Assembly (NCBI GenBank): GCA_046046245.1
Contig: JBJOKE010000011.1
Coordinates: forward strand, 50,919 to 114,918
Source of the DNA: Pseudomonadota bacterium
GTDB lineage: Bacteria > Pseudomonadota > Gammaproteobacteria > Burkholderiales > Burkholderiaceae_E
Direction of reading: 5' to 3'
Length of the DNA stretch: 64,000 bases
The notes under the pieces are model-generated. The model did no database searches, had not been told where the DNA came from, and saw only the letters and a program-made list of their open reading frames with translations. Shown here one piece after another: positions 1 through 64,000 of this stretch. The stretch's first letter is position 1; each line of letters opens with the position of its first letter. The position numbers and the translations under genes were made by a program.

Positions 1-43
1 CGTGCGGCCCTGGGCTGAGCGCGACCGAGAGGAGCACGGAACG

Positions 44-724
44 ATGCGCGTACTGGTGATCGAGGACGACCCGGTGATCGGTGCCAATGTCTGCGACTAC
101 CTGCAGACCACCGGCATGGACACGCGCTACGCCCCTGACGGGATTGTCGGGCTGGAGCTCGCGCAGCGCGAGCGACCGGACGTCGTGGTGCTCGACCTGA
201 ACCTGCCCGGCATCGACGGCATCGACTGGTGCCGTCGGCTGCGGGCGGGCCCGCTCGGCGGCACGCCGGTGCTGATGCTGACCGCGCGCGACTCGCTCGA
301 CAGCAAGCGTGCCGGCTTCGCGGCCGGGGCCGACGACTACCTGGTCAAGCCTTTCCTTCTCGACGAGCTGGCGATGCGGCTGCGCGCGCTGGCGAGGCGG
401 GCCACCGGCCGCGCGAGCGCCGCCACCACGATCGGTGCGCTGCGGCTCGAGCGCGAAGCGCGCCGCGTTCGCGTGGGGGACGTGCAGGTCCGGCTGACGC
501 CCCGTTCGTTCCAGCTGATCGACCTGCTGATGAGCGCGCCCGACAGGGTGTACCCGCGCACCGACCTCGAACGCGAGATCTGGGGCGACGACCCGCCCGG
601 CGGCGACGCGCTGCGCGCGCTGGTGGCCCAGACGCGGCGCGCCTTCGCCGAGGTGGGTGTCGATCCGATCGAGAACCTGCACGGCCATGGCTACCGCATC
701 CGGGCGCCGGACCCCCTCGCTTAG
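44..724 (+). CDS. OmpR/PhoB-family two-component response regulator
   Basis: Track ORF 2..724. Receiver domain MRVLVIEDDPVIG...DLNLPGIDG and a C-terminal winged helix (LTPRSFQLIDLL...GHGYRI). ATG at 44 has GAGGAG about 10 nt upstream. The 14 codons before it look like read-through. Confidence 0.9.
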   Translation: MRVLVIEDDPVIGANVCDYLQTTGMDTRYAPDGIVGLELAQRERPDVVVLDLNLPGIDGIDWCRRLRAGPLGGTPVLMLTARDSLDSKRAGFAAGADDYLVKPFLLDELAMRLRALARRATGRASAATTIGALRLEREARRVRVGDVQVRLTPRSFQLIDLLMSAPDRVYPRTDLEREIWGDDPPGGDALRALVAQTRRAFAEVGVDPIENLHGHGYRIRAPDPLA

Positions 725-2042
725 GCGACGGCTGATCGTCGGCATCGTCGTCACCGCCTCTTTCGCGGCGTTCGCGGAGGCGGTGCTGCTGCACGTGGTG
801 TGGTACGGCTACGAGCAGCGGCTGATCGATCGGGTGGTGCGCGAGGAGCTGCGGCGCAGCATCGAGATCCACTCGCGCGATCCGAGTCTCGCCTACCCCA
901 ATACCGAGGATCTGCGGCTCTACGTGGCGTCCGACGACGCGGCCCGGCCAGGCGATCCGCTGCCCGAGCACCTGGAGGCACTGCGCGACGCGCCAGCCGA
1001 GGCCGGCGGCGTCGCGCTTCGCTCGGTTCGCAGTGCCGACGGCGTCGACTTCCGGGTGGGCATCACCCGGCACGACAGTCAGACCTTCCTGCTGGTCTAC
1101 GACGCCCGCGATCACGAGCAGCGCCGGATCGACCTGCTGTGGGCGGTGCTCGCGATCGCGCTGATGCTGACGCTCGCCGCGTCCCGGCTCGCGCTCGAGG
1201 TGGTCGATCGGCTGCTCGCCGGCCTCGGCCGGCTGCAGCGACGGATTTCCGACGGGGCTGGCGGGGCGCCGTTCCGGGACGACCGGATGGACGTCGAGGT
1301 CGCCGCGCTCGCCGACGCGCTCGACGACCAGCGCCGTCAGGTCGTGACCGCGCTTCGCAAGGAGCGGGCCTTCGCCGCCGCGGCGAGCCATGAGCTGCGC
1401 ACGCCGCTGACGCGGATCGCCACCGGTACCGAGGTGCTGATCGCCCGCAGCGACCTGCCCGACCCGGTGGTCGGGCGGTTGCGCTCGATCCGCGAGTCCG
1501 CAGACGAACTGCAGCGCCTGCTCGACGTGCTCCTCGAGGTCGCCCGCTGGCAGCCGAGCGGCGCAGCTGCCCGGCCGCTCGCGCCGAAGGGGCCGCCGCG
1601 GCCGCTCGGTGAACTGATCGACGGCTGCGTCGCGAGGCTCGCCTCCGAGGCGCGCCTGCTCGGTACCCGCGTCGCGGTCTCGATCGGCGAGCCGCAGCGT
1701 CCGGTCGCCCACCCCGCGATGCTCGAGATCGTGCTGTCCAACCTGCTGCGCAACGCGATCCGCCACGGACGCAGCGCGCCGGTCGAGGTCACCGAGAACG
1801 AGGGGGTGATCGAGGTCGCCGATTCGGGGCCGGGCATCGACAGCAGCCAGATCGACCGGGTCTTCGACCCGTTCTGGCGGGGCGCCGGCGAACGCGAGGA
1901 GACGGGTCCTTCGGGGCTCGGGCTCGGGCTCACGATCGCCGAGCGGGTCTGCGCGGCCGCGGGCTGGACGCTGTCGATCCGCAGCGGGCCGGGGCAGGGG
2001 ACCCGCGCGAGCGTGGCGCTGGTCCGTTCGGCCGTGGCATGA
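687..2042 (+). CDS. Sensor histidine kinase (HisKA + HATPase_c), cognate to the upstream regulator
   Basis: Track ORF 657..2042. H-box SHELRTPLTRI, N box LLRNAIRH, G boxes DSGPGID and GLGLGLTIAERV. Two hydrophobic segments flank a periplasmic stretch of about 130 aa. Start is ambiguous (GTG 657 or ATG 687); both overlap the regulator stop at 722-724. Confidence 0.85.
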   Translation: MATASGRRTPSLRRRLIVGIVVTASFAAFAEAVLLHVVWYGYEQRLIDRVVREELRRSIEIHSRDPSLAYPNTEDLRLYVASDDAARPGDPLPEHLEALRDAPAEAGGVALRSVRSADGVDFRVGITRHDSQTFLLVYDARDHEQRRIDLLWAVLAIALMLTLAASRLALEVVDRLLAGLGRLQRRISDGAGGAPFRDDRMDVEVAALADALDDQRRQVVTALRKERAFAAAASHELRTPLTRIATGTEVLIARSDLPDPVVGRLRSIRESADELQRLLDVLLEVARWQPSGAAARPLAPKGPPRPLGELIDGCVARLASEARLLGTRVAVSIGEPQRPVAHPAMLEIVLSNLLRNAIRHGRSAPVEVTENEGVIEVADSGPGIDSSQIDRVFDPFWRGAGEREETGPSGLGLGLTIAERVCAAAGWTLSIRSGPGQGTRASVALVRSAVA

Positions 2043-2614
2043 GCCCGCGCGCCCCGGCCGGCCGGCCGATTCCGCCGCACGCGCTCGGCGCGCTGGCGGT
2101 GCTGATCGGGCTCGCATGGACCTTCCGCACGACGCTGGTCGGCGGGCCCTCTCTGCACTGGCTGGTCACGCCGCTCGCGCTGCACGTGCTCGGTCCGGGC
2201 CGGGCCGCGTTCGCGGTGGTCGGCGGCGCGGCTTTCGCGGCTGGCACCGGCGGCATGTCGTGGACCGCGGTGCCGGCCGCCATCGTCATCGACGGCTGGC
2301 TGCCGATCGCCGTGGCCTGGGGCTGGCTGCGGCTGGTCGAGCGTCGCCTGCCCACCCACCTGTTCGTCTACCTGTTCGCGGCGGTCTTCGCCGGTACGCT
2401 CGCGGCAACGCTCGCGGGCGGTGCGGTCGAGCGGCTGCTCCATGGCGCCACCGTCGGGCGTGCCGCCGGTGCCGACTGGTGGATCGCGCTGCTGATCCTT
2501 GCCGATGGCGAGGCAGTCGCCACGGGCATCGTCGTGACGGGACTGGCGGTCTACCGCCCCGAGTGGCTGCAGACCTTCGATCCGGACCGCTACCTGCGCC
2601 CACCGCGCGGCTGA
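2039..2614 (+). CDS. Integral membrane protein of unknown function, translationally coupled to the kinase
   Basis: Track ORF 2039..2614. Its ATG overlaps the kinase stop (ATGA). It has 5-6 hydrophobic helices (LGALAVLIGLAW, AFAVVGGAAFAAG, WLPIAVAWGWL, LFVYLFAAVFAGTLAATLAG, WWIALLILADG). I recognise no family. Confidence 0.6.
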   Translation: MSPRAPAGRPIPPHALGALAVLIGLAWTFRTTLVGGPSLHWLVTPLALHVLGPGRAAFAVVGGAAFAAGTGGMSWTAVPAAIVIDGWLPIAVAWGWLRLVERRLPTHLFVYLFAAVFAGTLAATLAGGAVERLLHGATVGRAAGADWWIALLILADGEAVATGIVVTGLAVYRPEWLQTFDPDRYLRPPRG

Positions 2615-2719
2615 GTGCGGATACACGGCGTTACGTCTGTTGCCGCAGGCCCGCGCCGGGTGAGGCGGGCCGTCGGTAGCCTGGGTCCACCGTCACCCGC
2701 GCCCCTCCGGAGGCCCGAC

Positions 2720-3208
2720 ATGAACACCCGCATCCTCGGCTCGATCGCTTTCATCGGCGCGCTCGCGGCAGCGCCTGCCGCCCACGCACACGGCGGCGAC
2801 GCGATCGTCGGCGCGGTGATCGGCGGCGGGGCCGGCGCGGCGATCGGCCAGGCCCTCGGCGGGCGCGACGGCGCGATCGTCGGCGGCGCGATCGGCGCGA
2901 TCACCGGGTCCGCGATCGCCTCCTCGGGGTCGCACGGCTACCACGGTGCGCGGCCGGTCCACTACTACCCGGCCCGGCCGGCCTACCTGCCGCCGCAGCC
3001 CGCGTACTACCCCGCTCAGCCGGTCTACTACCCGCCGCCGCGCATCGTCGTGGCGCCGCCGGTGTATGCGCCGCCCCCGGTCGTCTATCCGCAGACCGTG
3101 GTCGTGCCGGCGCCGGTCTACGCGCCGCCGCCGGCCGTGGTGTACCGGGCCGGCCCCGGCTGGGGCTACGGGCACCACCACGGCTGGGGCCGGCGCGACT
3201 GGCACTGA
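2720..3208 (+). CDS. Secreted glycine-zipper protein with Pro/Tyr-rich repeats and a His-rich tail
   Basis: Frame of track ORF 2615..3208. ATG at 2720 follows GGAGG (2708-2712). Signal peptide MNTRILGSIAFIGALAAAPAAHA, glycine zipper [18 protein letters not shown]...GGAIGAITGSAIA, then repeated PxxYYP/PPVYAPPP units and a GYGHHHGWGRRDWH tail. Confidence 0.65.
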   Translation: MNTRILGSIAFIGALAAAPAAHAHGGDAIVGAVIGGGAGAAIGQALGGRDGAIVGGAIGAITGSAIASSGSHGYHGARPVHYYPARPAYLPPQPAYYPAQPVYYPPPRIVVAPPVYAPPPVVYPQTVVVPAPVYAPPPAVVYRAGPGWGYGHHHGWGRRDWH

Positions 3209-3239
3209 CGCGGCGCGCGGATCCGCGATGCCGCACCGA

Positions 3240-3267
3240 GCGGGCCCGGGGGCGACTCCGGGCCCGC
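3240..3267. terminator. Bidirectional intrinsic-terminator-like hairpin between convergent genes
   Basis: Perfect 10-bp stem GCGGGCCCGG (3240-3249) / CCGGGCCCGC (3258-3267) with an 8-nt loop. It lies between the stop at 3208 (+) and the stop at 3275 (-). There is no clear U-tract. Confidence 0.5.
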
Positions 3268-3274
3268 GTCGCAT

Positions 3275-3652
3275 TCAGGCCGACGGGATGAAGTCCGGGT
3301 CGTCCTGATGCTTGCGCTCGAACTTCAGGAAGTCGTAGTAGCCGCACTTCGACCCGTTCGGGTAGTCCCGGCACACCGCGGGCCGGGCCTCGTAGATCGT
3401 GCAGCGGCGCACGTCCGTGTCGAAGAACCGACAGATCGATCCGTAGACCGTGTCCTTGCGGTGCTTCAGGATCCGTTCGCCGGGCTCGTACCACCTCGTG
3501 AAGCGCTTCTCGGCCTCGGCGGGCTCGAGCCCGAAGTGCTTCGCGAGCCGCTTGAGGTCGCGGTCCTTGACCTCGATCCGCGGATAGCTGCAGCAGTAGC
3601 CCGGGCACTTCGAGCAGTCGTAGCGGACGATCGGGATGGTCTTTCGGGTCAT
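3275..3652 (-). CDS. YkgJ-family (UPF0153) cysteine-cluster protein
   Basis: C-terminal 125 aa of track ORF 3275..6400, starting at MTRKTIPIVRYDCSKCPGYCCSY (CxxCxxCC motif) with further Cys residues (ICRFF, RRCTIY, VCRDYP). The ATG is the CAT at 3650-3652. The rest of the 1041-aa ORF is Arg/Ala-rich out-of-frame read-through. Confidence 0.8.
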   Translation of the reverse strand: MTRKTIPIVRYDCSKCPGYCCSYPRIEVKDRDLKRLAKHFGLEPAEAEKRFTRWYEPGERILKHRKDTVYGSICRFFDTDVRRCTIYEARPAVCRDYPNGSKCGYYDFLKFERKHQDDPDFIPSA

Positions 3653-3684
3653 GGGCGGTGTGGGCGTGGGAGGGTCGGAGGCCG

Positions 3685-4623
3685 TCAGGCCAGGCGCAGG
3701 CCGAGCAGCCAGATCACGAACGATACCGTGGCCGCGGCCGCGAAGGTGCCCACCACGATCGCCGAGCCGATCGCTCGCGGGTCGACGCCGTAACGTTGCG
3801 ACAGGATGAAGGTGTTGCTCGCCGTCGGCAGCGAGGCCGCGAGCACGCCGATCGCGGCGAGTGCGGGGTCGGTGCCGAGCAGCACCATCGCCACGGCGAC
3901 CAGCGCGGGGTGGAGCGCGAGCTTCGCGACGATGAGTGCGGTCACCGTGCGGTCGACGATGACCGCACGGCCTCCGAGCGAGGCGCCGATCGCGAACAGC
4001 GCGCACGGGCCGGCAGCCTGGGCGAGCAGCCGCACGAAGGATTCGGCGGGAGCGGGCAGCGCGAGGCCGGTCGCCGCAGCGGCGAAGCCGGCGACGATGC
4101 CCAGGATCAGCGGTGTGCGCAGCAGCCCGCCGAGCGCCTGACGCAGCCGCCGCGCGAGCGGCACGTCCGCGCCGGGGCCGCCGCGCCCGAACTCGAAGAG
4201 CACGATCGACAGCACGATCAGCACGCAGATGTCGGCCATCATCGCCATCACCATGCCGGGCAGGCGTCGGTCGTCGCCGAGCTGCGCGAGCAGCGGCAGG
4301 CCGAGGTAGCCGACGTTGCCGTGCGTGGTCGAGAACGCCAGCGCCGTGCGCTCCGAGGCGCCACGCCGGCGCGCGGCCCACAGCGTGCCGGCGTAGAGCA
4401 GCAGGCCCGCGCCCAGGAAGGCGGCGAAGAAGCGCCCGTCGACGATCCGCGTGATCGGTTGTGTCGCGACCGCGCGATAGAGCATCGCGGGCAGCGCGAA
4501 CCAGAAGACGAAGGTGTTCAGGCCCTCGACGGCGCCGGCGGCGAGCAGGCCGCGGCGCGCGGCGACCCAGCCGCACAGCACGAGCGCGAAGACCGGGAGG
4601 GTGACCTCGAGTACGGTGAGCAT
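3685..4623 (-). CDS. AEC-family (auxin efflux carrier / Mem_trans) transporter
   Basis: Track ORF 3685..4623, 312 aa, about 10 TM segments. Typical N-terminus MLTVLEVTLPVFALVLCGW and C-terminal LPTASNTFILSQRYG motif. Confidence 0.85.
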   Translation of the reverse strand: MLTVLEVTLPVFALVLCGWVAARRGLLAAGAVEGLNTFVFWFALPAMLYRAVATQPITRIVDGRFFAAFLGAGLLLYAGTLWAARRRGASERTALAFSTTHGNVGYLGLPLLAQLGDDRRLPGMVMAMMADICVLIVLSIVLFEFGRGGPGADVPLARRLRQALGGLLRTPLILGIVAGFAAAATGLALPAPAESFVRLLAQAAGPCALFAIGASLGGRAVIVDRTVTALIVAKLALHPALVAVAMVLLGTDPALAAIGVLAASLPTASNTFILSQRYGVDPRAIGSAIVVGTFAAAATVSFVIWLLGLRLA

Positions 4624-4671
4624 GCGCGGCGACGCAAAGCGCGCGAGGGTACGGGCGCGCGCTCGCGCGGG

Positions 4672-6570
4672 TCAACCCGCCGTGTCGGTGCGCCGCAGCG
4701 CGTGGCGCAGGAAGCGGTCCGGCTCGAGGCGGCGCGAGAGCTCGGCCTCGAGCGGCATGGGCTCGCCGGCGAGGCGTGCGGCGACGAGCTCGGCGGCGAG
4801 CACCGACCACAGCAGACCGCGGCCGCCGAACGCGGTCGCGAGCCACAGGCCGTCCAGTGAGGGCAGCGGTGCGCGGTCGTCGCGGCGTGTGCCTGCGGCG
4901 CGCCGCGCGGCGATCGCGTCGGGATCGGGCACGGCGCCGACGAGCGGCAGGTGGTCGCGCGTCGACAGTCGCTCGCCGGCGCGGCCGGGATCGAGTCGCG
5001 GCTCGGGCGGGGGGGCGGCCAGCACCTCGGTCCAGCGCCGCCATGCGCGGGCCGCGGTGTCGTGGCCGTCGGGCAGGTCGTCGTCGGGCGTGCCCGGCGG
5101 GCCGAGCAGCAGCCGCGTCGCGTCGATCGGCACCGCGTGCCCGTCGCCCCCCACCGTGCAGCGCGGCACCGCCGCGCTCGGCAAGGTCGCGACCGTGGTC
5201 GCGCCCGCTCGGCGCTGCAGGCCGGCCGGACCGAGCAGGGCGGCCAGCGGCACCCGCGCCGGCTGCACGTCGCGTCGGATCCACAGCGGATGCGCGCCGG
5301 GCGCGAGCAGCACGACCGGTGCCTCGGCGAGCGTCGCGCCGTCGGGATCGACGGCGGCCCATCCAGCTGTCCGCCGCTCGATGCAGGCGAGCTCGACATC
5401 GGCGACGACCTGCACGCCCGACGTCGTCCACGCGGCTCGCAGCACGTCCGGATCGGCGCTGCCGGCCCTCGGCAGCCACCAGCCGCCGCGCCGCAGCGGT
5501 ATGCCGGCGCGGCGCGAGGCTTCGGCCGCGTCGACCGGCGCGACCCAGTCGCGCGGCAGCATGGCGCAGACCGCGTGGGCGCGGGCGTCGTCGGCGAGCT
5601 GGACGCGGCCGTGCGGACGGAGCACTGCGGCGATCGTGGGGTCGGTCCACGACAGCAGCGTCGCGGCGCGGGTCAGGCGCGACAGCGGCGCGTCGTCGGG
5701 CGTCAGGGACGGATGCTGGGCGAGGACCGGCTGCGACGAGCCGCGCGGCGCGCGGCCGTCGATGCGCGTCACCGACCAGCCGCGGCGCGCGAGCGCAGCC
5801 GAGGCGGCGCTGCCGGCGAGGCCGCCGCCGACCACGAGCGCACGGCGAGCGTCCGAGGTCGGTGGCGGCCCGGCAGCCGCCCCGCGACCGCGCACGCGAC
5901 GACCGCGCTGGCAGGCCTCGGAGCCGGCGGCCTCGAAGCCCAGGCCGGCCGACTCGAGCGCTCGCAGCGCGGCGGCCGTGCAGTCGGCGACGCCGGTCGG
6001 CGAGCGTGCGCCGGCGCCGGCACACGAGGCCGACGGCTGCGGCCCGACGCCCGCGAGGCCGTCGTCCGCCAGCATCGCGGCCGCCGCGCGCAGGGCGGCG
6101 GCGTCGAGCGGCGGCGCGTCGGGGTCGAGGCCGACGAGCAGTGCGTCGGCCCGCGGCACCCAGCCCGGCAGCCGTCGACGCGCATCGCCGATCGCGAGCG
6201 TCAGCACGATCCGGCCGTCGTCGATCGGCACGCGGTGGACGCCGTCGATCGCGGGCGGCCAGTGCCGCAGCAGCGCCCGCTGCGCGTCGCGGGGCACGCG
6301 CATGGTCTCGAGGCGCGCCTCGAGCAGGTCGCGCGCGAGCGGCGCCGGCAGCCATGCGGCCCAGTGCAAGTGCCCGCAGCGCGCCGGATCGACATGCCAC
6401 GCGCGGCGTGCGGCGAGCAGCGCTTCGCCCGAGCCGAAGCCGAGTTCCAGGACGACGCAGCGCTCGCGGCCCCTCCAGGCGCTCGGCAGGCCGGCCGCCG
6501 CGAGCCGCCCCTCGGACGCGCCTCGAAGCGGGTCGTCACGAGGAAAGGGCGAGGCGCCACGTGTCATCAT
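4672..6570 (-). CDS. mnmC: Bifunctional tRNA (mnm5s2U34) methyltransferase / FAD-dependent cmnm5s2U34 oxidoreductase
   Basis: Frame of track ORF 4672..6807. The N-terminal methyltransferase part (VVLELGFGSG, RIVLTLAIGDA, LVGLDPD) is followed by a DAO/FAD domain (LVVGGGLAGSAASAALARRGWSV). Likely start is one of the tandem ATGs at 6570/6567. Upstream codons are Arg-rich junk. Confidence 0.8.
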   Translation of the reverse strand: MMTRGASPFPRDDPLRGASEGRLAAAGLPSAWRGRERCVVLELGFGSGEALLAARRAWHVDPARCGHLHWAAWLPAPLARDLLEARLETMRVPRDAQRALLRHWPPAIDGVHRVPIDDGRIVLTLAIGDARRRLPGWVPRADALLVGLDPDAPPLDAAALRAAAAMLADDGLAGVGPQPSASCAGAGARSPTGVADCTAAALRALESAGLGFEAAGSEACQRGRRVRGRGAAAGPPPTSDARRALVVGGGLAGSAASAALARRGWSVTRIDGRAPRGSSQPVLAQHPSLTPDDAPLSRLTRAATLLSWTDPTIAAVLRPHGRVQLADDARAHAVCAMLPRDWVAPVDAAEASRRAGIPLRRGGWWLPRAGSADPDVLRAAWTTSGVQVVADVELACIERRTAGWAAVDPDGATLAEAPVVLLAPGAHPLWIRRDVQPARVPLAALLGPAGLQRRAGATTVATLPSAAVPRCTVGGDGHAVPIDATRLLLGPPGTPDDDLPDGHDTAARAWRRWTEVLAAPPPEPRLDPGRAGERLSTRDHLPLVGAVPDPDAIAARRAAGTRRDDRAPLPSLDGLWLATAFGGRGLLWSVLAAELVAARLAGEPMPLEAELSRRLEPDRFLRHALRRTDTAG

Positions 6571-6596
6571 CCGCGGATTATCCCCGCCCCTCGACC

Positions 6597-8093
6597 TTGC
6601 CCGCCGTGTCCGCCGTTCCGTCCGCCCATCCCGTTCCCCGCGATCCGTCCGCGCGTGCCCGCGCGCTGCGCGACGCCGACAGCTGGTTCGACGCCGGCGG
6701 CTTGTTCGCCGAGCTCGCCCGTCGCGTCGCCATGCCCACCGAGAGCCAGGACCCCACGCGCGCGTCGGTCCTCGACGCCTACCTCGCCGACGAGATCGAG
6801 CCGGCACTCGTCGCGCTCGGCTTCGAGTGCGAGCGGGTGTCCAACCCGTCCGGACGAGGCGGTCCGATGCTGATCGCCCGGCGGATCGAGGATCCGTCGC
6901 GGCCGACGGTGCTCGGCTACGGGCACGGCGACGTGATCCGCGGCCTGGCGGGCCAGTGGCGCGCGGGGCGCGATCCCTGGACGCTGCAGGTCGACGGCGA
7001 GCGCTGGTACGGCCGCGGAACCGCCGACAACAAGGGCCAGCACACGATCAATCTCGCGGCGCTGCGACTCGTGCTCGCGGCTCGTGCCCGGGAGCAGGGC
7101 CTGCCGCCGGAAGCGCTCGCCCGTGCACGCCTGGGCTTCAACGCGACGCTGCTGCTCGAGACCGGCGAGGAGGTGGGCTCGCCGGGCCTGCACGCGGTCT
7201 GCGACGCGCGGCGCGACGCGCTCGCGGCCGACGTGCTGATCGCCTCCGACGGACCGCGGGTCTCGCCCGCGCGGCCGACGCTGTTCCTCGGCTCCCGCGG
7301 CGCGCTCAACTTCGATCTCGTCGTCGACCTGCGCGAGGGCGCGCACCACTCCGGCAACTGGGGCGGACTGATCGCGAACCCGGGCGTGGTGCTCGCGCAC
7401 GCGCTGGCGTCGATCGTCGACGGACGCGGCGCGATCCGGGTGCCCGAGTGGCGGCCGGATTCGCTGACGCCGACCGTGCGTGATGCGCTGTCGACGCTGG
7501 CGGTCGACGGCGGCGCGGACGGGCCTGCGATCGATCCCGACTGGGGCGAACCCGGCCTCACCCCGGCCGAGCGGGTCTACGGCTGGTGCGCCTTCGAGGT
7601 GCTCGCGTTCGAGACCGGCAACCCGGCCCGCCCGGTCAACGCCATTCCGGCGCGGGCCAGGGCGACCTGCCAGCTGCGTTTCGTCGTCGGCATCGATCCC
7701 GGCGACATCGTGCCGGCGCTGCGTCGGCACCTCGAACGGCACGGGTTCGGCGAGACGGTCCGCGTCGAGGCGTCGGCGGAGGGCTACTTCCCCGCGACGC
7801 GGCTCGATCCCGATCATCCGTGGGTCCGATGGGCGAGCGCGTCGATCGACGCCAGCACCGGCGCGGCCCCGGCGATCCTTCCGAACCTCGGCGGATCGTT
7901 GCCGAACGACGCGTTCTCCGAGCGGCTGGGCCTGCCGACCGTCTGGGTGCCGCACTCGTATGCGGGCTGCTCGCAGCATGCGCCCGACGAGCACCTGCTG
8001 GCGCCGGTGGCGCGCGAGGCGCTGCGGCTGATGACGGGCCTCTACTGGGATCTGGGGGAGCCGGGCACGCCGGGGCCCGCCGCGGCGGGCTGA
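6597..8093 (+). CDS. M20/M25/M40-family metallopeptidase (dipeptidase/deacylase-like)
   Basis: C-terminal ~500 aa of track ORF 4776..8093. Motifs VLGYGHGDV, WYGRGTADNKGQ, ETGEEVGSPGL, HSGNWGG, HAPDEH. No in-frame ATG precedes the conserved region, so the start is probably TTG 6597 or GTG 6606 (uncertain). Confidence 0.8.
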   Translation: MPAVSAVPSAHPVPRDPSARARALRDADSWFDAGGLFAELARRVAMPTESQDPTRASVLDAYLADEIEPALVALGFECERVSNPSGRGGPMLIARRIEDPSRPTVLGYGHGDVIRGLAGQWRAGRDPWTLQVDGERWYGRGTADNKGQHTINLAALRLVLAARAREQGLPPEALARARLGFNATLLLETGEEVGSPGLHAVCDARRDALAADVLIASDGPRVSPARPTLFLGSRGALNFDLVVDLREGAHHSGNWGGLIANPGVVLAHALASIVDGRGAIRVPEWRPDSLTPTVRDALSTLAVDGGADGPAIDPDWGEPGLTPAERVYGWCAFEVLAFETGNPARPVNAIPARARATCQLRFVVGIDPGDIVPALRRHLERHGFGETVRVEASAEGYFPATRLDPDHPWVRWASASIDASTGAAPAILPNLGGSLPNDAFSERLGLPTVWVPHSYAGCSQHAPDEHLLAPVAREALRLMTGLYWDLGEPGTPGPAAAG

Positions 8094-8121
8094 GACGCCC
8101 GCGTCGAGCGCCGTCCATGCC

Positions 8122-9411
8122 TCAGTCCAGCGCGAGCGCGAACTGTACGCTGGTGTCGCGCGGGGTCGCGTCGGGGCGCTGCAGACCGCTGGCGCGCACG
8201 CCGAGCAGCCGGATCGGCCGCGTCAGGTCGACCCGCTTCAGGCAACGGCCGGCGGCCCTGCGGATCGCGGCCGCGTCGGCGATCGGCTCGGCGAGCGTCT
8301 GGTCGCGGGTGACCGTCCGGAAGTCGACGAAACGCAGCTTGACGCCGACCGTGCGGCAGGCGTAGCCCTTGCGCTCGAGGTCTGCCGCGAGCTGCTCGCA
8401 CAGCCGGGTGAACACCGCACCGAGCTCGTCCCGGTCGCGGACCGCGTGAAGGTCGCGCTCGAAGGTGGTCTCGCGACTCACCGAGACGGGCTCGCGGCGG
8501 GTCTCGAGCGGCCGATCGTCGCGGCCGTGCGAGACGCGGTGCAGCCAGGCCCCGTAGCTGCGACCGAAGCGCTCGACCAGCCAGGCCTCGTCGCGGGCGG
8601 CGATCTCGCCGACCGTCGTGATGCCGAGCGACGCGAGCCGGGCCGCGGCCTTCGGTCCGATGCCGTTGACCTTGCGGGCCGGCATCGGCCAGATCCGGTC
8701 GGGCACGTCGTCCATCGTCAGCACGGTCACGCCGTCGGGCTTGTGCATGTCCGACGACAGCTTGGCGAGCAGCTTGTTCGGCGCGATGCCGACCGAACAG
8801 GTGAGGCCGGTCGCCGCCAGCACCGCCGCCTTGATCCGCAGCGCGATCTCGGCCGACGGCAGCGCGATCGACGTGACGTCGGCATAGACCTCGTCGATGC
8901 CGACATCCTGGACCTCGGGCGCGATCGAGCGGACCGCCTCCTTGAAGCGTCGCGAGAAGCGGCGGTAGAGCTCGAAGTCGACGGGCAGCAGCACCGCGTC
9001 GGGCGCGAGTCGCGCCGCCTTCATCGTCGGCATCGCCGAGTGCACGCCGAGGGCCCGGGCCTCGTAGGTCGCGGTCGTCAGCACGCCGCGGCCCGCGTAG
9101 TCGCGCAGGCGCGCGAACGCGCGGGTGCCGTCGGGGCCGACTTGCGGCGCGTGGGTCCGCCGTCCGGCGACCACCATCGGCAGGCCGCGCAGCTCCGGAT
9201 AGCGCGACAGCTCGCAGGACGCGAAGAAGGCGTCCATGTCGATGTGCGCGATGCGCCGGTCTGCTGCCGGTGCGGCGGGCTCGGTGCCGACACCGGTGAG
9301 GCGCGGCAGCCGGCCGCCGGGCGGGGCGTCGGAGCCGCGCGGGGTGGGCGGCGGGTAAGGGGCGGTCAAGATGCGGCACACTCCGGGCGGGTACACCTTA
9401 GCAGAGGACAC
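8122..9411 (-). CDS. dinB: DNA polymerase IV (Y-family)
   Basis: Track ORF 8122..9411. Motifs IAHIDMDAFFASCE, GVLTTATYEARALGVHSAMP, SIDEVYADVT, LTCSVGIAPNKLLAKLSSD, GIGPKAAARL. The first conserved residue is about 50 codons after the called GTG start. The only in-frame alternatives are GTG/TTG within the first 15 codons, so the 5' end is uncertain. Confidence 0.85.
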   Translation of the reverse strand: MSSAKVYPPGVCRILTAPYPPPTPRGSDAPPGGRLPRLTGVGTEPAAPAADRRIAHIDMDAFFASCELSRYPELRGLPMVVAGRRTHAPQVGPDGTRAFARLRDYAGRGVLTTATYEARALGVHSAMPTMKAARLAPDAVLLPVDFELYRRFSRRFKEAVRSIAPEVQDVGIDEVYADVTSIALPSAEIALRIKAAVLAATGLTCSVGIAPNKLLAKLSSDMHKPDGVTVLTMDDVPDRIWPMPARKVNGIGPKAAARLASLGITTVGEIAARDEAWLVERFGRSYGAWLHRVSHGRDDRPLETRREPVSVSRETTFERDLHAVRDRDELGAVFTRLCEQLAADLERKGYACRTVGVKLRFVDFRTVTRDQTLAEPIADAAAIRRAAGRCLKRVDLTRPIRLLGVRASGLQRPDATPRDTSVQFALALD

Positions 9412-9413
9412 CG

Positions 9414-10331
9414 ATGCAGGACCTGTTGGCGGGGCGGGCGGCGATCGTCACGGGCGGCGCCCGCGGGATCGGGCTGGCGGTGGCTCAGACGCTGGGCCTG
9501 CTCGGCGCCCGCGTGCTGATCGTCGACAACGGCGCGGCGATCGACGGCGGCCCCGAGGACCCGGCGGTCACCGAGCTCGCCGCGATGCGCGTGCCGGGCG
9601 CCGTCGGCCTGTCGCTCGACGCGGGCGCCGAGGGCGCCGCCACCGAGGCCGTGTCGGCCGCGCTCGATGCGTTCGGGGCGGTCGACCTGGTCGTCAACAA
9701 CGCGGCGATCGAGGCCGACGCGCCGGTCGGCGACGGTGCGCGCGCGGCCTTCGAGCGAATGCTGCGGACCAACCTCGTCGCGCCCTGGGCGATGGCCGCA
9801 GCCGCGATCGGCCCGATGCGCGCACAGGCCCGCGCCGGCCGCAGGCCGGGGGCGATCGTCAACCTCGCCTCGGCGGTCGGTCTCTTCGGCCGCGCGGGCC
9901 GGGGCGGAGAAGCCGCGAGCAAGGCGGGGCTGGTCGGCCTGACCCGCACGCTCGCGCTCGAGCTGGCCGACGCGCGGATCGCCTGCAACGCGATCGTGCC
10001 GTTCGCGGGCACGCGAGCGGTACGCGCCGCGCCCGGTGCCGACGCCGCGCACGCGCGCTGGGCCGAGCGCACCGGCGCGCTGCCCGCCAGCCACGTCGCG
10101 AACCTCGTCGCCTTCCTCGCCGCGCCCCAGGCCGCCGGGATCAGCGGGCAGCTGCTCGGCGTGCGCGGGCTCGAGGTGTTCGCGTGGACGCAGGCGCGTC
10201 CCGCGGCCTCGTGTTTCCAGCCGCGCTCGTTCGACGCCGACGAGTTCGCGAGCGCGCTGGGCGCGCTGCGGCGAGACTTCGTCACGCTCGCCGATGACCT
10301 CGACGCCTTCGACGTCGACCCGGTCGCCTGA
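9414..10331 (+). CDS. SDR-fold protein with a substituted catalytic Tyr (atypical short-chain dehydrogenase paralogue)
   Basis: Track ORF 9414..10331. AGAGGA lies 6 nt upstream of the ATG. Rossmann motif AAIVTGGARGIG. It aligns colinearly with the in-window SDR at 40038, but reads GGEAASKAG where that one reads ANYAAAKLG, and NNAA instead of NNAG. Confidence 0.8.
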   Translation: MQDLLAGRAAIVTGGARGIGLAVAQTLGLLGARVLIVDNGAAIDGGPEDPAVTELAAMRVPGAVGLSLDAGAEGAATEAVSAALDAFGAVDLVVNNAAIEADAPVGDGARAAFERMLRTNLVAPWAMAAAAIGPMRAQARAGRRPGAIVNLASAVGLFGRAGRGGEAASKAGLVGLTRTLALELADARIACNAIVPFAGTRAVRAAPGADAAHARWAERTGALPASHVANLVAFLAAPQAAGISGQLLGVRGLEVFAWTQARPAASCFQPRSFDADEFASALGALRRDFVTLADDLDAFDVDPVA

Positions 10332-10472
10332 GCGCGCGGTGACGCGCGTCGGCCCACCGCGCGGCGGCGCGCCCGGCGGCCGACCGAACGCGCTGCAGAC
10401 GCCGATGGACGTGCGTCGACACCCCAGGGGAATCCCGCTACGCTGGCCCTTTGACGCCCGGAGTTCCTCCCG

Positions 10473-11722
<1,250 letters not shown>

Positions 11723-11726
<4 letters not shown>

Positions 11727-12961
11727 GCGGCGCGGGCGGCGTGCCGGCCGGCGCGGTCGGTCTGCTGTCGAGTGCCGCGGTGCGCGAGCGCTGCGGCCGC
11801 ATCCTCGAGGCCGCGCTCGCGGGCCGCACGCGCTGGTTCGCCGTCGAACCCGCCCGGCTCGACGACGCCGCCGGCTTCGTGGCCGAGGTCACGCGCCGTC
11901 GCTATCCGGACCTGCGCGTGCCGTACCACAGCCGCTGGCGCCACTTCGAGGCGGGTGGCCTCGACCGGGTGGCCGCGATGGAGGCGGCCGCGGGCGACGC
12001 GCTCGCCGATCCGGCCGAACGTGCGCGGACGCGGATCGACCTGGCGGTGGTCTCGGTGCTGCTCGATGCCGGCGCGGGGGCGGCCTGGTCCTTCGACGAC
12101 CGCGCGAGCGGGGCGGTGATGGGTCGCTCCGAGGGCCTGGGCGTCGCGAGTCTGCGGGCCTTCGAGGCGGGGCTGTTCTCGTCCGACCCGCGGCGGCCTT
12201 GGCGGGCCGACGCGGCCGCGCTGGCCCGGCTCGACGTGGCCTCGCTCGGTGCGGCCTTCCAGGTCTGCGCGACGAACCCGCTGGTCGGCCTGGACGGCCG
12301 CGTCGCGCTGCTGCGCCGGCTCGGCGAAGCCCTTGCCGCGCGACCCGACGCGTTCGGCGCCGACGGACGCCCCGGCGGGCTCTTCGACGCCCTGCGGCCC
12401 GGCGGCGAGCCCCGCGTCGCTGCGCACGCGCTGCTGGTGGCGCTGCTGCACACGCTCGGCGGCATCTGGCCGCAGGGGGCGCGGATCGGCGGCGTCGCGG
12501 TCGGCGACGCAGGGAGGCACGCGCTCGCGGGCGGCGACGGCGAGACTGCCGGCTGGGTGCCATTCCACAAGCTGTCGCAGTGGCTCTGCTATTCGCTGCT
12601 CGAGCCCTTCGAGGGCGCCGGCGTCGTCGTCGACGGCCTCGATGCACTGACCGGCCTCGCCGAATACCGCAATGGCGGCCTGCTGGTCGACACCGGCGTG
12701 CTGGTGCCGCGCGAGCCGGCGGCCTTCGCCGCCCCCGTGCCGCCGGGCGCCGAGCCGGTCGTCGAATGGCGCGCGCTCACCGTGGCCCTCGTCGATGCGC
12801 TCGCACCGAGGGTCCGCGCCCGCCTCGGCGCCGACGCCGCGTCGATGCCGCTCGCCGCGGTGCTCGAGGGCGGCACCTGGGCGGCCGGCCGCGAGCTCGC
12901 CGCGCGGCGACGCGGCGGCGAGCCGCCGTTCGCGATCGCCAGCGACGGCACCGTCTTCTGA
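11723..12961 (+). CDS. DUF1688-family protein, URC4/Urg3-like
   Basis: C-terminal 412 aa of track ORF 10451..12961. The GTG at 11723 overlaps the upstream stop (GTGA). Conserved-looking segments are [35 protein letters not shown] and [18 protein letters not shown]. Confidence 0.75.
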
Positions 12962-12992
12962 CCCCACCCACGGATCGAACCGGAGACTGACG

Positions 12993-13625
12993 ATGGACGC
13001 GGGCGTGCACGTGATCGAGCATCCGCTGGTGCAGCACAAGCTGACGCTGATGCGCCGCAAGGAGACCAGCACCAACAGCTTCCGGCGGCTGCTGTCGGAG
13101 CTGTCGATGCTTCTGGCCTACGAGGTCACCCGCGACATGCCGATGCACGAGGTCGAGATCGAGACGCCGCTCGAGACCATGCGCTCGCGGCTCATCGACG
13201 GCAAGAAGACCGTCTTCGTGTCGATCATGCGCGCGGGCGCCGGCATCCTCGACGGGATGCTGCAGGTGATCCCCGGCGCACGGATCGCGCACATCGGCCT
13301 GTACCGCGATCCGAAGACGATGGTCGCGGTCGAGTACTACTTCAAGGTGCCGGCCGACATGCACGACCGCGACGCGATCGTCGTCGACCCGATGCTGGCC
13401 ACCGGCAATTCGGCGGTGGCGGCGGTCGACCGGCTGAAGGAGACTCGGCCGCGGTCGATCCGCTTCGTCTGTCTGCTCGCCGCGCCCGAGGGACTGCGGC
13501 ACTTTCGCGCGGCCCACCCGGACGTCCCGGTCTACACCGCGGCGATCGATCGCCAGCTCGACGCACACGGCTACATCCTCCCCGGTCTGGGCGACGCGGG
13601 CGATCGCCTGTTCGGGACGAAGTAG
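12993..13625 (+). CDS. upp: Uracil phosphoribosyltransferase
   Basis: Frame of track ORF 12672..13625. ATG at 12993 follows GGAG. Motifs [66 protein letters not shown]. 210 aa. Confidence 0.95.
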
Positions 13626-13686
13626 CACCGGCGACCGGCGCAACGCCGTCGATCCCCGGCGCCCGCCGGACGCGGGCGTCGCAGAT

Positions 13687-13736
13687 CACGCTGCGCGGTC
13701 GGACACGCTGCGCGGTCTGACACGCTGCGCAGCCGG
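13687..13736. repeat. 17-bp tandem direct repeat, about 3 copies
   Basis: CACGCTGCGCGGTCGGA (13687-13703), CACGCTGCGCGGTCTGA (13704-13720), CACGCTGCGCAGCCGG (13721-13736). It lies in the convergent intergenic region between upp and the Prs paralogue. Confidence 0.85.
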
Positions 13737-13755
13737 CGGACGGGACGCGCGCCGT

Positions 13756-14676
13756 TCAGGCGAGGCCGTGCGCGCGCAGCCCGCAGGCGAGCAGCGGTGC
13801 GAGCGCGATGCGGTTCGTCGCGTGCGCGAGAGAGTCCGTGCTCCAGAGTCGCGCCACGCCTGCCGAGTGCAGCGCGTCGAGATCGGCGGCCGAACAGAGC
13901 GCGTGGGTGACCACCGCGTCGACGCGCGAGGCGCCCGCGCCTAGGCAGACCCGCGCCGCCTGTGCGAGGGTGCGCCCGCTCGACGCGATGTCGTCCACCA
14001 GCACCACCGGGCGACCCGCCAAGTCGGGGCTCCGCCCCGACGGCCCCCCTGCGGCGACCACGTCGACCTCGCGATCGCCTCGCCGCGTCTTCACGAACAC
14101 CGCATGCGGCCGGCCGGCTGCGGCGGCAACCGCGGCCGCCCACCGCGCGGACTCCTCGTCGGGCCCGACCACCACCGCATCGGCCGCCTCGCGTCCGACG
14201 AACGCGCCGATCGATTCGGCGGCGGTCAGCGCGATCGCGCGTGCGCCGCCGGTGACCGCCTCGTCGAGCCGCGAGATCCGGTGCAGGTGGGGGTCGACCG
14301 TGACGACCGCGTCGAACAGCCCGCCGAGGAACGCCCCGACGATCCGCTGGCTGACCGCCTCGCCGGGCCGGAACTCGAGATCCTGCCGCATGTAGCACAG
14401 GTAGGGCGCAACCAGCGTCAGCGTGGTCACGCCGTGCGAGCGTGCGGTCCGGCTCGCGAGCAGCAGCTCGACGAGTCGCGTGTCGGGCGAGCCCAGCGAC
14501 GCGTAGAGCAGCACGCGTGGCGGCAGCGGCACCGGCAGCCTCAGCAGCGATTCGCCGTCCGGGAAACGACGCGTCTCGATCGGCGCGCGCGGGATCGCGA
14601 GCGCTTCGGCGAGCCGCGCCGCGGGCTCGGCCTGGTCCGAGAAGTGCAGCAGGATCGGGGCGCTCGGTGTGTCCAT
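13756..14676 (-). CDS. Ribose-phosphate pyrophosphokinase (Prs)-family paralogue
   Basis: Track ORF 13756..14676, 306 aa. Motifs ETRRFPDGESLLRL, VAPYLCYMRQD, VTVDPHLHR and the PRPP loop VVLVDDIASSGRTL. It starts 12 nt downstream of the TP-family gene. Confidence 0.85.
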   Translation of the reverse strand: MDTPSAPILLHFSDQAEPAARLAEALAIPRAPIETRRFPDGESLLRLPVPLPPRVLLYASLGSPDTRLVELLLASRTARSHGVTTLTLVAPYLCYMRQDLEFRPGEAVSQRIVGAFLGGLFDAVVTVDPHLHRISRLDEAVTGGARAIALTAAESIGAFVGREAADAVVVGPDEESARWAAAVAAAAGRPHAVFVKTRRGDREVDVVAAGGPSGRSPDLAGRPVVLVDDIASSGRTLAQAARVCLGAGASRVDAVVTHALCSAADLDALHSAGVARLWSTDSLAHATNRIALAPLLACGLRAHGLA

Positions 14677-14688
14677 CCCGTCACGGCC

Positions 14689-16215
14689 TCAGGCGATCGC
14701 GATGCCGGGGTCGACCACGCAGCCGCGGCGCGCCAGCTCGAACTCGCCGGGCGTCTCGGCGTGCAGCCGGTAGAGCGGCTGGCCGGCACGTACCGTGTCG
14801 CCGAGCCGTACCTGCAGGTCGAGCCCCGCGCCCGGGCTGGCCGGCGCGCCGGCCTGCCGGGCGGCGCGCGCGAGTCGCAGGTGGTCGAACCCGATGACCC
14901 GGCCCGCGCGCGGCGCGCCGATCTCGGCGACGTGCCGGCCCGGCACGGGCGGTTGCGCGCGCCGCCCCTGGGCGTCGACGATCGCCGCCATCTTGGCCGC
15001 GGCCCGGCCCGACTCGAGGATGTCGCGCGCGAGCGACTCGCCATCGCCGCCGCGCACGTCGGGATCGAACTCGAGGATCCGGCCGGCGAGCCGGATCGAC
15101 TTCGCGCGCAGGTCGGCCGGGGCGTCGGGCGCGTTGCCGAGCACCGCCATCACGTCACGGGCCTCGAGCACCGGACCGATGCCGCGGCCGATCGGCTGCG
15201 TGCCGTCGGTCAGCGTGACCTCCACGTGCAGCCCCAGCGCGCGGCCGACATGCTCGAAGGTCTTGCGCAGTCGCTGCGCGGACGCGAGGTCGCGGACCTT
15301 GGCGCTCGGACCGACCGGGATGTCGAGCAGCAGGTGGGTCGACCCGGCGGCGAGCTTCTTCGACAGGATGGATGCGACCATCAGCCCCGGGGAGTCGAGC
15401 GCGAGCTGTCGCTCGACCGAGATCAGCAGGTCGTCGAGCGGCGCGAGCCGCTGCGTGCCGCCCCAGGCGATGCAGCCGCGTTCGCGCAGCACGATCTCGC
15501 GCAGCCGCGCCGGCTCGAGCTCGACCTCGGCGAGCACCTCCATCGTGTCGGCCGTCCCCGCGGGTGACGTGATCGCGCGGCTCGAGGTCTTCGGGATCAG
15601 CATCCCGTGAGCGGCGACGATCGGCACCACGACCATCGAGGTTCGGTTGCCGGGGATGCCGCCGATGCAGTGCTTGTCGGCGACCAGGGTCTCGTGCCAG
15701 TCGAGCCGCTCGCCGGTCTCGAGCATCGCGCGGGTCAGCGCCAGCACCTCGTCGCGCTCGAGGTCGTCGCGTCCGCAGGCGACGAGGAAGGCGGCGATCT
15801 CGCTGCGCGTGTAGCGGCGCGCCGCGATGTCGCCGGCGATCGCGCGCATCGCGGCGAGGTCGAGCGGCTCGCCCTGGAGCTTGCGGCGGACGATGTCGAG
15901 CGATGCGGGGCGGGGTGCGGGCCCGATGCTGACCGGCGTGCCGCGCGGCGCGCCGAGCAGCGCGAAGGCCTGCTCGGACAGGCCGAGCTCGTCGAGACCG
16001 ACGATCGACGGGTCCTCGACGACGTTGAGCACCGCCAGCATCGGCTCGACGTCGTCGGGCGCATCGGCGCGTCGGATCGCGACCTTCTGCGAGGCCCGCA
16101 GCGCGTCGATCCGGCATGCGGCACAGCCGCGCGCGAGGTAGGCGACGTTCTCGGCGTCGGTGTCGATCCGCACCTCGCGCAGGCGCAGGGACGCGACGTG
16201 CTCGGGAGCCCTCAT
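14689..16215 (-). CDS. Thymidine phosphorylase-family protein with N-terminal extension (AMP-phosphorylase-like architecture)
   Basis: C-terminal 508 aa of track ORF 14689..17298, starting at [12 protein letters not shown] (CAT at 16213-16215). Motifs [55 protein letters not shown], and a C-terminal alpha/beta domain. About 90 aa precede the glycosyltransferase core. Confidence 0.85.
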
Positions 16216-16274
16216 CCGGCGGATTGTAGCCGGGCCGTGTCGGCTCGCCCGTCGGAGCGAGACCGCGCCTCGGA

Positions 16275-17495
16275 TCAGCCCCGGCCGAGGGGGGTGGGGT
16301 GCCAGCCGACCGTCAGCAGCATGACGGCGAACCCGACGACGTAGGCGAGGGCGACGTGCCAGCCCGATCGCAGCCATGCGCCGACCGACCGCGCCTCGGG
16401 GAACTGGTTGGACAGCGCGACGCCCGCCGACGATCCGAACCAGATCATCGAGCCGCCGAAGCCCACCGCGTAGGCGAGCACGCCCCAGTCGTAGCCGCCC
16501 TGCGCGATGGCGAGCGCGGTCAGCGGGATGTTGTCGAACACCGCCGACACGACGCCCAGCCCGAAGGCCGTCAGCCATGAAGCGTCGGGCAGGCGCTCGA
16601 CCGGCATCATCGACGCGATCAGGACCAGCGACAGCAGGAAGACCGTGCCGCGGACCGCGTTCGGCAAGGCTGCCCAGTCGGGCCGGCGCAGCGGCGCCGC
16701 AACGAGGATCGCGACCCAGACCGCCGCGCCGATGAAGGGGAAACGGTCCGCGACCGCGGCGAAACGCGTGTTGACGACGACGTTGACCGTGACGGCGGCG
16801 ACGAGGATGAACGCGACGATCGCCGCTCGGCCCCAGTCGATCCTCGCGCTCGCCGCGCCGTCGCGGACGAGCGGCGAATGCCGGTGCTGCTGGCCCGACG
16901 CGACCCAGCCGACGATCGCCAGGGCGACGACCGCCGCCGAATACGCGTTGAGTACCGCCAGCGGCGACGCGCCGGCGATCCAGATCATCGTGGTCGTGGT
17001 GTCGCCCACCACGCTGCCCGAGCCGCCGGCGTTCGACGCCGCGACGATGCCCGCGAGGTAGCCGATGTGGACGCGGCCGCGGAACACCGTCGCGGCGATC
17101 GTGCCGCCGATGATCGCCGCCGCGATGTTGTCGAGGAAGCTCGAGATCACGAAGACCAGCACCAGGAGCCCGAAGGCGCCGGCGCGGCCATCGGGCAGCC
17201 AGCGCGGCAGCGCGGCCGGGATGCCGCTCTCCTCGAAGTGGCGCGACAGCAGCGCGAAGCCGAGCAGCAGGCAGAAGAGGTTCGCGACCGTCACCCACTC
17301 GTGGGCCAGGTGCGCGCCCAGGCCAGCGAGGCCGGCGCCCTCGGCGAAGCCGGAGAAGAGCACCTTGTAGAGCGACACCACGACCAGGCCTGCGACCGCG
17401 ACCCGCATCGTGTGATGGTGGAGCAGCGCGACGCCGGCAAGCACGGCGGCGAACAGGATGAACTCCGGCGGGATGCCGGCGATGTCGAAGCCCAT
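16275..17495 (-). CDS. ArsB/NhaD/CitMHS-superfamily permease (ion or anion transporter)
   Basis: C-terminal 406 aa of track ORF 16275..17753, from [19 protein letters not shown] (CAT at 17493-17495). About 11 TM segments. Motifs [14 protein letters not shown] and [14 protein letters not shown] are typical of this superfamily. Confidence 0.7.
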
Positions 17496-17577
17496 GGATC
17501 TCTCGTCCGTCGGACCCGCGCCGTGGCCGGTGCGGCGGTCCGTCTCCTCCCCAGGGGGCCGAGTGTACCGCGCCGAG

Positions 17578-18486
17578 CTAGGCGGTACCGCCCGGCGCGG
17601 CCGCGATCGGCTCGAGGTGGGTGACGACGCTCGCGTGCTCGACGATCGCGCCGAGCGCGGCCTCGACCTCGTCGGCCACCGCATGCCCGGCGTCGACGGT
17701 CCAGTGGCCGGGCACGAGCACCACCACGTCGATCCACGCATGCGAGCCGGCACGCCGGGTCCGCAGGGCGCGCCAGGCCACGCCCCGGGGTGCCAGCGCG
17801 TCGAGGGCGGCGCGCAGCTGCGCGAGCTCCGGCTCGTGGAGGCCGCGGTCCATCAGCCCGTCGACCGACTCGCGCAGCAGGCGGGCTCCCTCGACGAGGA
17901 TGTTCAGCCCGACCGCGATCGCGATCAGCGGATCGAGCACCAGCCAGCCGGTCAGCGCGACGGCGCCAACGCCGATCACCACGCCGACCGAGGTCACGAC
18001 ATCGGTCATCAGGTGGCGCGCGTCGGCCTCGAGCGCGATCGATCGGAAGCGCTTCGCCGCGCGCCGCAGCGCGATCGCCACGCCGAGGTTGATCGCGGTG
18101 GCCACCGCCGAGACGGCGAGCCCCGGACCGATGGCTTCGAGCGGCTGCGGCGCCACCAGGCGCTGCGCCGCGGCCCAGATGATCGCCGCGGCCGCACCGA
18201 AGATCAGGATGCCTTCGAAGCCGCTCGAGAAGTACTCGGCCTTCGAGTGCCCGAACGGATGGTCGTCGTCGGGCGGCCGGGCGGCGACCACGATCATCAC
18301 CAGGGCGAACGACGCGCCGGCCAGGTTCACGAACGATTCGAGCGCGTCGGAGAGCAGGCCGACCGAGCCGGTCAGCCACCAGGCGACGGCCTTCAGCGAG
18401 ATGGTCGCGATCGCCGCGGCGATCGACAGCCAGGCGAAGTGGTGTCGGCCGAAGGTGTCGGGGGAGGGGGACTTGGGTACGATCAC
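17578..18486 (-). CDS. Cation diffusion facilitator (CDF) family metal efflux transporter
   Basis: C-terminal 302 aa of track ORF 17578..20142. Motifs LLSDALESFVNL, DDDHPFGHSKAEYF, ADARHLMTDVVTS, and a cytoplasmic C-terminal domain. The only plausible start is GTG (CAC at 18484-18486). Confidence 0.85.
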   Translation of the reverse strand: MIVPKSPSPDTFGRHHFAWLSIAAAIATISLKAVAWWLTGSVGLLSDALESFVNLAGASFALVMIVVAARPPDDDHPFGHSKAEYFSSGFEGILIFGAAAAIIWAAAQRLVAPQPLEAIGPGLAVSAVATAINLGVAIALRRAAKRFRSIALEADARHLMTDVVTSVGVVIGVGAVALTGWLVLDPLIAIAVGLNILVEGARLLRESVDGLMDRGLHEPELAQLRAALDALAPRGVAWRALRTRRAGSHAWIDVVVLVPGHWTVDAGHAVADEVEAALGAIVEHASVVTHLEPIAAAPGGTA

Positions 18487-18489
18487 GGG

Positions 18490-19530
18490 ATGCAAGTATC
18501 CAACATCGCGGACGCCGGCGCCGCCCGCGGCGCGGGCGCGATCACCGACGTGGCCGGGCTTCGGGTGGGTCACCACACCGATCCGCGGCGCCCGACCGGC
18601 TGCACGGTGGTGCTCGCCGACGGCGGCGCGACCTGCGGCGTCGACGTGCGCGGGGCGGCGCCCGGCACCCGGGAGACCGACCTGCTCGACCCGGGCAACG
18701 CGATCCGCGAGGTCCACGCAGTGGTGCTCGCGGGCGGCAGCGCGTTCGGGCTCGAGGCGGCCACCGGCGTCGTCGACTGGCTCGCGGCGCGCGGGGTCGG
18801 TCTGTCGGTGGGTCCGGCCACGGTCCCGATCGTGCCGGCGGCCATCCTGTTCGACCTCTGGGTCGGCGACGCGTCGATCCGTCCCGATGCGCGCGCCGGC
18901 CGACTCGCCTGCGAGGCGGCCTCCGACGCGCCGCCGGCCGAGGGCTCGGTCGGCGCCGGCGCGGGCGCCACCGTCGGCAAGCTCTGGGGCATCGAGCGCG
19001 CCACGCGCGGCGGCATCGGCACCGCGTCGCTGCGGATCGGTGCCGCGACCGTCGGCGCGCTCGTCGCGGTCAACGCGGTGGGCGACGTGATCGACCCGAC
19101 GACCGGCGACACCGTCGCCGGGGTCCGTGACGCGGCCGACGGCCACCGGTTCGTCGGGACCACCGCCTGCCTGCTGCGCGGCGAGCTGCCGCCCCGGCTG
19201 CAGGCGGGCATGGCCACCACGATCGGCGTGGTCGCGACCGACGTCGCGCTGGACAAGGCCGAATGCCGGCGGCTCGCCACCAGCGCGCACGACGGGCTCG
19301 CACGGACGATCGACCCGGTGCACACCGCGTTCGACGGCGACACGGTGTTCGCGATGGCGACCGGTCGCAGCCGCGCGCGCGTGCACCCGGTGGTGCTCGG
19401 CGCGGCGATCGCCGCGGTGACCGCGACCGCGGTGCTGCGGGCGGTGCGCGCGGCATCGGGCCTGCGCGGTCCGGGGCTGCCGACGCTGCCGTCCGCCACC
19501 GAACTGGCGACGGCGGGGGGCGGGCGGTGA
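18490..19530 (+). CDS. P1/S58 (DmpA-type) family aminopeptidase
   Basis: Frame of track ORF 17458..19530, ATG at 18490. Motifs ITDVAGLRVGHHTD, TGCTVVL, GAAPGTRETDLL, VLAGGSAFGLEAA, IVPAAILFDL, TTIGVVATD. Confidence 0.8.
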   Translation: MQVSNIADAGAARGAGAITDVAGLRVGHHTDPRRPTGCTVVLADGGATCGVDVRGAAPGTRETDLLDPGNAIREVHAVVLAGGSAFGLEAATGVVDWLAARGVGLSVGPATVPIVPAAILFDLWVGDASIRPDARAGRLACEAASDAPPAEGSVGAGAGATVGKLWGIERATRGGIGTASLRIGAATVGALVAVNAVGDVIDPTTGDTVAGVRDAADGHRFVGTTACLLRGELPPRLQAGMATTIGVVATDVALDKAECRRLATSAHDGLARTIDPVHTAFDGDTVFAMATGRSRARVHPVVLGAAIAAVTATAVLRAVRAASGLRGPGLPTLPSATELATAGGGR

Positions 19531-20213
19531 GGCGGCGCGTGCTGCGCGCCGTCGCCGCGTTCGTGCTCGCGGCGGCCGCCGGCCTCGCGGCGGCCGGACC
19601 CACGCTGTCGCTCGACGCGCAGGCGCGGGCGGCGGTGCCCAACGATGAGCTGCTGGTGGTGATCGCGGTCGAGCGCGACGCGCCGCAGCCGGGCCCGGCG
19701 AACGACGCGGTGCTGCGTGCGCTCGAGGCCGCACTCGCCGAGGCGCGCCGCGTCGACGGCGTGAAGGCGCGCCTCGGTCCGGTCTCGACGCAGCCCCTGG
19801 TGCGCGATGGCCGTCCGCAGGGCTGGCGCGTCCGCGGCGAGGCGGTGCTCGAGTCGACCCGGGTCGCGGAGCTGGCGCAGCTCGCCGGGCGCCTCGGCGA
19901 GCGGCTGCAGCTCGCCGCGGTGCAGTACCGGCTGTCGGCCGAGCGCCGCCAGGCCGAGGAGAAACGGCTGGTGGCCGAGGCGGCGAAGGCGTTCCGTGCG
20001 CGCGCGGCCGAGGCCGCCCGGGCCTTCGGCTTCGCCGACTACGAGCTGAAGTCCCTGGCGCTGCACGCCGGCGGGGGAGGACCGGTGCCGCGCCCGATGG
20101 CGATGAGCGTCGGGCGCGGCGGCGCCGAGGTCGCCGCCGCACCGTTGCCCGCGGACGCCGGCGAGTCCGAAGTGGTCGTCGGCGTGTCCGGTAGCGTCGA
20201 GCTGCGTCCCTGA
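19527..20213 (+). CDS. SIMPL-domain (DUF541) periplasmic protein
   Basis: Frame of track ORF 19263..20213. The GTG at 19527 overlaps the upstream stop (GTGA). Signal peptide RRRVLRAVAAFVLAAAAGLAAA, then an Ala/Arg-rich coiled segment typical of the family (QAEEKRLVAEAAKAFRARAAEAARAFG). Confidence 0.7.
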   Translation: MRRRVLRAVAAFVLAAAAGLAAAGPTLSLDAQARAAVPNDELLVVIAVERDAPQPGPANDAVLRALEAALAEARRVDGVKARLGPVSTQPLVRDGRPQGWRVRGEAVLESTRVAELAQLAGRLGERLQLAAVQYRLSAERRQAEEKRLVAEAAKAFRARAAEAARAFGFADYELKSLALHAGGGGPVPRPMAMSVGRGGAEVAAAPLPADAGESEVVVGVSGSVELRP

Positions 20214-20244
20214 GGAGCGCGCGGGCGGCCGCTCGGACGCGGGT

Positions 20245-21231
20245 TCAGTCGAACACCACCACGCCGCGACCGCGGACACCGCCGGCGATCAGCGCGTCGC
20301 AGTGCTCCATCAGCGTCGCGAACGGCACGCGCTGGACGATCGCGTCGAGCGAACGCGGCTTCAGGTCGGTCGTCATCCGCGTCCAGGCGCGGGTGCGGCG
20401 GTCGAGCGGGTGGTTCGCGTTGACGCCGGCGAGCACCACGCTGCGCAGGATGAACGGGTAGATCGACGTGCTGAAGGTCTCGCCCGCGGCGTTGCCGAAG
20501 GGTGCGACCACGCCGCCCTTGCGCATCGTGCGCAGCACGAAGTCGAGCGGCGCGCCGCCCACCGCGTCGATCGCGGCCGCCCACAGCTGCTCGTCGAGCG
20601 GCTTCGTGTGTCGCTGCTGGATCTCGCGACCCACCACGCGCGCCGCGCCGATGCGTCTCAGGTAGTCGTGCTCGGACGCCTTGCCGGTCATCGCGACCAC
20701 GCGATGGCCGAGGCCCGCGAGCATGTCGATCGCGAAGCTCGAGCAGCCGCCCGTCGCGCCGGTGACGATCACCTCGCCCTCACCGGGCACCACGCCGTGC
20801 GCCTCCAGCGTCTCGATCGCGACCGCCGAGGTGTAGGCGCCGATGCCGAGCGCGACGACCGAGAACGCGTCGAAGCCGTCGGGGATCCGGTGGACCCAGG
20901 CGGCCGGTACGCGGACGAGCTCGGAGAACGCGCCGTCGTGGCGGATGCCGAACTCCTGGCCGCCCTGGACGGTGACCTCGTCGCCTTCGCGGAACCGCGG
21001 ATCGGCCGAGGACTCGACCACGCCCGAGACCTCGATCCCCGGCACGCAGGGGAAGCGCTTGATCACGTTGCCCGCGCCGCTGACGGCGCGCGCGTCCTTG
21101 TAGTTGATCGCCGCGAAGCGGCTGCGGATCACCACCTCGCCCGCGCCGACCTCGTCCGAGCCGACCTCGACCCAGCGGCTTGACCGCCGGCCCGCATCGT
21201 CGCGGAAGCTGCGGATCGCCCGGTGCTTCAT
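20245..21231 (-). CDS. YhdH/AcuI-family NADPH-dependent acrylyl-CoA reductase (MDR superfamily)
   Basis: C-terminal 328 aa of track ORF 20245..22077, from MKHRAIRSF. Colinear with E. coli YhdH as I recall it: AAINYKDARAVSG, FPCVPGIEVSGVV, DPRFREGDEV, VIVTGATGG, PFILRSVVLAGV. Confidence 0.8.
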   Translation of the reverse strand: MKHRAIRSFRDDAGRRSSRWVEVGSDEVGAGEVVIRSRFAAINYKDARAVSGAGNVIKRFPCVPGIEVSGVVESSADPRFREGDEVTVQGGQEFGIRHDGAFSELVRVPAAWVHRIPDGFDAFSVVALGIGAYTSAVAIETLEAHGVVPGEGEVIVTGATGGCSSFAIDMLAGLGHRVVAMTGKASEHDYLRRIGAARVVGREIQQRHTKPLDEQLWAAAIDAVGGAPLDFVLRTMRKGGVVAPFGNAAGETFSTSIYPFILRSVVLAGVNANHPLDRRTRAWTRMTTDLKPRSLDAIVQRVPFATLMEHCDALIAGGVRGRGVVVFD

Positions 21232-22439
21232 CGCCGCTCTCCCTGCGGCCCGATCGCCGCGCGCGACGCGAGCAGCGCGTCGATCTCGGCCGCGCCGAAG
21301 CCGTGCTCCTCGAGGATCTCGCGGGTGTGCTCGCCGAGCGCGGGCGGCGCGAAGCGGACCTTCGCCTGGGTGTCCCGATCGCCGACGAGGAAGCCGGCGA
21401 GCCGCGCGGGCCCGGTCCGGTGCGGCACCTCGACCGCCGCGTTGGCGTGCGCGAACTGCTCGGAGGCGACCACCTGCGCGTAGTCGGCGACCGGCGCGCA
21501 CATCACGTCGATCGCCTCGAGCTCGGGCAGCCAGGCGGCGGTGGGCCGCGCGACGAGCTTCGCCTCGAGGGCCTCGCGCAGCGCGGCCCGGTTGCGGACG
21601 CGGGCGTCGTTGGTCGCGAAGCGCGGATCGTCCGCGAGCGCGGCGAGCCCCAGCAGCCCGCACAGCGCCGTCCAGCGCGGCGGCTGGTAGGCGGCCACCA
21701 TCATCCAGCCGTCGGCGGTGCGGTACGCCTCGTTCGGCGCCGCATAGGGCGCGGCGCTGCCGATGCGCTTCGGCACCTCGCCGCTCGCCATGTAGGAGGC
21801 GAGGCCGCTCGCCTGGAGCATCAGGCTCGCGTTGTACAGGCTGACGTCCAGGAACTGCCCGGACCCGGTCCGGTCGCGCGCGCGAAGCGCGGCGAGCACC
21901 GCCATCGTGCCGAGGAAGCCGGTGGTCAGGTCGACCGCGGGCACCTGGACCTTGCAGGGCTCGGCGCCCTCGACGCCGATCTGGCTCATCAGCCCCGAGA
22001 GCGCCTGCACGATGCCGTCGACACCGGGGCGGTCGGCCCACGGGCCGTCCTGGCCGAATGCGGTCACCGCGGCCCATACCAGCCGCGGGTTGATCGCCGA
22101 CAGCGTCGCCCAGCCGACGCCGAGCTTCGCCATCACGCCCGGCCGGAAGCTCTCGACGACGACGTCGGCGCGCACGGCCATCCGCTTGACCGCGTCGACC
22201 GCGGCCGGCTGCTTGAGGTCGAGCGCGAGCCCGCGCTTGTTGCGGTTGAAGCTCATCGCCACGACCGAGTCGCCGTCGAGCCAGGGGGGCCCGAGCGCGC
22301 GGCCGAGGTCGCCGGTGGGCGACTCGATCTTCACGACGTCGGCGCCCATGTCGCCCAGCAGCATGCCGATCGTCGGACCCGCGCCGATCTGCGAGAAGTC
22401 GAGGACGCGAACGCCCTCCAGTGCGGTACCCAGGCCCAT
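21228..22439 (-). CDS. CaiB/BaiF-family (class III) CoA-transferase
   Basis: Track ORF 21228..22439. Motifs GVRVLDFSQIGAGPTIGMLLGDMGADVVKIE, NRNKRGLALDLK and ADVVVESFRPGV. Its stop overlaps the acuI-like start (ATGA). Confidence 0.9.
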   Translation of the reverse strand: MGLGTALEGVRVLDFSQIGAGPTIGMLLGDMGADVVKIESPTGDLGRALGPPWLDGDSVVAMSFNRNKRGLALDLKQPAAVDAVKRMAVRADVVVESFRPGVMAKLGVGWATLSAINPRLVWAAVTAFGQDGPWADRPGVDGIVQALSGLMSQIGVEGAEPCKVQVPAVDLTTGFLGTMAVLAALRARDRTGSGQFLDVSLYNASLMLQASGLASYMASGEVPKRIGSAAPYAAPNEAYRTADGWMMVAAYQPPRWTALCGLLGLAALADDPRFATNDARVRNRAALREALEAKLVARPTAAWLPELEAIDVMCAPVADYAQVVASEQFAHANAAVEVPHRTGPARLAGFLVGDRDTQAKVRFAPPALGEHTREILEEHGFGAAEIDALLASRAAIGPQGERR

Positions 22440-22443
22440 CGCG

Positions 22444-23430
22444 TCACTCGATCCGGATGCCGGTCTCGCGGCCGATCCGCTGCCAGCGGGCGACGTCGCG
22501 CTGGATCAGCGCCTGCAGCTCGTCGGGCCCGAGGAAGCCCGGCTCGAAGCCCTGCGAGACCATCCGCTCCCGGACCTCGGCCGACTCGGTGATCCGCCTG
22601 AGCTCGGCGGCGATCCGCGTGGTGACCTCCTTCGGCGTGCCGGCCGGCGCGAGGATCGAGTACCAGAGCGGCACGTCGTAGCCCGGCACGCCGGACTCGG
22701 CGACCGTCGGCACCTCGGGCAGCAGCGGAGAGCGGCGCGCGGTCGCGACGGCGAGCGCGCGCAGCCTGCCCGCCTGCACGTGCGGCGCGACCGACGCGAG
22801 TGTCGCGAAGGCCGCCTGGATCTGGCCGCCGAGCAGGTCGGCGATCGCGGGCGCGGTGCCCTTGTAGGGCACATGCACGACGTTCGTGCCGGCGAGACGG
22901 TCGAACAGCTCGAAGGCGAGGTGCTGCGGCGTGCCGTTGCCCGGCGTGCCGTGGTTCAGCCTGCCCGGCTGCGACTTCGCCAGCGCGACGAACTCGGCGG
23001 TGGTCTTCGCGGCCACCGACGGGTGGACGACCAGCAGCATCGGCACCGAGGCGACCAGCGCGATCGGCGCGAAGTCCCGCTCGATGTCGAACGGCAGCTT
23101 CTGGCCGAGTCCGGGGTTGATCGTCACCTGGTTCGACGCGATCACGATCGTGTAGCCGTCGGCCGGCGCGCGCGCGACCTGGTCGGTGCCGAGGTTGCCG
23201 CCGGCGCCGGGCCGATTCTCGATCACCACCGGCTGGCCGAGCCCGTCGGCCAGCTTCGGCCCGAGCATCCGCGCGAGGATGTCGTTGCCGCCGCCGGGCG
23301 GGAACGGCACGACGAACCGGATCGGCTTCGCGGGCCAGCGCCCCTCGGTGCCCTGCGCGCGGGCGCGGGGCAGGGCGGCGAGCGCGAGGCCGGCTGCGGT
23401 GGCATGCAGCGCGGTACGCCTGGAGGTCAT
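22444..23430 (-). CDS. Bug/TctC-family tripartite tricarboxylate transporter substrate-binding protein
   Basis: C-terminal 328 aa of track ORF 22444..23874, from MTSRRTALHATAAGLALAAL. Hallmark motifs IRFVVPFPPGGGNDILAR, VIENRPGAGGN and HVPYKGTAPAIADLLGGQIQ. Confidence 0.9.
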   Translation of the reverse strand: MTSRRTALHATAAGLALAALPRARAQGTEGRWPAKPIRFVVPFPPGGGNDILARMLGPKLADGLGQPVVIENRPGAGGNLGTDQVARAPADGYTIVIASNQVTINPGLGQKLPFDIERDFAPIALVASVPMLLVVHPSVAAKTTAEFVALAKSQPGRLNHGTPGNGTPQHLAFELFDRLAGTNVVHVPYKGTAPAIADLLGGQIQAAFATLASVAPHVQAGRLRALAVATARRSPLLPEVPTVAESGVPGYDVPLWYSILAPAGTPKEVTTRIAAELRRITESAEVRERMVSQGFEPGFLGPDELQALIQRDVARWQRIGRETGIRIE

Positions 23431-23691
23431 GGCGGGTCTCCCTGTCGGTCGTGGTCGGCCGGTGCGGTGCCGGCCGGGACGAGCGACCGTATCGAATGCG
23501 CCCGCATGCCGCAACCGCGTCGCGCCGGTCCTCGGACCGGCAGGTGCCGGAATCCGCGTGCGGCGCGTGGGCCGCCGGCGGGCCCGAACCGGACCGCGGC
23601 GGTCGCATGGGCGGGCGCGCGGCCGAACGGGACCGACAGCGTCTGCAGACGGTCCGCGCCGGACCAGCGGTCGTCGATCGCCGCCGTGGTT

Positions 23692-23730
23692 ATCGATTGT
23701 GCAAGACTTGAGGCACTGTCGATGTACATC
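23692..23730. promoter_or_regulatory. Candidate operator palindromes upstream of pcaH
   Basis: Imperfect inverted repeat ATCGATTGTGC (23692-23702) / GCACTGTCGAT (23713-23723), 9 of 11 complementary. It overlaps a perfect 10-bp palindrome GATGTACATC (23721-23730) in a locally AT-richer patch about 55-90 nt upstream of the pcaH ATG. Confidence 0.3.
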
Positions 23731-23783
23731 ACCGACGGGCATCCCTACAGTCCCGCCCGTGGACCCCACAGGAGACAGACGCC

Positions 23784-24493
23784 ATGGCCGACCTGCCCCG
23801 GATCGCGCCGCGCGACTGGACGAGCCAGCCGCCGTACCTGCACCCGCCCTACGCATCGACGCCGCTGCGTGCACCGACGCGGCCCCTGATCCCGCTGAGG
23901 CCGTCGCTGTCCGAGCTGGCGCAGCCGGTCTACGGACACGAGGACATCGGCGAGCTCGACCACGACCTCACCCGCAACGCCGTGGTCAACGGCGCACCGC
24001 TCGGCGAGCGGATCATCGTGACCGGCCGCGTCCTCGACGAGCGCGGCCGCCCGGTGCGCCACACCCTGGTCGAGATCTGGCAGTGCAACGCCGCCGGCCG
24101 CTACGTGCACACGGTCGACCGGCACGACGCGCCGCTCGACCCGAACTTCCTCGGTGCCGGTCGTACGCTGACCGACGGGGAGGGCCGCTACCGCTTCCTG
24201 ACGATCAAGCCGGGTGCCTACCCCTGGGGCAACCATCCGAACGCCTGGCGACCGAACCACATCCACTTCTCCCTGTTCGGCGAGCACTTCGCGAGCCGGC
24301 TGGTCACGCAGATGTACTTCCCGGGCGACCCGCTGCTGGAGCTCGATCCGATCTACCGGAGCACGCCGGCGGGCGTGCGCGAGCGCCTCGTGAGCGGCTT
24401 CTCGATCGACGTGACCGAACCCGGCTTCGCGCTCGGCTACACCTTCGACATCGTGCTCCGCGGCCCGACGGAGACGCCGATGGAGACGCCACG

Positions 24494-24497
<4 letters not shown>
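23784..24497 (+). CDS. pcaH: Protocatechuate 3,4-dioxygenase beta subunit
   Basis: Track ORF 23784..24497. AGGAGA upstream. Motifs EIWQCNAAGRYVH, FLGAGRTLTDGEGRYRFLTIKPGAYPW, WRPNHIHFSLF. Confidence 0.95.
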
Positions 24498-26273
<1,776 letters not shown>

Positions 26274-26435
26274 AGCCGCAGCGCCACCGGCTCCCCGATG
26301 GCGCCGTCGCGCGGCCGGTCCGTCGCGGCTATCATCCGGCCACGCCGCGCGGCCGCCCGCCGCGTCTGCCCCCCGCGTCTGCCCCCCGCGAACGCGGCCC
26401 GCCGACGGCGAGCGCCGCCCTCACAGGAGACCCCG

Positions 26436-27458
26436 ATGTCCTTCGACGCCTCCCTAGACCCGAACGCGGCCGCCCGCCGCCGGCTGATCGCCACGATCGG
26501 CACGGCCGTCGGTGCCTCGATGCTGCCCGCGGCGCTGCGTGCGCAGGGCGCGCCCGCGATCGACACCGTCAGGATCGTCACCGGCTTCCCGCCGGGCGGC
26601 ACCTCGGACACGACCTGCCGGCGCGTGGCCGAGAAGCTGAAGGGCAGCTACGCGCGCAATGCCGTCGTCGAGAACCGCACCGGCGCCGGCGGCCAGGTCG
26701 CCATCGACCTGATGCGCGCCGCCCCGCGAGACGGCTCGACGATCCTGCAGACGCCGGCCTCGATGCTGGTGATCTACCCGCACATCTACCGCAAGCTCGC
26801 CTACGACCCGGTCAACGACCTGAGCCCGGTCTCGCTCGCCTGCAACTTCGACTTCGGCCTGGCCGTCGGTCCGATGGTGCCGGCCTCGGTGCGGTCGGTG
26901 CCGGACTTCGTCCAGTGGTGCAAGGCCAATGCCGACAAGGCCAACTTCGGCTCTCCGGCCGCGGGTTCCACGCCGCACTTCATCGGCGCGCTGCTCGCGA
27001 TGGGCACGAAGATCGACCTGAAGCACGTGGCCTTCCGCGGCTCGCAGCCGGCCATCCTCGACATGATCGGCGGCCAGATCGCCGCGGTCTCGGCGCCGGT
27101 CGGCGAGTTCACCCAGCACGTCGCGGCCGGCAAGTGCCGCCTGATCGCCACCTCGGGCGACAGGCGCTCGCGCTTCGCGCCGGACGTGCCGACCTACGCC
27201 GAGCAGGGCTTCAGGGACCTGGTCTGGCGCGAGTGGTTCGGCTTCTACCTGCCCGGCAAGCCGGAGGCGGCGATCGTCCAGCGCGCGAACGCCGCGATCC
27301 GCGCGGCGCTCGCCGACAAGGAGACGATCGACGGACTGGTCACGATGGGCCTGGAGGCCGAGTCCTCGACGCCCGAGCAGCTGGCCGCGCTCCAGCGCAG
27401 CGACCTCGAGCGCTGGGGGCCGATCGTCAAGGCGATCGGGTTCACCGCCGAGTCCTGA
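26436..27458 (+). CDS. Bug/TctC-family substrate-binding protein (Tat-type signal)
   Basis: Frame of track ORF 26298..27458. ATG at 26436 follows AGGAGA. Twin-Arg signal AARRRLIATIG. Motifs IVTGFPPGGTSD, VVENRTGAGGQ and HVAFRGSQPAILDMIGGQI. Confidence 0.9.
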   Translation: MSFDASLDPNAAARRRLIATIGTAVGASMLPAALRAQGAPAIDTVRIVTGFPPGGTSDTTCRRVAEKLKGSYARNAVVENRTGAGGQVAIDLMRAAPRDGSTILQTPASMLVIYPHIYRKLAYDPVNDLSPVSLACNFDFGLAVGPMVPASVRSVPDFVQWCKANADKANFGSPAAGSTPHFIGALLAMGTKIDLKHVAFRGSQPAILDMIGGQIAAVSAPVGEFTQHVAAGKCRLIATSGDRRSRFAPDVPTYAEQGFRDLVWREWFGFYLPGKPEAAIVQRANAAIRAALADKETIDGLVTMGLEAESSTPEQLAALQRSDLERWGPIVKAIGFTAES

Positions 27459-27465
27459 GCCGGCG

Positions 27466-27490
27466 GCGGAGCGGCTCAGCGCCGCTCCGC
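27466..27490. terminator. Hairpin between convergent tctC-like and MFS genes
   Basis: Perfect 10-bp stem GCGGAGCGGC (27466-27475) / GCCGCTCCGC (27481-27490) with a 5-nt loop that contains the MFS stop codon. No U-tract. Confidence 0.45.
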
Positions 27491-28657
27491 ACGCACCAGC
27501 GCGATCCCGATCGCCGCAGCCGCGCCCGCGTAGAGCCAGAACAGCGACGCCGTCCCGAGCACCCCGGCGACCAGGCCCAGACCCACCGGAAGTGCGAGCT
27601 GCGTCGCCGACAGCAGCGTCATCCGCAGCCCGGCGGCCTCGCCGGCGCGCCCCGGCGGCGACGCGCGATGCAGCGCCGCCATGGTCAGCGGCTGGGCGAT
27701 GCCGGGACCGGTGCCGATGAGGAAGGACAGCACCAGCAGCACCGGCAGCGTCCCGGCAAACGGCGCGGCCGCGTAGGCGAGCACGCAGACGGCGAGCGCG
27801 ATCCGCATCCAGGCCGCCGGGTGCATCCGCTCGACCAGCCGCGGCAGCAGCAGCCGCACCGACAGCGAGCCGGCCGAGAAGGCGGCGATCGACAGGCCGA
27901 CCGACGAGGCGGACAGTCCGATCGCGTGCGCGTGCAGCGGCAGCACGAACTGGTAGACGTCCCACGAGGCCGACGCGAGCAGCGATGCGATCAGCAGCCG
28001 GCGAAGGCGCGGGGCACCGAGCAGCTCGAAGGCCGCGCCGGCGCCGCGCTCGGGCGGTGCGCCGTCGGGGCCGTCGTCGGGCGGCGCAGGGTGCGTGGGC
28101 ACATGCCGATCGAACGGGTAGCGCCCGAGCGCGAGGAGGACCGCGCCGAGCAGCGCGGCCGACAGCGCGAAGGCCGCGCGGTGTCCCGCCAGGTCGATCA
28201 GCAGCCCGGCGGCGGGCGGCCCGCTGAGCCCCGAGATGGAGAAGCTCATCGTCAGCAGGTTGAAGTTCGCGGTGCGGCGTGCCGGTCCGCCGACCTCGCC
28301 GCAGGCGTGCTGCATGCCGAGGTGGAAGCCCATCGTGCCGACGCCGACCACGCCGGCTGCGAGCGCGAGCACCGCGGGATGGGGCACGGCGGCCGCCGCG
28401 AGCGCGCCGGCCCCGGCGAGCGCGGTGCCCCAGCGCATCGGCCGCGCGACACCCACCCGGTCCACCAGCTGGCCGCCGCGGACCGCGAGCAGCATCGGCA
28501 CCAGCGCGAAGGTGGCGAGCACCGCGCCGATCGTCGCCGGCGACAGCCCCTGCTGGACCAGCGCGAGCGCGACGCTGATCCGGAAGCCGATGACCGCGGT
28601 GTAGTGGGCGGCGGCGGCCGCGACCAGCGGTCGGATCGCGGCGGCGCCTTCGTTCAC
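27476..28657 (-). CDS. MFS transporter
   Basis: C-terminal 393 aa of track ORF 27476..29152, about 12 TM segments. The start is a GTG (CAC at 28655-28657) overlapping the stop of the upstream hydratase (GTGA). It is the last gene of the minus-strand carboxylase operon. Confidence 0.8.
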   Translation of the reverse strand: MNEGAAAIRPLVAAAAAHYTAVIGFRISVALALVQQGLSPATIGAVLATFALVPMLLAVRGGQLVDRVGVARPMRWGTALAGAGALAAAAVPHPAVLALAAGVVGVGTMGFHLGMQHACGEVGGPARRTANFNLLTMSFSISGLSGPPAAGLLIDLAGHRAAFALSAALLGAVLLALGRYPFDRHVPTHPAPPDDGPDGAPPERGAGAAFELLGAPRLRRLLIASLLASASWDVYQFVLPLHAHAIGLSASSVGLSIAAFSAGSLSVRLLLPRLVERMHPAAWMRIALAVCVLAYAAAPFAGTLPVLLVLSFLIGTGPGIAQPLTMAALHRASPPGRAGEAAGLRMTLLSATQLALPVGLGLVAGVLGTASLFWLYAGAAAAIGIALVRAERR

Positions 28658-29439
28658 CGTCCGGTGAAGCGGGGGGCGCGCTTCTCGACGAATGCGGCGA
28701 CGCCCTCGCGGAAGTCCTCGGTGCGGAAGGCCTGGCCCTGCATCAGCGCCTCGACCTCGAGCTGGTCGGCCAGGCCGTTGCCCGCGCCCTGGGTGAAGGC
28801 CTGCTTGACGAGATCGAGCGCGCGCGTGGGCATCTGCGCGAGCTTCGTCGCGCAGGCGCGGGCCTCGTCGGCGAGCGCCTCGTCGGCGAACACCTTCCAG
28901 ACCAGCCCGTACTGCAGCGCCTCGCGTGCCGGGATCTTGTCGGCGAGCATCACCATCGCTCGCGCCCGGACGTCGCCGACGATCCGGGGCAGGAACCAGG
29001 TGCTGCCGCAGTCGGGCACCAGGCCGATCTTCGTGAACGCCTGCAGGAAGGACGCCGACTCGCCGGCGAGCACCACGTCGCAGGCGAGCGCGAGGCTCAT
29101 GCCGGCGCCGGCCGCCGAGCCGTTGACGGCGGCGACGATCGGCTTGGGGCATTGCCGCATCGCGAGCACGATCGGGTGGTAGCTCTCGCGCAGCGACTGC
29201 GAGACGTCGGCATCGCCGGTGCGCATCGACGAGGCGCCGAGGTCGGCGCCTGCGCAGAAGCCACGGCCGGCGCCGGTCAGGATCAGCGCACGGACCGATG
29301 GATCGGCCTTGGCCGCCGCCAGCGCCGCGCGCAGGCCGTCGAGCATCGCCGGATTCAGCGCGTTCAGCACGCCGGGACGGTTCATCGTGATCGTCATCAC
29401 GCCGCCTTCGACGGCGGTCAGGACGGCGGGCTCGCTCAT
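28654..29439 (-). CDS. Enoyl-CoA hydratase/isomerase (crotonase family)
   Basis: C-terminal 261 aa of track ORF 28654..30324, from MSEPAVLTAVEGGV. AGGAGT RBS. Motifs ILTGAGRGFCAGADL, VAAVNGSAAGAGMSLALACD, EGVAAFVEKRAPRF. Confidence 0.9.
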   Translation of the reverse strand: MSEPAVLTAVEGGVMTITMNRPGVLNALNPAMLDGLRAALAAAKADPSVRALILTGAGRGFCAGADLGASSMRTGDADVSQSLRESYHPIVLAMRQCPKPIVAAVNGSAAGAGMSLALACDVVLAGESASFLQAFTKIGLVPDCGSTWFLPRIVGDVRARAMVMLADKIPAREALQYGLVWKVFADEALADEARACATKLAQMPTRALDLVKQAFTQGAGNGLADQLEVEALMQGQAFRTEDFREGVAAFVEKRAPRFTGR

Positions 29440-29471
29440 CGGGGACTCCTGGGATTCGGGTGGGAACGGGG

Positions 29472-30644
29472 TCAGACCAGGCCGAGCTGGCGTGCGGCGA
29501 GGTCGTTCATCACCTCCTCCGCGCCGCCGCCGATCATGTAGACCTTGCAGTCGCGCCATGCGCGCTCGATCCGCGTGCCGCGCAGGAAGCCGGCGCCGCC
29601 GAGCACCTGCACCGCCTCGTCGGCGACGTCGCGCATCAGCCGCCCGCCGGCGTTCTTCGCGAGCGCCAGCTCGCCGGCCGGCGACTCGCCGGCGTCGAGC
29701 CGCAGCGCGAGCTGGACCAGCCAGGCCTGCAGCGGCAGCACGCCGTCGATCATCCTGACCAGCTTGTGCCGGACCGCCTGGTGGTCGACCAGCCGCGCGC
29801 CGAAGGTGCGGCGCTCGCGCGCCCAGTCGATCGCGTCCTCGCAGCAGGCCATCGCCTGGCCGAGGCCACCGGCGGCCATCGTCATCCGCTCGCCGTTGAA
29901 GTTCTGCATCACGAGACGGAAGCCGCGGTCGACCTCGCCGACCAGGCGCTCGTCGGGCACGAAGACCTCGTCGAAGTAGAGCGCCGCGGTGTCCGAGGCC
30001 CACCAGCCGATCTTCTTCAGCGGCGTGCGCGCGAGGCCCTTCGCATGGCCGTCGACGAGGAAGAGGGAGACGCCGGCCGCGCCCGGGCCGCCGGTCCGCG
30101 CGGCCACGAGGAGGTGGTCTGCGCGGATGCCCGAGGTGATGAACATCTTCTGGCCGGTGATCGCCCAGCCGCCGGGGCGCCGCTGCGCGCGGGTCTGCAG
30201 CTGCGCGACGTCCGAGCCGCCCGAGGGCTCGGTGATCGCGAGCGCGCCGATCGTCTCGCCGGCGAGGATCGACGGGATGACCGTCCGCTTGACCTCGTCG
30301 GTCGCGCCGGCGAGCAGCGGCCACAGCATGATCGAGTGCGAGCCGAGGCTCGCGGTCACGCCGCCGATGCCGGCGCGGCCGAGCTCGACCGACGACAGCA
30401 GCTTCGACACGTTGTCGCAGGGCGTGCCGCCGTATTCGGTCGGATAGCCCAGGCCGAGCAGGCCGACCTCGGCCGCCTTGCGGTAGACCTCGCGCGGGAA
30501 GGTGCCGGCCTCGTCCCAGTCGTTCGCGTGCGGCTGCAGCTCGCCCTCGACGAACGCGCGGACGGCGTCGGCGATCTGCAGGTGCTCGGACGTGACGCCG
30601 GGCAGGGTCGCGAAGTCGAAGGCGGGCAGGCGGGGTGCGGGCAT
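29472..30644 (-). CDS. Acyl-CoA dehydrogenase
   Basis: Track ORF 29472..30644, 390 aa. Motifs GALAITEPSGGSDV, GQKMFITSG, RRTFG, VQVLGGAGF and YMIGGGAEEVMNDL. Confidence 0.9.
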   Translation of the reverse strand: MPAPRLPAFDFATLPGVTSEHLQIADAVRAFVEGELQPHANDWDEAGTFPREVYRKAAEVGLLGLGYPTEYGGTPCDNVSKLLSSVELGRAGIGGVTASLGSHSIMLWPLLAGATDEVKRTVIPSILAGETIGALAITEPSGGSDVAQLQTRAQRRPGGWAITGQKMFITSGIRADHLLVAARTGGPGAAGVSLFLVDGHAKGLARTPLKKIGWWASDTAALYFDEVFVPDERLVGEVDRGFRLVMQNFNGERMTMAAGGLGQAMACCEDAIDWARERRTFGARLVDHQAVRHKLVRMIDGVLPLQAWLVQLALRLDAGESPAGELALAKNAGGRLMRDVADEAVQVLGGAGFLRGTRIERAWRDCKVYMIGGGAEEVMNDLAARQLGLV

Positions 30645-30666
30645 CGCGGCGGTCCTCGTGGGTCGT

Positions 30667-32640
30667 TCAGGCCGGATCCGGTTCGATCCGCACCAGCAGG
30701 CGGCCCGGCGCGACCTGGGTGCCGGCCGCGGCGCCCACCTCGACGACCGTGCCGGCGACCGGCGCCTCGAAGCGATGCTCCATCTTCATCGCCTCGATCG
30801 ACAGCAGGTACGCACCGCGTTCCACGCGCTGGCCGGCCTCGACCGCGACGCGCGTCAGCTGGCCGTGCATCCTGCTGACGATCGCACCGCCCGCCGCGCC
30901 GCCGCCCGCCTCGCGCGGCCGGTCTGTGACGTCGGCGACCGCATCCGAGACACCGAACGCGTCGAGCCAGCCGCGGGGGCCGTCGCCGTGCAGCCGGACC
31001 GCGCCGCGCAGGCCGCCGACCGAGACCGAGGCCCGCAGCCCGTCGTCGGCATGGACCTCGACCTCGATCAGGCGCCCGTCGGCGAGCTCGACCCCGATCG
31101 GTCCCGATGCGGCCACCTCGACGCGGACGGGATGCTCGCGGCCCGCGGCCTCGAGCCGCAGCGGCGAGGCGCGCCGGCCCGACGAGGACCAGCGGGCGAG
31201 GGGCCCGTGGGCCGCGGCCGCGCGGTGGACGCGCAGCGCGGCGGCGACCGCGAGCCAGCGCGGATCGGGCGCGGGCGCCACCCAGTCGGCGGTGGCCTCG
31301 CCGAGCCATGCGGTGGCGAGTTCGGCCCGCGCGAACGGCTCGGCCTGCAGCAGCCTGCACAGCCAGTCGCGATTGGTCCGCAGCCCGCAGACCGTCGTGT
31401 CCCCGAGGGCGGCGACCAGCCGTGCGCGTGCCTGCTCGCGGTCCGTGCCCCAGGCGATCACCTTCGCGATCATCGAGTCGTAGAACGGCGGCACCGCGGC
31501 GCGCGCCGCGAGCCCGTGGTCGACCCGCAGGCCGGCGCCCGCGGGCATCCGCCACGCGCCGATCGGCCCGACCTGGGGGGCAAAGCCCGCGTACGGGTCC
31601 TCGGCGCACAGGCGCGCCTCGATCGCGTGACCGTGGAAGCGGATCGCCTCCTGCGGCAGCGGCAGCGGCTCGCCGCGCGCGACGCGCAGCTGCCAGTCGA
31701 CGAGGTCGAGCCCGGTGATCGCCTCGGTGACCGGATGCTCGACCTGCAGCCGGGTGTTCATCTCGAGGAACCAGAACGCGCCGTCGGGCTCGAGCAGGAA
31801 CTCGATCGTGCCCGCGCCGACATAGCCGACCGCGCGGGCGAGGCGGATCGCCGCGTCCCCCATACGGGCCCGCAGCGATCCGGAGACGCCCGGCGCGGGC
31901 GCCTCCTCGAGCACCTTCTGGTTGCGGCGCTGCGTCGAGCAGTCGCGCTCGCCGAGGTGCACATACCCGCCGAGGGTGTCGCCGAAGACCTGGATCTCGA
32001 CGTGCCGCGCGCGGACCACGCGGCGCTCGACGAGCAGGGTGCCGTCGCCGAACGAGGACTGCGCCTCGGCGCGTGCCGAGCGGATCGCCTCGCGCAGCGC
32101 CTGCTCGTCCGACAGGTCGTCGACCGCGCGCATCCCGCGGCCGCCGCCGCCGGCCGCGGCCTTGACCATCAGCGGCGCGCCGACGTGGCGCGCCTGCGCG
32201 ACCAGGGTCTCGTCGTCCTGGTCGTCGCCCTGATAGCCAGGGAGGCAGGGCACGTCGAGCGACTGCGCGAGCCGCTTGGCCGCCGACTTGTTGCCCAGCG
32301 CATCGATCGCCTCGGGCGGCGGGCCGACGAACACGATCCCGGCCTCGCGCAGCGCCCGCGCGAAGCTCGCGTTCTCGGACAGGAAGCCGTAGCCGGGGTG
32401 GACGGCCTGCGCGCCGGCCGCACGGCACGCGTCGAGGATCCTCGCGATGTCGAGGTAGCTGTCGCGGGCGGGGCCGCCACCGATCCGGACCGCGGCATCG
32501 GCCTCGGCGACGTGGCGCGCGTCGGCGTCGACGTCCGAGTACACCGCCACGGTGCGGATCCCCAGCGCGCGGGCCGTGCGGATCACGCGGCAGGCGATCT
32601 CTCCGCGGTTGGCGATCAGGAGCGTGTCGAACGAGGCCAA
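30667..32640 (-). CDS. Biotin-dependent acyl-CoA carboxylase alpha subunit (biotin carboxylase + BCCP; MccA/AtuF-like)
   Basis: Track ORF 30667..32640, 657 aa. Motifs LLIANRGEIACRVIRTA, MVKAAAGGGGRGMR, IEFLLE, EMNTRLQVEHPVTE and the C-terminal biotinylation motif IEAMKMEH. Confidence 0.9.
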   Translation of the reverse strand: MASFDTLLIANRGEIACRVIRTARALGIRTVAVYSDVDADARHVAEADAAVRIGGGPARDSYLDIARILDACRAAGAQAVHPGYGFLSENASFARALREAGIVFVGPPPEAIDALGNKSAAKRLAQSLDVPCLPGYQGDDQDDETLVAQARHVGAPLMVKAAAGGGGRGMRAVDDLSDEQALREAIRSARAEAQSSFGDGTLLVERRVVRARHVEIQVFGDTLGGYVHLGERDCSTQRRNQKVLEEAPAPGVSGSLRARMGDAAIRLARAVGYVGAGTIEFLLEPDGAFWFLEMNTRLQVEHPVTEAITGLDLVDWQLRVARGEPLPLPQEAIRFHGHAIEARLCAEDPYAGFAPQVGPIGAWRMPAGAGLRVDHGLAARAAVPPFYDSMIAKVIAWGTDREQARARLVAALGDTTVCGLRTNRDWLCRLLQAEPFARAELATAWLGEATADWVAPAPDPRWLAVAAALRVHRAAAAHGPLARWSSSGRRASPLRLEAAGREHPVRVEVAASGPIGVELADGRLIEVEVHADDGLRASVSVGGLRGAVRLHGDGPRGWLDAFGVSDAVADVTDRPREAGGGAAGGAIVSRMHGQLTRVAVEAGQRVERGAYLLSIEAMKMEHRFEAPVAGTVVEVGAAAGTQVAPGRLLVRIEPDPA

Positions 32641-32665
32641 GGCGACTCTCCGCGTCGGGACCCGT

Positions 32666-33826
32666 TCAGCGCTCGCGAGGCAGGATGCCCATCGTCTTCG
32701 CGATGATCCCCATCATCACCTCGTCGGCGCCGCCGCCGATCGAGCCGAGCCGGGTGTCGCGCCAGAAGCGGTTCACCCGCGTCTCCTCGATGTAGCCCAT
32801 CCCGCCCCAGAACTGCACGCACCAGTCGGCGACCTCGCGCGCGACGCGCGCGCCCTTGAGCTTCACCATCGACGCGAGCTGGGTCACGTCGTGGCCCTGG
32901 ATGTACAGGCCCACCGCCTTGTGGAAGAGGGCGCCCACCGCCTCGACCTCGGTCTGCAGCTCGGCGAGCTTGTAGTAGATGTACTGGTTGTGCAGCAGCG
33001 GCTTGCCGAAGGCCTGACGCTCGCGCAGGTAGTCGATCGTCTCCTGGATGACGTGCTTCGACTTGGTCCAGCCGGCGCCGGCCCACAGCCGCTCCTCCTG
33101 GAACTGCTCCATCTGGTAGACGAAGCCCATGCCTTCCTCGCCGATCCGCCAGCGCTGCGGCACGCGGACCGAGTCGAAGTGCAGCTGCGCGGTGTCCGAC
33201 GCGTTCATGCCGGCCTTCTTCAGCTTCTTCGCGACCGAGACCCCCCTGGTCTTCATCGGCACGCAGATCAGCGTCTTGTTGCGGTGGCCGCCGCCCTCGG
33301 AGGTGTTCGCCAGCAGGCAGATCCAGTCGGCCTGCGTGCCGTTGGTCGTCCACATCTTGCCGCCGTCGATCACGTAGTCGTCGCCGTCCTTGCGCGCGAC
33401 CGTGCGGATCGACGCGACGTCCGAACCCGCGCCGACCTCGGACACGCCGAGGCAGGCGACGTACTCGCCGGTGATCGAGGGCTCGAGGAATTCCTTGCGG
33501 ACCTCGTCGTTGCCGCGCCTGGCGAGCGCGGGCGTGGCCATGTCGGTCTGCACGCCGATCGCCATCGGGATGCCGCCGCAGCGGATGTGGGTCAGCGCCT
33601 CGGCGAACGCGGCCGCGTACGAGTAGTCGAGGCCCATCCCGCCGTACTCCGCCGGCTTGTGCACGCCGAGGAACCCGAGCTTGCCCATCTTCCGGAACAG
33701 CTCCTTGGCCGGGAAGATCTCGGCCTTCTCCCATTCGTCGACGAAGGGGTTGATCTCCGAGTCGATGAACTTCTTCAGCGAGTCCTGCAGCGCGACGTGG
33801 TCGGGGCCGTAGATGGACGGTTGCAT
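32666..33826 (-). CDS. Acyl-CoA dehydrogenase (isovaleryl/citronellyl-CoA dehydrogenase-like)
   Basis: Track ORF 32666..33826, 386 aa. Motifs VDEWEKAEIFP, CLGVSEVGAGSDVAS, GGKMWTTNG, RQAFGKPL, QFWGGMGY, GSIGGGADEVM. Confidence 0.9.
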   Translation of the reverse strand: MQPSIYGPDHVALQDSLKKFIDSEINPFVDEWEKAEIFPAKELFRKMGKLGFLGVHKPAEYGGMGLDYSYAAAFAEALTHIRCGGIPMAIGVQTDMATPALARRGNDEVRKEFLEPSITGEYVACLGVSEVGAGSDVASIRTVARKDGDDYVIDGGKMWTTNGTQADWICLLANTSEGGGHRNKTLICVPMKTRGVSVAKKLKKAGMNASDTAQLHFDSVRVPQRWRIGEEGMGFVYQMEQFQEERLWAGAGWTKSKHVIQETIDYLRERQAFGKPLLHNQYIYYKLAELQTEVEAVGALFHKAVGLYIQGHDVTQLASMVKLKGARVAREVADWCVQFWGGMGYIEETRVNRFWRDTRLGSIGGGADEVMMGIIAKTMGILPRER

Positions 33827-33860
33827 CGGGTGTCTCCGGTGTGGCGGGGGATCCAGGGGC

Positions 33861-35489
33861 TCAGGGGCGGGCGACGCCGAACTGCATCGGCCGCATGCTG
33901 CGGCGCTCGGCGCGGCGGCAGACGTCGAACGCCAGGCCGAGCACGCGGCGGGTGTCGCGCGGGTCGATCACGCCGTCGTCGAGCATCCGCCCGCTGGTGT
34001 AGAAGGCATCGGACTGGCGGTCGAAGTTCGCGACGATCCTCGCCTCGAGGGCCGACAGCTGCGCCTCGTCGACCGGCACCCCGCGCCGCTTCGCGCCGCC
34101 TTCGGCGACGATCCGCATCGTGAGCGCGGCCTGCTCGCCACCCATCACCGCGGTGCGCGCGTTCGGCCACGAGAACACGAAGCGCGGGCCGTAGGCGCGG
34201 CCGCACATCCCGTAGTTGCCGGCGCCGAACGACGCGCCGCACATCAGGGTGATCGCGGGCACGGTGGCGTTCGCCACTGCCTGGATCATCTTCGAGCCGT
34301 GCTTGATCATGCCGGCCTGCTCGGAGGCGCGGCCCACGATGTAGCCGGTGGTGTTCTGCAGGTAGAGCAGCGGGATGCCGCTCTGGCAGCACGACTGGAT
34401 GAAGTGGGTGGCCTTGGTGGCGCCCGCCGGGTCGATCGGCCCGTTGTTGGTGACGATGCCGATCGGCTGCCCGTAGAGCGACGCGTGGCCGCAGACGGTG
34501 GCCGGGCCGTAGTCGCGGCCGAAGTCGAGGAATTCCGAGCGGTCGACGATCCGCGCGATCACCTCGTGCATGTCGACCGGCTGGCGGAAGTCGAGCGGCA
34601 TCGCGCCGGCGAGCTCGTCGGTGGGATGGAGCGGCTCGAGCGCAGCGTCGTCCGCGAGCGTCGAGCCCGGGCCCTGGGCGTCCCAGGCGAGCCGCGCCAT
34701 CAGCTCGCGCGCGATCCGCAGCCCGTCGGCATCGTCGTCGGCGAGGAACTCGCCGAGCCCGGAGACCGTCGCGTGCATCTCGCCGCCGCCCAGTTCCTCG
34801 TCGGTCGCGATCTCGCCGGTCGCCGCCTTCAGCAGCGGCGGGCCGGCGAGGAAGGCGCGCGCCCGGCCCTTCACCATGATCACGTAGTCGGACAGGCCCG
34901 GCATGTAGGCGCCGCCCGCGGTCGAGGAGCCGTGGACCACGGCCACCACCGGGATGCCGGCGGCCGACAGCCGCGCGAGGTTGTAGAAGATCCGCCCGCC
35001 GTGGACGAAGCCGTCGACCTGGTACTTGAGCAGGTTCGCGCCGGCCGACTCGATCAGCTGGACGAAGGGCAGCCGGTTCTCGAGCGCGATCTCCTGCGTG
35101 CGCAGCAGCTTCTCGCGGCCCATGTGCTGGATCGCGCCGGCGTCGATGCCGGCGTCACTGACCGTGATCGCGCAGCGGGTGCCGCCGACGACCCCGATGC
35201 CGTTGATCATCCCGCCGCCGGGCACGGACTTCTCCGGGTCCGGCTCGTCGCAGAGCCAGCCGGCGAGCGATGACAGCTCGAGCCAGGGGGCACCGGGGTC
35301 GAGCAGCCGCGCGAGCCGCTCGCGCGGCAGCAGCTGTCCCCGCCTGTCGAAGAGCGGCTTGGCCTTCGCGGACGCGGTCGCGGCACGGGTCTCGAGCTCG
35401 CGCATCCGTGCGACCAGCGCGAGCATGCCCTCGCGCCGCTCGGAGAAGGCCGGCGAGGACGCGTCGATCCGGGAGTCGATGACCGGCAT
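33861..35489 (-). CDS. Acyl-CoA carboxylase carboxyltransferase beta subunit (MccB/AtuC-like)
   Basis: C-terminal 542 aa of track ORF 33861..36479, from MPVIDSRIDASS (CAT at 35487-35489). Motifs GGGMINGIGVVGG, QEIALENRLPFVQLIESAGANL, GSSTAGGAYMPGLSD, GPIDPAGATKATHFIQ, FSWPNARTAVMGGEQA. Confidence 0.9.
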   Translation of the reverse strand: MPVIDSRIDASSPAFSERREGMLALVARMRELETRAATASAKAKPLFDRRGQLLPRERLARLLDPGAPWLELSSLAGWLCDEPDPEKSVPGGGMINGIGVVGGTRCAITVSDAGIDAGAIQHMGREKLLRTQEIALENRLPFVQLIESAGANLLKYQVDGFVHGGRIFYNLARLSAAGIPVVAVVHGSSTAGGAYMPGLSDYVIMVKGRARAFLAGPPLLKAATGEIATDEELGGGEMHATVSGLGEFLADDDADGLRIARELMARLAWDAQGPGSTLADDAALEPLHPTDELAGAMPLDFRQPVDMHEVIARIVDRSEFLDFGRDYGPATVCGHASLYGQPIGIVTNNGPIDPAGATKATHFIQSCCQSGIPLLYLQNTTGYIVGRASEQAGMIKHGSKMIQAVANATVPAITLMCGASFGAGNYGMCGRAYGPRFVFSWPNARTAVMGGEQAALTMRIVAEGGAKRRGVPVDEAQLSALEARIVANFDRQSDAFYTSGRMLDDGVIDPRDTRRVLGLAFDVCRRAERRSMRPMQFGVARP

Positions 35490-35491
35490 GC

Positions 35492-36403
<912 letters not shown>

Positions 36404-36536
36404 CGCGCGGTCCGGATGATGAGCGGGAATGCGTTAGCGTGTCGGCAGGGGTCGGGGGCGTCAAGTTGCGGCGCAGCATCCCGGGCGCGGGACAGTCCGG
36501 AAACGCCCTGCTCGAGCCGGTTTCCGGCGGGCGCCC

Positions 36537-36564
36537 TTGACGGTGCCCTGCGGCGCCCTATACT
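36537..36564 (+). promoter_or_regulatory. Sigma70-like promoter for the TetR-AtuA operon
   Basis: TTGACG (36537-36542), a 16-nt spacer, then TATACT (36559-36564), about 40 nt upstream of the TetR ATG. The -10 is immediately followed by CTGAG-N5-CTCAG dyad symmetry (36563-36577). Confidence 0.45.
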
Positions 36565-36605
36565 GAGCCGGACTCAGCAACGGCGCCCCCGCGCCCCCGC
36601 CGACG

Positions 36606-37295
36606 ATGACGGCACTGCCCCGACGACGCAAGGCCGTGCGCCGCACGGAGATCCTGGCCGCGGCGCGCGAGGTCTTCGTCGCCAAGCGCTTCGAGGACGC
36701 GTCGGTCGCCGAGATCGCGGCGCGCGCGGACTGCGTCGAGGGCACCCTCTACACCTATTTCCGCAACAAGCGCGACCTGTTCGACGCGGTGCTGACGGAG
36801 ATCTACGATGCGCTGATCGCCGACATCGAGCCGCGCTTCGCAGCGCTCGAGGGCACGGCCGATCGGCTGCGGTTCCTGATCGCGAGGCACCTGCAGATCG
36901 CGGTCGACGACCCCGGGGTGTCGGCGATGCTCGGGCGCGAGGCGCGCGGCTCGCTGCCGTACTTCGGCTCGACGCAGCACGACCTGAACCGCCGGTACGC
37001 GCGCTTCCTCACGAGGACGCTGTCCGACGGCGTCGAGCGCGGCGAGCTTCGGGCGGACCTGGACCTTGCGATGGCGCGCGACTTCGTCTTCGGCGGGCTC
37101 GAGCATCGCGTCCGCGAGCTGCTGGGCCGCGGCAGGAGGATCGATCCGCCCCGGATGGCGCGCGAGATGACCGCGATGCTGCTCGACGGCTTCGCGGCGC
37201 GGCCGGCGGCGCCGGCGGCGAGGGGCGCGCCGCTGGACAGGATCGAGGCGCGACTGGCGCGGCTCGAGGACGAACTGAGGGCGAGGGCGCGATAG
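36606..37295 (+). CDS. TetR/AcrR-family transcriptional regulator (AtuR-like position)
   Basis: Track ORF 36606..37295. N-terminal HTH EILAAAREVFVAKRFEDASVAEIAARADCVEGTLYTYFRNKRDLF. It is divergent from the carboxylase operon. Confidence 0.9.
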   Translation: MTALPRRRKAVRRTEILAAAREVFVAKRFEDASVAEIAARADCVEGTLYTYFRNKRDLFDAVLTEIYDALIADIEPRFAALEGTADRLRFLIARHLQIAVDDPGVSAMLGREARGSLPYFGSTQHDLNRRYARFLTRTLSDGVERGELRADLDLAMARDFVFGGLEHRVRELLGRGRRIDPPRMAREMTAMLLDGFAARPAAPAARGAPLDRIEARLARLEDELRARAR

Positions 37296-37322
37296 CGCCT
37301 GGCACGGGAGGAGACACCGCAG

Positions 37323-39101
37323 ATGGCGAAGGACACGATCCGGATCGGCAGCGCGTCGGGCTTCTGGGGCGACACCGCCGCAGCCGCGCCGCAGCTCGTG
37401 CGTCGCGGCGACATCGACTACCTGGTCTTCGATTACCTGGCCGAGGTCACGATGTCGATCATGGCCGCGCAGAAGGCCAAGGACCCCGCCGCCGGCTATG
37501 CACGCGACTTCGTCGAGATCACGATGAGGCAGCTGCTGCCCGAGCTGAAGGCGAAGGGCGTTCGCGTGGTGGCGAACGCCGGCGGCGTCAACCCGCTCGC
37601 CTGCCGCGACGCGCTCGCCCGCATCGCGGCCGAGCTGGGCGTGCCGATCCGCATCGGTGTCGTGCTGGGCGACGACCTGTCGACGCAGGCCGAGGCGCTG
37701 CGGGCCGAGGGCACGGTCGAGATGTTCAGCAGCGCGCCGTTCCCGAGCCGGCTCGCGAGCGTCAATGCCTACCTCGGCGCGCTGCCGATCGCCCGCGCGC
37801 TCGACGCAGGCGCGGATGTGGTGATCACCGGCCGCTGCGTCGACTCCGCGGTCACGCTGGGCGTGATGGTCCATGCGTTCGGCTGGGACCCGTCGGACTT
37901 CGACCGCCTCGCGCAGGGCACGCTCGCCGGCCACATCGTCGAGTGCGGCGCCCAGGGCACCGGCGGTCTGTTCACCGACTGGGACACCGTGCCCGGCTGG
38001 GACGACATCGGCTATCCGATCGTCGAGGCCCGACCCGATGGCAGCTTCGAGGTCACCAAGCCGCCCGGCACCGGCGGCCTGGTCAGCTGCGCGTCGGTGT
38101 GCGAGCAGCTGCTCTACGAGATCGGCGATCCGAGGGCCTACCACGTGCCCGACGTCGCCTGCGACTTCACCGCGGTCCGCTTCGAGCAGACCGGGCCCGA
38201 CCGTGTCCGGGTGACCGGGGCGCGGGGCCGCGCGCCGACCGACACCTACAAGGTCAGCGCCACCTACCCCGACGGCTTCCGGAACGTCGCGCTGCTGGTG
38301 GTCGCCGGCGAACGGGCCGCGCAGAAGGCGCGCCGCACCGGCGAGGCGCTGCTCGCGCGGATGACGCGGATGCTCGCCGAGCAGGGTCTGCCCGCCTTCA
38401 CCGAGACGCGGATCGAGGTGGTCGGCGCCGAGGACATGTACGGTGCGATCGCACGACCCGAGTCGCGCGAGGTGGTGCTCAAGCTCGCTGCGCGCTCGCC
38501 GTCGAAGGCCTCGCTCGAGCTCTTCGCGCGCGAGTTCGCGCCGGCCGGCACCTCGATGTCGCCGGGCACGACCGGCTTCGGCGGTGGCCGGCCGACGCCG
38601 TCGCCGGTGATCCGGCTGTTCTCCTTCCTCGTCCCGAAGCGCCGGGTGCCGGTCGAGATCGACGTCGACGGGGTCCGGACGCCGGTCGCGATCCCGGTCG
38701 ACGGCGGCTTCGCCGAGTCCGAGCTGCCGCCCGCGCGGGTGCATGCCGACGCCGTGCTGCCGCCGACGGCCCGGACCGTGAAGCTGATCGCGCTCGCGCA
38801 CGGCCGCTCCGGCGACAAGGGCGACAAGGCGAACATCGGCATCGTCGCGCGCCGCCCCGAATGGCTGCCGCTGCTGTCGGCCTGGCTGACCCCCGAGCGC
38901 GTCGCCGCGCACTTCGCGCACAACCGGCCGTCGCGTGTCGAGCGCTTCGACCTGCCCGGCTTCGATGCGATGAACTTCCTGCTGCACGACGTCCTCGGCG
39001 GCGGCGGCATGGCCTCGCTGCGGACCGACAACCTCGCGAAGTGCTATGCGCAGGTGCTGCTGCAGATGGACGTGCCCGCGCCCGAGGGCGTCGGCGCCTG
39101 A
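37323..39101 (+). CDS. AtuA-family protein (DUF1446, acyclic terpene utilisation), unknown biochemical function
   Basis: Track ORF 37323..39101, 592 aa. Motifs IRIGSASGFWGD, DYLVFDYLAEVTMSI, VVITGRCVDSA, GHIVECGAQGTGG and a C-terminal HGRSGDKGDKANIG segment. Confidence 0.85.
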   Translation: MAKDTIRIGSASGFWGDTAAAAPQLVRRGDIDYLVFDYLAEVTMSIMAAQKAKDPAAGYARDFVEITMRQLLPELKAKGVRVVANAGGVNPLACRDALARIAAELGVPIRIGVVLGDDLSTQAEALRAEGTVEMFSSAPFPSRLASVNAYLGALPIARALDAGADVVITGRCVDSAVTLGVMVHAFGWDPSDFDRLAQGTLAGHIVECGAQGTGGLFTDWDTVPGWDDIGYPIVEARPDGSFEVTKPPGTGGLVSCASVCEQLLYEIGDPRAYHVPDVACDFTAVRFEQTGPDRVRVTGARGRAPTDTYKVSATYPDGFRNVALLVVAGERAAQKARRTGEALLARMTRMLAEQGLPAFTETRIEVVGAEDMYGAIARPESREVVLKLAARSPSKASLELFAREFAPAGTSMSPGTTGFGGGRPTPSPVIRLFSFLVPKRRVPVEIDVDGVRTPVAIPVDGGFAESELPPARVHADAVLPPTARTVKLIALAHGRSGDKGDKANIGIVARRPEWLPLLSAWLTPERVAAHFAHNRPSRVERFDLPGFDAMNFLLHDVLGGGGMASLRTDNLAKCYAQVLLQMDVPAPEGVGA

Positions 39102-39137
39102 CCCGAGTCCCGAACCCGAACGAAGGAGGAGACCCCC

Positions 39138-40007
39138 GTGCCCATCGACGTCGCCACGCTGAAGAACTGGCCGTTCGAGCCGATCGAGCAGCGCTACACC
39201 CATCGCGACACCATCCTCTACGCGCTCGGCCTGGGGATCGGCCAGGACCCGCTCGATCCGGTGCAACTGCGCTACACCTACGAGGACGGCCTGCAGGCGC
39301 TGCCGACGATGGCCGTGGTGCTGGGCTCGCCGGGCTTCTTCGCGAAGGACCCGCGGACCGGCATCGACTGGGTGAAGCTGCTGCACGGCGAGCAGGAGCT
39401 CGAGCTGCATGCGCCGCTGCCCTCGGAGGCCACCGTCACCGGCCTCACGAAGGTCACGCGGCTGGTCGACAAGGGCGCGGGCAAGGGTGCGCTGATGTAC
39501 TCCGAGCGCACCATCACCGCCGCGAAGAGCGGCACGAAGCTCGCCACCAGCCGCAGCGTGTCGTTCATGCGCGGCGACGGCGGCTTCTCGGCGAGCGGCC
39601 AGCCCTCGGACGAGGCGCCGCCCGCCCGGCCCGCCACGCCCGACACGCCGCCGGACACCGTCTTCGAATGGAAGACCCGGCCCGAGGCCGCCCTGGTCTA
39701 TCGGCTCTCGGGCGACTACAACCCGCTGCACGCCGATCCGAAGGTCGCCACCGCCGCCGGCTTCAAGGCGCCGATCCTGCACGGGCTGTGCTCGTTCGGC
39801 GTGACCGGCTGGGCGCTGGTGAGCGCGGTCTGCGGCGGCGACGCGTCGAAGCTGAGGTCGATCGGCACGCGCTTCGCCTCGCCGGTCTATCCGGGCGAGA
39901 CGCTGCGCGTGGAGATCTGGAAGAACGGTGGGGCCGTGCAGTTCCGCACCCGGGTGGTCGAGCGCGACATCGTCGTACTGAGCCACGGCACCGCGACGAT
40001 CGCTTGA
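39138..40007 (+). CDS. MaoC-family double hot-dog (R)-specific enoyl-CoA hydratase (MFE-2 hydratase-2-like)
   Basis: Track ORF 39138..40007. GTG start follows AGGAGGA. Motifs LYALGLG, YRLSGDYNPLHADP, FKAPILHGLCSFG. Confidence 0.85.
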   Translation: MPIDVATLKNWPFEPIEQRYTHRDTILYALGLGIGQDPLDPVQLRYTYEDGLQALPTMAVVLGSPGFFAKDPRTGIDWVKLLHGEQELELHAPLPSEATVTGLTKVTRLVDKGAGKGALMYSERTITAAKSGTKLATSRSVSFMRGDGGFSASGQPSDEAPPARPATPDTPPDTVFEWKTRPEAALVYRLSGDYNPLHADPKVATAAGFKAPILHGLCSFGVTGWALVSAVCGGDASKLRSIGTRFASPVYPGETLRVEIWKNGGAVQFRTRVVERDIVVLSHGTATIA

Positions 40008-40037
40008 GACGAACCAGGAAGAAGGGAGAAGAAGGGA

Positions 40038-40949
40038 ATGTCGATGCTGAAGGACAAGGTCGTGATCGTCACCGGCTCGGGCCGGGGCATCGGTCGCGAC
40101 ATCGCGATGATGATGGCCGCGCACGGCGCGAAGGTCGTGGTCAACGACCCGGGCGTGTCGGCGAGCGGCGAGGGCCAGGACGCCGGGCCGGCCGCGCAGG
40201 TGGTCGACGAGATCCGCAAGGCCGGCGGCACCGCGGTCGCGAACACCGATTCGGTCGCCGAGTGGGAGTCGGCCAACCGGATCGTGAAGACCGCGGTCGA
40301 CGCGTTCGGGACGGTCCACGCGGTGGTCAACAACGCGGGCATCCTGCGCGACCGCATCTTCCACAACATGTCGGTCGACGAGTGGAAGGCGGTCATCGAC
40401 GTCCACCTGAACGGCTCGTTCTACATGGCCAAGGCGGTGGCGGCGATCTTCAAGAGCGAGGAGCGCGGCGCCTTCGTGCACATGACCTCCACCTCGGGCC
40501 TGATCGGCAACTTCGGCCAGGCGAACTACGCGGCGGCCAAGCTCGGCATCGTCGGGCTCTCCAAGTCGATCGCCCTCGACATGGCCCGCTTCAAGGTGCG
40601 CTCGAACTGCATCTCGCCGTTCGCCTGGAGCCGGCTGATCGGCACGATCCCCTCGGACACGCCCGAGCAGCAGGCTCGGCTCGCGCGGATGCAGGCGATG
40701 GAGACGGCGAAGATCGCGCCGCTCGCCGTCTACCTGTGCAGCGACCAGGCCGAGCGCGTCAGCGGCCAGATCTTCGCGGTCCGCGCGAACGAGATCTTCC
40801 TGATGGGCCAGAGCCGCCCGATCCGCTCGGTCCACCGCGGCGAGGGCTGGACGCCCGAGACGGTCGCGAACCACGCGATCCCCGCGATGGAGAAGAGCTT
40901 CTACCCGCTGGAGCGCTCCGGCGACGTCTTCAACTGGGACCCGGTCTGA
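40038..40949 (+). CDS. SDR-family 3-hydroxyacyl-CoA dehydrogenase (MFE-2 dehydrogenase-like)
   Basis: Track ORF 40038..40949. Motifs VVIVTGSGRGIGR, VVNNAGILRD and GQANYAAAKLGIVGL (intact YxxxK). Confidence 0.9.
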   Translation: MSMLKDKVVIVTGSGRGIGRDIAMMMAAHGAKVVVNDPGVSASGEGQDAGPAAQVVDEIRKAGGTAVANTDSVAEWESANRIVKTAVDAFGTVHAVVNNAGILRDRIFHNMSVDEWKAVIDVHLNGSFYMAKAVAAIFKSEERGAFVHMTSTSGLIGNFGQANYAAAKLGIVGLSKSIALDMARFKVRSNCISPFAWSRLIGTIPSDTPEQQARLARMQAMETAKIAPLAVYLCSDQAERVSGQIFAVRANEIFLMGQSRPIRSVHRGEGWTPETVANHAIPAMEKSFYPLERSGDVFNWDPV

Positions 40950-40950
40950 C

Positions 40951-42390
40951 ATGACAGCTTCATTCGGCATCCTCTCGGTCGGCGCGTACCTGCCGCGCGC
41001 CCGCATGCAGCGCAAGGCCGTGGCCGCGGCCAACGGCTGGTTCGCGCCGGGCCTGAAGGGCCTGGGCAAGGGCGAGCGCACGATCGGCAACTGGGACGAG
41101 GACACGATCACGATGGCGGTCGAGGCCGCCCGCGACTGCCTCGGCGACCTGGACCGCTCGGGCCTGAAGCAGCTGGTGCTGGCCTCGACCACGCACCCGT
41201 TCGACGACCGCCAGAACGCGACGGTGGTCGCCACCGCGCTGCACCTGCCGAGCGCGCTGCGCACGGCCGACGCCGCCGGCAGCCTGCGTGCCGGCACCGG
41301 CGCGCTGATCGCCGCGCTGGAAGGCCGTGACCGCACGCTGGTCGTCGCCGCCGACATGCGCCGGGCGAAGGCCGGTAGCACGCAGGAGATGCAGTACGGC
41401 GACGGCGCGGCCGCGGTGCTGGTCGGCGAGGGCACGCCGATCGCGACGCTGGTCGGCGCGCACACCGAGTCGGTCGACTTCGTCCACCAGTACCGGATGC
41501 ACGACCGCAACAGCGACTACGGCTGGGAGGAGCGCTGGATCCGCGACGAGGGCTACCTGAAGCTGGTGCCGCGCGCGGTCGGCGCGCTGCTGAAGCGCTG
41601 CGGGGTCGAGCCGGGGGCGGTCGCGCACTTCGTGATGCCGGGCACGCTGTCGAAGGTCCAGGCCGCGGTCGCGAAGAAGTGCGGGCTGCCCGAGACCGCG
41701 GTCCGCGACCCGCTGGGCGCCACCGTCGGCGACACCGGCGCCGCGCATCCGCTGCTGATGCTGGCGGCCGCGCTGGATGACGCGAAGCCCGGCGACAAGG
41801 TCCTGGTGGCGGGCTTCGGCGAGGGCTGCGACGTGCTGCTGCTCGAGGTGGGGCAGGGCGCGTCGGCCGCGAAGCGCGGTTTCAGGGGGGCGCTCGCCGA
41901 CCGTCGCGAGGAGTCGAACTACCTGCGCTGGCTGAGCTTCACCGGCACGATCGACCTGGAGCGAGGCATGCGTGCCGAGGTCGACAAGGCCACCGCGATG
42001 ACGGTGCTCTACCGGAACCGCGACATGATCGAGGGGCTGGTGGGTGGCAGGTGCCGGGCCTGCGGCACGGTACAGTTCCCGCGCCAGCGCTACTGCGTGA
42101 ACCCCGCCTGCAACGCGCTCGACAGCCAGGACGACTACGTCTTCAGCGAGCGGACCGGCAAGGTGATCTCGTACACGGCCGACGGCCTGACCTACAGTCC
42201 CGACCCGCCGACCTACTTCGGGATGGTGCAGGTCGACGGCGGCGGGCGCATGCTGATGGACTTCACCGAGGTCGATCCGGCCGCGATGGACGTCGGGCTG
42301 CCGGTGAAGATGGTGTTCCGGATCAAGGACGCGGACCCCAACCGGGGCTTCGTGCGGTATTTCTGGAAGGCCGCGCCTGCGCGCGGCTGA
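40951..42390 (+). CDS. HMG-CoA-synthase/KAS-III-like domain fused to a DUF35 Zn-ribbon/OB-fold domain
   Basis: Track ORF 40951..42390, 479 aa. The N-terminal ~330 aa has a thiolase-superfamily fold (GILSVGAYLP, YGDGAAAVLV, VAGFGEGCDV). The C-terminus carries CRACGTVQFPRQRYCVNPAC plus OB-fold signatures (ISYTADGL, GMVQVDGGGRMLMDF, VKMVFR). Confidence 0.8.
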   Translation: MTASFGILSVGAYLPRARMQRKAVAAANGWFAPGLKGLGKGERTIGNWDEDTITMAVEAARDCLGDLDRSGLKQLVLASTTHPFDDRQNATVVATALHLPSALRTADAAGSLRAGTGALIAALEGRDRTLVVAADMRRAKAGSTQEMQYGDGAAAVLVGEGTPIATLVGAHTESVDFVHQYRMHDRNSDYGWEERWIRDEGYLKLVPRAVGALLKRCGVEPGAVAHFVMPGTLSKVQAAVAKKCGLPETAVRDPLGATVGDTGAAHPLLMLAAALDDAKPGDKVLVAGFGEGCDVLLLEVGQGASAAKRGFRGALADRREESNYLRWLSFTGTIDLERGMRAEVDKATAMTVLYRNRDMIEGLVGGRCRACGTVQFPRQRYCVNPACNALDSQDDYVFSERTGKVISYTADGLTYSPDPPTYFGMVQVDGGGRMLMDFTEVDPAAMDVGLPVKMVFRIKDADPNRGFVRYFWKAAPARG

Positions 42391-42410
42391 CGACGGACGA
42401 GGAGAACGAC

Positions 42411-43613
42411 ATGGCGAGCGGAATCAAGGACAAGGTGGTCATCCTCGGGATGGGCTGCTCCAAGTTCGGCGAGCGCTGGGACGCGAACGCCCAGGACCTG
42501 ATGGTCGAGGCCTTCGAGGAGGCGCTGAAGGACGCGGGCATCGAGCGCAAGCAGATCGATGCGGCGTGGCTGGGCACCGCGATCGAGGAGCAGCACCTCG
42601 GCAAGTCGGCCGTGCCGCTGGCGATGACGCTGAGGCTGCCCTACATCCCGGTCACCCGCGTGGAGAACTACTGCGCGACCGGTACCGAGGCCCTGCGCGG
42701 CGCGGTCTATGCGGTGGCCTCCGGCGCGGCCGACATCGCGCTGGCGCTGGGTGTCGAGAAGCTGAAGGACACCGGCTACGGCGGCCTGCCGCAGCGCAGC
42801 CGCGGTGCCCTGAACGACCTGTTCTGGCCGAACCTGTCGGCGCCGGGCTCGTTCGCGCAGCTGGCGGCCGCCTACCGCGCCAAGCACGGCGCGAACAAGG
42901 AGGACCTGAAGCGGGCGATGGCGCACATCTCGGTGAAGTCGCACGCGAATGCCGCGAAGAACGCGAAGGCGCACCTGCGCAACGCGATCACCGAGGAGGA
43001 CGTGCTGAAGGCGCCGATGATCGCCGAGCCGCTGGGGCTCTACGACTGCTGCGGCGTGTCCGACGGCTCGGCCTGCGCGATCGTCACCACGCCCGACATC
43101 GCGCGCGGCCTCGGCAAGAAGGACCTGGTCGCCGTGAAGGCGCTGCAGCTCGCGGTCTCGAATGGCGAGGAAGTCCAGTTCGACAAGTGGGACGGCTCGT
43201 ACTTCGCGACCACCCGGGTCGCGGCGGCGCGCGCCTACAAGGAAGCCGGCATCACGAAGCCCCGCGACCAGGTCTCGCTGGTCGACGTGCACGACTGCTT
43301 CTCGGTCACCGAGCTGGTCACGATGGAGGACCTGCAGCTGTCCGCCGAAGGCACGGCGATCCGGGACGTGCTCGACGGCTTCTACGACGCCGACGGCACG
43401 GTGCCCTGCCAGATCGACGGGGGGCTCAAGTGCTTCGGCCACCCGATCGGCGCCTCCGGCCTGCGGATGGTCTACGAGATGTACCTGCAGCTGAGCGGCC
43501 GTGCCGGCGAGCGGCAGCGGTCGGCGCCGGTCTGGGGGATGACGCACAACCTCGGCGGATTCCCGAGCCAGAACGTCTCGTCCGTGACGATCGTCGGACA
43601 GTACGGGGCCTGA
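42411..43613 (+). CDS. SCP-x/nsLTP-type thiolase (thiolase domain protein)
   Basis: Frame of track ORF 42051..43613. ATG at 42411 follows GAGGAG. Motifs VVILGMGCSKFGERW, VENYCATGTEALR (nucleophile Cys), HDCFSVTELV, GGLKCFGHPIGASG. Confidence 0.85.
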   Translation: MASGIKDKVVILGMGCSKFGERWDANAQDLMVEAFEEALKDAGIERKQIDAAWLGTAIEEQHLGKSAVPLAMTLRLPYIPVTRVENYCATGTEALRGAVYAVASGAADIALALGVEKLKDTGYGGLPQRSRGALNDLFWPNLSAPGSFAQLAAAYRAKHGANKEDLKRAMAHISVKSHANAAKNAKAHLRNAITEEDVLKAPMIAEPLGLYDCCGVSDGSACAIVTTPDIARGLGKKDLVAVKALQLAVSNGEEVQFDKWDGSYFATTRVAAARAYKEAGITKPRDQVSLVDVHDCFSVTELVTMEDLQLSAEGTAIRDVLDGFYDADGTVPCQIDGGLKCFGHPIGASGLRMVYEMYLQLSGRAGERQRSAPVWGMTHNLGGFPSQNVSSVTIVGQYGA

Positions 43614-43726
43614 GGCGGGGTTTCGGCGAGCACTGCTCGCCGCCGCCTCAGGGGGACCCGGCATGCTTGCCGGGTCCGCGGGCTGCAGGCCTGAGGCGGG
43701 GTTTCGGCGAGCACTGCTCGCCGCCG
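43607..43726. repeat. Pair of identical 39-nt direct repeats with embedded hairpins (REP-like / terminator region)
   Basis: GGCCTGAGGCGGGGTTTCGGCGAGCACTGCTCGCCGCCG occurs at 43607-43645 and again at 43688-43726. Each copy holds the hairpin GGCGAGC-ACT-GCTCGCC. Copy 1 is closed by TGAGGCGG/CCGCCTCA arms. A separate 9-bp hairpin GGACCCGGC/GCCGGGTCC lies at 43654-43677. Copy 1 includes the thiolase stop codon. Confidence 0.85.
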
Positions 43727-43743
43727 GCGGAGCGGGGCGCGGT

Positions 43744-44708
43744 TCAGCGCCGCGCGCCGTCGACCTCGGCGCAGAGCGCGTCGAGCAGTGCGCCGAAGCG
43801 CTCGGGCCGGTCGTCGAACAGCGCGTGGCCGGCATCCTCGAACAGAGCTCGACGCGGCTGGCCGGACGCGCCGCGAGATGGGCCGCGGCCTGAGCGCGGT
43901 ATTGCGGCGTGATCGCGATCCACAGCGGCCGGCGCAGCCCGCGGGCCGCGTCGCGCAGCCGGGCTCGGTCGAGGCCCCCGTCGAGCATCGACAGGCCGCC
44001 CTCGAGCGGCACCCGGGCCATCGCCGCGGCGAGCGACGCGATCCGCTCGGGGGGCTGCGGCCGTCGGAAGATCGCATGCGCGAAGTCGGCGAGCGCAGTC
44101 GTGCGGTCCTCGCGCAGCCGATGGCGGAACGCGGCGACCCCGTCGCCTTTGCCGGCCGGGCCCTCGCCCAGCGAACTGTCGACCAGCAGCACGCCGGCGA
44201 TCCCCGCGTCGCCATGCCGCGGCAATCCGTGCAGCAGCTCGACGCCGGCGGGCGACCAGGCGACCCCGATCGTCGGCCGTCCGACGGCAGCGATCGCCTC
44301 GAACAGGTCGGCGGCCCGACGGTCGGCGCCGTAGCCGGTCGCGGGGACCTCGGACTCGCCCTCTCCTCGCGGATCGACGGCGATCGCCGGCCGGGTCGCG
44401 GACAGCCGGTCGAGCTGCGGACGCCGGATCGTGGCGGGCAGGCACCAGCCGGGCACCATCAGGACCGGGGTGCCGGTCCGCTCGAGCCCCGCTGAGAGCG
44501 TCGACGGCGCGACGCCGTCCGACGTGACGATGCGGTCGCGGTCGGTCGGCTCCGGTACCGGCGCGTTCGTCTGCGCGCGGGCCTGCGGCGCCGGCGCCTT
44601 CGCGCTCGACGAGGCGCGGGCAGGCGCCGCCACCGCGCCCGTGACGCCGGCGGCCCGCAACCCGGCGTCCGTCGCCGCGCGCAGCCAGCGGAGGCGTGCC
44701 CGGTTCAC
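43744..44708 (-). pseudogene. Secreted alpha/beta-hydrolase with an apparent 1-nt frameshift near the 3' end
   Basis: The N-terminal ~285 aa lie in the frame of track ORF 42213..44708 (GTG start at 44708; PVLMVPGW, GVAWSPAG, PLWIAITPQY). The canonical C-terminus RRALFEDAGHALFDDRPERFGALL lies in the frame of ORF 43744..44445. The frames switch around 43845-43875. Confidence 0.6.
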
Positions 44709-45849
44709 CGCTCGCGCCGTGCGACCCGCTTCGTCGATCGGCCGTCCCGTCCCTTGTAGCCGAACGGGAAGTCGATCGCGGGTACAGTGCCGGCGCTGCG
44801 GTAGGCCGCCTCGAGATCGGGCTGCGCCGCGTAGCGCATCGACTTCAGCGGCGGTGAGTAGATGCCATAGAGCCGCACCGACCAGCCCGGCTCGCTCAGA
44901 TGGCGGTACGGGATCCCGGTGTCGTCCTGCACGACGACCCCGGCGGCGGCGAGCAGCGCGTCTCGGGTCGCGGCGAACTGTCGGTCGTGCAGCAGGCAGG
45001 ACGCCGACTTCAGGAACGCGGTCGCCGGGCGCGCGGCGGTCAGTCGTTCGAGGAACTGCGGATACCAGCGCAGCTCGCGGTCGGTCGCGTCGAGCGAGTG
45101 GTACTCGAGCATGCGGGCCGGACCGCCTTCACGTGCGAACGCGATCCGCACGCCGCGCAGCGGGATCCGCGGGCGACCGACGCCGGAGCGCAGGTCCGGC
45201 GCGCCGTACCCGGCACTCAGCCGCGGGAACGGATCGAGCGGCTCGACCGCCGCGATCCGGTGCCCGGTCAGCGCCATCGTCGCGACGAACACCGGCAGCG
45301 TGCCCTTGAGGTAGGGCGAGGTCAGCTGGCGCGTCATCGCGTCGGTGATGAAGTCGTTCCGCTCGAACAGGTCGCCCAGCGCCGCGCGCACGTCTGCCAG
45401 CAGCTTCGGCAGCGCGGTGGCGTCCAGGCGCTCGAGTTCGGGCAGCCGGCCCGGTCGTTCGAGGCCGACGCACAGCATCCGCGGAGGCGTCCGGAAGAGG
45501 GCGTCGGCGTCAGGACGCCCGGGCCGGAGAACGGGTAGAGCAGGGTACGGCGCGACGCGTCGGCGATCTTCAGCTCCGCGTCGCGCCAGCGGCCCATCGC
45601 GTCCAGCCGCGGTCTTGCCTCGGCCCAGCGGACCTGGACCCCGTCCCGGTGTGCGCGCCAGTCCGCGGTCGCGGCGATCCGGTCGGCGAGCGGATGGCCT
45701 GGCGGCGGCTCGACCCCGGCGATGAGTCGCGCAACGAGATCGGGCTCGAGCGACAGCGGTATGGAGGCGGTATCGGGAAGGGAGGTCCCGTGAGCGCGGG
45801 GGAGGAGCAGGGCGCTCGCGAGCAGGCCGGCGAAGCGGCGTCGACGCAT
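44705..45849 (-). pseudogene. Conserved hypothetical secreted protein (YPFSGP motif) with an apparent 1-nt frameshift
   Basis: Signal peptide plus N-terminal ~105 aa (MRRRRFAGLLASALLLPRAHG...RTLLYPFSGPG) lie in the frame of ORF 45334..46416. The remainder (DADALFRTPPRMLCVGLE...FLKSASCLLH...VVQDDTGIPYRHL) lies in the frame of ORF 44705..45943. The switch is at about 45521-45535. The stop overlaps the hydrolase GTG (GTGA). Confidence 0.55.
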
Positions 45850-45941
45850 GGGGCGGGGTCGCGGACAACCTGAACACCGCCGGTCGGCCGCCGGGCGGCA
45901 ATTGCCTGGACCGTTTCGCCGACGGCATAGTGGATCTCGCC

Positions 45942-47516
45942 ATGTCAGCCTCTGCAGTCCAGCCCGCCGCCGTCGCGTCCTCCCGCCTCGGTGTACCCGG
46001 GCTGTCCGAGGCCGTGTCGTCCCTGGCACGCGGGCTCGTCTACGGCCTCGCAGCCGACGCGCAGCCGCTTCGCCTGCCACTGATCGCGCAGTCGCTGCGC
46101 GCGTCCCTGTCCGTCGGCCGACGCTGCACCCTGCTCGTGCCAGGCGATCCCGCCGTGTTCCTGACGAAGGCCCGACTCGCCGGCATCGACCTGTCGTGGC
46201 ACGAGCGCAGCGGCGATCTCGTGCTCGTCCGCCAGCGCACCGACCCGCTGCTGCCGCTGTTCCGCGCCGGCCCGCAGCCGGTGCTCGAGCAGATCGATCG
46301 CCTCGTCGGTGCCGACCGCGACCTCCTGCTGATCGACCAGGCCGACCCGCTGCTCTTCCTGTCCGATCCGGCGCAGGCCGAACAGGCCTGCGAAGGACTG
46401 CGGCGCTGGGCCGCACGCCGCGACCTCACGGTGCTCGCCTTCTTCACGCCGGGTGTGCGCCCGCAGCGCGAATCGCTGACGCTTCGTGCGAACGCCGAGG
46501 ACTTCGCCGGCTGGGCGGCCCTGCGCGAGCACGACGGTGGCGCCATCCTCGACCTGATGCACTGGTTCGCGCAGGGCGGCAGCGCGGCCCGCGGCAGCCT
46601 GCGGCTGCGCGTGCAGGGCGCCGGCGAGCTGGTCGTCGACCTGCCGGCGGGCGCGCCCGCGCGTCCCGCCGACGCCGGCCCGGCGCAGGTGGCCGTGATG
46701 GATTCCGCGGTCGACGATCCGGTCGCCGCCGTCCGCGACGCGAGCTGGTCGGTCGTCTCGACCCATGCCGAGGCCCTGGAGGCCGCGCGGCCGCTGACGG
46801 CAGGTGCGGTCGTGCTGACCTACGCGCCCGACACGCCGTTCCGCGCCCTGTGCCATGCGGCCTGCGCGATCCGCCGGGTGGCCTCGCCGTGGGTGTCGCT
46901 GCTGGTCCGTGAGCGCGGCATGCGCCTCAGGCTCGTGCAGCAGGTCGCTCTCGCGCGCCTCGGCGTCACGGCCGTCGTCCCCACCGGCGCCGACGACGCG
47001 GACCTCGCGCAGACGATCAACGCGCTCGCCGGCACCGCCTTCCAGAGGACGCTGCCCGACGACGTCGAGGCGACCATCGCGCAGTCGGGCACGCTGGCCG
47101 CGCCGCAGCTGATGGTGACGCGGGCTTTTCGAGACACGGTGGCCGAGGTGCTCGGCACCGCGGGCGCTTCCGAGCTGCCCCATGCGCTGCTGCATGTCGC
47201 CTGCGACCCGGCGCGCGCCCAGCAGCTGGGCACCTTCGCGCTGCAGCGCAAGATTCGGGACGCCGCCATGACCGTCGACCCGACGGGGCTCTGGGTGTTC
47301 CTCTTCGGATGCCCTGCGTCGCGTGCGCAGCGGGTGGCCGAGCGCACCTTCGCGCGGTACTACGCGGAAATCGCGTCGAGCATCACCGTCGAGGGTACGG
47401 TCGGCGGTATCGCCCGCCGGCTGGAGCGCCTCGCGGGGGCCGTCGGACTGCGCGACGGAGACACGGTCCGGATGGCCGCGAGCGCCACCGAGGCGCACGA
47501 CGACCCGGTTCGCTGA
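45942..47516 (+). CDS. bcsE: BcsE-like protein (degenerate RecA-like NTD + GIL: REC*-GGDEF*), orphan
   Basis: Track ORF 45930..47516 (ATG at 45942), 524 aa. It appears colinear with E. coli BcsE as I recall it: ILDLMHWFAQGGSAARGSLRL vs LLDIAFWCNEKGVSARQQLSV, LLVRERGMRLR...AVVP vs ILVRENTASLR...MVIP, MTVDPTGLWVFLFGC vs MTIGGNRLVLFLSFC. This comparison is from memory and needs an HMM check. Confidence 0.55.
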   Translation: MSASAVQPAAVASSRLGVPGLSEAVSSLARGLVYGLAADAQPLRLPLIAQSLRASLSVGRRCTLLVPGDPAVFLTKARLAGIDLSWHERSGDLVLVRQRTDPLLPLFRAGPQPVLEQIDRLVGADRDLLLIDQADPLLFLSDPAQAEQACEGLRRWAARRDLTVLAFFTPGVRPQRESLTLRANAEDFAGWAALREHDGGAILDLMHWFAQGGSAARGSLRLRVQGAGELVVDLPAGAPARPADAGPAQVAVMDSAVDDPVAAVRDASWSVVSTHAEALEAARPLTAGAVVLTYAPDTPFRALCHAACAIRRVASPWVSLLVRERGMRLRLVQQVALARLGVTAVVPTGADDADLAQTINALAGTAFQRTLPDDVEATIAQSGTLAAPQLMVTRAFRDTVAEVLGTAGASELPHALLHVACDPARAQQLGTFALQRKIRDAAMTVDPTGLWVFLFGCPASRAQRVAERTFARYYAEIASSITVEGTVGGIARRLERLAGAVGLRDGDTVRMAASATEAHDDPVR

Positions 47517-47750
47517 ACGCGCGATGAGGTCGCGCACCGCCGGGCCCGGGGCCGGGCAGGGCGCGCGGACCGACGGAACCGGCCGTTGGCTGCCCCGATC
47601 CGCCGGCCGCGACCCGGCACAACGCCCCACGCTGGACCGGCGCGACGGAGAATCGTCGACGCGCCTGTCGATCGTCCGGGGATCCGAACCGTTTTCGTGC
47701 ATCGGGCGCACCGTCGTGACAACCGAATCCCGGGGTCATGCGTTCAGAGG

Positions 47751-48041
47751 ATGTCCGAACCCCGAAGGGCGTCCGCGCCCGCCACGATGTTCTACGGTCC
47801 TTTCGATTATCCCGGTCGCCGCGCCGACGGTCCCTGGCACGAAGACGAAACAGTTGCGCTGCTCCGCGCCTGGCGTCTCGGCGACTCGCTCGACGAACTG
47901 AGCGAACGTCATCATCGTCCGATCGAGGCGATCCTGTCCCATCTGCGGATCCGCGGCGCCCTCGATACGCGCCCCGCCCCGGCGCGTCCGGCCGGCTTCA
48001 CGATGGGCGGACTGGCAATGCCGCAACTGTCCCGCGGCTGA
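47751..48041 (+). CDS. Small hypothetical protein with a GcrA-N/SANT-like helix-turn-helix pattern
   Basis: Part of track ORF 47586..48041, ATG at 47751 (alternative 47787). WHEDETVALLRAWRLGDSLDELSERHHRPIEAILSHLRIRG resembles the W-x2-E-x4-L-x2-W-x2-G-x-S-x2-E-I...A-I pattern of GcrA/Myb-like HTH. Third-position GC is visibly lower than in neighbouring genes. Coding status is uncertain. Confidence 0.4.
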   Translation: MSEPRRASAPATMFYGPFDYPGRRADGPWHEDETVALLRAWRLGDSLDELSERHHRPIEAILSHLRIRGALDTRPAPARPAGFTMGGLAMPQLSRG

Positions 48042-48357
48042 GCGACGCGGCCCCGTCGGTCCCGTTCGGAGCCGACGCCGCTCGACACTGCATCTCGCCC
48101 CGGGGACGCGTCGCCCCGGATGACCGAAGCAGGGGGGCTCCCGACAGCGCAGCCCATCGGCGGATACTGTCCGTATCGAGCGCAGGGGCAGCGTGCTCCA
48201 CCCTCCGACCTGCTTATTAAATTTGACATAAGACACATTACGCGACAAACAGGCTCCGGCCGGGATCAGGCCCGGTCGAGCCTCTGTGCGCGTGCCGGGT
48301 CTGCCTGATCCGGGCCTCCACGGCCAGCCCCGGACACGCGGCGGACCGCGCAATGAG

Positions 48358-48369
48358 TGAAACGTTTCA
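48358..48369. promoter_or_regulatory. Perfect 12-bp palindrome TGAAACGTTTCA, candidate LacI-family operator
   Basis: Read directly at 48358-48369. It abuts the -35 hexamer of the predicted promoter. It has the central-CG architecture typical of LacI/GalR operators, and a LacI-family gene lies in the downstream gene string (52665). Confidence 0.5.
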
Positions 48370-48399
48370 TTGACACCCCTCCGGCAAGCTGCCTACTCT
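48370..48399 (+). promoter_or_regulatory. Sigma70-like promoter for the hydratase/CoA-transferase/lyase/ACAD/LacI operon
   Basis: TTGACA (48370-48375), an 18-nt spacer, then TACTCT (48394-48399), about 55 nt upstream of the ATG at 48454. Confidence 0.45.
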
Positions 48400-48453
48400 C
48401 GGTCGCGACAGTGAAGCGTGCAGTCGATCGAGGCGCACTTCGAGACGAGGCCC

Positions 48454-49242
48454 ATGGACTACGAGACGCTGCTCTGCTCCCGTGACGACGCCGGATGCCT
48501 GACGGTCACGCTGAACCGCGCCGATGCCCGCAACGCGATCAACACGAAGTCCGGCGAGGAGCTTCGTGCGATCTTCGGGCCGCTTCGCTTCGAGCCCGGC
48601 GACCTGCGATGCGTGATCCTCACCGGCAGCGGTGACAAGGCGTTCTGCGCGGGCGGCGATCTCAAGGAACGCAAGGGCATGACCGATGCCGCGTGGCGCC
48701 GTCAGCACGCGATCTTCGAGGAAGCCTTCTACGCGGTCATGGAGTGCCCGGTGCCGGTGATCGCGGCGGTCAACGGCGCAGCCTATGCCGGCGGGTGCGA
48801 GCTCGCGCTGGCCTGCGACTTCATCTACGCGTCCTCCGAGGCGAGGTTCGCGCTGACCGAAGCCAGCCTCGGGATCATTCCCGGTTGCGGCGGCACGCAG
48901 AACCTGCCGCGGGCGGTCGGGGAGCGTCGCGCCAAGGAGCTGATCCTGAGCGCCCGCCCGTTCACCGCGCGCGAGGCCTGCGAGTGGGGCATGGTCAACG
49001 AGGTGTGCGCGCCCGATGCGCTGATGCCCACGGTCAGGGCGGTGGCCCGCCGCATCTGCGCGAACGCGCCCATCTCCGTGTCCCAGGCCAAGAAGGCCAT
49101 CCAGTCGGGCCTGCAGGTCGACCGACGGACCGGCCTGGCGATCGAGGTGCTCGCCTACGAGCGGACCGTCGGCACGGAAGACCGCATCGAGGGCGTGCTC
49201 GCCTACAACGAGAAGCGCCCACCGAACTTCCGCGGCCGCTGA
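48454..49242 (+). CDS. Enoyl-CoA hydratase (methylglutaconyl-CoA hydratase-like crotonase)
   Basis: Track ORF 48418..49242. The ATG at 48454 has GAGG 5 nt upstream (GTG 48418 is an alternative). Motifs ILTGSGDKAFCAGGDLKER, IAAVNGAAYAGGCELALACD, GIIPGCGGTQNLPR, EGVLAYNEKRPPNF. Confidence 0.9.
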   Translation: MDYETLLCSRDDAGCLTVTLNRADARNAINTKSGEELRAIFGPLRFEPGDLRCVILTGSGDKAFCAGGDLKERKGMTDAAWRRQHAIFEEAFYAVMECPVPVIAAVNGAAYAGGCELALACDFIYASSEARFALTEASLGIIPGCGGTQNLPRAVGERRAKELILSARPFTAREACEWGMVNEVCAPDALMPTVRAVARRICANAPISVSQAKKAIQSGLQVDRRTGLAIEVLAYERTVGTEDRIEGVLAYNEKRPPNFRGR

Positions 49243-49280
49243 TCGGCGCCCCGCTCCGATTCCGAGTCCCGGACCCCGCC

Positions 49281-50444
49281 ATGACGACCTCCGCTCCCCT
49301 GAACGGCCTGAACGTCGTCGAGATCGGCCACACCGTCGCCGCGCCCTATGCCGGGATGGTGCTGGCCGAACTGGGCGCGAACGTCATCAAGGTCGAGGGC
49401 GCGGGGGGCGACTACTCGCGCGACATGCCCCCCTTCCGGGAAGGCCAGGTCTCGGCGGTCTACCAGTCGCTGAATCGGGGCAAGCGCAGCGTCGTCGTCG
49501 ACCTGAAGGATCCGGCCGATGCCGAGAGCCTCAGGGCGCTGATCCTCGCGGAGGCCGACGTGCTGATCCACAACCTCAAGTTCGGAGCCGTGGAGCGGCT
49601 TGGTCTGGGATCGGATGCGCTGCTCGCGCGAAAGCCGTCGCTCGTCTACTGCAACATCGGCGCCTTCGGCCACACGGGCCCGTTGAAGCGACGCCCGGGC
49701 TACGACCCGCTGATGCAGGCGTATGCGGGCATCATGAGCCTCATGGGCGAAGCCGGACGCCCGCCGGTGCGGGTCGGCGTGTCGATCACCGACATGGCGT
49801 CGGGCCTGTGGGCTGCGATCGGCATCCTCGCCGCCTGCCGGGAGCGACAGCTCACCGGCGTCGGGGGCGTGGTCGACACCTCCCTGTACGAGACGGCGCT
49901 CGGCTGGCTGTGCGTGCAGTTCGCGTCGTTCGACGCGTCCGGTGTCGTCCCGAAGAAGGAAGGCTCCGGCGTCGCGATGATGGTGCCCTACCAGGCCTTC
50001 GAGTGCGCGGACGCGTTCCTGATGGTCGCCGCGGGAAACGACAACAACTTCCGGCGGCTGTGCCGCGCGCTCGAGCGGACGGACCTCGCCGAGGACGTCC
50101 GTTTCGTGACCAACAAGGTGCGGGTCGAGCATCGCGCCGAACTCATCGCCATCCTCGAACCCATCTTCCGGCAGCGCAGGACCTCGGACTGGCAGTCGGT
50201 CCTCGAGGCGGCCGACGTGCCCTGCAGCCCGATCAACAGCGTCGACCAGGTGGTGGACGATCCGCAGGCGCGCGCGCTGGGGATGATCCAGGACTCGCCC
50301 GACGGCGGCGGCCGCTTGCTCGGCCTGCCGCTCTCGTTCGACACCGTCCGTCACGCGTTCGACCGGGCCCCGCCGAGGCTCGGCGAGCACACCGAGGAAG
50401 TGCTCGGGCGGTATCGGCGAACGGCGCCCTCTGGCCCGCAATGA
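49281..50444 (+). CDS. CaiB/BaiF-family (class III) CoA-transferase
   Basis: Frame of track ORF 48693..50444, ATG at 49281. Motifs LNVVEIGHTVAAPYAGMVLAELGANVIKVE, NRGKRSVVVDLK, ADVLIHNLKFG, GYDPLMQA. Confidence 0.9.
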   Translation: MTTSAPLNGLNVVEIGHTVAAPYAGMVLAELGANVIKVEGAGGDYSRDMPPFREGQVSAVYQSLNRGKRSVVVDLKDPADAESLRALILAEADVLIHNLKFGAVERLGLGSDALLARKPSLVYCNIGAFGHTGPLKRRPGYDPLMQAYAGIMSLMGEAGRPPVRVGVSITDMASGLWAAIGILAACRERQLTGVGGVVDTSLYETALGWLCVQFASFDASGVVPKKEGSGVAMMVPYQAFECADAFLMVAAGNDNNFRRLCRALERTDLAEDVRFVTNKVRVEHRAELIAILEPIFRQRRTSDWQSVLEAADVPCSPINSVDQVVDDPQARALGMIQDSPDGGGRLLGLPLSFDTVRHAFDRAPPRLGEHTEEVLGRYRRTAPSGPQ

Positions 50445-50453
50445 AACGTTATA
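50442..50453. promoter_or_regulatory. Second, degenerate copy of the TGAAACGTT half-palindrome
   Basis: TGAAACGTTATA at 50442-50453 matches the 48358 palindrome at 10 of 12 positions. It starts with the CoA-transferase stop codon and sits in an AT-richer 43-nt spacer before the lyase gene. Confidence 0.35.
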
Positions 50454-50487
50454 TGGATTCGGGCTGCATCTCCGGAAGGAACCCTCG

Positions 50488-51423
50488 ATGACCGATCGCA
50501 TCACGCTGCGCGAAGTGGGCCTGCGCGACGGCCTCCAGATCGTCAGGACGATCGTGCCGACGGCACGCAAGATCGAGTGGATCCGCGAAGAACATGCGGC
50601 GGGCGTGCGCGAGATCGAGGTGTGCTCGTTCGTGCCGGCGCGGCTGATCCCCCAGTTCGCCGACGCAGCGGAGGTGGTCGCGGCAGCGCTCGACACGCCC
50701 GGCCTCACCGTGTCGGCGCTCGTGCCGAACCTCAAGGGCGCGCAGCGAGGCGCCGAATCGGGCGTGCACAAGCTCAACGTCGTGATGTCGGTGAGCGAGT
50801 CGCACAACCTCGCGAACGTGCGCCGCACCGTGCGCGAGTCGCTCGAGGACTTCCGTGCGATCGTCGCGATGGCGAGGGCCCTGCCCGCGCAGCGCAGGCC
50901 GAAGATCAGCGGCGGACTGTCCACCTCGTTCGGCTGCACGATCGAAGGGACGGTCCCGGAGGACCGGGTCGTCGAACTCGCCGTGCTGCTGGCCGAGGCC
51001 GGCGCCGACGAGATCGTGGTCGCCGACACCGTCGGCTACGCCGGTCCGGCGGCCGTGGAGCGCGTGTTCCGCCGCGTGCTCGCGGCCCTCCCTTCCCTGC
51101 CGGTCATCGCGCACTTCCACGACACGCGCGGGCTCGGGCTCGCCAACGCGGCCGCGGCGCTGACCGCGGGGGTCAGGCACTTCGATGCGACGCTGGCCGG
51201 GCTGGGCGGTTGTCCCCACGCACCGGGCGCGACCGGCAATGTCGTCATGGAGGATCTGGCGTTCCTCTGCGCGACGATGGGCTTCGAGACCGGTGTCGAC
51301 ATACCGGCGCTGGTCCGGGTCCGCAGGATCCTGGCCGAGACCCTTCCGGACGAGCGACTCGCCGGGGCGATCGCGCTCGCGGGGCTTCCCCGCGAGGCCG
51401 CCGCGGCGTCCGCGGCCCGGTGA
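50488..51423 (+). CDS. Hydroxymethylglutaryl-CoA lyase-family protein
   Basis: Track ORF 50488..51423. GGAAGGA RBS. Motifs EVGLRDGLQ, REIEVCSFV, VVADTVGYAGP, HFHDTRGLGLANAAAAL, GLGGCPHAPGATGNV. Confidence 0.9.
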   Translation: MTDRITLREVGLRDGLQIVRTIVPTARKIEWIREEHAAGVREIEVCSFVPARLIPQFADAAEVVAAALDTPGLTVSALVPNLKGAQRGAESGVHKLNVVMSVSESHNLANVRRTVRESLEDFRAIVAMARALPAQRRPKISGGLSTSFGCTIEGTVPEDRVVELAVLLAEAGADEIVVADTVGYAGPAAVERVFRRVLAALPSLPVIAHFHDTRGLGLANAAAALTAGVRHFDATLAGLGGCPHAPGATGNVVMEDLAFLCATMGFETGVDIPALVRVRRILAETLPDERLAGAIALAGLPREAAAASAAR

Positions 51424-51457
51424 CCGGCCTCCCTCCCCTTCGCACGAGACACGACCC

Positions 51458-52651
51458 ATGGATCCGATGGACAGCGAACGCCCGGCCCTGGTGATGGACC
51501 TCGACCTCGACTACCCCGAGCTGCGGGACGCGGTGCGTCGACTCTGCGCGGACTATCCGAGCGCGTACTGGCGCGGACTCGAGAAGACACAGAGCTATCC
51601 CACCGAGTTCATCAGGGCCCTGACCGAGGCCGGATTCCTCGCGGCGCTGATCCCGACCGAGTACGGCGGATCGGGGCTCGGCCTGCGCGCGGCGGCGGTG
51701 ATCCTCGAGGAGATCAACGCGTCCGGCTGCGTCGCCAGCCAGGGGCATGCCCAGATGTACATCATGGGCACGCTGCTTCGGCACGGCAGCGAGGCCCAGA
51801 AGCGCAAGTACCTGCCGAGGATCGCCAGCGGAGAACTGCGGCTGCAGGCCTTCGGCGTCACCGAGCCGACGAGCGGCTCCGACACGACGAGCCTGAAGAC
51901 ACGCGCGGTGCGGCGCGGCGACGTCTACGAGGTCAGCGGCCAGAAGGTCTGGACCTCGCGTGCGCTGCACTCGGACCTGATGCTCCTGCTGGCCCGAACG
52001 ACGCCGCTCGCCGAGGTCGCGAAGAAGACGGACGGCCTGTCGGTCTTCCTGGTCGACATCCGCGAGAGCCTCGGCAAGGGCATGGAGATCCGTCCGATCG
52101 AGGCGATGATCAATCACGGTGCCACCGAAGTGTTCATCGATCGGCTCCTGGTGCCCGCGGAGAACCTGATCGGCGAGGAAGGAAAGGGGTTCCGGTACAT
52201 CCTCGACGGCCTGAACGCCGAGCGCATCCTCGTCGGCACCGAAGCCGTCGGCGACGGACGCTGGTGTCTGGAGCGCGCCGTCTCCTACGCGAAGGAGCGC
52301 CAGGTCTTCGGGCGCAGCATCGGAAAGAACCAGGGGGTGCAGTTCCCGCTCGCCCGGTGCCACATCGACCTGCAGGTCGCCGACGTGATGTGCCGCCGCG
52401 CCGCGGCGCTCTTCGAGGCAGGGCGCGACTGCGGCGCCGACGCGAACATCGCCAAGCTGCTGGCCTCGGAAGCCGCGTTCCAGGCGGCGGACCAGGCGAT
52501 GCAGACGCTCGGCGGCTTCTCGTACGCGACGGAGTACGACGTCGAACGAAAGTGGCGGGAATGCCGGATCTACCAGATCGCGCCGATCTCGACCAACATG
52601 ATCCTCGCCTACATCGGGCAGCACGTGCTCGGGCTCGACCGCTCGTTCTGA
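51458..52651 (+). CDS. Acyl-CoA dehydrogenase
   Basis: Frame of track ORF 51185..52651, ATG at 51458. Motifs FGVTEPTSGSDT, GQKVWTSRA, RQVFGRSIGKNQ, TLGGFSY, YQIAPISTNM. Confidence 0.9.
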   Translation: MDPMDSERPALVMDLDLDYPELRDAVRRLCADYPSAYWRGLEKTQSYPTEFIRALTEAGFLAALIPTEYGGSGLGLRAAAVILEEINASGCVASQGHAQMYIMGTLLRHGSEAQKRKYLPRIASGELRLQAFGVTEPTSGSDTTSLKTRAVRRGDVYEVSGQKVWTSRALHSDLMLLLARTTPLAEVAKKTDGLSVFLVDIRESLGKGMEIRPIEAMINHGATEVFIDRLLVPAENLIGEEGKGFRYILDGLNAERILVGTEAVGDGRWCLERAVSYAKERQVFGRSIGKNQGVQFPLARCHIDLQVADVMCRRAAALFEAGRDCGADANIAKLLASEAAFQAADQAMQTLGGFSYATEYDVERKWRECRIYQIAPISTNMILAYIGQHVLGLDRSF

Positions 52652-52664
52652 CGCCACACCGACC

Positions 52665-53717
52665 ATGAGCGACCGCATGCGCTCCCCGAAGCCGGCCTCG
52701 CCGGACCGGGGGCGACGCGTCACCATCCGGGAGGTCGCCGCCCTGGCCGACGTGTCGCTGGGTACGGCCTCTCGCGTGATCAACAAGGTCGCGAACGTCT
52801 CGCCCGAGATCCGCGAGAAGGTGGAGGTGGCGATCCGGACGCTGGGCTACACGCCCGACGTCGTGGCGCAGAGCATGCGCAACGGCGAGTCCAAGACCGT
52901 CGGCATCCTCGTGCGCAACATCACGTCGCCCGTGCTGGCCGGTTTCGTGCGCAGCGCCCAGGAGGTGCTGAACGCCGAGGACTACACCGTGCTGCTCGCC
53001 TGCTTCGAGGAGAGCCGCGAACGCGAGATCAGCTTCCTGCGCACGGCGGCGAGCCGGCGCATCGATGGGCTGATCATGACCACGACCTCGGAGATCGACG
53101 CGGACCTGCTGGCGACCCGCGCGGCGGTGGACATTCCGACGGTGCTCTTCGACCGCGAGGTCCCTGAGACCGACGATGCCCTGCTGATCGCGCACGAGCA
53201 GGGCGTGATGCAGGCGCTCGCGCACCTGTTCGCGCTGGGCCACCGACACATCGCCTTCCTGACCGGCAGCGAATCGGTCTATCCGGCGCGTGCCCGGCTT
53301 CGCGGCTATCGCCGGTTCTTCGAGGAAAAGGGGCTGCCCGTCGATGGGCGTCTCGTGAAGTCGAGCAGCTTCGCCGAGGAGGGAACCTTCATCGAGACGT
53401 CGACCCTGCTCGGACTCGCGCAGCCGCCGACGGCGATCGTGCTCGGCGGCATCTCGATGCTCGCGGGCGCGATGCGTGCGATCGCCGCCCGGGGCTTGAG
53501 GGTGCCGCAGGACGTCTCGCTCGTGGGCAGCGGCGACTCCGAGCTCGCGCTGCTCGCGAGCCCCCCGATCTCGGTGGTCCGCTGGAACCTCGCGAGCATC
53601 GGAAGCGCCTGCGCGCTGCTGCTGCTCGATCGCCTGAAGGGCCGCGCGCCGCAGGAGCCGCGTCGGATCGTGGTGCCGACCGAGTTCGTCATCCGAGGCT
53701 CGTGCGCGGCGCGCTGA
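52665..53717 (+). CDS. LacI/GalR-family transcriptional regulator
   Basis: Track ORF 52665..53717. HTH VTIREVAALADVSLGTASRVINKVANVSPEIREKV, then a periplasmic-binding-fold effector domain (VGILVRNITSP, IDGLIMT, HIAFLTG). Confidence 0.9.
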   Translation: MSDRMRSPKPASPDRGRRVTIREVAALADVSLGTASRVINKVANVSPEIREKVEVAIRTLGYTPDVVAQSMRNGESKTVGILVRNITSPVLAGFVRSAQEVLNAEDYTVLLACFEESREREISFLRTAASRRIDGLIMTTTSEIDADLLATRAAVDIPTVLFDREVPETDDALLIAHEQGVMQALAHLFALGHRHIAFLTGSESVYPARARLRGYRRFFEEKGLPVDGRLVKSSSFAEEGTFIETSTLLGLAQPPTAIVLGGISMLAGAMRAIAARGLRVPQDVSLVGSGDSELALLASPPISVVRWNLASIGSACALLLLDRLKGRAPQEPRRIVVPTEFVIRGSCAAR

Positions 53718-53765
53718 CGGCGACCGCGCGCATCGACATCCCCCCACACCGAGGATCTCCGACCC

Positions 53766-54158
53766 ATGGACACGCTCGACGGCATCTGGACTCTGATTCG
53801 AGCCGACGCGCAGGATGCGGACGGGCGTGCGCTGCGTCCGCCCTACGGCCGGCATCCGATGGGCACGATCGTGTTCTCCCGAGGTCGCATGCTGGCCGCG
53901 CTCTGCGACGGCGACGCCGAAACCGCCGATGACGGCCCTCGTGCGTACAGTTCGTACGGCGGCACCTATCGCTTCGACGGGCGCACGCTCGCCGTCGAGG
54001 TCGACATCGCGTCCGACCCGTCGCGCATCGGCGGCACCCAGACGCGGGACGTGACGCTCGACAGTGACCGCATGACGCTGCGTCCGCCGTTGCGGCCCTA
54101 CGGCAAGGCCCCGGAGCAGCGCAGCCTGGTCTGGCAGCGTATCGGGAGCGCGCGGTGA
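53766..54158 (+). CDS. Lipocalin-like domain protein (unknown function)
   Basis: Track ORF 53766..54158, 130 aa. GIWTLIRADAQDADGR...PMGTIVFSRGRMLA...YGGTYRFDGRTL pattern. Its stop overlaps the next GTG start (GTGA). Confidence 0.65.
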   Translation: MDTLDGIWTLIRADAQDADGRALRPPYGRHPMGTIVFSRGRMLAALCDGDAETADDGPRAYSSYGGTYRFDGRTLAVEVDIASDPSRIGGTQTRDVTLDSDRMTLRPPLRPYGKAPEQRSLVWQRIGSAR

Positions 54159-55144
54159 ACACGGCCGATCGACCGGTGATCGGCTTCGTCGGACTCGGGA
54201 CGATGGGCGCGGCGATGGTCGCGAACCTGCAGAAGTCCGGGTACCGCGTGGTCGTCAACGATGCGCGACGCGAGGCGACGGCAGGGCACGAAGCCGCCGG
54301 CGCGGTCTGGGCCGGGACCGCGCGGGAGGTGGCCTCGAGCGCCGAGGTGGTGTTCACCTGTCTGCCGACGCTCGCGTCGATCGAGCAGGTCGCACTCGGC
54401 GCAGGAGGGCTGCTGGAAGGCATCCGTCCCGGCCAGGCGTACTTCGACCTGTCGACGAGCTCGCCCGACCTCGTGCGGCGACTCCACGAGCGGTTCGGGG
54501 AGCGGGGGGCGCACATGCTCGACGCACCCGTGAGCGGGGGCGCGGTCGGCGCGCGTCGGGCCCGCCTGGCCATCTGGGTCGGCGGCGACGAGGCGAGCTT
54601 CCTGCGCTACGAGGACGTCCTGCGCACGATGGGCGACCAGCCCGTGCACGTCGGCGCGATCGGCACCGGACTGATCACCAAGCTGGTCAACAACTGCATC
54701 GCCCAGGCGACCCAGGCGGCGATCGCGGAGGTCTTCGTGCTGGGCGTCAAGGCCGGCGCGGACCCGCTGTCGCTCTGGGAGGCGCTGCGGCAGGGTGCCG
54801 CCGGCCGGCGGCGCACGCTGGACGGACTGATCGATCAGTTCCTGCCGGGCAGGTACGAACCGGTCCAGTCGGCGCTGCACATCGTGCACAAGGACGTGAT
54901 GTCGGCGACCGAACTGGGTCGCGAACTCGGCGTGCCCCTGCGCATCGCCAATCTCGCGCTGGCCGACATCCAGGAGGCCATGCAGCGCGGCTGGGCGGAG
55001 CATGACAGCCGGACCGTGATGCGCCTGCCGCAGGAGCGGGCGGGCGTCCGGATCGAAGCCGATCCCGCCGCCATCGAGCGGGTCCTCGATCGGGACCCGG
55101 TCGCGCCCTCGGACTCCAAGCGGGGCGCGGGTTCCTCGCCATGA
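54155..55144 (+). CDS. NAD(P)-dependent oxidoreductase, 3-hydroxyisobutyrate/6-phosphogluconate dehydrogenase-like family
   Basis: Track ORF 54155..55144. Motifs VIGFVGLGTMGAAMVANL, DAPVSGG, GTGLITKLVNN, HKDV. Confidence 0.85.
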   Translation: MNTADRPVIGFVGLGTMGAAMVANLQKSGYRVVVNDARREATAGHEAAGAVWAGTAREVASSAEVVFTCLPTLASIEQVALGAGGLLEGIRPGQAYFDLSTSSPDLVRRLHERFGERGAHMLDAPVSGGAVGARRARLAIWVGGDEASFLRYEDVLRTMGDQPVHVGAIGTGLITKLVNNCIAQATQAAIAEVFVLGVKAGADPLSLWEALRQGAAGRRRTLDGLIDQFLPGRYEPVQSALHIVHKDVMSATELGRELGVPLRIANLALADIQEAMQRGWAEHDSRTVMRLPQERAGVRIEADPAAIERVLDRDPVAPSDSKRGAGSSP

Positions 55145-55215
55145 CGGACCTTCGCGACTTCGCCGCGACGGCTCCCGCAGTCGAACGCCGTCGGAACAGC
55201 ACCCCGGAGACGACC

Positions 55216-56202
55216 ATGACGCCGACATTCCAGCCCTTCGACCGACGCCGCCTCCTCAAGGGGACGCTCGCCGCAGCACTGCTGACGACCGGCCGGCACG
55301 CTGCAGCGCAGGGCTATCCGAGCCGGACCGTGACGATGATCGTGCCGAGCAACGCGGGGGCCTCGTCCGATCGCATGGCGCGCTTCGTCGCGCAGCGGCT
55401 GACGCAGCAGACGGGCGCCGCGAGCGTGGTCGAGAACAAGCCCGGCGCGAACGGCATCATCGGCGTGCAGGGCGTGCTGAACGCACCGGCCGACGGGCAC
55501 ACGGTGCTCGTGACCACGATCTCGCCGGTGATCTTCAACAGGTACCTGTACAAGACCCTGCCCTACGACCCGCAGAAGGACCTGCAGGCCGTGGCGATCT
55601 ACGCGCAGAGCGCGATGCTGCTCGGGGCCACGCCGAAGCTGCCCGCGCGCGATCTGCCCGCGCTGGTCGACTTCGCCCGAGCGAATCCCGGCAGGCTGAA
55701 CTTCGGCTTCGCGACATCGACCCAGCAGCTGTCGGGCGAGATGATGCAGCTCAAGAGCGGCGCGAAGATGACCTTCGTCCCGTACCGGACCAACGCGGCG
55801 ATGCTGACCGCCCTCGTCTCCGGCGAGATCGATCTCGCCATCAGCGATCCGGCCGGCTTCCTGCCGATGATCCAGGCCAACCAGATCCGCGTCCTCGCCA
55901 CGACCGCGCCGAGGCGGCTGCCGAACTACCGCGCGGTACCGACCTTCGCCGAGCACAAGGTGGACTTCGTGCTGGAGACCTGGAACGGCATCTTCATGAA
56001 GCGCGGCACGTCGCCCGAGGTGCTCGCCCTGCTGTCGAAGACGCTGCGCGAGACGCTGCAGACGCCCGAGGTCAGGACCTATCTCGAGGCCAACTCGTAC
56101 GACGACTACGTGGTCACCGGCGACGATGCCACGAAGCGGGTCGACCTCGATCTGGCCACGTGGAAGGCGCTGACGGCAGAGGCCGGCGTCGTGCCCCAGT
56201 AG
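55216..56202 (+). CDS. Bug/TctC-family substrate-binding protein (Tat-type signal)
   Basis: Frame of track ORF 55141..56202. ATG at 55216 follows GGAGA. Signal FDRRRLLKGTLAAALL. Motifs MIVPSNAGASSD, VVENKPGANG, FVPYRTNAAMLTALVSGEID. Confidence 0.9.
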   Translation: MTPTFQPFDRRRLLKGTLAAALLTTGRHAAAQGYPSRTVTMIVPSNAGASSDRMARFVAQRLTQQTGAASVVENKPGANGIIGVQGVLNAPADGHTVLVTTISPVIFNRYLYKTLPYDPQKDLQAVAIYAQSAMLLGATPKLPARDLPALVDFARANPGRLNFGFATSTQQLSGEMMQLKSGAKMTFVPYRTNAAMLTALVSGEIDLAISDPAGFLPMIQANQIRVLATTAPRRLPNYRAVPTFAEHKVDFVLETWNGIFMKRGTSPEVLALLSKTLRETLQTPEVRTYLEANSYDDYVVTGDDATKRVDLDLATWKALTAEAGVVPQ

Positions 56203-56269
56203 ATCGGACGCGGTGGCCACGGCCCACGGCGACAGTCCTTCAGACCCCCCGGACGGAGACCTCTCGGAC

Positions 56270-57253
56270 ATGGACAGCACCGGCATCGTCGATCCCGGGA
56301 TCCCGGTCATCGACAGCCACCACCACCTGTGGGACCGGAGCCATCAGCGCTACCTGATGGAGGCATTCTCGGCCGATGCGGGCAGCGGCCACCGCGTCGT
56401 GGGCAGCATCTTCGCCGAGTGCCACGAGGCCTATCTCGTCGACGGTCCGCCGGAGATGCGTCCGGTCGGCGAGGCGCGTTTCGTGGCGGCCGAGGCCCGT
56501 CGATTCCGCGCGTCGCGCGGCGGCGCCTCGCCCTGGCTCGACGCGTTCATCGGCGCGGCCGACCTGCGGCTCGGCGACGAGGTCGATCGCGTGCTCGACG
56601 CGCTCGATGCAGCGAGCGAGGGCCTGTTCCGCGGCATCCGCGGCGCCGTCTACTGGGACGAGGATCCGTCGCTGAACCTGGGGCTGCGTCCGTACTCGCC
56701 GAAGGGCCTGCTGCTCGACCCGACGTTCCGCGCGGGCTTCGCGCGCCTGGCGCGGCGCGGCCTGGTCTACGACGCCTGGCAGTACGAACCGCAGTTGCCC
56801 GAACTGTGCAGTCTCGCCGACGCCTTCCCCTCGGCGACGATCGTCGTCAACCATTGCGGCGGCCCGCTCGGCGTCAACGCCTACGCCGGACCGGATCGGT
56901 TCGAACGGTGGCGCCGGGCGATCGGCGAGGTCGCGCGTCGCGACAACGTCCTGCTGAAGCTCAGCGGGCTGTCTGCCAAGCGCATCGGATTCGGTTTCGA
57001 GCATCGCCCGTCGCGGCCTTCGCTCGAGGAGCTCGTCCGCCACTGGTCGCCGTACGTCCAGGCGTGCGTCGAGGCCTTCGGCCCGTCGCGCTGCATGTGG
57101 GGCAGCAACTTCCCCGTCGACGCCGTCGTGGCTGACTACCGCACGCTGCTCAATGCCTACAAGGCGTGCCTGTCGGGATGCTCGACCGACGAGAAGACCG
57201 CGATCCTTTCCGGGAACGCCGCACGCGTCTATCGCGTGGACGTCCCGTCCTGA
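56270..57253 (+). CDS. Amidohydrolase_2-family metal-dependent hydrolase (lactonase/decarboxylase-type)
   Basis: Frame of track ORF 56213..57253, ATG at 56270. Motifs VIDSHHHLWD, IVVNHCGGP, LKLSGL, MWGSNFPVD. Confidence 0.85.
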   Translation: MDSTGIVDPGIPVIDSHHHLWDRSHQRYLMEAFSADAGSGHRVVGSIFAECHEAYLVDGPPEMRPVGEARFVAAEARRFRASRGGASPWLDAFIGAADLRLGDEVDRVLDALDAASEGLFRGIRGAVYWDEDPSLNLGLRPYSPKGLLLDPTFRAGFARLARRGLVYDAWQYEPQLPELCSLADAFPSATIVVNHCGGPLGVNAYAGPDRFERWRRAIGEVARRDNVLLKLSGLSAKRIGFGFEHRPSRPSLEELVRHWSPYVQACVEAFGPSRCMWGSNFPVDAVVADYRTLLNAYKACLSGCSTDEKTAILSGNAARVYRVDVPS

Positions 57254-57277
57254 TCCATCTCGGCAAGGGGAACCCCG

Positions 57278-58273
57278 ATGAAGATGAAGCTCGAGGACGC
57301 GCGCACCCTGGCCATCCGCGCGCTCCGTGGCCTGAAGTTCAGCCAGGCGGATGCGGAGATCACCGCCGATCACCTGATCGACGCGGCGACCCGCGGCGTG
57401 ACGTTCGGCAGTCTCGCGAGAATCCTCGCGATCGGCGAGCGGATCGAGGAGGAAGGCGACAGGCGACAGCCGATCGCCATCGTCCGGGAGACGCCCAGTA
57501 CGGCGGTGATGGACGGGGGCGACAACGTGGGCTACGTGGTCGCGCACCACGCGACCACGCTCGCCATCCAGAAGGCGAAGACCCAGGGCATCGGCATCGT
57601 CGCCGCGAACAACACCTACTACTCGGGCCTGTTCTCCTACTACATGGAGATGGCCACCCGGGAGGGGCTGATCGCCTTCGCCATCGGCAACTGCTCGGCG
57701 ATGGTCGCGCCGGTGGGCGCCGCCGAAGCACGCCTCGGCACCAACCCGATCGCCTTCGGATTCCCGTCGGAGGGTGATCCGGTCATCTGGGACATCGGGA
57801 CCGCGGCGATGATGCACGGCGACGTCGTGCTGCATCGACGCATCGGCAAGGCGCTGCCCGAGGGCGTCGCCATCGATGCGAACGGCCTGCCGACCCGTGA
57901 TCCGGTCGAGGCCCTGGCGGGCGCGATCAGGACGTGGGGCGGACACCGCGGCTCGGGCCTGTCCGTCTCGATCCAGATGCTCGCGATCCTGTGCGGCGGA
58001 CCGGTCCTGCCGGTCGGGCTGAAGGAATTCGGCTACCTGGTCGTCGTCGTCGATCCGGCGCTGTTCCTGCCCGGCGGCGAGTATCGGAGCCGCGTCTCGG
58101 AACTGGCCGAGGTGATCCGGAGCGCGCGACCGGCCGATCCGGACCAGCCCGTGCGGATGCCGTTCGAACGGTCCGCACAGACCAGACGGCGCGCGCGCGA
58201 GGAGGACCTCATCGAGGTGCCCGACGCCGTGCACGCCGGGCTGCTGGAAGTGGCGAAACGCGCGATGGCCTGA
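57278..58273 (+). CDS. Ldh_2-family (malate/L-lactate dehydrogenase type 2) oxidoreductase
   Basis: Track ORF 57278..58273. Motifs GVTFGSLARI, MDGGDNVGYVVAHHAT, GIGIVAANNT, GTNPIAFGFP, WGGHRGSGLS. Confidence 0.85.
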   Translation: MKMKLEDARTLAIRALRGLKFSQADAEITADHLIDAATRGVTFGSLARILAIGERIEEEGDRRQPIAIVRETPSTAVMDGGDNVGYVVAHHATTLAIQKAKTQGIGIVAANNTYYSGLFSYYMEMATREGLIAFAIGNCSAMVAPVGAAEARLGTNPIAFGFPSEGDPVIWDIGTAAMMHGDVVLHRRIGKALPEGVAIDANGLPTRDPVEALAGAIRTWGGHRGSGLSVSIQMLAILCGGPVLPVGLKEFGYLVVVVDPALFLPGGEYRSRVSELAEVIRSARPADPDQPVRMPFERSAQTRRRAREEDLIEVPDAVHAGLLEVAKRAMA

Positions 58274-58343
58274 CCCCCCCAACACGATCGGCGACGGCGC
58301 CTCGTCAGCGATGGCGGCCCGAGCACCACCCAGGAGACCTCCC

Positions 58344-59378
58344 GTGAATCATTCCGTCAATCCGACGCGACCGATCCGCCCGCTGCGCGAAGGCGCGCCC
58401 GAGACCGTCCGTTCACGACGCTCGGTGCTCGGATGGCTCGCCATCGCACCGCTCGCCTCCGTCGCCCGTGCGCAGCCGGCGGCGTCCGTATGGGTGCCCG
58501 AGAAGCCCGTCAAGCTCATCGTGCCCTTCCCGCCCGGCGGTGCCACCGACCTGGTTTCCCGCCTGCTGTCCGAGCGCGTGCGCCCGCACCTCGGCCAGCC
58601 GCTCGTGGTCGAGAACCGCGGAGGCGCGAACGGCATCATCGCCGCACGAGCGGCCGGCACCGCAGCGCCGGACGGCTACACCTTGTTCCTCGGCGCGATC
58701 GGCACGCAGGCGATCAACCGGATCATCTACCCGCAGGCCTTCAACCCGGACGAGTTCGTCCCGATCGCGGCGGTCAACACGGTGCCGACCGTCTTCGCGG
58801 TCGCGAAGGACGGCCGCGCGCAGTCGCTTGACGACGTCATCAAGCTCGGCAGGAGCGGGCAAGGCAACTACGGGCATTGGGCGATCGCCAGCGTGCCCCA
58901 CCTGGCCGGCGAGCTGTTCAAGAAGCAGGCCGGCATCCCCAGGCTCGAAGGCATTCCCTTCCAGGGGGCCGCGCAGTGCATGCAGGCCCTGATCGGCGGG
59001 CAGATCGACATCGCGAACTTCCCGCTGTCGCTGGCGCGCACCTTCAGCGAGCGGGTCAGGATCCTCGGGCTCGCGTCGAAGGAGCGCCTCCCGAGCGCCC
59101 CCGAGATCCCGACGATGGCCGAGCTCGGCTATCCGGTCGACGTCGAGGCCTGGTACGGCGTCTTCGCGCCGCCGGGAACGCCGAGACCGATCGTCGACGC
59201 GCTGACCACGGCGATCAACGCGACGATCGGCGATCCCGAATTCAGCAAGCGGCTGCGCGACGCGAGCATGAAGCCGCAGAGCTTCCCGAGTGCCGAGGCC
59301 TACAGCGCCTGGATCAAGGGGGAGAGCACGCGCTGGGCCGCCGTCCTGAAGGAACTCGGCGTGGGGCCGCAACCGTAG
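58344..59378 (+). CDS. Bug/TctC-family substrate-binding protein
   Basis: Frame of track ORF 58311..59378. GTG at 58344 lies 6 nt after AGGAGA (ATG 58311 is an alternative). Motifs LIVPFPPGGATDLVSR, VVENRGGANG, GIPFQGAAQCMQALIGGQID. Confidence 0.9.
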   Translation: MNHSVNPTRPIRPLREGAPETVRSRRSVLGWLAIAPLASVARAQPAASVWVPEKPVKLIVPFPPGGATDLVSRLLSERVRPHLGQPLVVENRGGANGIIAARAAGTAAPDGYTLFLGAIGTQAINRIIYPQAFNPDEFVPIAAVNTVPTVFAVAKDGRAQSLDDVIKLGRSGQGNYGHWAIASVPHLAGELFKKQAGIPRLEGIPFQGAAQCMQALIGGQIDIANFPLSLARTFSERVRILGLASKERLPSAPEIPTMAELGYPVDVEAWYGVFAPPGTPRPIVDALTTAINATIGDPEFSKRLRDASMKPQSFPSAEAYSAWIKGESTRWAAVLKELGVGPQP

Positions 59379-59441
59379 TCGGCGACCTGCCCCGGTCCTC
59401 GGGCCGGTCGCCTCCGGAACGCGCCGGCTCCGTCGTCGCGG

Positions 59442-60167
59442 TCACTTCGCCGGTGCGCCGTACTTCCGTCGGAACGCGTCGGCCTGCTGCGCCAGCCAGG
59501 CCGACAGCTCGGGATTCCCTGTCGCCTTCGCGTACGTCGCCGCATCCAGTCCCGACTGGTTCCGCGGCGTCGGGTCGGCGCCTTCGTCGACCAGCAGCCG
59601 CACGGTCGTCGTCTGGCCCTGGCGCGCGGCCATCATCAGCGGCGTGGTGCCGTTCGGCGACTCGGCGTCGATGTATGCGTGGCGGTCCAGCAGGAACCGG
59701 ACGATGTCGGCATGGCCGTTGGCCGCAGCGAAATGCAGCGGCGTCCAGCCCGGCTTGTTCACCTCGGCCTTGCGGTCGACCAGGAACCGCACGAGATCGG
59801 CCTGGCCGTGCAGGGCCGCGTACATCAATGCGTTCGAGCCGTCGCTGTTGGTCGCGTCGAGCCGTGTGCCGCGCAGCTCGGCCAGTGCCCGGCCGGCCGA
59901 CCATGACTGGGCGCGCATCGCCAGCACGATCGGTGGCTCCCCGTGCTCGTCCGGTGCGTTCGCATCGGCGCCGCGCAGCAGCGCGGTTCGGAGCGCGTGG
60001 GGATCGTCCCGCCGGATCGCCCGGAACAGGTCGTCGCGCGCCGCGCCGGCGGCCCCCTGGGCCGAGGCGCGGATCGGCACGCCAGCGAGCGACGCGGCGG
60101 CGAGGGCGCCGAGCACGGCCCGGCGCCGCGTCCCCGACCGACCTGCAGTCCTGTCAAAGGACTTCAA
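59442..60167 (-). CDS. Periplasmic ankyrin-repeat protein (Tat/Sec signal)
   Basis: Track ORF 59442..60272, trimmed to the TTG at 60167 (GGAGAG lies 5 nt upstream). Signal SGTRRRAVLGALAAASLAGVPIRASA. About 5 ankyrin repeats (NALMYAALHGQADLVRFLV, TPLHFAAANGHADIVRFLL, TPLMMAARQGQTTTVRLLV). Confidence 0.75.
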   Translation of the reverse strand: MKSFDRTAGRSGTRRRAVLGALAAASLAGVPIRASAQGAAGAARDDLFRAIRRDDPHALRTALLRGADANAPDEHGEPPIVLAMRAQSWSAGRALAELRGTRLDATNSDGSNALMYAALHGQADLVRFLVDRKAEVNKPGWTPLHFAAANGHADIVRFLLDRHAYIDAESPNGTTPLMMAARQGQTTTVRLLVDEGADPTPRNQSGLDAATYAKATGNPELSAWLAQQADAFRRKYGAPAK

Positions 60168-60951
60168 CAGAGCTCTCCAACTGATTGAAGCATCGATTGA
60201 AATTGCGTGTGGTCGCCGCTGCGAACTCGTCGACGGACAGGCCCCGCAGCGCAGCCAGGAATTCGCCGACATGCCGGACCCAGCCGGGCTCGTTCGTCCT
60301 GCCGCGATGAGGCACGGGTGCCAGGTATGGCGAGTCGGTCTCGATCAGCAGGCGGTCGAGCGGTACACGCCGTGCCACCTCGCGCAGCGCCTCGGCATTG
60401 CGGAAGGTCACGATCCCCGAGAGCGAGATGTAGAAGCCCAGGTCCAGCGCGGCGCGCGCCACCTCCCAGGTCTCGGTGAAGCAGTGCATGACGCCGCCGG
60501 GGCCGGCGGCGCCCTCCTCCCGCAGGATCGACAGGGTGTCTTCGGAGGCGGCGCGCGTGTGGACGATCAGCGGCTTGCCCGTCGCCCGAGCGGCCCGGAC
60601 ATGGACTCGGAAGCGCTCGCGCTGCCAGCCGCAGAGGGCCTGGGGGTCGCCTTCGGTCCGGTAGTAGTCGAGCCCGGTCTCGCCGATCGCGATGACCTTC
60701 GGATGCGCCGCGAGCGACACGAGCGTCGCGACATCGGGCTCGCGCGCGTCCGCATGGTCGGGGTGGACACCCACCGATGCGTACAGCCCGGGATGCGCCT
60801 CGGCGAGCGCGATCACCCGCGGCCAGTCCTCCAGCGTGACCGACACGCAGAGCGCCCGCTCGACACGGTTCTCCCGCATCCGTTCGAGCACCTGCGGCAG
60901 GCGCCCGGCAAGCTCGGGGAAGTCGAGGTGGCAATGGGAGTCGACGAACAT
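60154..60951 (-). CDS. tatD: TatD-family metal-dependent DNase/hydrolase
   Basis: Track ORF 60154..60951. Motifs MFVDSHCHLDF, IGETGLDYY, PLIVHTR, GVMHCFTE, LLIETDSPYL. Confidence 0.9.
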   Translation of the reverse strand: MFVDSHCHLDFPELAGRLPQVLERMRENRVERALCVSVTLEDWPRVIALAEAHPGLYASVGVHPDHADAREPDVATLVSLAAHPKVIAIGETGLDYYRTEGDPQALCGWQRERFRVHVRAARATGKPLIVHTRAASEDTLSILREEGAAGPGGVMHCFTETWEVARAALDLGFYISLSGIVTFRNAEALREVARRVPLDRLLIETDSPYLAPVPHRGRTNEPGWVRHVGEFLAALRGLSVDEFAAATTRNFNRCFNQLESSVEVL

Positions 60952-61042
60952 CGGGGCTCGGGCGGAACGACCGGAGGGCGGGTCGTCCGCATTCTACCGA
61001 TGCCGGTGCGGCCGGCCGCCGCGCGGACCGCGCCGCGTGCGG

Positions 61043-61423
61043 TCAGATCGTGTGGGTCGGACGCGACGAGCGCAGCGCCGCGCCGATCAGTTCCTCGATC
61101 TTCGTGCGCACCTGCGTACCCGCATCGTTGCGGGCGAACTGGATGCCCAGCCCCTGCTGCCGGCCGGTGCTGCCCGGCGGCGTGATCCAGACGACCTTGC
61201 CCGGCACGGCGAACTTCGTCGAGTCCTCGAGCAGCGTCAGGATCAGGTAGAGGTCGTCGCCGATCTGGGCCGGGCGGGTGGTCGGCACGAAGATCCCGCC
61301 GCCCTGCAGGAAGGGCATGTAGGCGGCGTAGAGCGCGGCCTTCTCGCGGATGGCCAGCGAGATGACGCTCGGACGGGCGCCCGCCGCGCCTGCTGGTGCC
61401 CGGGCCTCGGAAATCTCGCTCAT
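61043..61423 (-). CDS. pilZ: Type IV pilus assembly protein PilZ
   Basis: Track ORF 61043..61423. Motifs LYAAYMPFLQGGGIFVPT and GKVVWITPPGS...GLGIQF match P. aeruginosa PilZ as I recall it. It occupies the conserved position after holB. Confidence 0.85.
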   Translation of the reverse strand: MSEISEARAPAGAAGARPSVISLAIREKAALYAAYMPFLQGGGIFVPTTRPAQIGDDLYLILTLLEDSTKFAVPGKVVWITPPGSTGRQQGLGIQFARNDAGTQVRTKIEELIGAALRSSRPTHTI

Positions 61424-61459
61424 CGTGTCGGTTCCTTGCGGTCGGGCCGTCCGGCCGCG

Positions 61460-62467
61460 TCAGCGCCCCGTTCCCGGGGCCGACGGGCCGAATGCGCCCA
61501 GGTAGCACTCGATCGACGCCTCGCAGAACAGCCGCGGATTCAGCGGGTGTTCCACGTGACGGTACTGCGTCGCCAGCCCCCTGCCCGCCTCCGCCAGCGA
61601 GGCCGGATCGGTCCGGTCGGCCAGCTCGGCGAGCCGGCGGGCGAGGCCGGGAAAATATCTCGGCTCCGCCCCGCTCCGGCACCGTGCGATGTCCATCAGC
61701 CACCGCTGCAGGAGCGGCAGCCACTGACGGGCGTCCGCCCGCTGCAGGGCATCGGCCGCCGTCTCCGGAGGAGTCTCGGGCAGGCTCGCGATCGCTTCCA
61801 GCATCGCCCGATGGGCGGCCGCCCGCCCGGGCTCTGCGAAGGTGGCTGCATGCAACGGGGCGCCCCCTGCCATGCCGAGCCAGGTCGCCGCGTCCTGGGG
61901 CGTGGCGCCGGTCTCGCCCTGCACCCAGGCGCTCGCCACGTCCATCGGCGGCGCCTCGAGCACGCGGACCTGGCAGCGCGAGCGGATCGTGGCTGCGATC
62001 GCGTCCGGGCGACCGGTGACCAGCACGAAGACGAGGCCCTCGCCGGGCTCCTCGAGCGTCTTCAGCAGGGCATTCGACGATTCGGTGTTCATCGCGTCGG
62101 CCGGGTCGATCAGCACGACCCGCCGGCCGCCCCGATGTCCGCCGACGACCAGGAAGTCGGAGAGCCCCCGCACCTGCCCGATCCGGATCTCGCGGGCCTG
62201 CTTGCCCTCGCCGTCGATTTCGCGGGTGAGCCGGCGCAGGTCCGGGTGGGTGCCCGCCGCCGTCCACGCGCAGGCACCGCAGCGCCCGCAGGCACGACCG
62301 TCGGTGGCCGGCGATTCGCACAGCAGCGCGGCCGCGAGCGCGTCGGCGTAGCGGCTCTTGCCGACACCCGGTGTCCCGATCAGCAACAGCGCGTGCGGCA
62401 GGCGCTCGAGCGCCGAGAGCTCGCGGCGCAGCACCTCGGTATGCCAGGGAAGTTCCTGTTCGATCAT
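61460..62467 (-). CDS. holB: DNA polymerase III delta-prime subunit
   Basis: Track ORF 61460..62467. Motifs HALLLIGTPGVGKS, Zn module CGRCGACAW, HPDLRRL, LKTLEEP, RSRCQ. Confidence 0.85.
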   Translation of the reverse strand: MIEQELPWHTEVLRRELSALERLPHALLLIGTPGVGKSRYADALAAALLCESPATDGRACGRCGACAWTAAGTHPDLRRLTREIDGEGKQAREIRIGQVRGLSDFLVVGGHRGGRRVVLIDPADAMNTESSNALLKTLEEPGEGLVFVLVTGRPDAIAATIRSRCQVRVLEAPPMDVASAWVQGETGATPQDAATWLGMAGGAPLHAATFAEPGRAAAHRAMLEAIASLPETPPETAADALQRADARQWLPLLQRWLMDIARCRSGAEPRYFPGLARRLAELADRTDPASLAEAGRGLATQYRHVEHPLNPRLFCEASIECYLGAFGPSAPGTGR

Positions 62468-62542
62468 GGATTGGGCTCGGAATCGTGAGAGGGTTTCGAG
62501 GACAGGGCGAATGAATCGTCGGGCGACCGGATTCTCGATGAA

Positions 62543-63154
62543 TCAGAGGCTTGCAAGATCTTCCTCGAGTGTCACCCGAATGTCGTCGCGGCTGCGGGCC
62601 CCGTCGATCCGGATGAAGCGTCCGGGCGCTGCCGCGGCCCGCGCGAGGTAGGCGGCGCGGACCCGGTCGAAGAACGCCGCCGCCTCGGCCTCGAACCGGT
62701 CGGCGGCACGGACCGCCTGGCGCCGCCGGGCCGCGGTCTCGGGGTCCAGGTCGAACAGGTAGGTCCGGTCGGGCTGCAGGTCGGGGTGGACCCATCGCTC
62801 CAGGGTCGCGATGTCGTCGAGCGGCATGCCGCGGCCGCCGCCCTGGTAGGCGACGGTCGAGTCGGTGAAGCGGTCGCAGATCACCCACCGGCCTTCGGCG
62901 AGAGCCGGCCGGATCACGCGGTCGAGATGGTCCTGTCGTGCGGCGAAGACCAGCAGCGCCTCGACCCGCATCGACATCGGCCGGTTCAGCACCCAGTCGC
63001 GGATCGTCTCGGCCAGCTCGGTGCCGCCCGGCTCGCGCGTGACGACGACCGCGTGGCCGCGTGCGCGCAGCCGCTCGGCGAACCAGTCGACGTGGCTGCT
63101 CTTGCCGGCGCCGTCGATGCCCTCGAAGGTGACGAAGCGTGCCCGTCGGCTCAC
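62543..63154 (-). CDS. tmk: Thymidylate kinase
   Basis: Track ORF 62543..63154. The GTG start overlaps the mltG stop (GTGA). Motifs [32 protein letters not shown]. Confidence 0.95.
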
Positions 63155-63999
63155 GGCGCGGCCTTCCTCTGGTAGCGGGCCACGGCCCGGTTGTGGGCGG
63201 CGAGGTCGTTGGAGAATTCGCTGCTGCCGTCGCCGCGGGCGACGAAGTACAGTGCCGTGATCGGCGCCGGATCGAGCGCGGCGGCGATCGACGCACGGCC
63301 GGGCATCGAGATCGGCGTCGGCGTCAGTCCGGTGCGGGTGTAGGTGTTGTACGGCGTGTCCGCGACCAGGTCGCGCCGCCGGAGGTTGCCGTCGAATGCC
63401 TCGCCGAGCCCGTAGATGGTCGTCGGGTCGCTCTGCAGCATCATCCCGCGCTTCAGGCGATTGACGAAGACGGCGGCCACCTTCGCGCGGTCCTCCTCGC
63501 GGCCGGTCTCCTTCTCGACGATCGACGCCATCACAAGCGCCTCGTACGGCGTCCGGTACGGCGGCGGATCCGGGCGCGCCATCCGCGCATCCCAGGCGAC
63601 CTTCAGGTGCGACTGCTGCAGGCGGTAGGCGCGGCGCAGCACCTCGAGGTCCGTCGAGCCGCGCGCGAACGCGTAGGTGTCGGGCGCGAACAGGCCTTCC
63701 GGATGCGACTCCGGGATCCCGAGGCGCGCGAGCAGTTCGGCGTCGGACAGCGCATCGGTCTCGTGCTTCAGGTCCGGATGACGCGCCAGCGCCGCGCGCA
63801 CCTGCCGGAACGTCCAGCCTTCGATCAGGGTCAGGTCGCGCAGCGTGACGTCGCCGCGGGTCAGCCGGTCGAGCAGCGCCCGCAACGTCAGCGGTGCGGC
63901 GAGCTCGTAGTTGCCGGCGCGGATCTTCGGGGCGTCGCCGCGCAGCCGCAGCGCGAGCGAGAACAGCCAGGCCGGCACCTCGACGCCCTGCCGGCGCAA
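63151..63999 (-). CDS. mltG: Endolytic murein transglycosylase MltG (YceG family), 5' end outside the window
   Basis: Track ORF 63151..63999, open at the window edge. Motifs [54 protein letters not shown]. Confidence 0.85.
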
Positions 64000-64000
64000 C

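Follow-up and report, generated by a model that had tools for sequence, protein, structure and literature searches.

The TP-like and Prs-like genes of the window (the whole 64,000-nucleotide stretch of DNA that was analysed) form a conserved two-gene operon, with the TP-like gene first and the Prs-like gene second, that is widespread in bacteria yet unstudied. The two proteins are proposed to act as an NMP phosphorylase and a Prs-like enzyme that takes the resulting ribose-1,5-bisphosphate (R15P) onward, probably to PRPP, and this reading has about an even chance of being correct. The genes are adjacent and on the same strand in 76 of 80 species-level loci, in support of the functional pair claimed in the initial annotation; over 76 other loci their median spacing is ~42 nt and the strand is always shared. 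Flanking genes vary across the 80 loci, the pair alone is conserved, and the cassette in the window is its bare two-gene form. A solo TP-like gene is found in 4/80 loci, and in Azospirillum the Prs-like gene lies on a different replicon from the TP-like gene; both observations count against the proposed function. The literature holds no published function for the pair that could be found, as the initial annotation had said, and no paper was found describing an NMP to R15P to PRPP role for it.

In the first step of the proposed pathway, the TP-like protein would convert an NMP and Pi to free base and R15P. We infer this step, and with it the substrate and product of the bacterial family, from homology and from a gene fusion. 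In the second and less certain step, the Prs-like protein would most likely convert R15P and ATP to PRPP and ADP; alternatively, it may move the 1-phosphate of R15P to AMP or ADP, yielding ribose-5-phosphate. The net result would be a salvage shunt from nucleotides to free bases and activated ribose phosphate that does not pass through nucleosides, ribose-1-phosphate, or ribose-5-phosphate, and in some lineages RNA may serve as the nucleotide source via a co-operonic beta-CASP RNase. Phosphoryl transfer onto the 1-phosphate of R15P would need a substrate geometry unlike the known Prs reaction, a point against the proposal. The broader claim, that thousands of bacteria possess an undescribed shunt in which NMPs yield R15P and a remodelled Prs paralogue performs a new reaction on it (PRPP formation or 1-phosphate transfer), is tentative and somewhat short of an even chance. 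If true, R15P would be a regular bacterial metabolite, the Prs fold would gain a second chemistry, and the nadC-phnN::phosphorylase operon would constitute a PRPP-cycling route of quinolinate decarboxylation.

The three minus-strand ORFs and the two gaps between them described by the initial annotation are all present (Table 1), and independent gene calls on a contig from the same organism (L183) give the same gene lengths. The neighbouring URC1-like, DUF1688, and upp genes were likewise found on the plus strand as described. The convergent spacer between upp and the Prs-like gene contains a 17-nt tandem repeat (2.6 copies, 13687-13730), and a consensus scan of this spacer found no intrinsic-terminator-like site. 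The spacer between the permease and TP-like genes has no promoter-like or terminator-like site by consensus scan and no Rfam match.

Table 1. Coordinates of the gene pair, its spacers, and neighbouring genes in the window.
Feature	Position	Strand	Remarks
SDR-URC1-DUF1688-upp	9414..13625	+	neighbouring separate unit; converges on pair
SDR	9414-10331	+	
URC1-like GTP cyclohydrolase II	10473-11726	+	family match
DUF1688/URC4-like	11723-12961	+	family match
upp	12993-13625	+	family match
Convergent spacer, upp stop / Prs-like stop, 130 nt	13626..13755	.	
Prs-like gene, 306 aa	13756..14676	-	second gene of conserved pair; NF005537
Spacer, TP-like stop / Prs-like start, 12 nt	14677..14688	.	operon junction
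TP-like gene, 508 aa	14689..16215	-	first gene of conserved pair; archaeal AMP/NMP phosphorylase homologue
Spacer, permease / TP-like gene, 59 nt	16216..16274	.	
Permease gene, 406 aa	16275..17495	-	upstream of pair, co-oriented; outside conserved unit

The permease belongs, distantly, to the ion-transporter superfamily and matches NhaD only weakly (58.7 bits, cutoff 577). The window protein itself has no Pfam match, although CitMHS matches occur in 3/13 members of its family, and it has no match in PDB or among plasmids. The initial annotation had counted it as part of the unit. This assignment does not hold: the permease gene is missing from relatives at 83-87% identity that otherwise have the gene order of the window, including L081 and L083, and it lies beside the pair in 0/80 other loci. 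It is a recent insertion upstream of the pair that is private to the organism of the window.

The initial annotation also proposed that the pair and the permease recycle ribose phosphate to PRPP for uracil catabolism through Upp, URC1, and URC4. Upp consumes PRPP, and the tail-to-tail arrangement of upp and the pair is kept in L077, L081, L082, L083, and the same-organism contig L183 as well as in the window. These loci represent one narrow lineage (TP identity at least 83%), outside which URC genes accompany 0/79 TP loci. Among the 80 species-level loci, URC1/DUF1688/upp are near the TP-like gene in one, an 86%-identical relative. In the reciprocal direction, the pair is near URC1 in 0/30 loci with at least 5 kb downstream (of 80 URC1 loci). 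URC1, DUF1688, and upp are themselves kept together in metagenome loci (63/80 and 48/80, counts limited by contig ends). Linkage of the pair to URC/upp genes is not enriched, the outcome that the initial annotation had named as refuting its own proposal. The pair and the URC/upp genes are moreover convergent units rather than one operon, and the permease is missing even in close relatives. A role in uracil catabolism is thus barely plausible, and the tail-to-tail position reflects gene order inherited within a single narrow lineage of Burkholderiales rather than functional coupling.

The TP-like protein belongs, by sequence comparison, to a bacterial sister family of the archaeal AMP/NMP phosphorylase and not to DeoA, and HMM classification agrees with the AMP-phosphorylase type assigned by the initial annotation. 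It scores above the curated cutoffs of NF003338 (654.8 bits, cutoff 434) and TIGR02645 (555.1 bits, cutoff 434.6), and none of the DeoA/Pdp models passes, with scores of 208 (cutoff 269), 161 (571), 119 (559), and 197 (409). Its score against the AMP_phos equivalog TIGR03327 is 453.6 bits, below the cutoff of 535, which counts against the proposed function. The best PDB match is the Thermococcus kodakarensis AMP phosphorylase 4GA5 (E 1e-98; true thymidine phosphorylases ~1e-35), and 4GA5_A is also the top Foldseek match, aligned over its full length including the N-domain (511 columns). Haloarchaeal proteins annotated as AMP phosphorylase are 45-48% identical to it, and a neighbour-joining tree places the bacterial family as sister to the archaeal AMP phosphorylases. 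The catalytic core of the AlphaFold model has low confidence (pLDDT 63), a further point against the proposed function.

The archaeal reference enzyme (4GA4/4GA5/4GA6, TIGR03327, EC 2.4.2.57) belongs to the pentose bisphosphate pathway and is T. kodakarensis TK0352 (named in PMC9700705), which phosphorolyses AMP, CMP, UMP, and GMP to base and R15P (PMC8376864, PMC9700705). The TP-like protein has the same domain order (N-terminal beta-rich domain, helical bundle, alpha/beta domain, and C-terminal domain) and the PGN[KR]T motif in common with it. The motifs quoted in the initial annotation, including VVLVDDIASSGRT, are present in the sequence. An N-terminal extension is also present as claimed; it spans ~105 residues relative to DeoA models and aligns with the N-domain of the T. 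kodakarensis enzyme. The Pfam domains Glycos_trans_3N, Glycos_transf_3, and PYNP_C start at residue 107, and the HMMER alignment to 4GA5 begins at residue 61. Unlike its archaeal counterpart, the window protein is bacterial and shows no linkage to R15P isomerase or RuBisCO in the window or among conserved neighbours of its relatives. In haloarchaea, NMP phosphorylase is found only in species with Rubisco (PMC9700705). In the window, neither enzyme was matched in a six-frame motif scan and a Pfam search of ~10 kb on each side, as the initial annotation had noted, and neither is among the conserved neighbours of the 80 TP-like loci. Because the TP-like enzyme is partnered either by the Prs-like protein or by PhnN in fused form, R15P would probably proceed to PRPP or R5P and not to RuBP.

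DeoA and Pdp share the NP-II/glycosyltransferase-3 fold and Pfam domains with the TP-like protein, which differs in its extra N-terminal domain and its active-site motif. Its active-site stretch is common to the T. kodakarensis enzyme; DeoA has PMISGRGLGHTGGTL there, and the DeoA motif SGRGLGHTGGT is replaced. It is very improbable that the pair comprises an ordinary thymidine or pyrimidine-nucleoside phosphorylase with a redundant prs, or alternatively an anti-phage system that depletes nucleotides. The former agrees with the database names ("thymidine phosphorylase family protein" and "ribose-phosphate pyrophosphokinase"), but is opposed by DeoA/Pdp scores far under their cutoffs, the replaced motif, and the lack of any deo-operon context. 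The presence of many copies on conjugative plasmids counts in favour, but PADLOC returned no matches for any component of the unit, and 50,697 phage records contain one full-length match only, on an unannotated faecal contig.

AMP nucleosidase (Amn) of E. coli, a bacterial enzyme, strips the base from AMP at the nucleotide level and is thought to adjust adenylate pools, which makes it a possible physiological analogue of the TP-like enzyme. Amn is hydrolytic, yields ribose-5-phosphate, and has a fold unrelated to that of the TP-like protein.

The general idea raised in the initial annotation, that nucleotides are phosphorolysed and PRPP is then regenerated, gains an independent line of support from a widespread natural phosphorylase-PhnN fusion. 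PhnN is the kinase that forms PRPP from R15P (summarised in PMC9700705). The fusion protein joins PhnN (TIGR02322, 180 bits, cutoff 156) to the TP-like catalytic domain (NF003338, 590 bits), and all of the best 120 clusters listed are PhnN::TP-like fusions. Its hosts include Cupriavidus, Caballeronia, Paraburkholderia, Variovorax, Pseudomonas, Herbaspirillum, Bosea, and Inquilinus. In the neighbour-joining tree, the fusions form a large monophyletic clade nested within the bacterial TP-like family. A Prs-like neighbour is present in 0/8 fusion loci versus 76/80 unfused loci, PhnN is present in 0/80 unfused loci, and nadC lies upstream of the fusion gene in 8/8 loci. The association between PhnN fusion and Prs-like absence has a Fisher p of 8e-9, a value that overstates independence as the fusions are one clade; since that clade is monophyletic, fusion and absence may reflect one evolutionary event. 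The fusion clade carries the motif PGSRIT (versus PGNRTS) and has NadC as its partner, and the substrate of the fused enzyme may therefore differ.

PhnN, the ribose 1,5-bisphosphate phosphokinase of E. coli, occupies the same partner position as the Prs-like protein: it is fused to the phosphorylase, and the two partners exclude each other. The fold of PhnN is a guanylate-kinase-like P-loop fold, whereas the Prs-like protein adopts the two-domain PRT fold seen in PRPP synthases and shows no homology to PhnN (TIGR02322). Because the folds are not homologous, any equivalence would be by function only: the Prs-like protein may work like PhnN, its proposed functional analogue, but is not a member of the PhnN family.

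A different role for the TP-like protein, as a PRPP-dependent phosphoribosyltransferase resembling TrpD and fed by the Prs-like protein or PhnN, is improbable. TrpD is a homologue of the TP-like fold, the annotations of the two alternative partners both describe PRPP formation, and NadC, another PRPP consumer, adjoins the fusions. Against this, TrpD resembles the protein only remotely (E ~1e-8 in sequence and 1e-4 in fold, versus 1e-98 for AMP phosphorylase), and the phosphate- and ribose-binding motifs of the TP-like protein are those of AMP phosphorylase. Furthermore, PhnN fused to a PRPP consumer would have no source of R15P, whereas joining it to an enzyme that makes R15P needs no further explanation.

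The Prs-like protein is classified by sequence models as a class-III-like PRPP-synthase paralogue of the NF005537 subfamily (332.7 bits, cutoff 322), in agreement with the Prs paralogue initially claimed. It passes the broad model TIGR01251 (151.8, cutoff 113) and falls below the class III equivalog NF002095 (164 bits, cutoff 296) and the class I model NF002320 (93.7 bits, cutoff 297). Its only Pfam domains are Pribosyltran_N and Pribosyltran, and the nearest PDB structures are the archaeal class III PRPP synthases of Methanocaldococcus jannaschii (1U9Y) and Saccharolobus solfataricus (4TWB). It is similar to these enzymes in length (~290-306 aa) and shares the R5P-loop Ser224, K194, R196, H131, and D170. 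Unlike them, it has its own signature, Glu at Gly172, and no conserved R/K99, and is always an operon-bound accessory copy.

The Prs-like family combines intact catalytic residues with a remodelled ATP-phosphate site (G172E invariant, R99 not conserved). The catalytic and ligand residues of PRPP synthase are F35, D37, R96, Q97, H131, D170, K194, R196, D220, D221, and T228 (E. coli numbering, PMC9232217), and all are kept in 75/75 members including the window protein, as are E39 and D98. Glu172 is present in 75/75 members, versus Gly172 in all bona fide Prs, such that the PPi loop reads PDxES in place of the Gly-rich PDxGG or PDxGA of PRPP synthases. S173 and H133 are also invariant, and the family signature comprises YMRQD, DPHLHR, GPDxESxxW, and KxRxGD. 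R99 contacts the nucleotide beta-phosphate in E. coli PRPS and is not conserved in the family, where position 99 is I, K, T, M, F, or A, with Leu in the window. The adenine-binding flag region of normal PRPP synthase is retained; together with the full catalytic set, it makes the ordinary reaction of R5P and ATP to PRPP and AMP a possible activity, which counts against the proposed function.

These residues bear on an unlikely but substantial alternative, in which the TP-like protein is an NMP phosphorylase, the Prs-like protein is a conventional second PRPP synthase acting on ribose-5-phosphate, and R15P passes to unlinked enzymes. Co-expression would then serve re-salvage of the released bases or a greater supply of PRPP under stress. 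The invariant catalytic and ligand-binding residues, the TIGR01251 match, and the activity of the nearest class III structures are all consistent with a conventional synthase. Every database names the protein ribose-phosphate diphosphokinase, but these names rest on similarity only. A conventional synthase leaves unexplained both the near-obligatory tie to the phosphorylase and why the loci with a PhnN fusion are the very ones that lack the Prs-like gene. It is also opposed by the changes at the ATP-phosphate site (G172E, S173, and H133, all invariant, and the loss of R99) and by scores that reach neither the class III nor the class I equivalog cutoff.

In a divergent clade that is often carried on plasmids, the pair comes after a gene for a beta-CASP RNase. 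Ralstonia, Paracoccus, Legionella, and Sphingobium show translational coupling between the pair and a beta-CASP/RMMBL RNase gene, which in L084 and Bradyrhizobium shares the operon with the pair. Copies carried on plasmids must presumably act in addition to a housekeeping prs; a class I PRPS is known from Legionella (PDB 6NFE). In plasmid-borne operons, the TP-like and Prs-like genes overlap by 4 nt.

TP-like, an AMP-phosphorylase-type protein, and Prs-like, a PRPP-synthase paralogue, are encoded by adjacent genes that constitute an operon-level unit. An ORF check recovered the three co-oriented minus-strand ORFs of the initial annotation at the same coordinates and spacings, and the gene lengths are identical in others' gene calls on L183, a contig of the window organism. 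The stop codon of Prs-like lies 130 nt from that of upp. Prs-like of the window is 100% identical to a MAG protein called just 'hypothetical protein RJA99_820 [Pseudomonadota bacterium]'.

Genes at the TP-like/Prs-like locus of the window
Gene	Length (aa)	Coordinates	Strand	Basis
Permease	406	16275-17495	minus	ORF
TP-like	508	14689-16215	minus	ORF, 59 nt after permease
Prs-like	306	13756-14676	minus	ORF, 12 nt after TP-like

Against curated HMMs, TP-like scores 654.8 bits with NF003338 (cutoff 434) and 555 with TIGR02645 (cutoff 434.6), remains under the AMP-phosphorylase equivalog cutoff (453.6 vs 535), and falls far under the cutoff of every DeoA/Pdp model. TIGR02645 has long carried the label 'putative'. 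TP-like is not a DeoA: cutoffs, active-site motif, and deo-operon context all fail. Prs-like belongs to the Prs subfamily NF005537 (332.7 bits, cutoff 322); its second-ranking model is the archaeal class III one. This classification upholds the initial placement of TP-like outside DeoA/Pdp and of its partner among the Prs paralogues; both families are named by similarity in public databases. The closest solved structure to TP-like is AMP phosphorylase 4GA5 of T. kodakarensis (E 1e-98, compared with ~1e-35 for true thymidine phosphorylases), and those closest to Prs-like are the class III PRPP synthases 1U9Y and 4TWB. The AlphaFold model of TP-like, built on a shallow alignment, has a pLDDT of 63 and a poorly modelled core, and was therefore used for coarse fold matching only; its top match, over the full length, is again 4GA5. 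Residues 10-100, the N-terminal extension, are modelled confidently (pLDDT 76-90) as a small beta-barrel that resembles a double-psi beta-barrel and matches designed proteins of that fold (7DI0, TM 0.77 on target). The first gene product is an AMPpase-type protein.

In a sampling of one genome per species, TP-like genes at 57-86% identity were recovered at 80 loci. In 75 of the 80, the next gene downstream, on the same strand, is Prs-like; in a 76th, Prs-like is cut by the contig end. De novo clustering of the neighbouring ORFs found no other conserved neighbour in these loci, the sole recurring extra being a DUF1614 protein, and no substitute partner was seen in the four loci where TP-like stands alone. 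TP-like and Prs-like very nearly certainly form one functional unit.

The DUF1614 membrane protein (~220 aa) is encoded directly after Prs-like, on the same strand, in 16/80 loci (L002:6565-7227 and 15 others). Its gene, the only further recurrent neighbour in the clade of the window, is missing from the window itself. Judging by locus titles, this nearest chromosomal clade is hosted mostly by methanotrophs, nitrifiers, and oxidisers of sulfur or iron, including Methylococcus, Methylobacter, Nitrosomonas, Chromatiaceae, Thiohalo-genera, and Zetaproteobacteria, a composition that may reflect either biology or just the sampling of nearest relatives. Many such hosts carry RuBisCO.

The permease, initially counted as part of the unit, is rejected as a member: it is missing from all 80 surveyed loci and from L081 and L083, relatives at 83-87% identity in which no permease separates the cation-efflux gene from the TP-like gene. 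Because L081 and L083 share the gene order without it, the permease is a private insertion between these two genes, found in the window organism only. It can be placed just loosely in the ion-transporter superfamily, with distant CitMHS/NhaD similarity. Its family has 417 representatives at E<=1e-30 and conserved NxGG, GDTTTTM, and FDNIPLT-like motifs, and has neither a Pfam model of its own nor a solved structure.

The pair and permease had been proposed to recycle ribose phosphate to PRPP for uracil breakdown via Upp/URC1/URC4. Two reciprocal neighbourhood surveys found no enriched linkage in either direction, and coupling of the pair to the URC genes and upp was rejected. URC1, DUF1688, and upp lie near TP-like in one of 80 loci (L077, a relative at 86% identity), and neither TP-like nor Prs-like occurs in any of the 30 URC1 loci with at least 5 kb of downstream sequence, drawn from 80 metagenomic URC1 loci at 67-82% identity. 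The record for the window is thereby corrected: the pair should not be assigned to the URC uracil pathway. In the close relatives L081 and L083, the order is cation-efflux gene, TP-like, and Prs-like, followed by upp, DUF1688, URC1, and SDR on the opposite strand.

The URC genes form a cluster of their own. In the window, SDR, URC1-like GTP cyclohydrolase II, DUF1688, and upp are co-oriented at 9414-13625, with a 4-nt overlap of URC1 and DUF1688. URC1, DUF1688, and upp are kept together in most of the 80 metagenomic loci (DUF1688 after URC1 in 63, upp in 48, counts limited by contig ends), and L081 and L083 retain SDR too. The convergent spacer between upp and Prs-like carries 2.6 tandem copies of the 17-nt unit CACGCTGCGCGGTCGGA at 96% identity (13687-13730), and no terminator-like hairpin was found in it.

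Gene fusions indicate what the second gene of the pair may do. A tblastn search of plasmids returned a 597-aa Cupriavidus protein annotated as PhnN, with the TP-like catalytic domain making up its C-terminal 400 residues. It is a true PhnN::TP-like fusion, scoring 180 bits with PhnN model TIGR02322 (cutoff 156) over residues 5-180 and 590 bits with NF003338. The best 120 clusters are all such fusions, of 587-718 aa, from Cupriavidus, Caballeronia, Paraburkholderia, Variovorax, Pseudomonas, Herbaspirillum, Bosea, and Inquilinus. PhnN phosphorylates ribose-1,5-bisphosphate (R15P) to PRPP (as summarised in PMC9700705), and the characterised enzyme nearest to the TP-like domain converts AMP, CMP, UMP, and GMP to R15P, the substrate of PhnN (PMC8376864, PMC9700705). 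The contrast with unfused TP-like genes is stark: a Prs-like partner accompanies 76/80 of these, whereas none of the eight fusion loci examined has a Prs-like gene. PhnN can replace the second gene of the pair. The fusions are a single clade nested within the bacterial TP-like family, and may therefore represent one evolutionary event, not eight.

All eight fusion loci, from Beta-, Gamma-, and Alphaproteobacteria (L085:3708-7293, L087, and L089-L094), are nadC - phnN::TP-like operons, with a bona fide nadC (313-327 bits, cutoff 198) directly upstream of the fusion. MarR, TctC/porin, or an NMT1-type ABC transporter is often nearby. The arrangement suggests a PRPP-cycling route in which quinolinate and PRPP would give NaMN, CO2, and PPi; NaMN and Pi would give nicotinate and R15P; and R15P and ATP would return PRPP and ADP. 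A literature search found no paper on this operon.

The Prs-like active site was compared in an alignment of 75 family members, the E. coli enzyme, and two class III enzymes, with the ligand contacts of E. coli PRPS as reference (PMC9232217). F35, D37, E39 (adenine), R96, Q97, D98, H131, D170, K194, R196, D220, D221, and T228 are invariant across the 75 members, and with these residues kept Prs-like almost certainly has enzymatic activity and binds both an adenine nucleotide and a 5-phosphoribosyl substrate. Conservation is lost at R99, which forms a salt bridge to the beta-phosphate of the nucleotide; the window has Leu there. The PPi loop has the sequence PDxES, in which an invariant Glu replaces the Gly172 of all bona fide enzymes, and His133 and Arg134 are invariant additions beside His131. 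The signature YMRQD, DPHLHR, GPDxESxxW, and KxRxGD is common to all clades and extends to the divergent plasmid operons and to the Azospirillum copy that stands alone. The second gene therefore encodes a conserved, remodelled Prs paralogue, and its changes concentrate at the site of the transferred phosphates, which fits an altered phosphoryl-transfer reaction.

In the proposed scheme, TP-like would phosphorolyse an NMP to the free base and R15P, and Prs-like would consume the R15P. The first step taken alone is likely, and the two-step scheme as a whole has about an even chance of being correct. By analogy with PhnN, Prs-like most likely converts R15P and ATP to PRPP and ADP. Prs-like is not homologous to PhnN, so the likeness is functional only. 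Alternatively, it may run a mono-phosphoryl reverse Prs reaction (R15P + AMP/ADP to R5P + ADP/ATP), an equally good fit to the loss of the terminal-phosphate site. A serious rival is that Prs-like makes PRPP from R5P in the ordinary way. Prs-like sits in NF005537 but scores under the cutoffs of both class I and class III and is without two PPi/ATP-site sequence hallmarks.

With R15P use by Prs-like as the preferred reading, the unit is possibly a bacterial form of the archaeal NMP shunt that leads to PRPP, and its Prs-fold activity may be new. The first enzyme is the point of likeness, whereas what follows differs, as no linked R15P isomerase or RuBisCO was found in a motif scan of the window or among the conserved neighbours of the 80 loci. 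In haloarchaea, NMP phosphorylase is restricted to species with Rubisco (PMC9700705). A full-text literature search found no function assigned to the bacterial pair, as initially stated, or to the PhnN fusion. If the scheme is true, thousands of proteobacterial genomes and plasmids carry the pair under the wrong names, 'thymidine phosphorylase' and 'ribose-phosphate pyrophosphokinase'. It would be the bacterial equivalent of the archaeal shunt, with PRPP or R5P as its end point instead of RuBisCO, and would supply an additional route of nucleotide/RNA turnover, a bacterial R15P source beyond phosphonate catabolism, and a new activity within the well-studied PRPP-synthase fold.

In a divergent, mostly plasmid-borne clade (44-54% identity), a beta-CASP/RMMBL metallo-beta-lactamase (MBL) gene of the RNA-nuclease type precedes the pair, with a 4-nt start/stop codon overlap in the operons of Ralstonia, Paracoccus, Legionella, and Sphingobium. 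In L084 it comes after the pair, and in Azospirillum TP-like and MBL are side by side, Prs-like being on another replicon. In the clade of the window, only 5/80 loci have the nuclease nearby; the window has none. Where it occurs, RNA would be the probable source of NMPs. In plasmid loci L086 and L095-L098, the operon lies within recurring accessory islands with copper P-type ATPases, DUF2933, isoprenylcysteine carboxyl methyltransferase, oleate hydratase, cyclopropane-fatty-acid synthase, and phosphoketolase. A Bradyrhizobium table of FixK2 targets includes oleate hydratase and phosphoketolase homologues.

The B. diazoefficiens operon bll3117-bll3116-bll3115 (TP-like, Prs, and MBL) is induced under microoxia, with a FixK2 box located at -74 (PMC6515984, PMC9104804), and the pathway may therefore matter for persistence and symbiosis. 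General low-oxygen control by FNR/FixK was rejected, as the window has no such box close to the unit and TTGA-N6-TCAA is upstream in only 4/85 loci (background 0.8%); the lead is confined to Bradyrhizobium.

A scan at the unit found no promoter-like or terminator-like sites, and a riboswitch or known RNA element was rejected, with no Rfam match near the gathering score. Anti-phage defence or phage origin was likewise rejected, with no PADLOC matches and weak PHROG matches only. One phage record carries a full-length TP-like gene at 47% identity (MT836048.1:5357-6799). This record is an unannotated 13.5-kb 'Bacteriophage sp.' contig from human faeces and may be a mis-binned plasmid or chromosomal fragment.

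Follow-up and report, generated by a model that had tools for sequence, protein, structure and literature searches.

Linkage of an AtuA gene to a predicted (R)-specific beta-oxidation module within one genus of Burkholderiales

A locus of two predicted divergent operons

The window (the whole 64,000-nucleotide stretch of DNA that was analysed) contains a 16-kb locus of 13 genes (27476-43613), organized as two predicted operons that diverge from a 202-nt intergenic region (Table 1). On the plus strand, a gene for a TetR-family regulator is followed head to tail by genes for AtuA, an MFE-2-type hydratase, an MFE-2-type dehydrogenase, an HMGCS-like::DUF35 fusion and an SCP2-type thiolase. All six are present and intact; they are separated, in order, by 27, 36, 30, 1 and 20 nt, and a clear Shine-Dalgarno sequence precedes four of the five genes downstream of TetR. 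The minus-strand operon encodes, in order, an SDR, a carboxyltransferase (CT), an acyl-CoA dehydrogenase (ACAD), a biotin carboxylase (BC)/BCCP protein, another ACAD, a crotonase and an MFS transporter. The host of the locus is a freshwater-type Burkholderiales bacterium.

Table 1. Features of the locus, with positions in the window
Feature	Position	Strand	Matches and remarks
MFS transporter	27476..28657	-	last gene of the divergent operon; 4-nt overlap with the crotonase gene
Crotonase	28654..29439	-	closest match PaaG-type isomerase/hydratase 4fzw_C, E 7e-73
Second acyl-CoA dehydrogenase	29472..30644	-	no counterpart in Pseudomonas atu cluster
Biotin carboxylase + BCCP, AtuF-like	30667..32640	-	47-50% identical to Pseudomonas atuABCDEF-locus gene
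Acyl-CoA dehydrogenase, AtuD-like	32666..33826	-	56-60% identical to Pseudomonas atu-cluster ACAD (58-60% for the atuABCDEF loci)
Acyl-CoA carboxylase carboxyltransferase, AtuC-like	33861..35489	-	53-56% identical to Pseudomonas atu-cluster gene
AtuB-like SDR	35492..36403	-	50-60% identical to the gene after atuA in Pseudomonas, Marinobacter and Acinetobacter
Sigma-70-like promoter, TTGACG-16-TATACT	36537..36564	+	inside the divergent intergenic region
TetR-family regulator	36606..37295	+	PF00440; first gene of the operon
AtuA, 592 aa	37323..39101	+	PF07287, 484.5 bits; PF23544, 94.6 bits
Predicted (R)-specific 2-enoyl-CoA hydratase, double hot-dog MaoC	39138..40007	+	PF22622 + PF01575
Predicted (3R)-hydroxyacyl-CoA dehydrogenase, SDR, MFE-2 / 17beta-HSD4 type	40038..40949	+	PDB matches
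KAS-III/HMGCS/PhlA-like::DUF35 fusion (zinc ribbon + OB fold)	40951..42390	+	PF08541 + PF12172 + PF01796
SCP2/archaeal-type thiolase	42411..43613	+	NCBIfam PRK06157, 690 bits

The sigma-70-like site agrees with the consensus at 10 of 12 positions and is the only such site in 7.6 kb, where shuffled sequence gives a mean of 0.3; it is flanked by the inverted repeats CCGGAAAC/GTTTCCGG (36497-36527) and GGGCGCC/GGCGCCC (36529-36558). Within the six-gene operon we found no promoter-like and no convincing terminator-like site. Among NCBIfam models the TetR protein comes closest, under cut-off, to Bacillus FadR, which senses acyl-CoA; the Pseudomonas atu loci showed no orthologue of the TetR protein, and the regulator would probably repress both divergent operons through their common intergenic region. 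These observations bear out the original prediction of a sigma70-like promoter ahead of an operon with gaps of 1-36 nt, of its gene content (by domain and PDB matches), and of carboxylase genes divergent from it.

Predicted functions of the encoded proteins

Direct inspection of Pseudomonas loci showed the order atuA-B-C-D-E-F in more than ten of them, atuA standing first as had been claimed. The AtuA, AtuB-, AtuC-, AtuD- and AtuF-like proteins of the window are 47-60% identical to products of such loci (51-55% for AtuA itself), and AtuA is linked within 7 kb to the geranyl-CoA-carboxylase-like CT and BC and to the AtuD-like ACAD. Orthologues of A, B, C, D and F are common to the window and to the atuRABCDEFGH cluster of P. 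aeruginosa and P. citronellolis, as are a crotonase, a gene for a TetR-type regulator that diverges from catabolic genes, and a predicted logic of carboxylating a 3-methyl group, hydrating the product and releasing acetate. The two differ in that the window atuA is split off into an operon divergent from the carboxylase genes, whereas in Pseudomonas it is co-directional with atuB-H. AtuG (a second SDR) and AtuH (an acyl-CoA synthetase) are absent, no AMP-binding enzyme being encoded in the 13-gene locus, and an extra ACAD is present, presumably that of a beta-oxidation round. Four further extra genes would provide a dedicated (R)-specific round, a step that Pseudomonas leaves to housekeeping enzymes encoded elsewhere. 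Unlike that of the Pseudomonas cluster, to which it is 31-36% identical, the window crotonase is not clearly of AtuE type; a putative AtuE role is assigned to it because it is the sole hydratase in the cluster of the closest outgroup. The AtuB-like SDR has 2,4-dienoyl-CoA reductase as its best NCBIfam match, under cut-off. A second CT/BC pair, 47-48% identical and located elsewhere in the genome, can act as a liu-type carboxylase.

AtuA combines a DUF1446 catalytic part with a fused C-terminal ferredoxin-like domain; its Pfam scores exceed both cut-offs (22.8 for PF07287, 27 for PF23544), and the PF07287 alignment spans model positions 1-435 of 437. When an AF2 model of the protein (pLDDT 85) was compared with the PDB using Foldseek, the sole significant fold match was the citramalate lyase CmlA (9evf_A; E 8.7e-23, probability 1.00, TM 0.68 on target), the next match having an E-value of 4e-3; a profile match to 9erq_A (E 2.5e-11) was also obtained. 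The earlier description of AtuA as a protein of unknown biochemical function is thus dated, one member of the family being a solved citramalate lyase, although the literature consulted records no enzyme activity for AtuA sensu stricto. The fold match fits the acetate-releasing lyase role long proposed for AtuA, and we infer that it acts as such a lyase on 3-hydroxy-3-alkylglutaryl-CoA. CmlAB of Raoultella planticola shares the DUF1446 fold and catalyzes an analogous reaction, in which a tertiary beta-hydroxy acid loses acetate, but sequence identity is just 17%; CmlAB comprises two subunits, whereas the window AtuA is a single chain with a small-subunit-like domain fused to it, and CmlAB acts on the free acid where AtuA would presumably act on a CoA ester. 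The 13-gene locus encodes neither a CoA ligase nor a CoA-transferase, which fits products of acetate and acyl-CoA rather than acetyl-CoA and free acid. Since 9evf is, by its PDB title, a complex of citramalate lyase with ADP and pyruvate, the chemistry of AtuA may differ from that of a simple lyase.

The hydratase and dehydrogenase are of MFE-2 type and predicted to be (R)-specific: the former best matches peroxisomal hydratase-2 (7mku, E 1e-55; 1s9c, E 3e-53; also 3khp), the latter MFE-2 (3R)-hydroxyacyl-CoA dehydrogenases (2et6, 1zbq, 1gz6 and 3oml). The MFE-2/SCP2-type character originally ascribed to the module, to which SCP2-type matches of the thiolase also contribute, is upheld. The same combination of hydratase-2, (3R)-hydroxyacyl-CoA dehydrogenase and SCP2-type thiolase is used on branched or bulky acyl-CoAs by peroxisomal MFE-2 and SCPx and by mycobacterial Hsd4A/Hsd4B; in the window, by contrast, the enzymes are separate polypeptides, an SCP2 lipid-transfer domain is lacking, and a pseudo-HMGCS::DUF35 protein is the predicted partner of the thiolase. 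The likeness to steroid side-chain or benzylsuccinate degradation proposed earlier is unneeded, as the Atu pathway, in its second half, already requires such a module.

The thiolase starts at ATG 42411, behind GAGGAG, rather than at the long-ORF start 42051. It matches the thiolase of an archaeal complex (6esq_A, E 7e-53) and SCP2 type-1 thiolases, and alignment to 7yvy shows that it keeps the nucleophilic Cys (NYCATG), VHDCFS and GHPIGASG. In the fusion, alignment to 6esq_I shows the Glu, Cys, His and Asn of archaeal HMGCS replaced by Thr80, Leu112, Pro230 and Asp261, and none of 123 homologues has the original residues at the Glu, Cys and His positions. With these three residues all replaced and a score of 159 bits against NCBIfam PRK04262 (cut-off 244), we rejected assignment of the HMGCS-like domain as an HMG-CoA synthase; judged from its sequence, the fusion cannot make HMG-CoA. 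A Friedel-Crafts acyltransferase of PhlACB type was likewise ruled out, as the thiolase HDCF is kept, all neighbours are acyl-CoA catabolic genes and there is no link to a polyketide synthase. We infer that the fusion is catalytically dead and is a non-catalytic partner of the thiolase, the pair being predicted, in assembly as in activity, to be a degradative thiolase complex and not a synthase. All three parts of the archaeal thiolase/HMGCS/DUF35 complex of mevalonate entry are homologous (thiolase 7e-53, HMGCS 1e-16, DUF35 1e-7); the window version differs in having lost the HMGCS catalytic residues, in carrying DUF35 as a fusion and in its catabolic setting. A closer parallel is the PfACAT/HMGS-DUF35 complex of Pseudomonas fluorescens, which is likewise fused, lacks the E-C-H-N tetrad and has an adjoining thiolase that keeps Cys, HDxF and GHx; it performs thiolysis only, in vitro, and, according to its description, had yet to be recruited to a particular pathway (PMC12960953), whereas the window pair sits within an explicit catabolic operon. 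No homologue of the window fusion was found in five Pseudomonas genomes with atu clusters.

Distribution of the linkage

Linkage of AtuA to the beta-oxidation module occurs in 10-11 species of the host genus, with full synteny in each of the five congeners examined in detail and an AtuA-to-fusion distance of 1.9-2.0 kb in 10 congeners; three congeners have AtuA and lack the fusion. Among 80 AtuA loci of other species the linkage is missing from 79, MaoC being near AtuA in none and the fusion in one, and of 57 DUF1446 genes sampled from 50 other Pseudomonadota genomes, just one has a DUF35 gene at a distance of up to 10 kb. The anticipated conserved linkage of DUF1446 to MaoC, SDR, DUF35 and SCPx therefore largely fails outside one genus. 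The genes that widely accompany AtuA encode carboxylase, ACAD and crotonase (CT in 47 and BC in 44 of the 80 loci). In the closest outgroup, TetR and AtuA are followed by an unrelated flavoprotein; in related Burkholderiales the SDR-fusion-thiolase cassette is found without AtuA; and in a Nevskiaceae MAG the fusion, thiolase, AtuA and carboxylase are joined in a different gene order. The linkage is thus local to this genus, and the cassettes without AtuA, together with the congeners without the fusion, indicate that coupling is not obligatory.

A proposed pathway and competing explanations

The reading that we favour, and consider reasonably likely, is that the locus is an Atu-type cluster for 3-methyl-branched (isoprenoid-like) acyl-CoAs that gained, in this genus, beta-oxidation enzymes of its own, the whole making up a complete repeating cycle. 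Reasoning throughout from homology and context, we propose that the AtuD-like ACAD would yield a 3-methyl-2-enoyl-CoA, the 3-methyl group of which would be carboxylated by the AtuC/F-like biotin carboxylase; the crotonase, in its putative AtuE role, would hydrate the product to 3-hydroxy-3-alkylglutaryl-CoA. AtuA would then split this tertiary alcohol into acetate and 3-oxoacyl-CoA, breaking the same type of bond that CmlAB breaks in citramalate, and the thiolase, kept in a complex through the inactive HMGCS-like::DUF35 protein, would take acetyl-CoA off the 3-oxoacyl-CoA. The second ACAD, the (R)-hydratase and the (3R)-dehydrogenase, again with this thiolase, would carry out one ordinary round, which would expose a further 3-methyl branch, or 3-methylcrotonyl-CoA on which a separate liu-type carboxylase could act. 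The original suggestion that the neighbourhood informs the role of AtuA holds to this extent, the context fitting AtuA as producer of the thiolase substrate. Observations against the scheme include a crotonase that resembles PaaG isomerase more closely than it does any AtuE compared, and an HMGL-like lyase encoded, with a CoA-transferase, 4.8 kb downstream of the thiolase.

The adjacency might instead be a historical accident, in which a mobile SDR-fusion-thiolase cassette and MaoC landed downstream of atuA in an ancestor of the clade; the cassette would serve another branched or alicyclic acyl-CoA and do no more than share the TetR-controlled promoter. We think this unlikely, if deserving of some weight. 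Such an origin is suggested by the occurrence of the cassette (proteins 71-91% identical) in other Burkholderiales, where its neighbours are split ACADs, an NMO-like reductase and a crotonase and AtuA is missing, by fusions without an adjacent AtuA in two genomes and probably in a third, by the flavoprotein of the closest outgroup and by the rarity of MaoC and the fusion at other AtuA loci. It is opposed by the short gaps and the want of internal promoter-like or convincing terminator-like sites, by retention of the arrangement across species whose AtuA proteins are just 81-90% identical, by the independent joining in Nevskiaceae, and by the chemistry of the Atu pathway, which needs exactly a thiolase and one round of beta-oxidation.

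Improbable, in our estimation, is a LiuE-style route in which the HMGL-like lyase (50488-51423), together with a family III CoA-transferase and a crotonase encoded just upstream of it, cleaves the hydroxy-alkylglutaryl-CoA and AtuA has another role. LiuE of P. aeruginosa is reportedly active on the isohexenyl analogue. The downstream operon does contain a crotonase (48418-49242), the CoA-transferase III, the lyase and an ACAD; a route by CoA transfer and lyase has been discussed as an alternative to an AtuA-like one (PMC13689101). Between that operon and the atu-type locus, however, lies unrelated sequence including a bcsE-like gene, and within 10 kb of AtuA in the 80 other loci the operon was not seen, save one crotonase match; AtuA itself co-occurs with the carboxylase across Pseudomonadota, and its sole structural relative is a lyase. 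In place of acyclic terpenoids, the substrates might be alicyclic or naphthenic-type carboxylic acids, with AtuA opening or trimming a ring that bears a carboxymethyl substituent, a role suggested for the AtuA-like ThnQ/ThnS of anaerobic naphthalene degradation, an idea to which we likewise give little credence. The annotation of the thn operon has AtuA-like lyases beside MaoC hydratases, thiolases and dehydrogenases (PMC12016498), ring opening by an AtuA-like aldolase is favoured in PMC13689101, naphthenic acids induce atuA in one strain of Pseudomonas (PMC11495318), and bulky substrates are typical for MFE-2/SCP2-type enzymes. Full-length orthology nevertheless points to the Atu proteins of Pseudomonas, the geranyl-CoA-carboxylase-like pair among them, and the locus has no ring-reducing or ring-hydrolysing genes.

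Read as an Atu-type cluster with its own beta-oxidation, the locus would be a tidy local variant of a known terpene-type debranching set and not a new pathway; what sets it apart is the joining, in this genus only, of known genes for methyl-branch removal to fatty-acid breakdown enzymes of their own.

Organization of the two operons

All six plus-strand genes named in the original prediction were recovered intact by family-model searches of the window (see table), which has a G+C content of 73% and lies on contig C17 of the host assembly (5.55 Mb in 93 contigs); its named close homologues carry the labels Rubrivivax sp. or Burkholderiaceae. Successive gaps along the operon measure 27, 36, 30, 1 and 20 nt, the single nucleotide separating the SDR stop codon from the start of the HMGCS-like::DUF35 fusion gene, and strong Shine-Dalgarno sequences accompany the AtuA, MaoC, SDR and thiolase genes. 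The sigma-70-like site, surrounded by short inverted repeats, is the sole one in 7.6 kb (shuffles average 0.3), and a terminator scan found no convincing terminator-like site inside the operon. The hairpin-capable repeats past the thiolase stop have no T-run, and hence were not called by that scan. The BcsE-like gene begins 2.3 kb past the thiolase gene; in three same-genus species (congeners L086, L094 and L095) its counterpart, 59-64% identical, lies ~0.1-0.5 kb past it, and from this difference in spacing the intervening segment of the window looks like a local insertion.

Features of the locus and its surroundings, with window positions and identities to Pseudomonas atu-cluster genes
Feature	Position	Strand	Identity	Remarks
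Crotonase	28654-29439	-	30-36%	
AtuF-like biotin carboxylase (BC)		-	46-50%	
AtuD-like acyl-CoA dehydrogenase (ACAD)		-	58-60%	
AtuC-like carboxyltransferase (CT)		-	53-56%	
AtuB-like SDR	35492-36403	-	54-57%	
Sigma-70-like site	36537-36564			TTGACG-16-TATACT
TetR	36606-37295	+		
AtuA	37323-39101	+	51-55%	PF07287, 484 bits; PF23544, 95 bits
MaoC hydratase, double hot-dog	39138-40007	+		
SDR	40038-40949	+		
Fusion	40951-42390	+		KAS-III/HMGCS-like domain, DUF35 zinc ribbon and OB fold
Thiolase	start ATG 42411	+		Behind GAGGAG; not the long-ORF start 42051
GC-rich repeat, two copies	43607-43726			~39 nt each
BcsE-like gene	45930-47516	+		
Lyase/CoA-transferase operon	48418-52651	+		Crotonase, family III CoA-transferase, HMGL-like lyase, ACAD; then LacI regulator
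HMGL-like lyase	50488-51423	+		

The divergent operon, on the minus strand 202 nt upstream, encodes in order the AtuB-like SDR, CT, ACAD, BC/BCCP, a second ACAD, the crotonase and an MFS transporter. Protocatechuate-type aromatic genes adjoin the transporter on its far side, so that the atu-type unit spans 27476-43613. In more than 10 Pseudomonas loci, fetched by AtuA alignment, the canonical order is atuA, B, C, D, E, F; on the basis of the identities to the Pseudomonas atuA-F genes (see table), the locus is an atu-type (acyclic terpene utilisation) cluster with a layout different from that of Pseudomonas. Elsewhere in the host genome is a second CT/BC pair, 47-48% identical to that of the window, which can be read from sequence as a possible methylcrotonyl-CoA carboxylase.

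The best NCBIfam match of the AtuB-like SDR is 2,4-dienoyl-CoA reductase (200 bits, below the cut-off of 318), and the closest solved relative of the crotonase is the isomerase PaaG. As judged by these relatives, the two proteins together look like auxiliary enzymes handling even-position double bonds, and could serve in that capacity on 4-ene intermediates of unsaturated terpenoids. This likeness puts in question the label "citronellol dehydrogenase" usually given to AtuB.

Properties of the beta-oxidation module and of AtuA

Homology of the hydratase and dehydrogenase agrees with their predicted (R)-specific, MFE-2-type character. The best solved relatives of MaoC are peroxisomal enoyl-CoA hydratase 2 (7mku, 1e-55) and the MFE-2 hydratase domain (1s9c, 3e-53), and those of the SDR are the (3R)-hydroxyacyl-CoA dehydrogenase domains of MFE-2 (2et6, 1zbq, 1gz6 and 3oml). 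The thiolase matches NCBIfam PRK06157 (690 bits) and the thiolase of the archaeal complex (6esq_A, 7e-53), with further matches to SCP2 type-1 thiolases and the benzoylsuccinyl-CoA thiolase BbsB; it retains the nucleophilic Cys (NYCATG), the HDCF loop and the GHP motif.

The N-terminal domain of the fusion is nearest to PhlA (9skh, 5m3k) and then to archaeal HMG-CoA synthase (6esq_I), and its C-terminus to the DUF35 chains of complexes containing those proteins. Alignment places Thr80, Leu112, Pro230 and Asp261 at the positions of the catalytic Glu, Cys, His and Asn of 6esq_I. Among 123 fusion homologues (48-100% identical) these positions hold T/S, L/Q/M, P/A and D/E/Q, respectively, and the catalytic Glu, Cys and His never occur there. 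We considered a reverse HMG-CoA synthase, in which this domain would cleave hydroxy-alkylglutaryl-CoA together with the thiolase, and rejected it because the catalytic residues are absent family-wide. A fused HMGS-DUF35 protein of Pseudomonas fluorescens without the E-C-H-N tetrad adjoins a thiolase partner (ACAT) that has the Cys, HDxF and GHx motifs. Neither acetoacetyl-CoA nor HMG-CoA was formed by the complex, which instead cleaved acetoacetyl-CoA thiolytically, and ~1,000 ACAT/HMGS-DUF35 loci are without an assigned pathway (PMC12960953, 2026). Its architecture is exactly that of the fusion and thiolase in the window. Given this precedent, the lost tetrad and the preserved thiolase motifs, the most plausible reading of the window pair is a degradative thiolase and a presumptively non-catalytic partner.

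The original prediction held the biochemical function of AtuA to be unknown, which stands for AtuA proper but not for its family, whose chemistry is now defined by citramalate lyase. AtuA-like proteins of the thn operon have been annotated as lyases (PMC12016498), and a 2026 paper states that cleavage "was expected to be catalyzed by AtuA" (PMC13689101). PDB entries 9erq and 9evf are titled "AtuA family protein / citramalate lyase subunit A (cmlA)", the latter also "Citramalate lyase - ADP - pyruvate complex", and a preprint that employed Raoultella planticola Cml (cmlAB) describes its direct cleavage of citramalate, which yields pyruvate and acetate (10.64898/2026.01.16.699985). A profile built from 34 diverse AtuA proteins matches the PDB cmlA entry at E 2.5e-11, and an AlphaFold2 model of the window AtuA (mean pLDDT 85, pTM 0.88) has 9evf_A as its sole significant PDB fold match (E 8.7e-23, TM 0.68 on target). 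With the family chemistry defined through this relative, AtuA proper is a putative lyase. The substrate proposed for it, an analogue of HMG-CoA that carries a long 3-alkyl group, would share with citramalate a tertiary carbinol whose CH2-COO- arm leaves as acetate.

Distribution of the arrangement

To inventory AtuA neighbourhoods we fetched 80 species-level loci with an 11-sequence AtuA alignment (51-73% identical; Burkholderiales, Rhodobacterales, Pseudomonas, Marinobacter, Acinetobacter, Nevskiales and others) and searched for the window proteins within about 10 kb. CT occurred near AtuA in 47 of the 80 loci, BC in 44, AtuD-like ACAD in 31, AtuB-like SDR in 24 and a crotonase in 54, in ~15 of them directly upstream and co-directional. 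Within the same distance the orthologous MFE-2 SDR was found at two loci, the fusion and the orthologous thiolase at one each, and the MaoC hydratase at none. The closest outgroup (AtuA 73% identical) comprises TetR-AtuA followed by an unrelated flavoprotein, with a divergent CT-ACAD-BC-ACAD-crotonase set. In two other Burkholderiales MAGs (L007, L024) AtuA is followed by an SDR (67% identical). No homologue of the fusion occurs in five Pseudomonas genomes with atu clusters.

The predicted linkage of AtuA to the MaoC/SDR/DUF35/thiolase set is therefore largely not conserved outside the genus. Eleven of 24 other species of the genus carry the fusion; AtuA lies 1.9-2.0 kb from it on the same contig in ten, and the contig of the eleventh is too short to include AtuA. 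Both operons were fully syntenic in all five congeners examined in detail. Three congeners whose genomes are without the fusion have AtuA (78% identical) followed directly by an orthologue of the MFE-2 SDR, with 86% identity for the two loci retrieved. In these two small genomes (loci L089, G005:C498; L090, G002:C238) an AtuD-like ACAD and a crotonase are divergent from AtuA-SDR, and searches of their short contigs found neither MaoC nor carboxylase genes. CT genes in congeners with AtuA and without the fusion are only 47-59% identical, some on contig ends; the best in the whole of G005 reaches 48-49% identity. At the level of the order, only 4 of 201 genomes carry the fusion. Where it is 71-74% identical, the SDR-fusion-thiolase cassette is conserved and followed by split ACADs, an NMO-like reductase and a crotonase, and AtuA is absent from these loci. 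On one Burkholderiales contig (L083, 11524-12203) a FitA-like RHH/PIN toxin-antitoxin pair lies between the fusion and thiolase genes.

Two further settings bring these genes together. A Nevskiaceae MAG (OZ244200.1, 3981-16500) encodes on one strand the fusion, thiolase, a second thiolase-like gene (C-terminal domain only), ACAD, AtuA, BC, CT and ACAD, a joining independent of that in the window; this MAG carries the fusion gene three times, two of the copies scoring identically. The host genome itself has a second DUF1446 copy outside the window (contig C68, 39980-48304), split as a CmlAB-like pair of a 452-aa and a small, ~118-aa subunit with an RSGDKGD motif; a DUF35 gene and a thiolase-like gene lie ~3 kb away. 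Its minus-strand neighbours encode IclR, the thiolase-like protein (by eye, GGATG replaces the nucleophilic-Cys CATG), a 133-aa DUF35 protein, a 703-aa ADP-forming acyl-CoA synthetase, a Bug/TctC receptor and an epimerase-like SDR, apparently in one operon with the pair. With six DUF35 hits in 5.55 Mb, simple arithmetic gives a chance of ~5e-4 that both DUF1446 copies fall within 10 kb of one. A family-wide linkage, hinted at by this second copy, was rejected: among 301 evenly drawn Pseudomonadota genomes, 51 with DUF1446, only one of 57 DUF1446 genes outside the host genome had a DUF35 gene within 10 kb (a weak family match), and 29 of 50 DUF1446-bearing genomes had no DUF35 at all. We read the association of DUF35-type thiolases with AtuA-family lyases as repeated but sporadic recruitment rather than a family rule; the context evidence that the locus offers for AtuA is lineage-restricted and weak.

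Proposed pathway, alternatives and significance

In the pathway we infer, the divergent operon would prepare a 3-hydroxy-3-alkylglutaryl-CoA, from which AtuA would remove acetate to leave a 3-oxoacyl-CoA; the thiolase complex of the plus-strand operon would shorten this product, and one round by the second ACAD, MaoC, SDR and thiolase would expose the next 3-methyl branch. With the crotonase the sole hydratase of the outgroup cluster, we assign it the AtuE role and MaoC that of beta-oxidation, an assignment left uncertain by the crotonase's relationship to PaaG. The locus has neither a CoA ligase nor a CoA-transferase, which accords with cleavage to acetate plus acyl-CoA more than with an HMG-CoA-lyase-type reaction. 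The lyase/CoA-transferase operon (48.4-52.7 kb), situated 4.8 kb beyond the thiolase gene, could by its gene content provide a LiuE-type or citramalyl/HMG-CoA-type lyase route; that AtuA's step would proceed by this LiuE-type route seems improbable to us, and we are equally doubtful that the substrate of the locus is alicyclic.

A closer partnership can be imagined, in which the fusion docks AtuA to the thiolase and the 3-oxoacyl-CoA is handed straight from lyase to thiolase. The idea draws on the HMG-CoA-like nature of the proposed AtuA substrate and on the putative site for such molecules that the dead HMGCS-like domain may retain. Such an assembly would mirror, in the catabolic direction, the archaeal thiolase/HMGCS channelling complex: an AtuA-type lyase would take the place of the irreversible synthase, and the reversible lyase step would be drawn forward by thiolysis. 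The host's second, split AtuA copy, likewise beside DUF35 and thiolase-like genes, and the independent joining in the Nevskiaceae MAG speak for it, whereas the cassette is found without AtuA elsewhere and no enrichment appears across Pseudomonadota; we consider docking very improbable. Insertion of the cassette next to AtuA by accident is also unlikely, if less remote a prospect. A functional tie is favoured by retention of the arrangement across species in which AtuA has diverged to 81%, by the Nevskiaceae joining and by the DUF35 and thiolase-like neighbours of the second DUF1446 copy.

The observation behind the original prediction is confirmed, and its interpretation is partly supported. 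The locus is an atu cluster in a lineage-specific form, equipped with a beta-oxidation module of its own, and the finding does not constitute a new kind of system. If the proposed pathway is right, a single regulated unit of 16 kb in this genus covers all steps in the breakdown of isoprenoid chains and offers a compact setting in which to test the reaction proposed for AtuA proper and likewise the physiological job of the "orphan" bacterial ACAT/HMGS-DUF35 loci. At least some of those loci are assigned to beta-oxidation of branched acyl-CoAs by the neighbourhoods described here, among them the window operon and, in related Burkholderiales, the cassette accompanied by split ACADs and a crotonase. 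The main value of the locus lies in the test bed for AtuA and in a pathway context for these orphan complexes.
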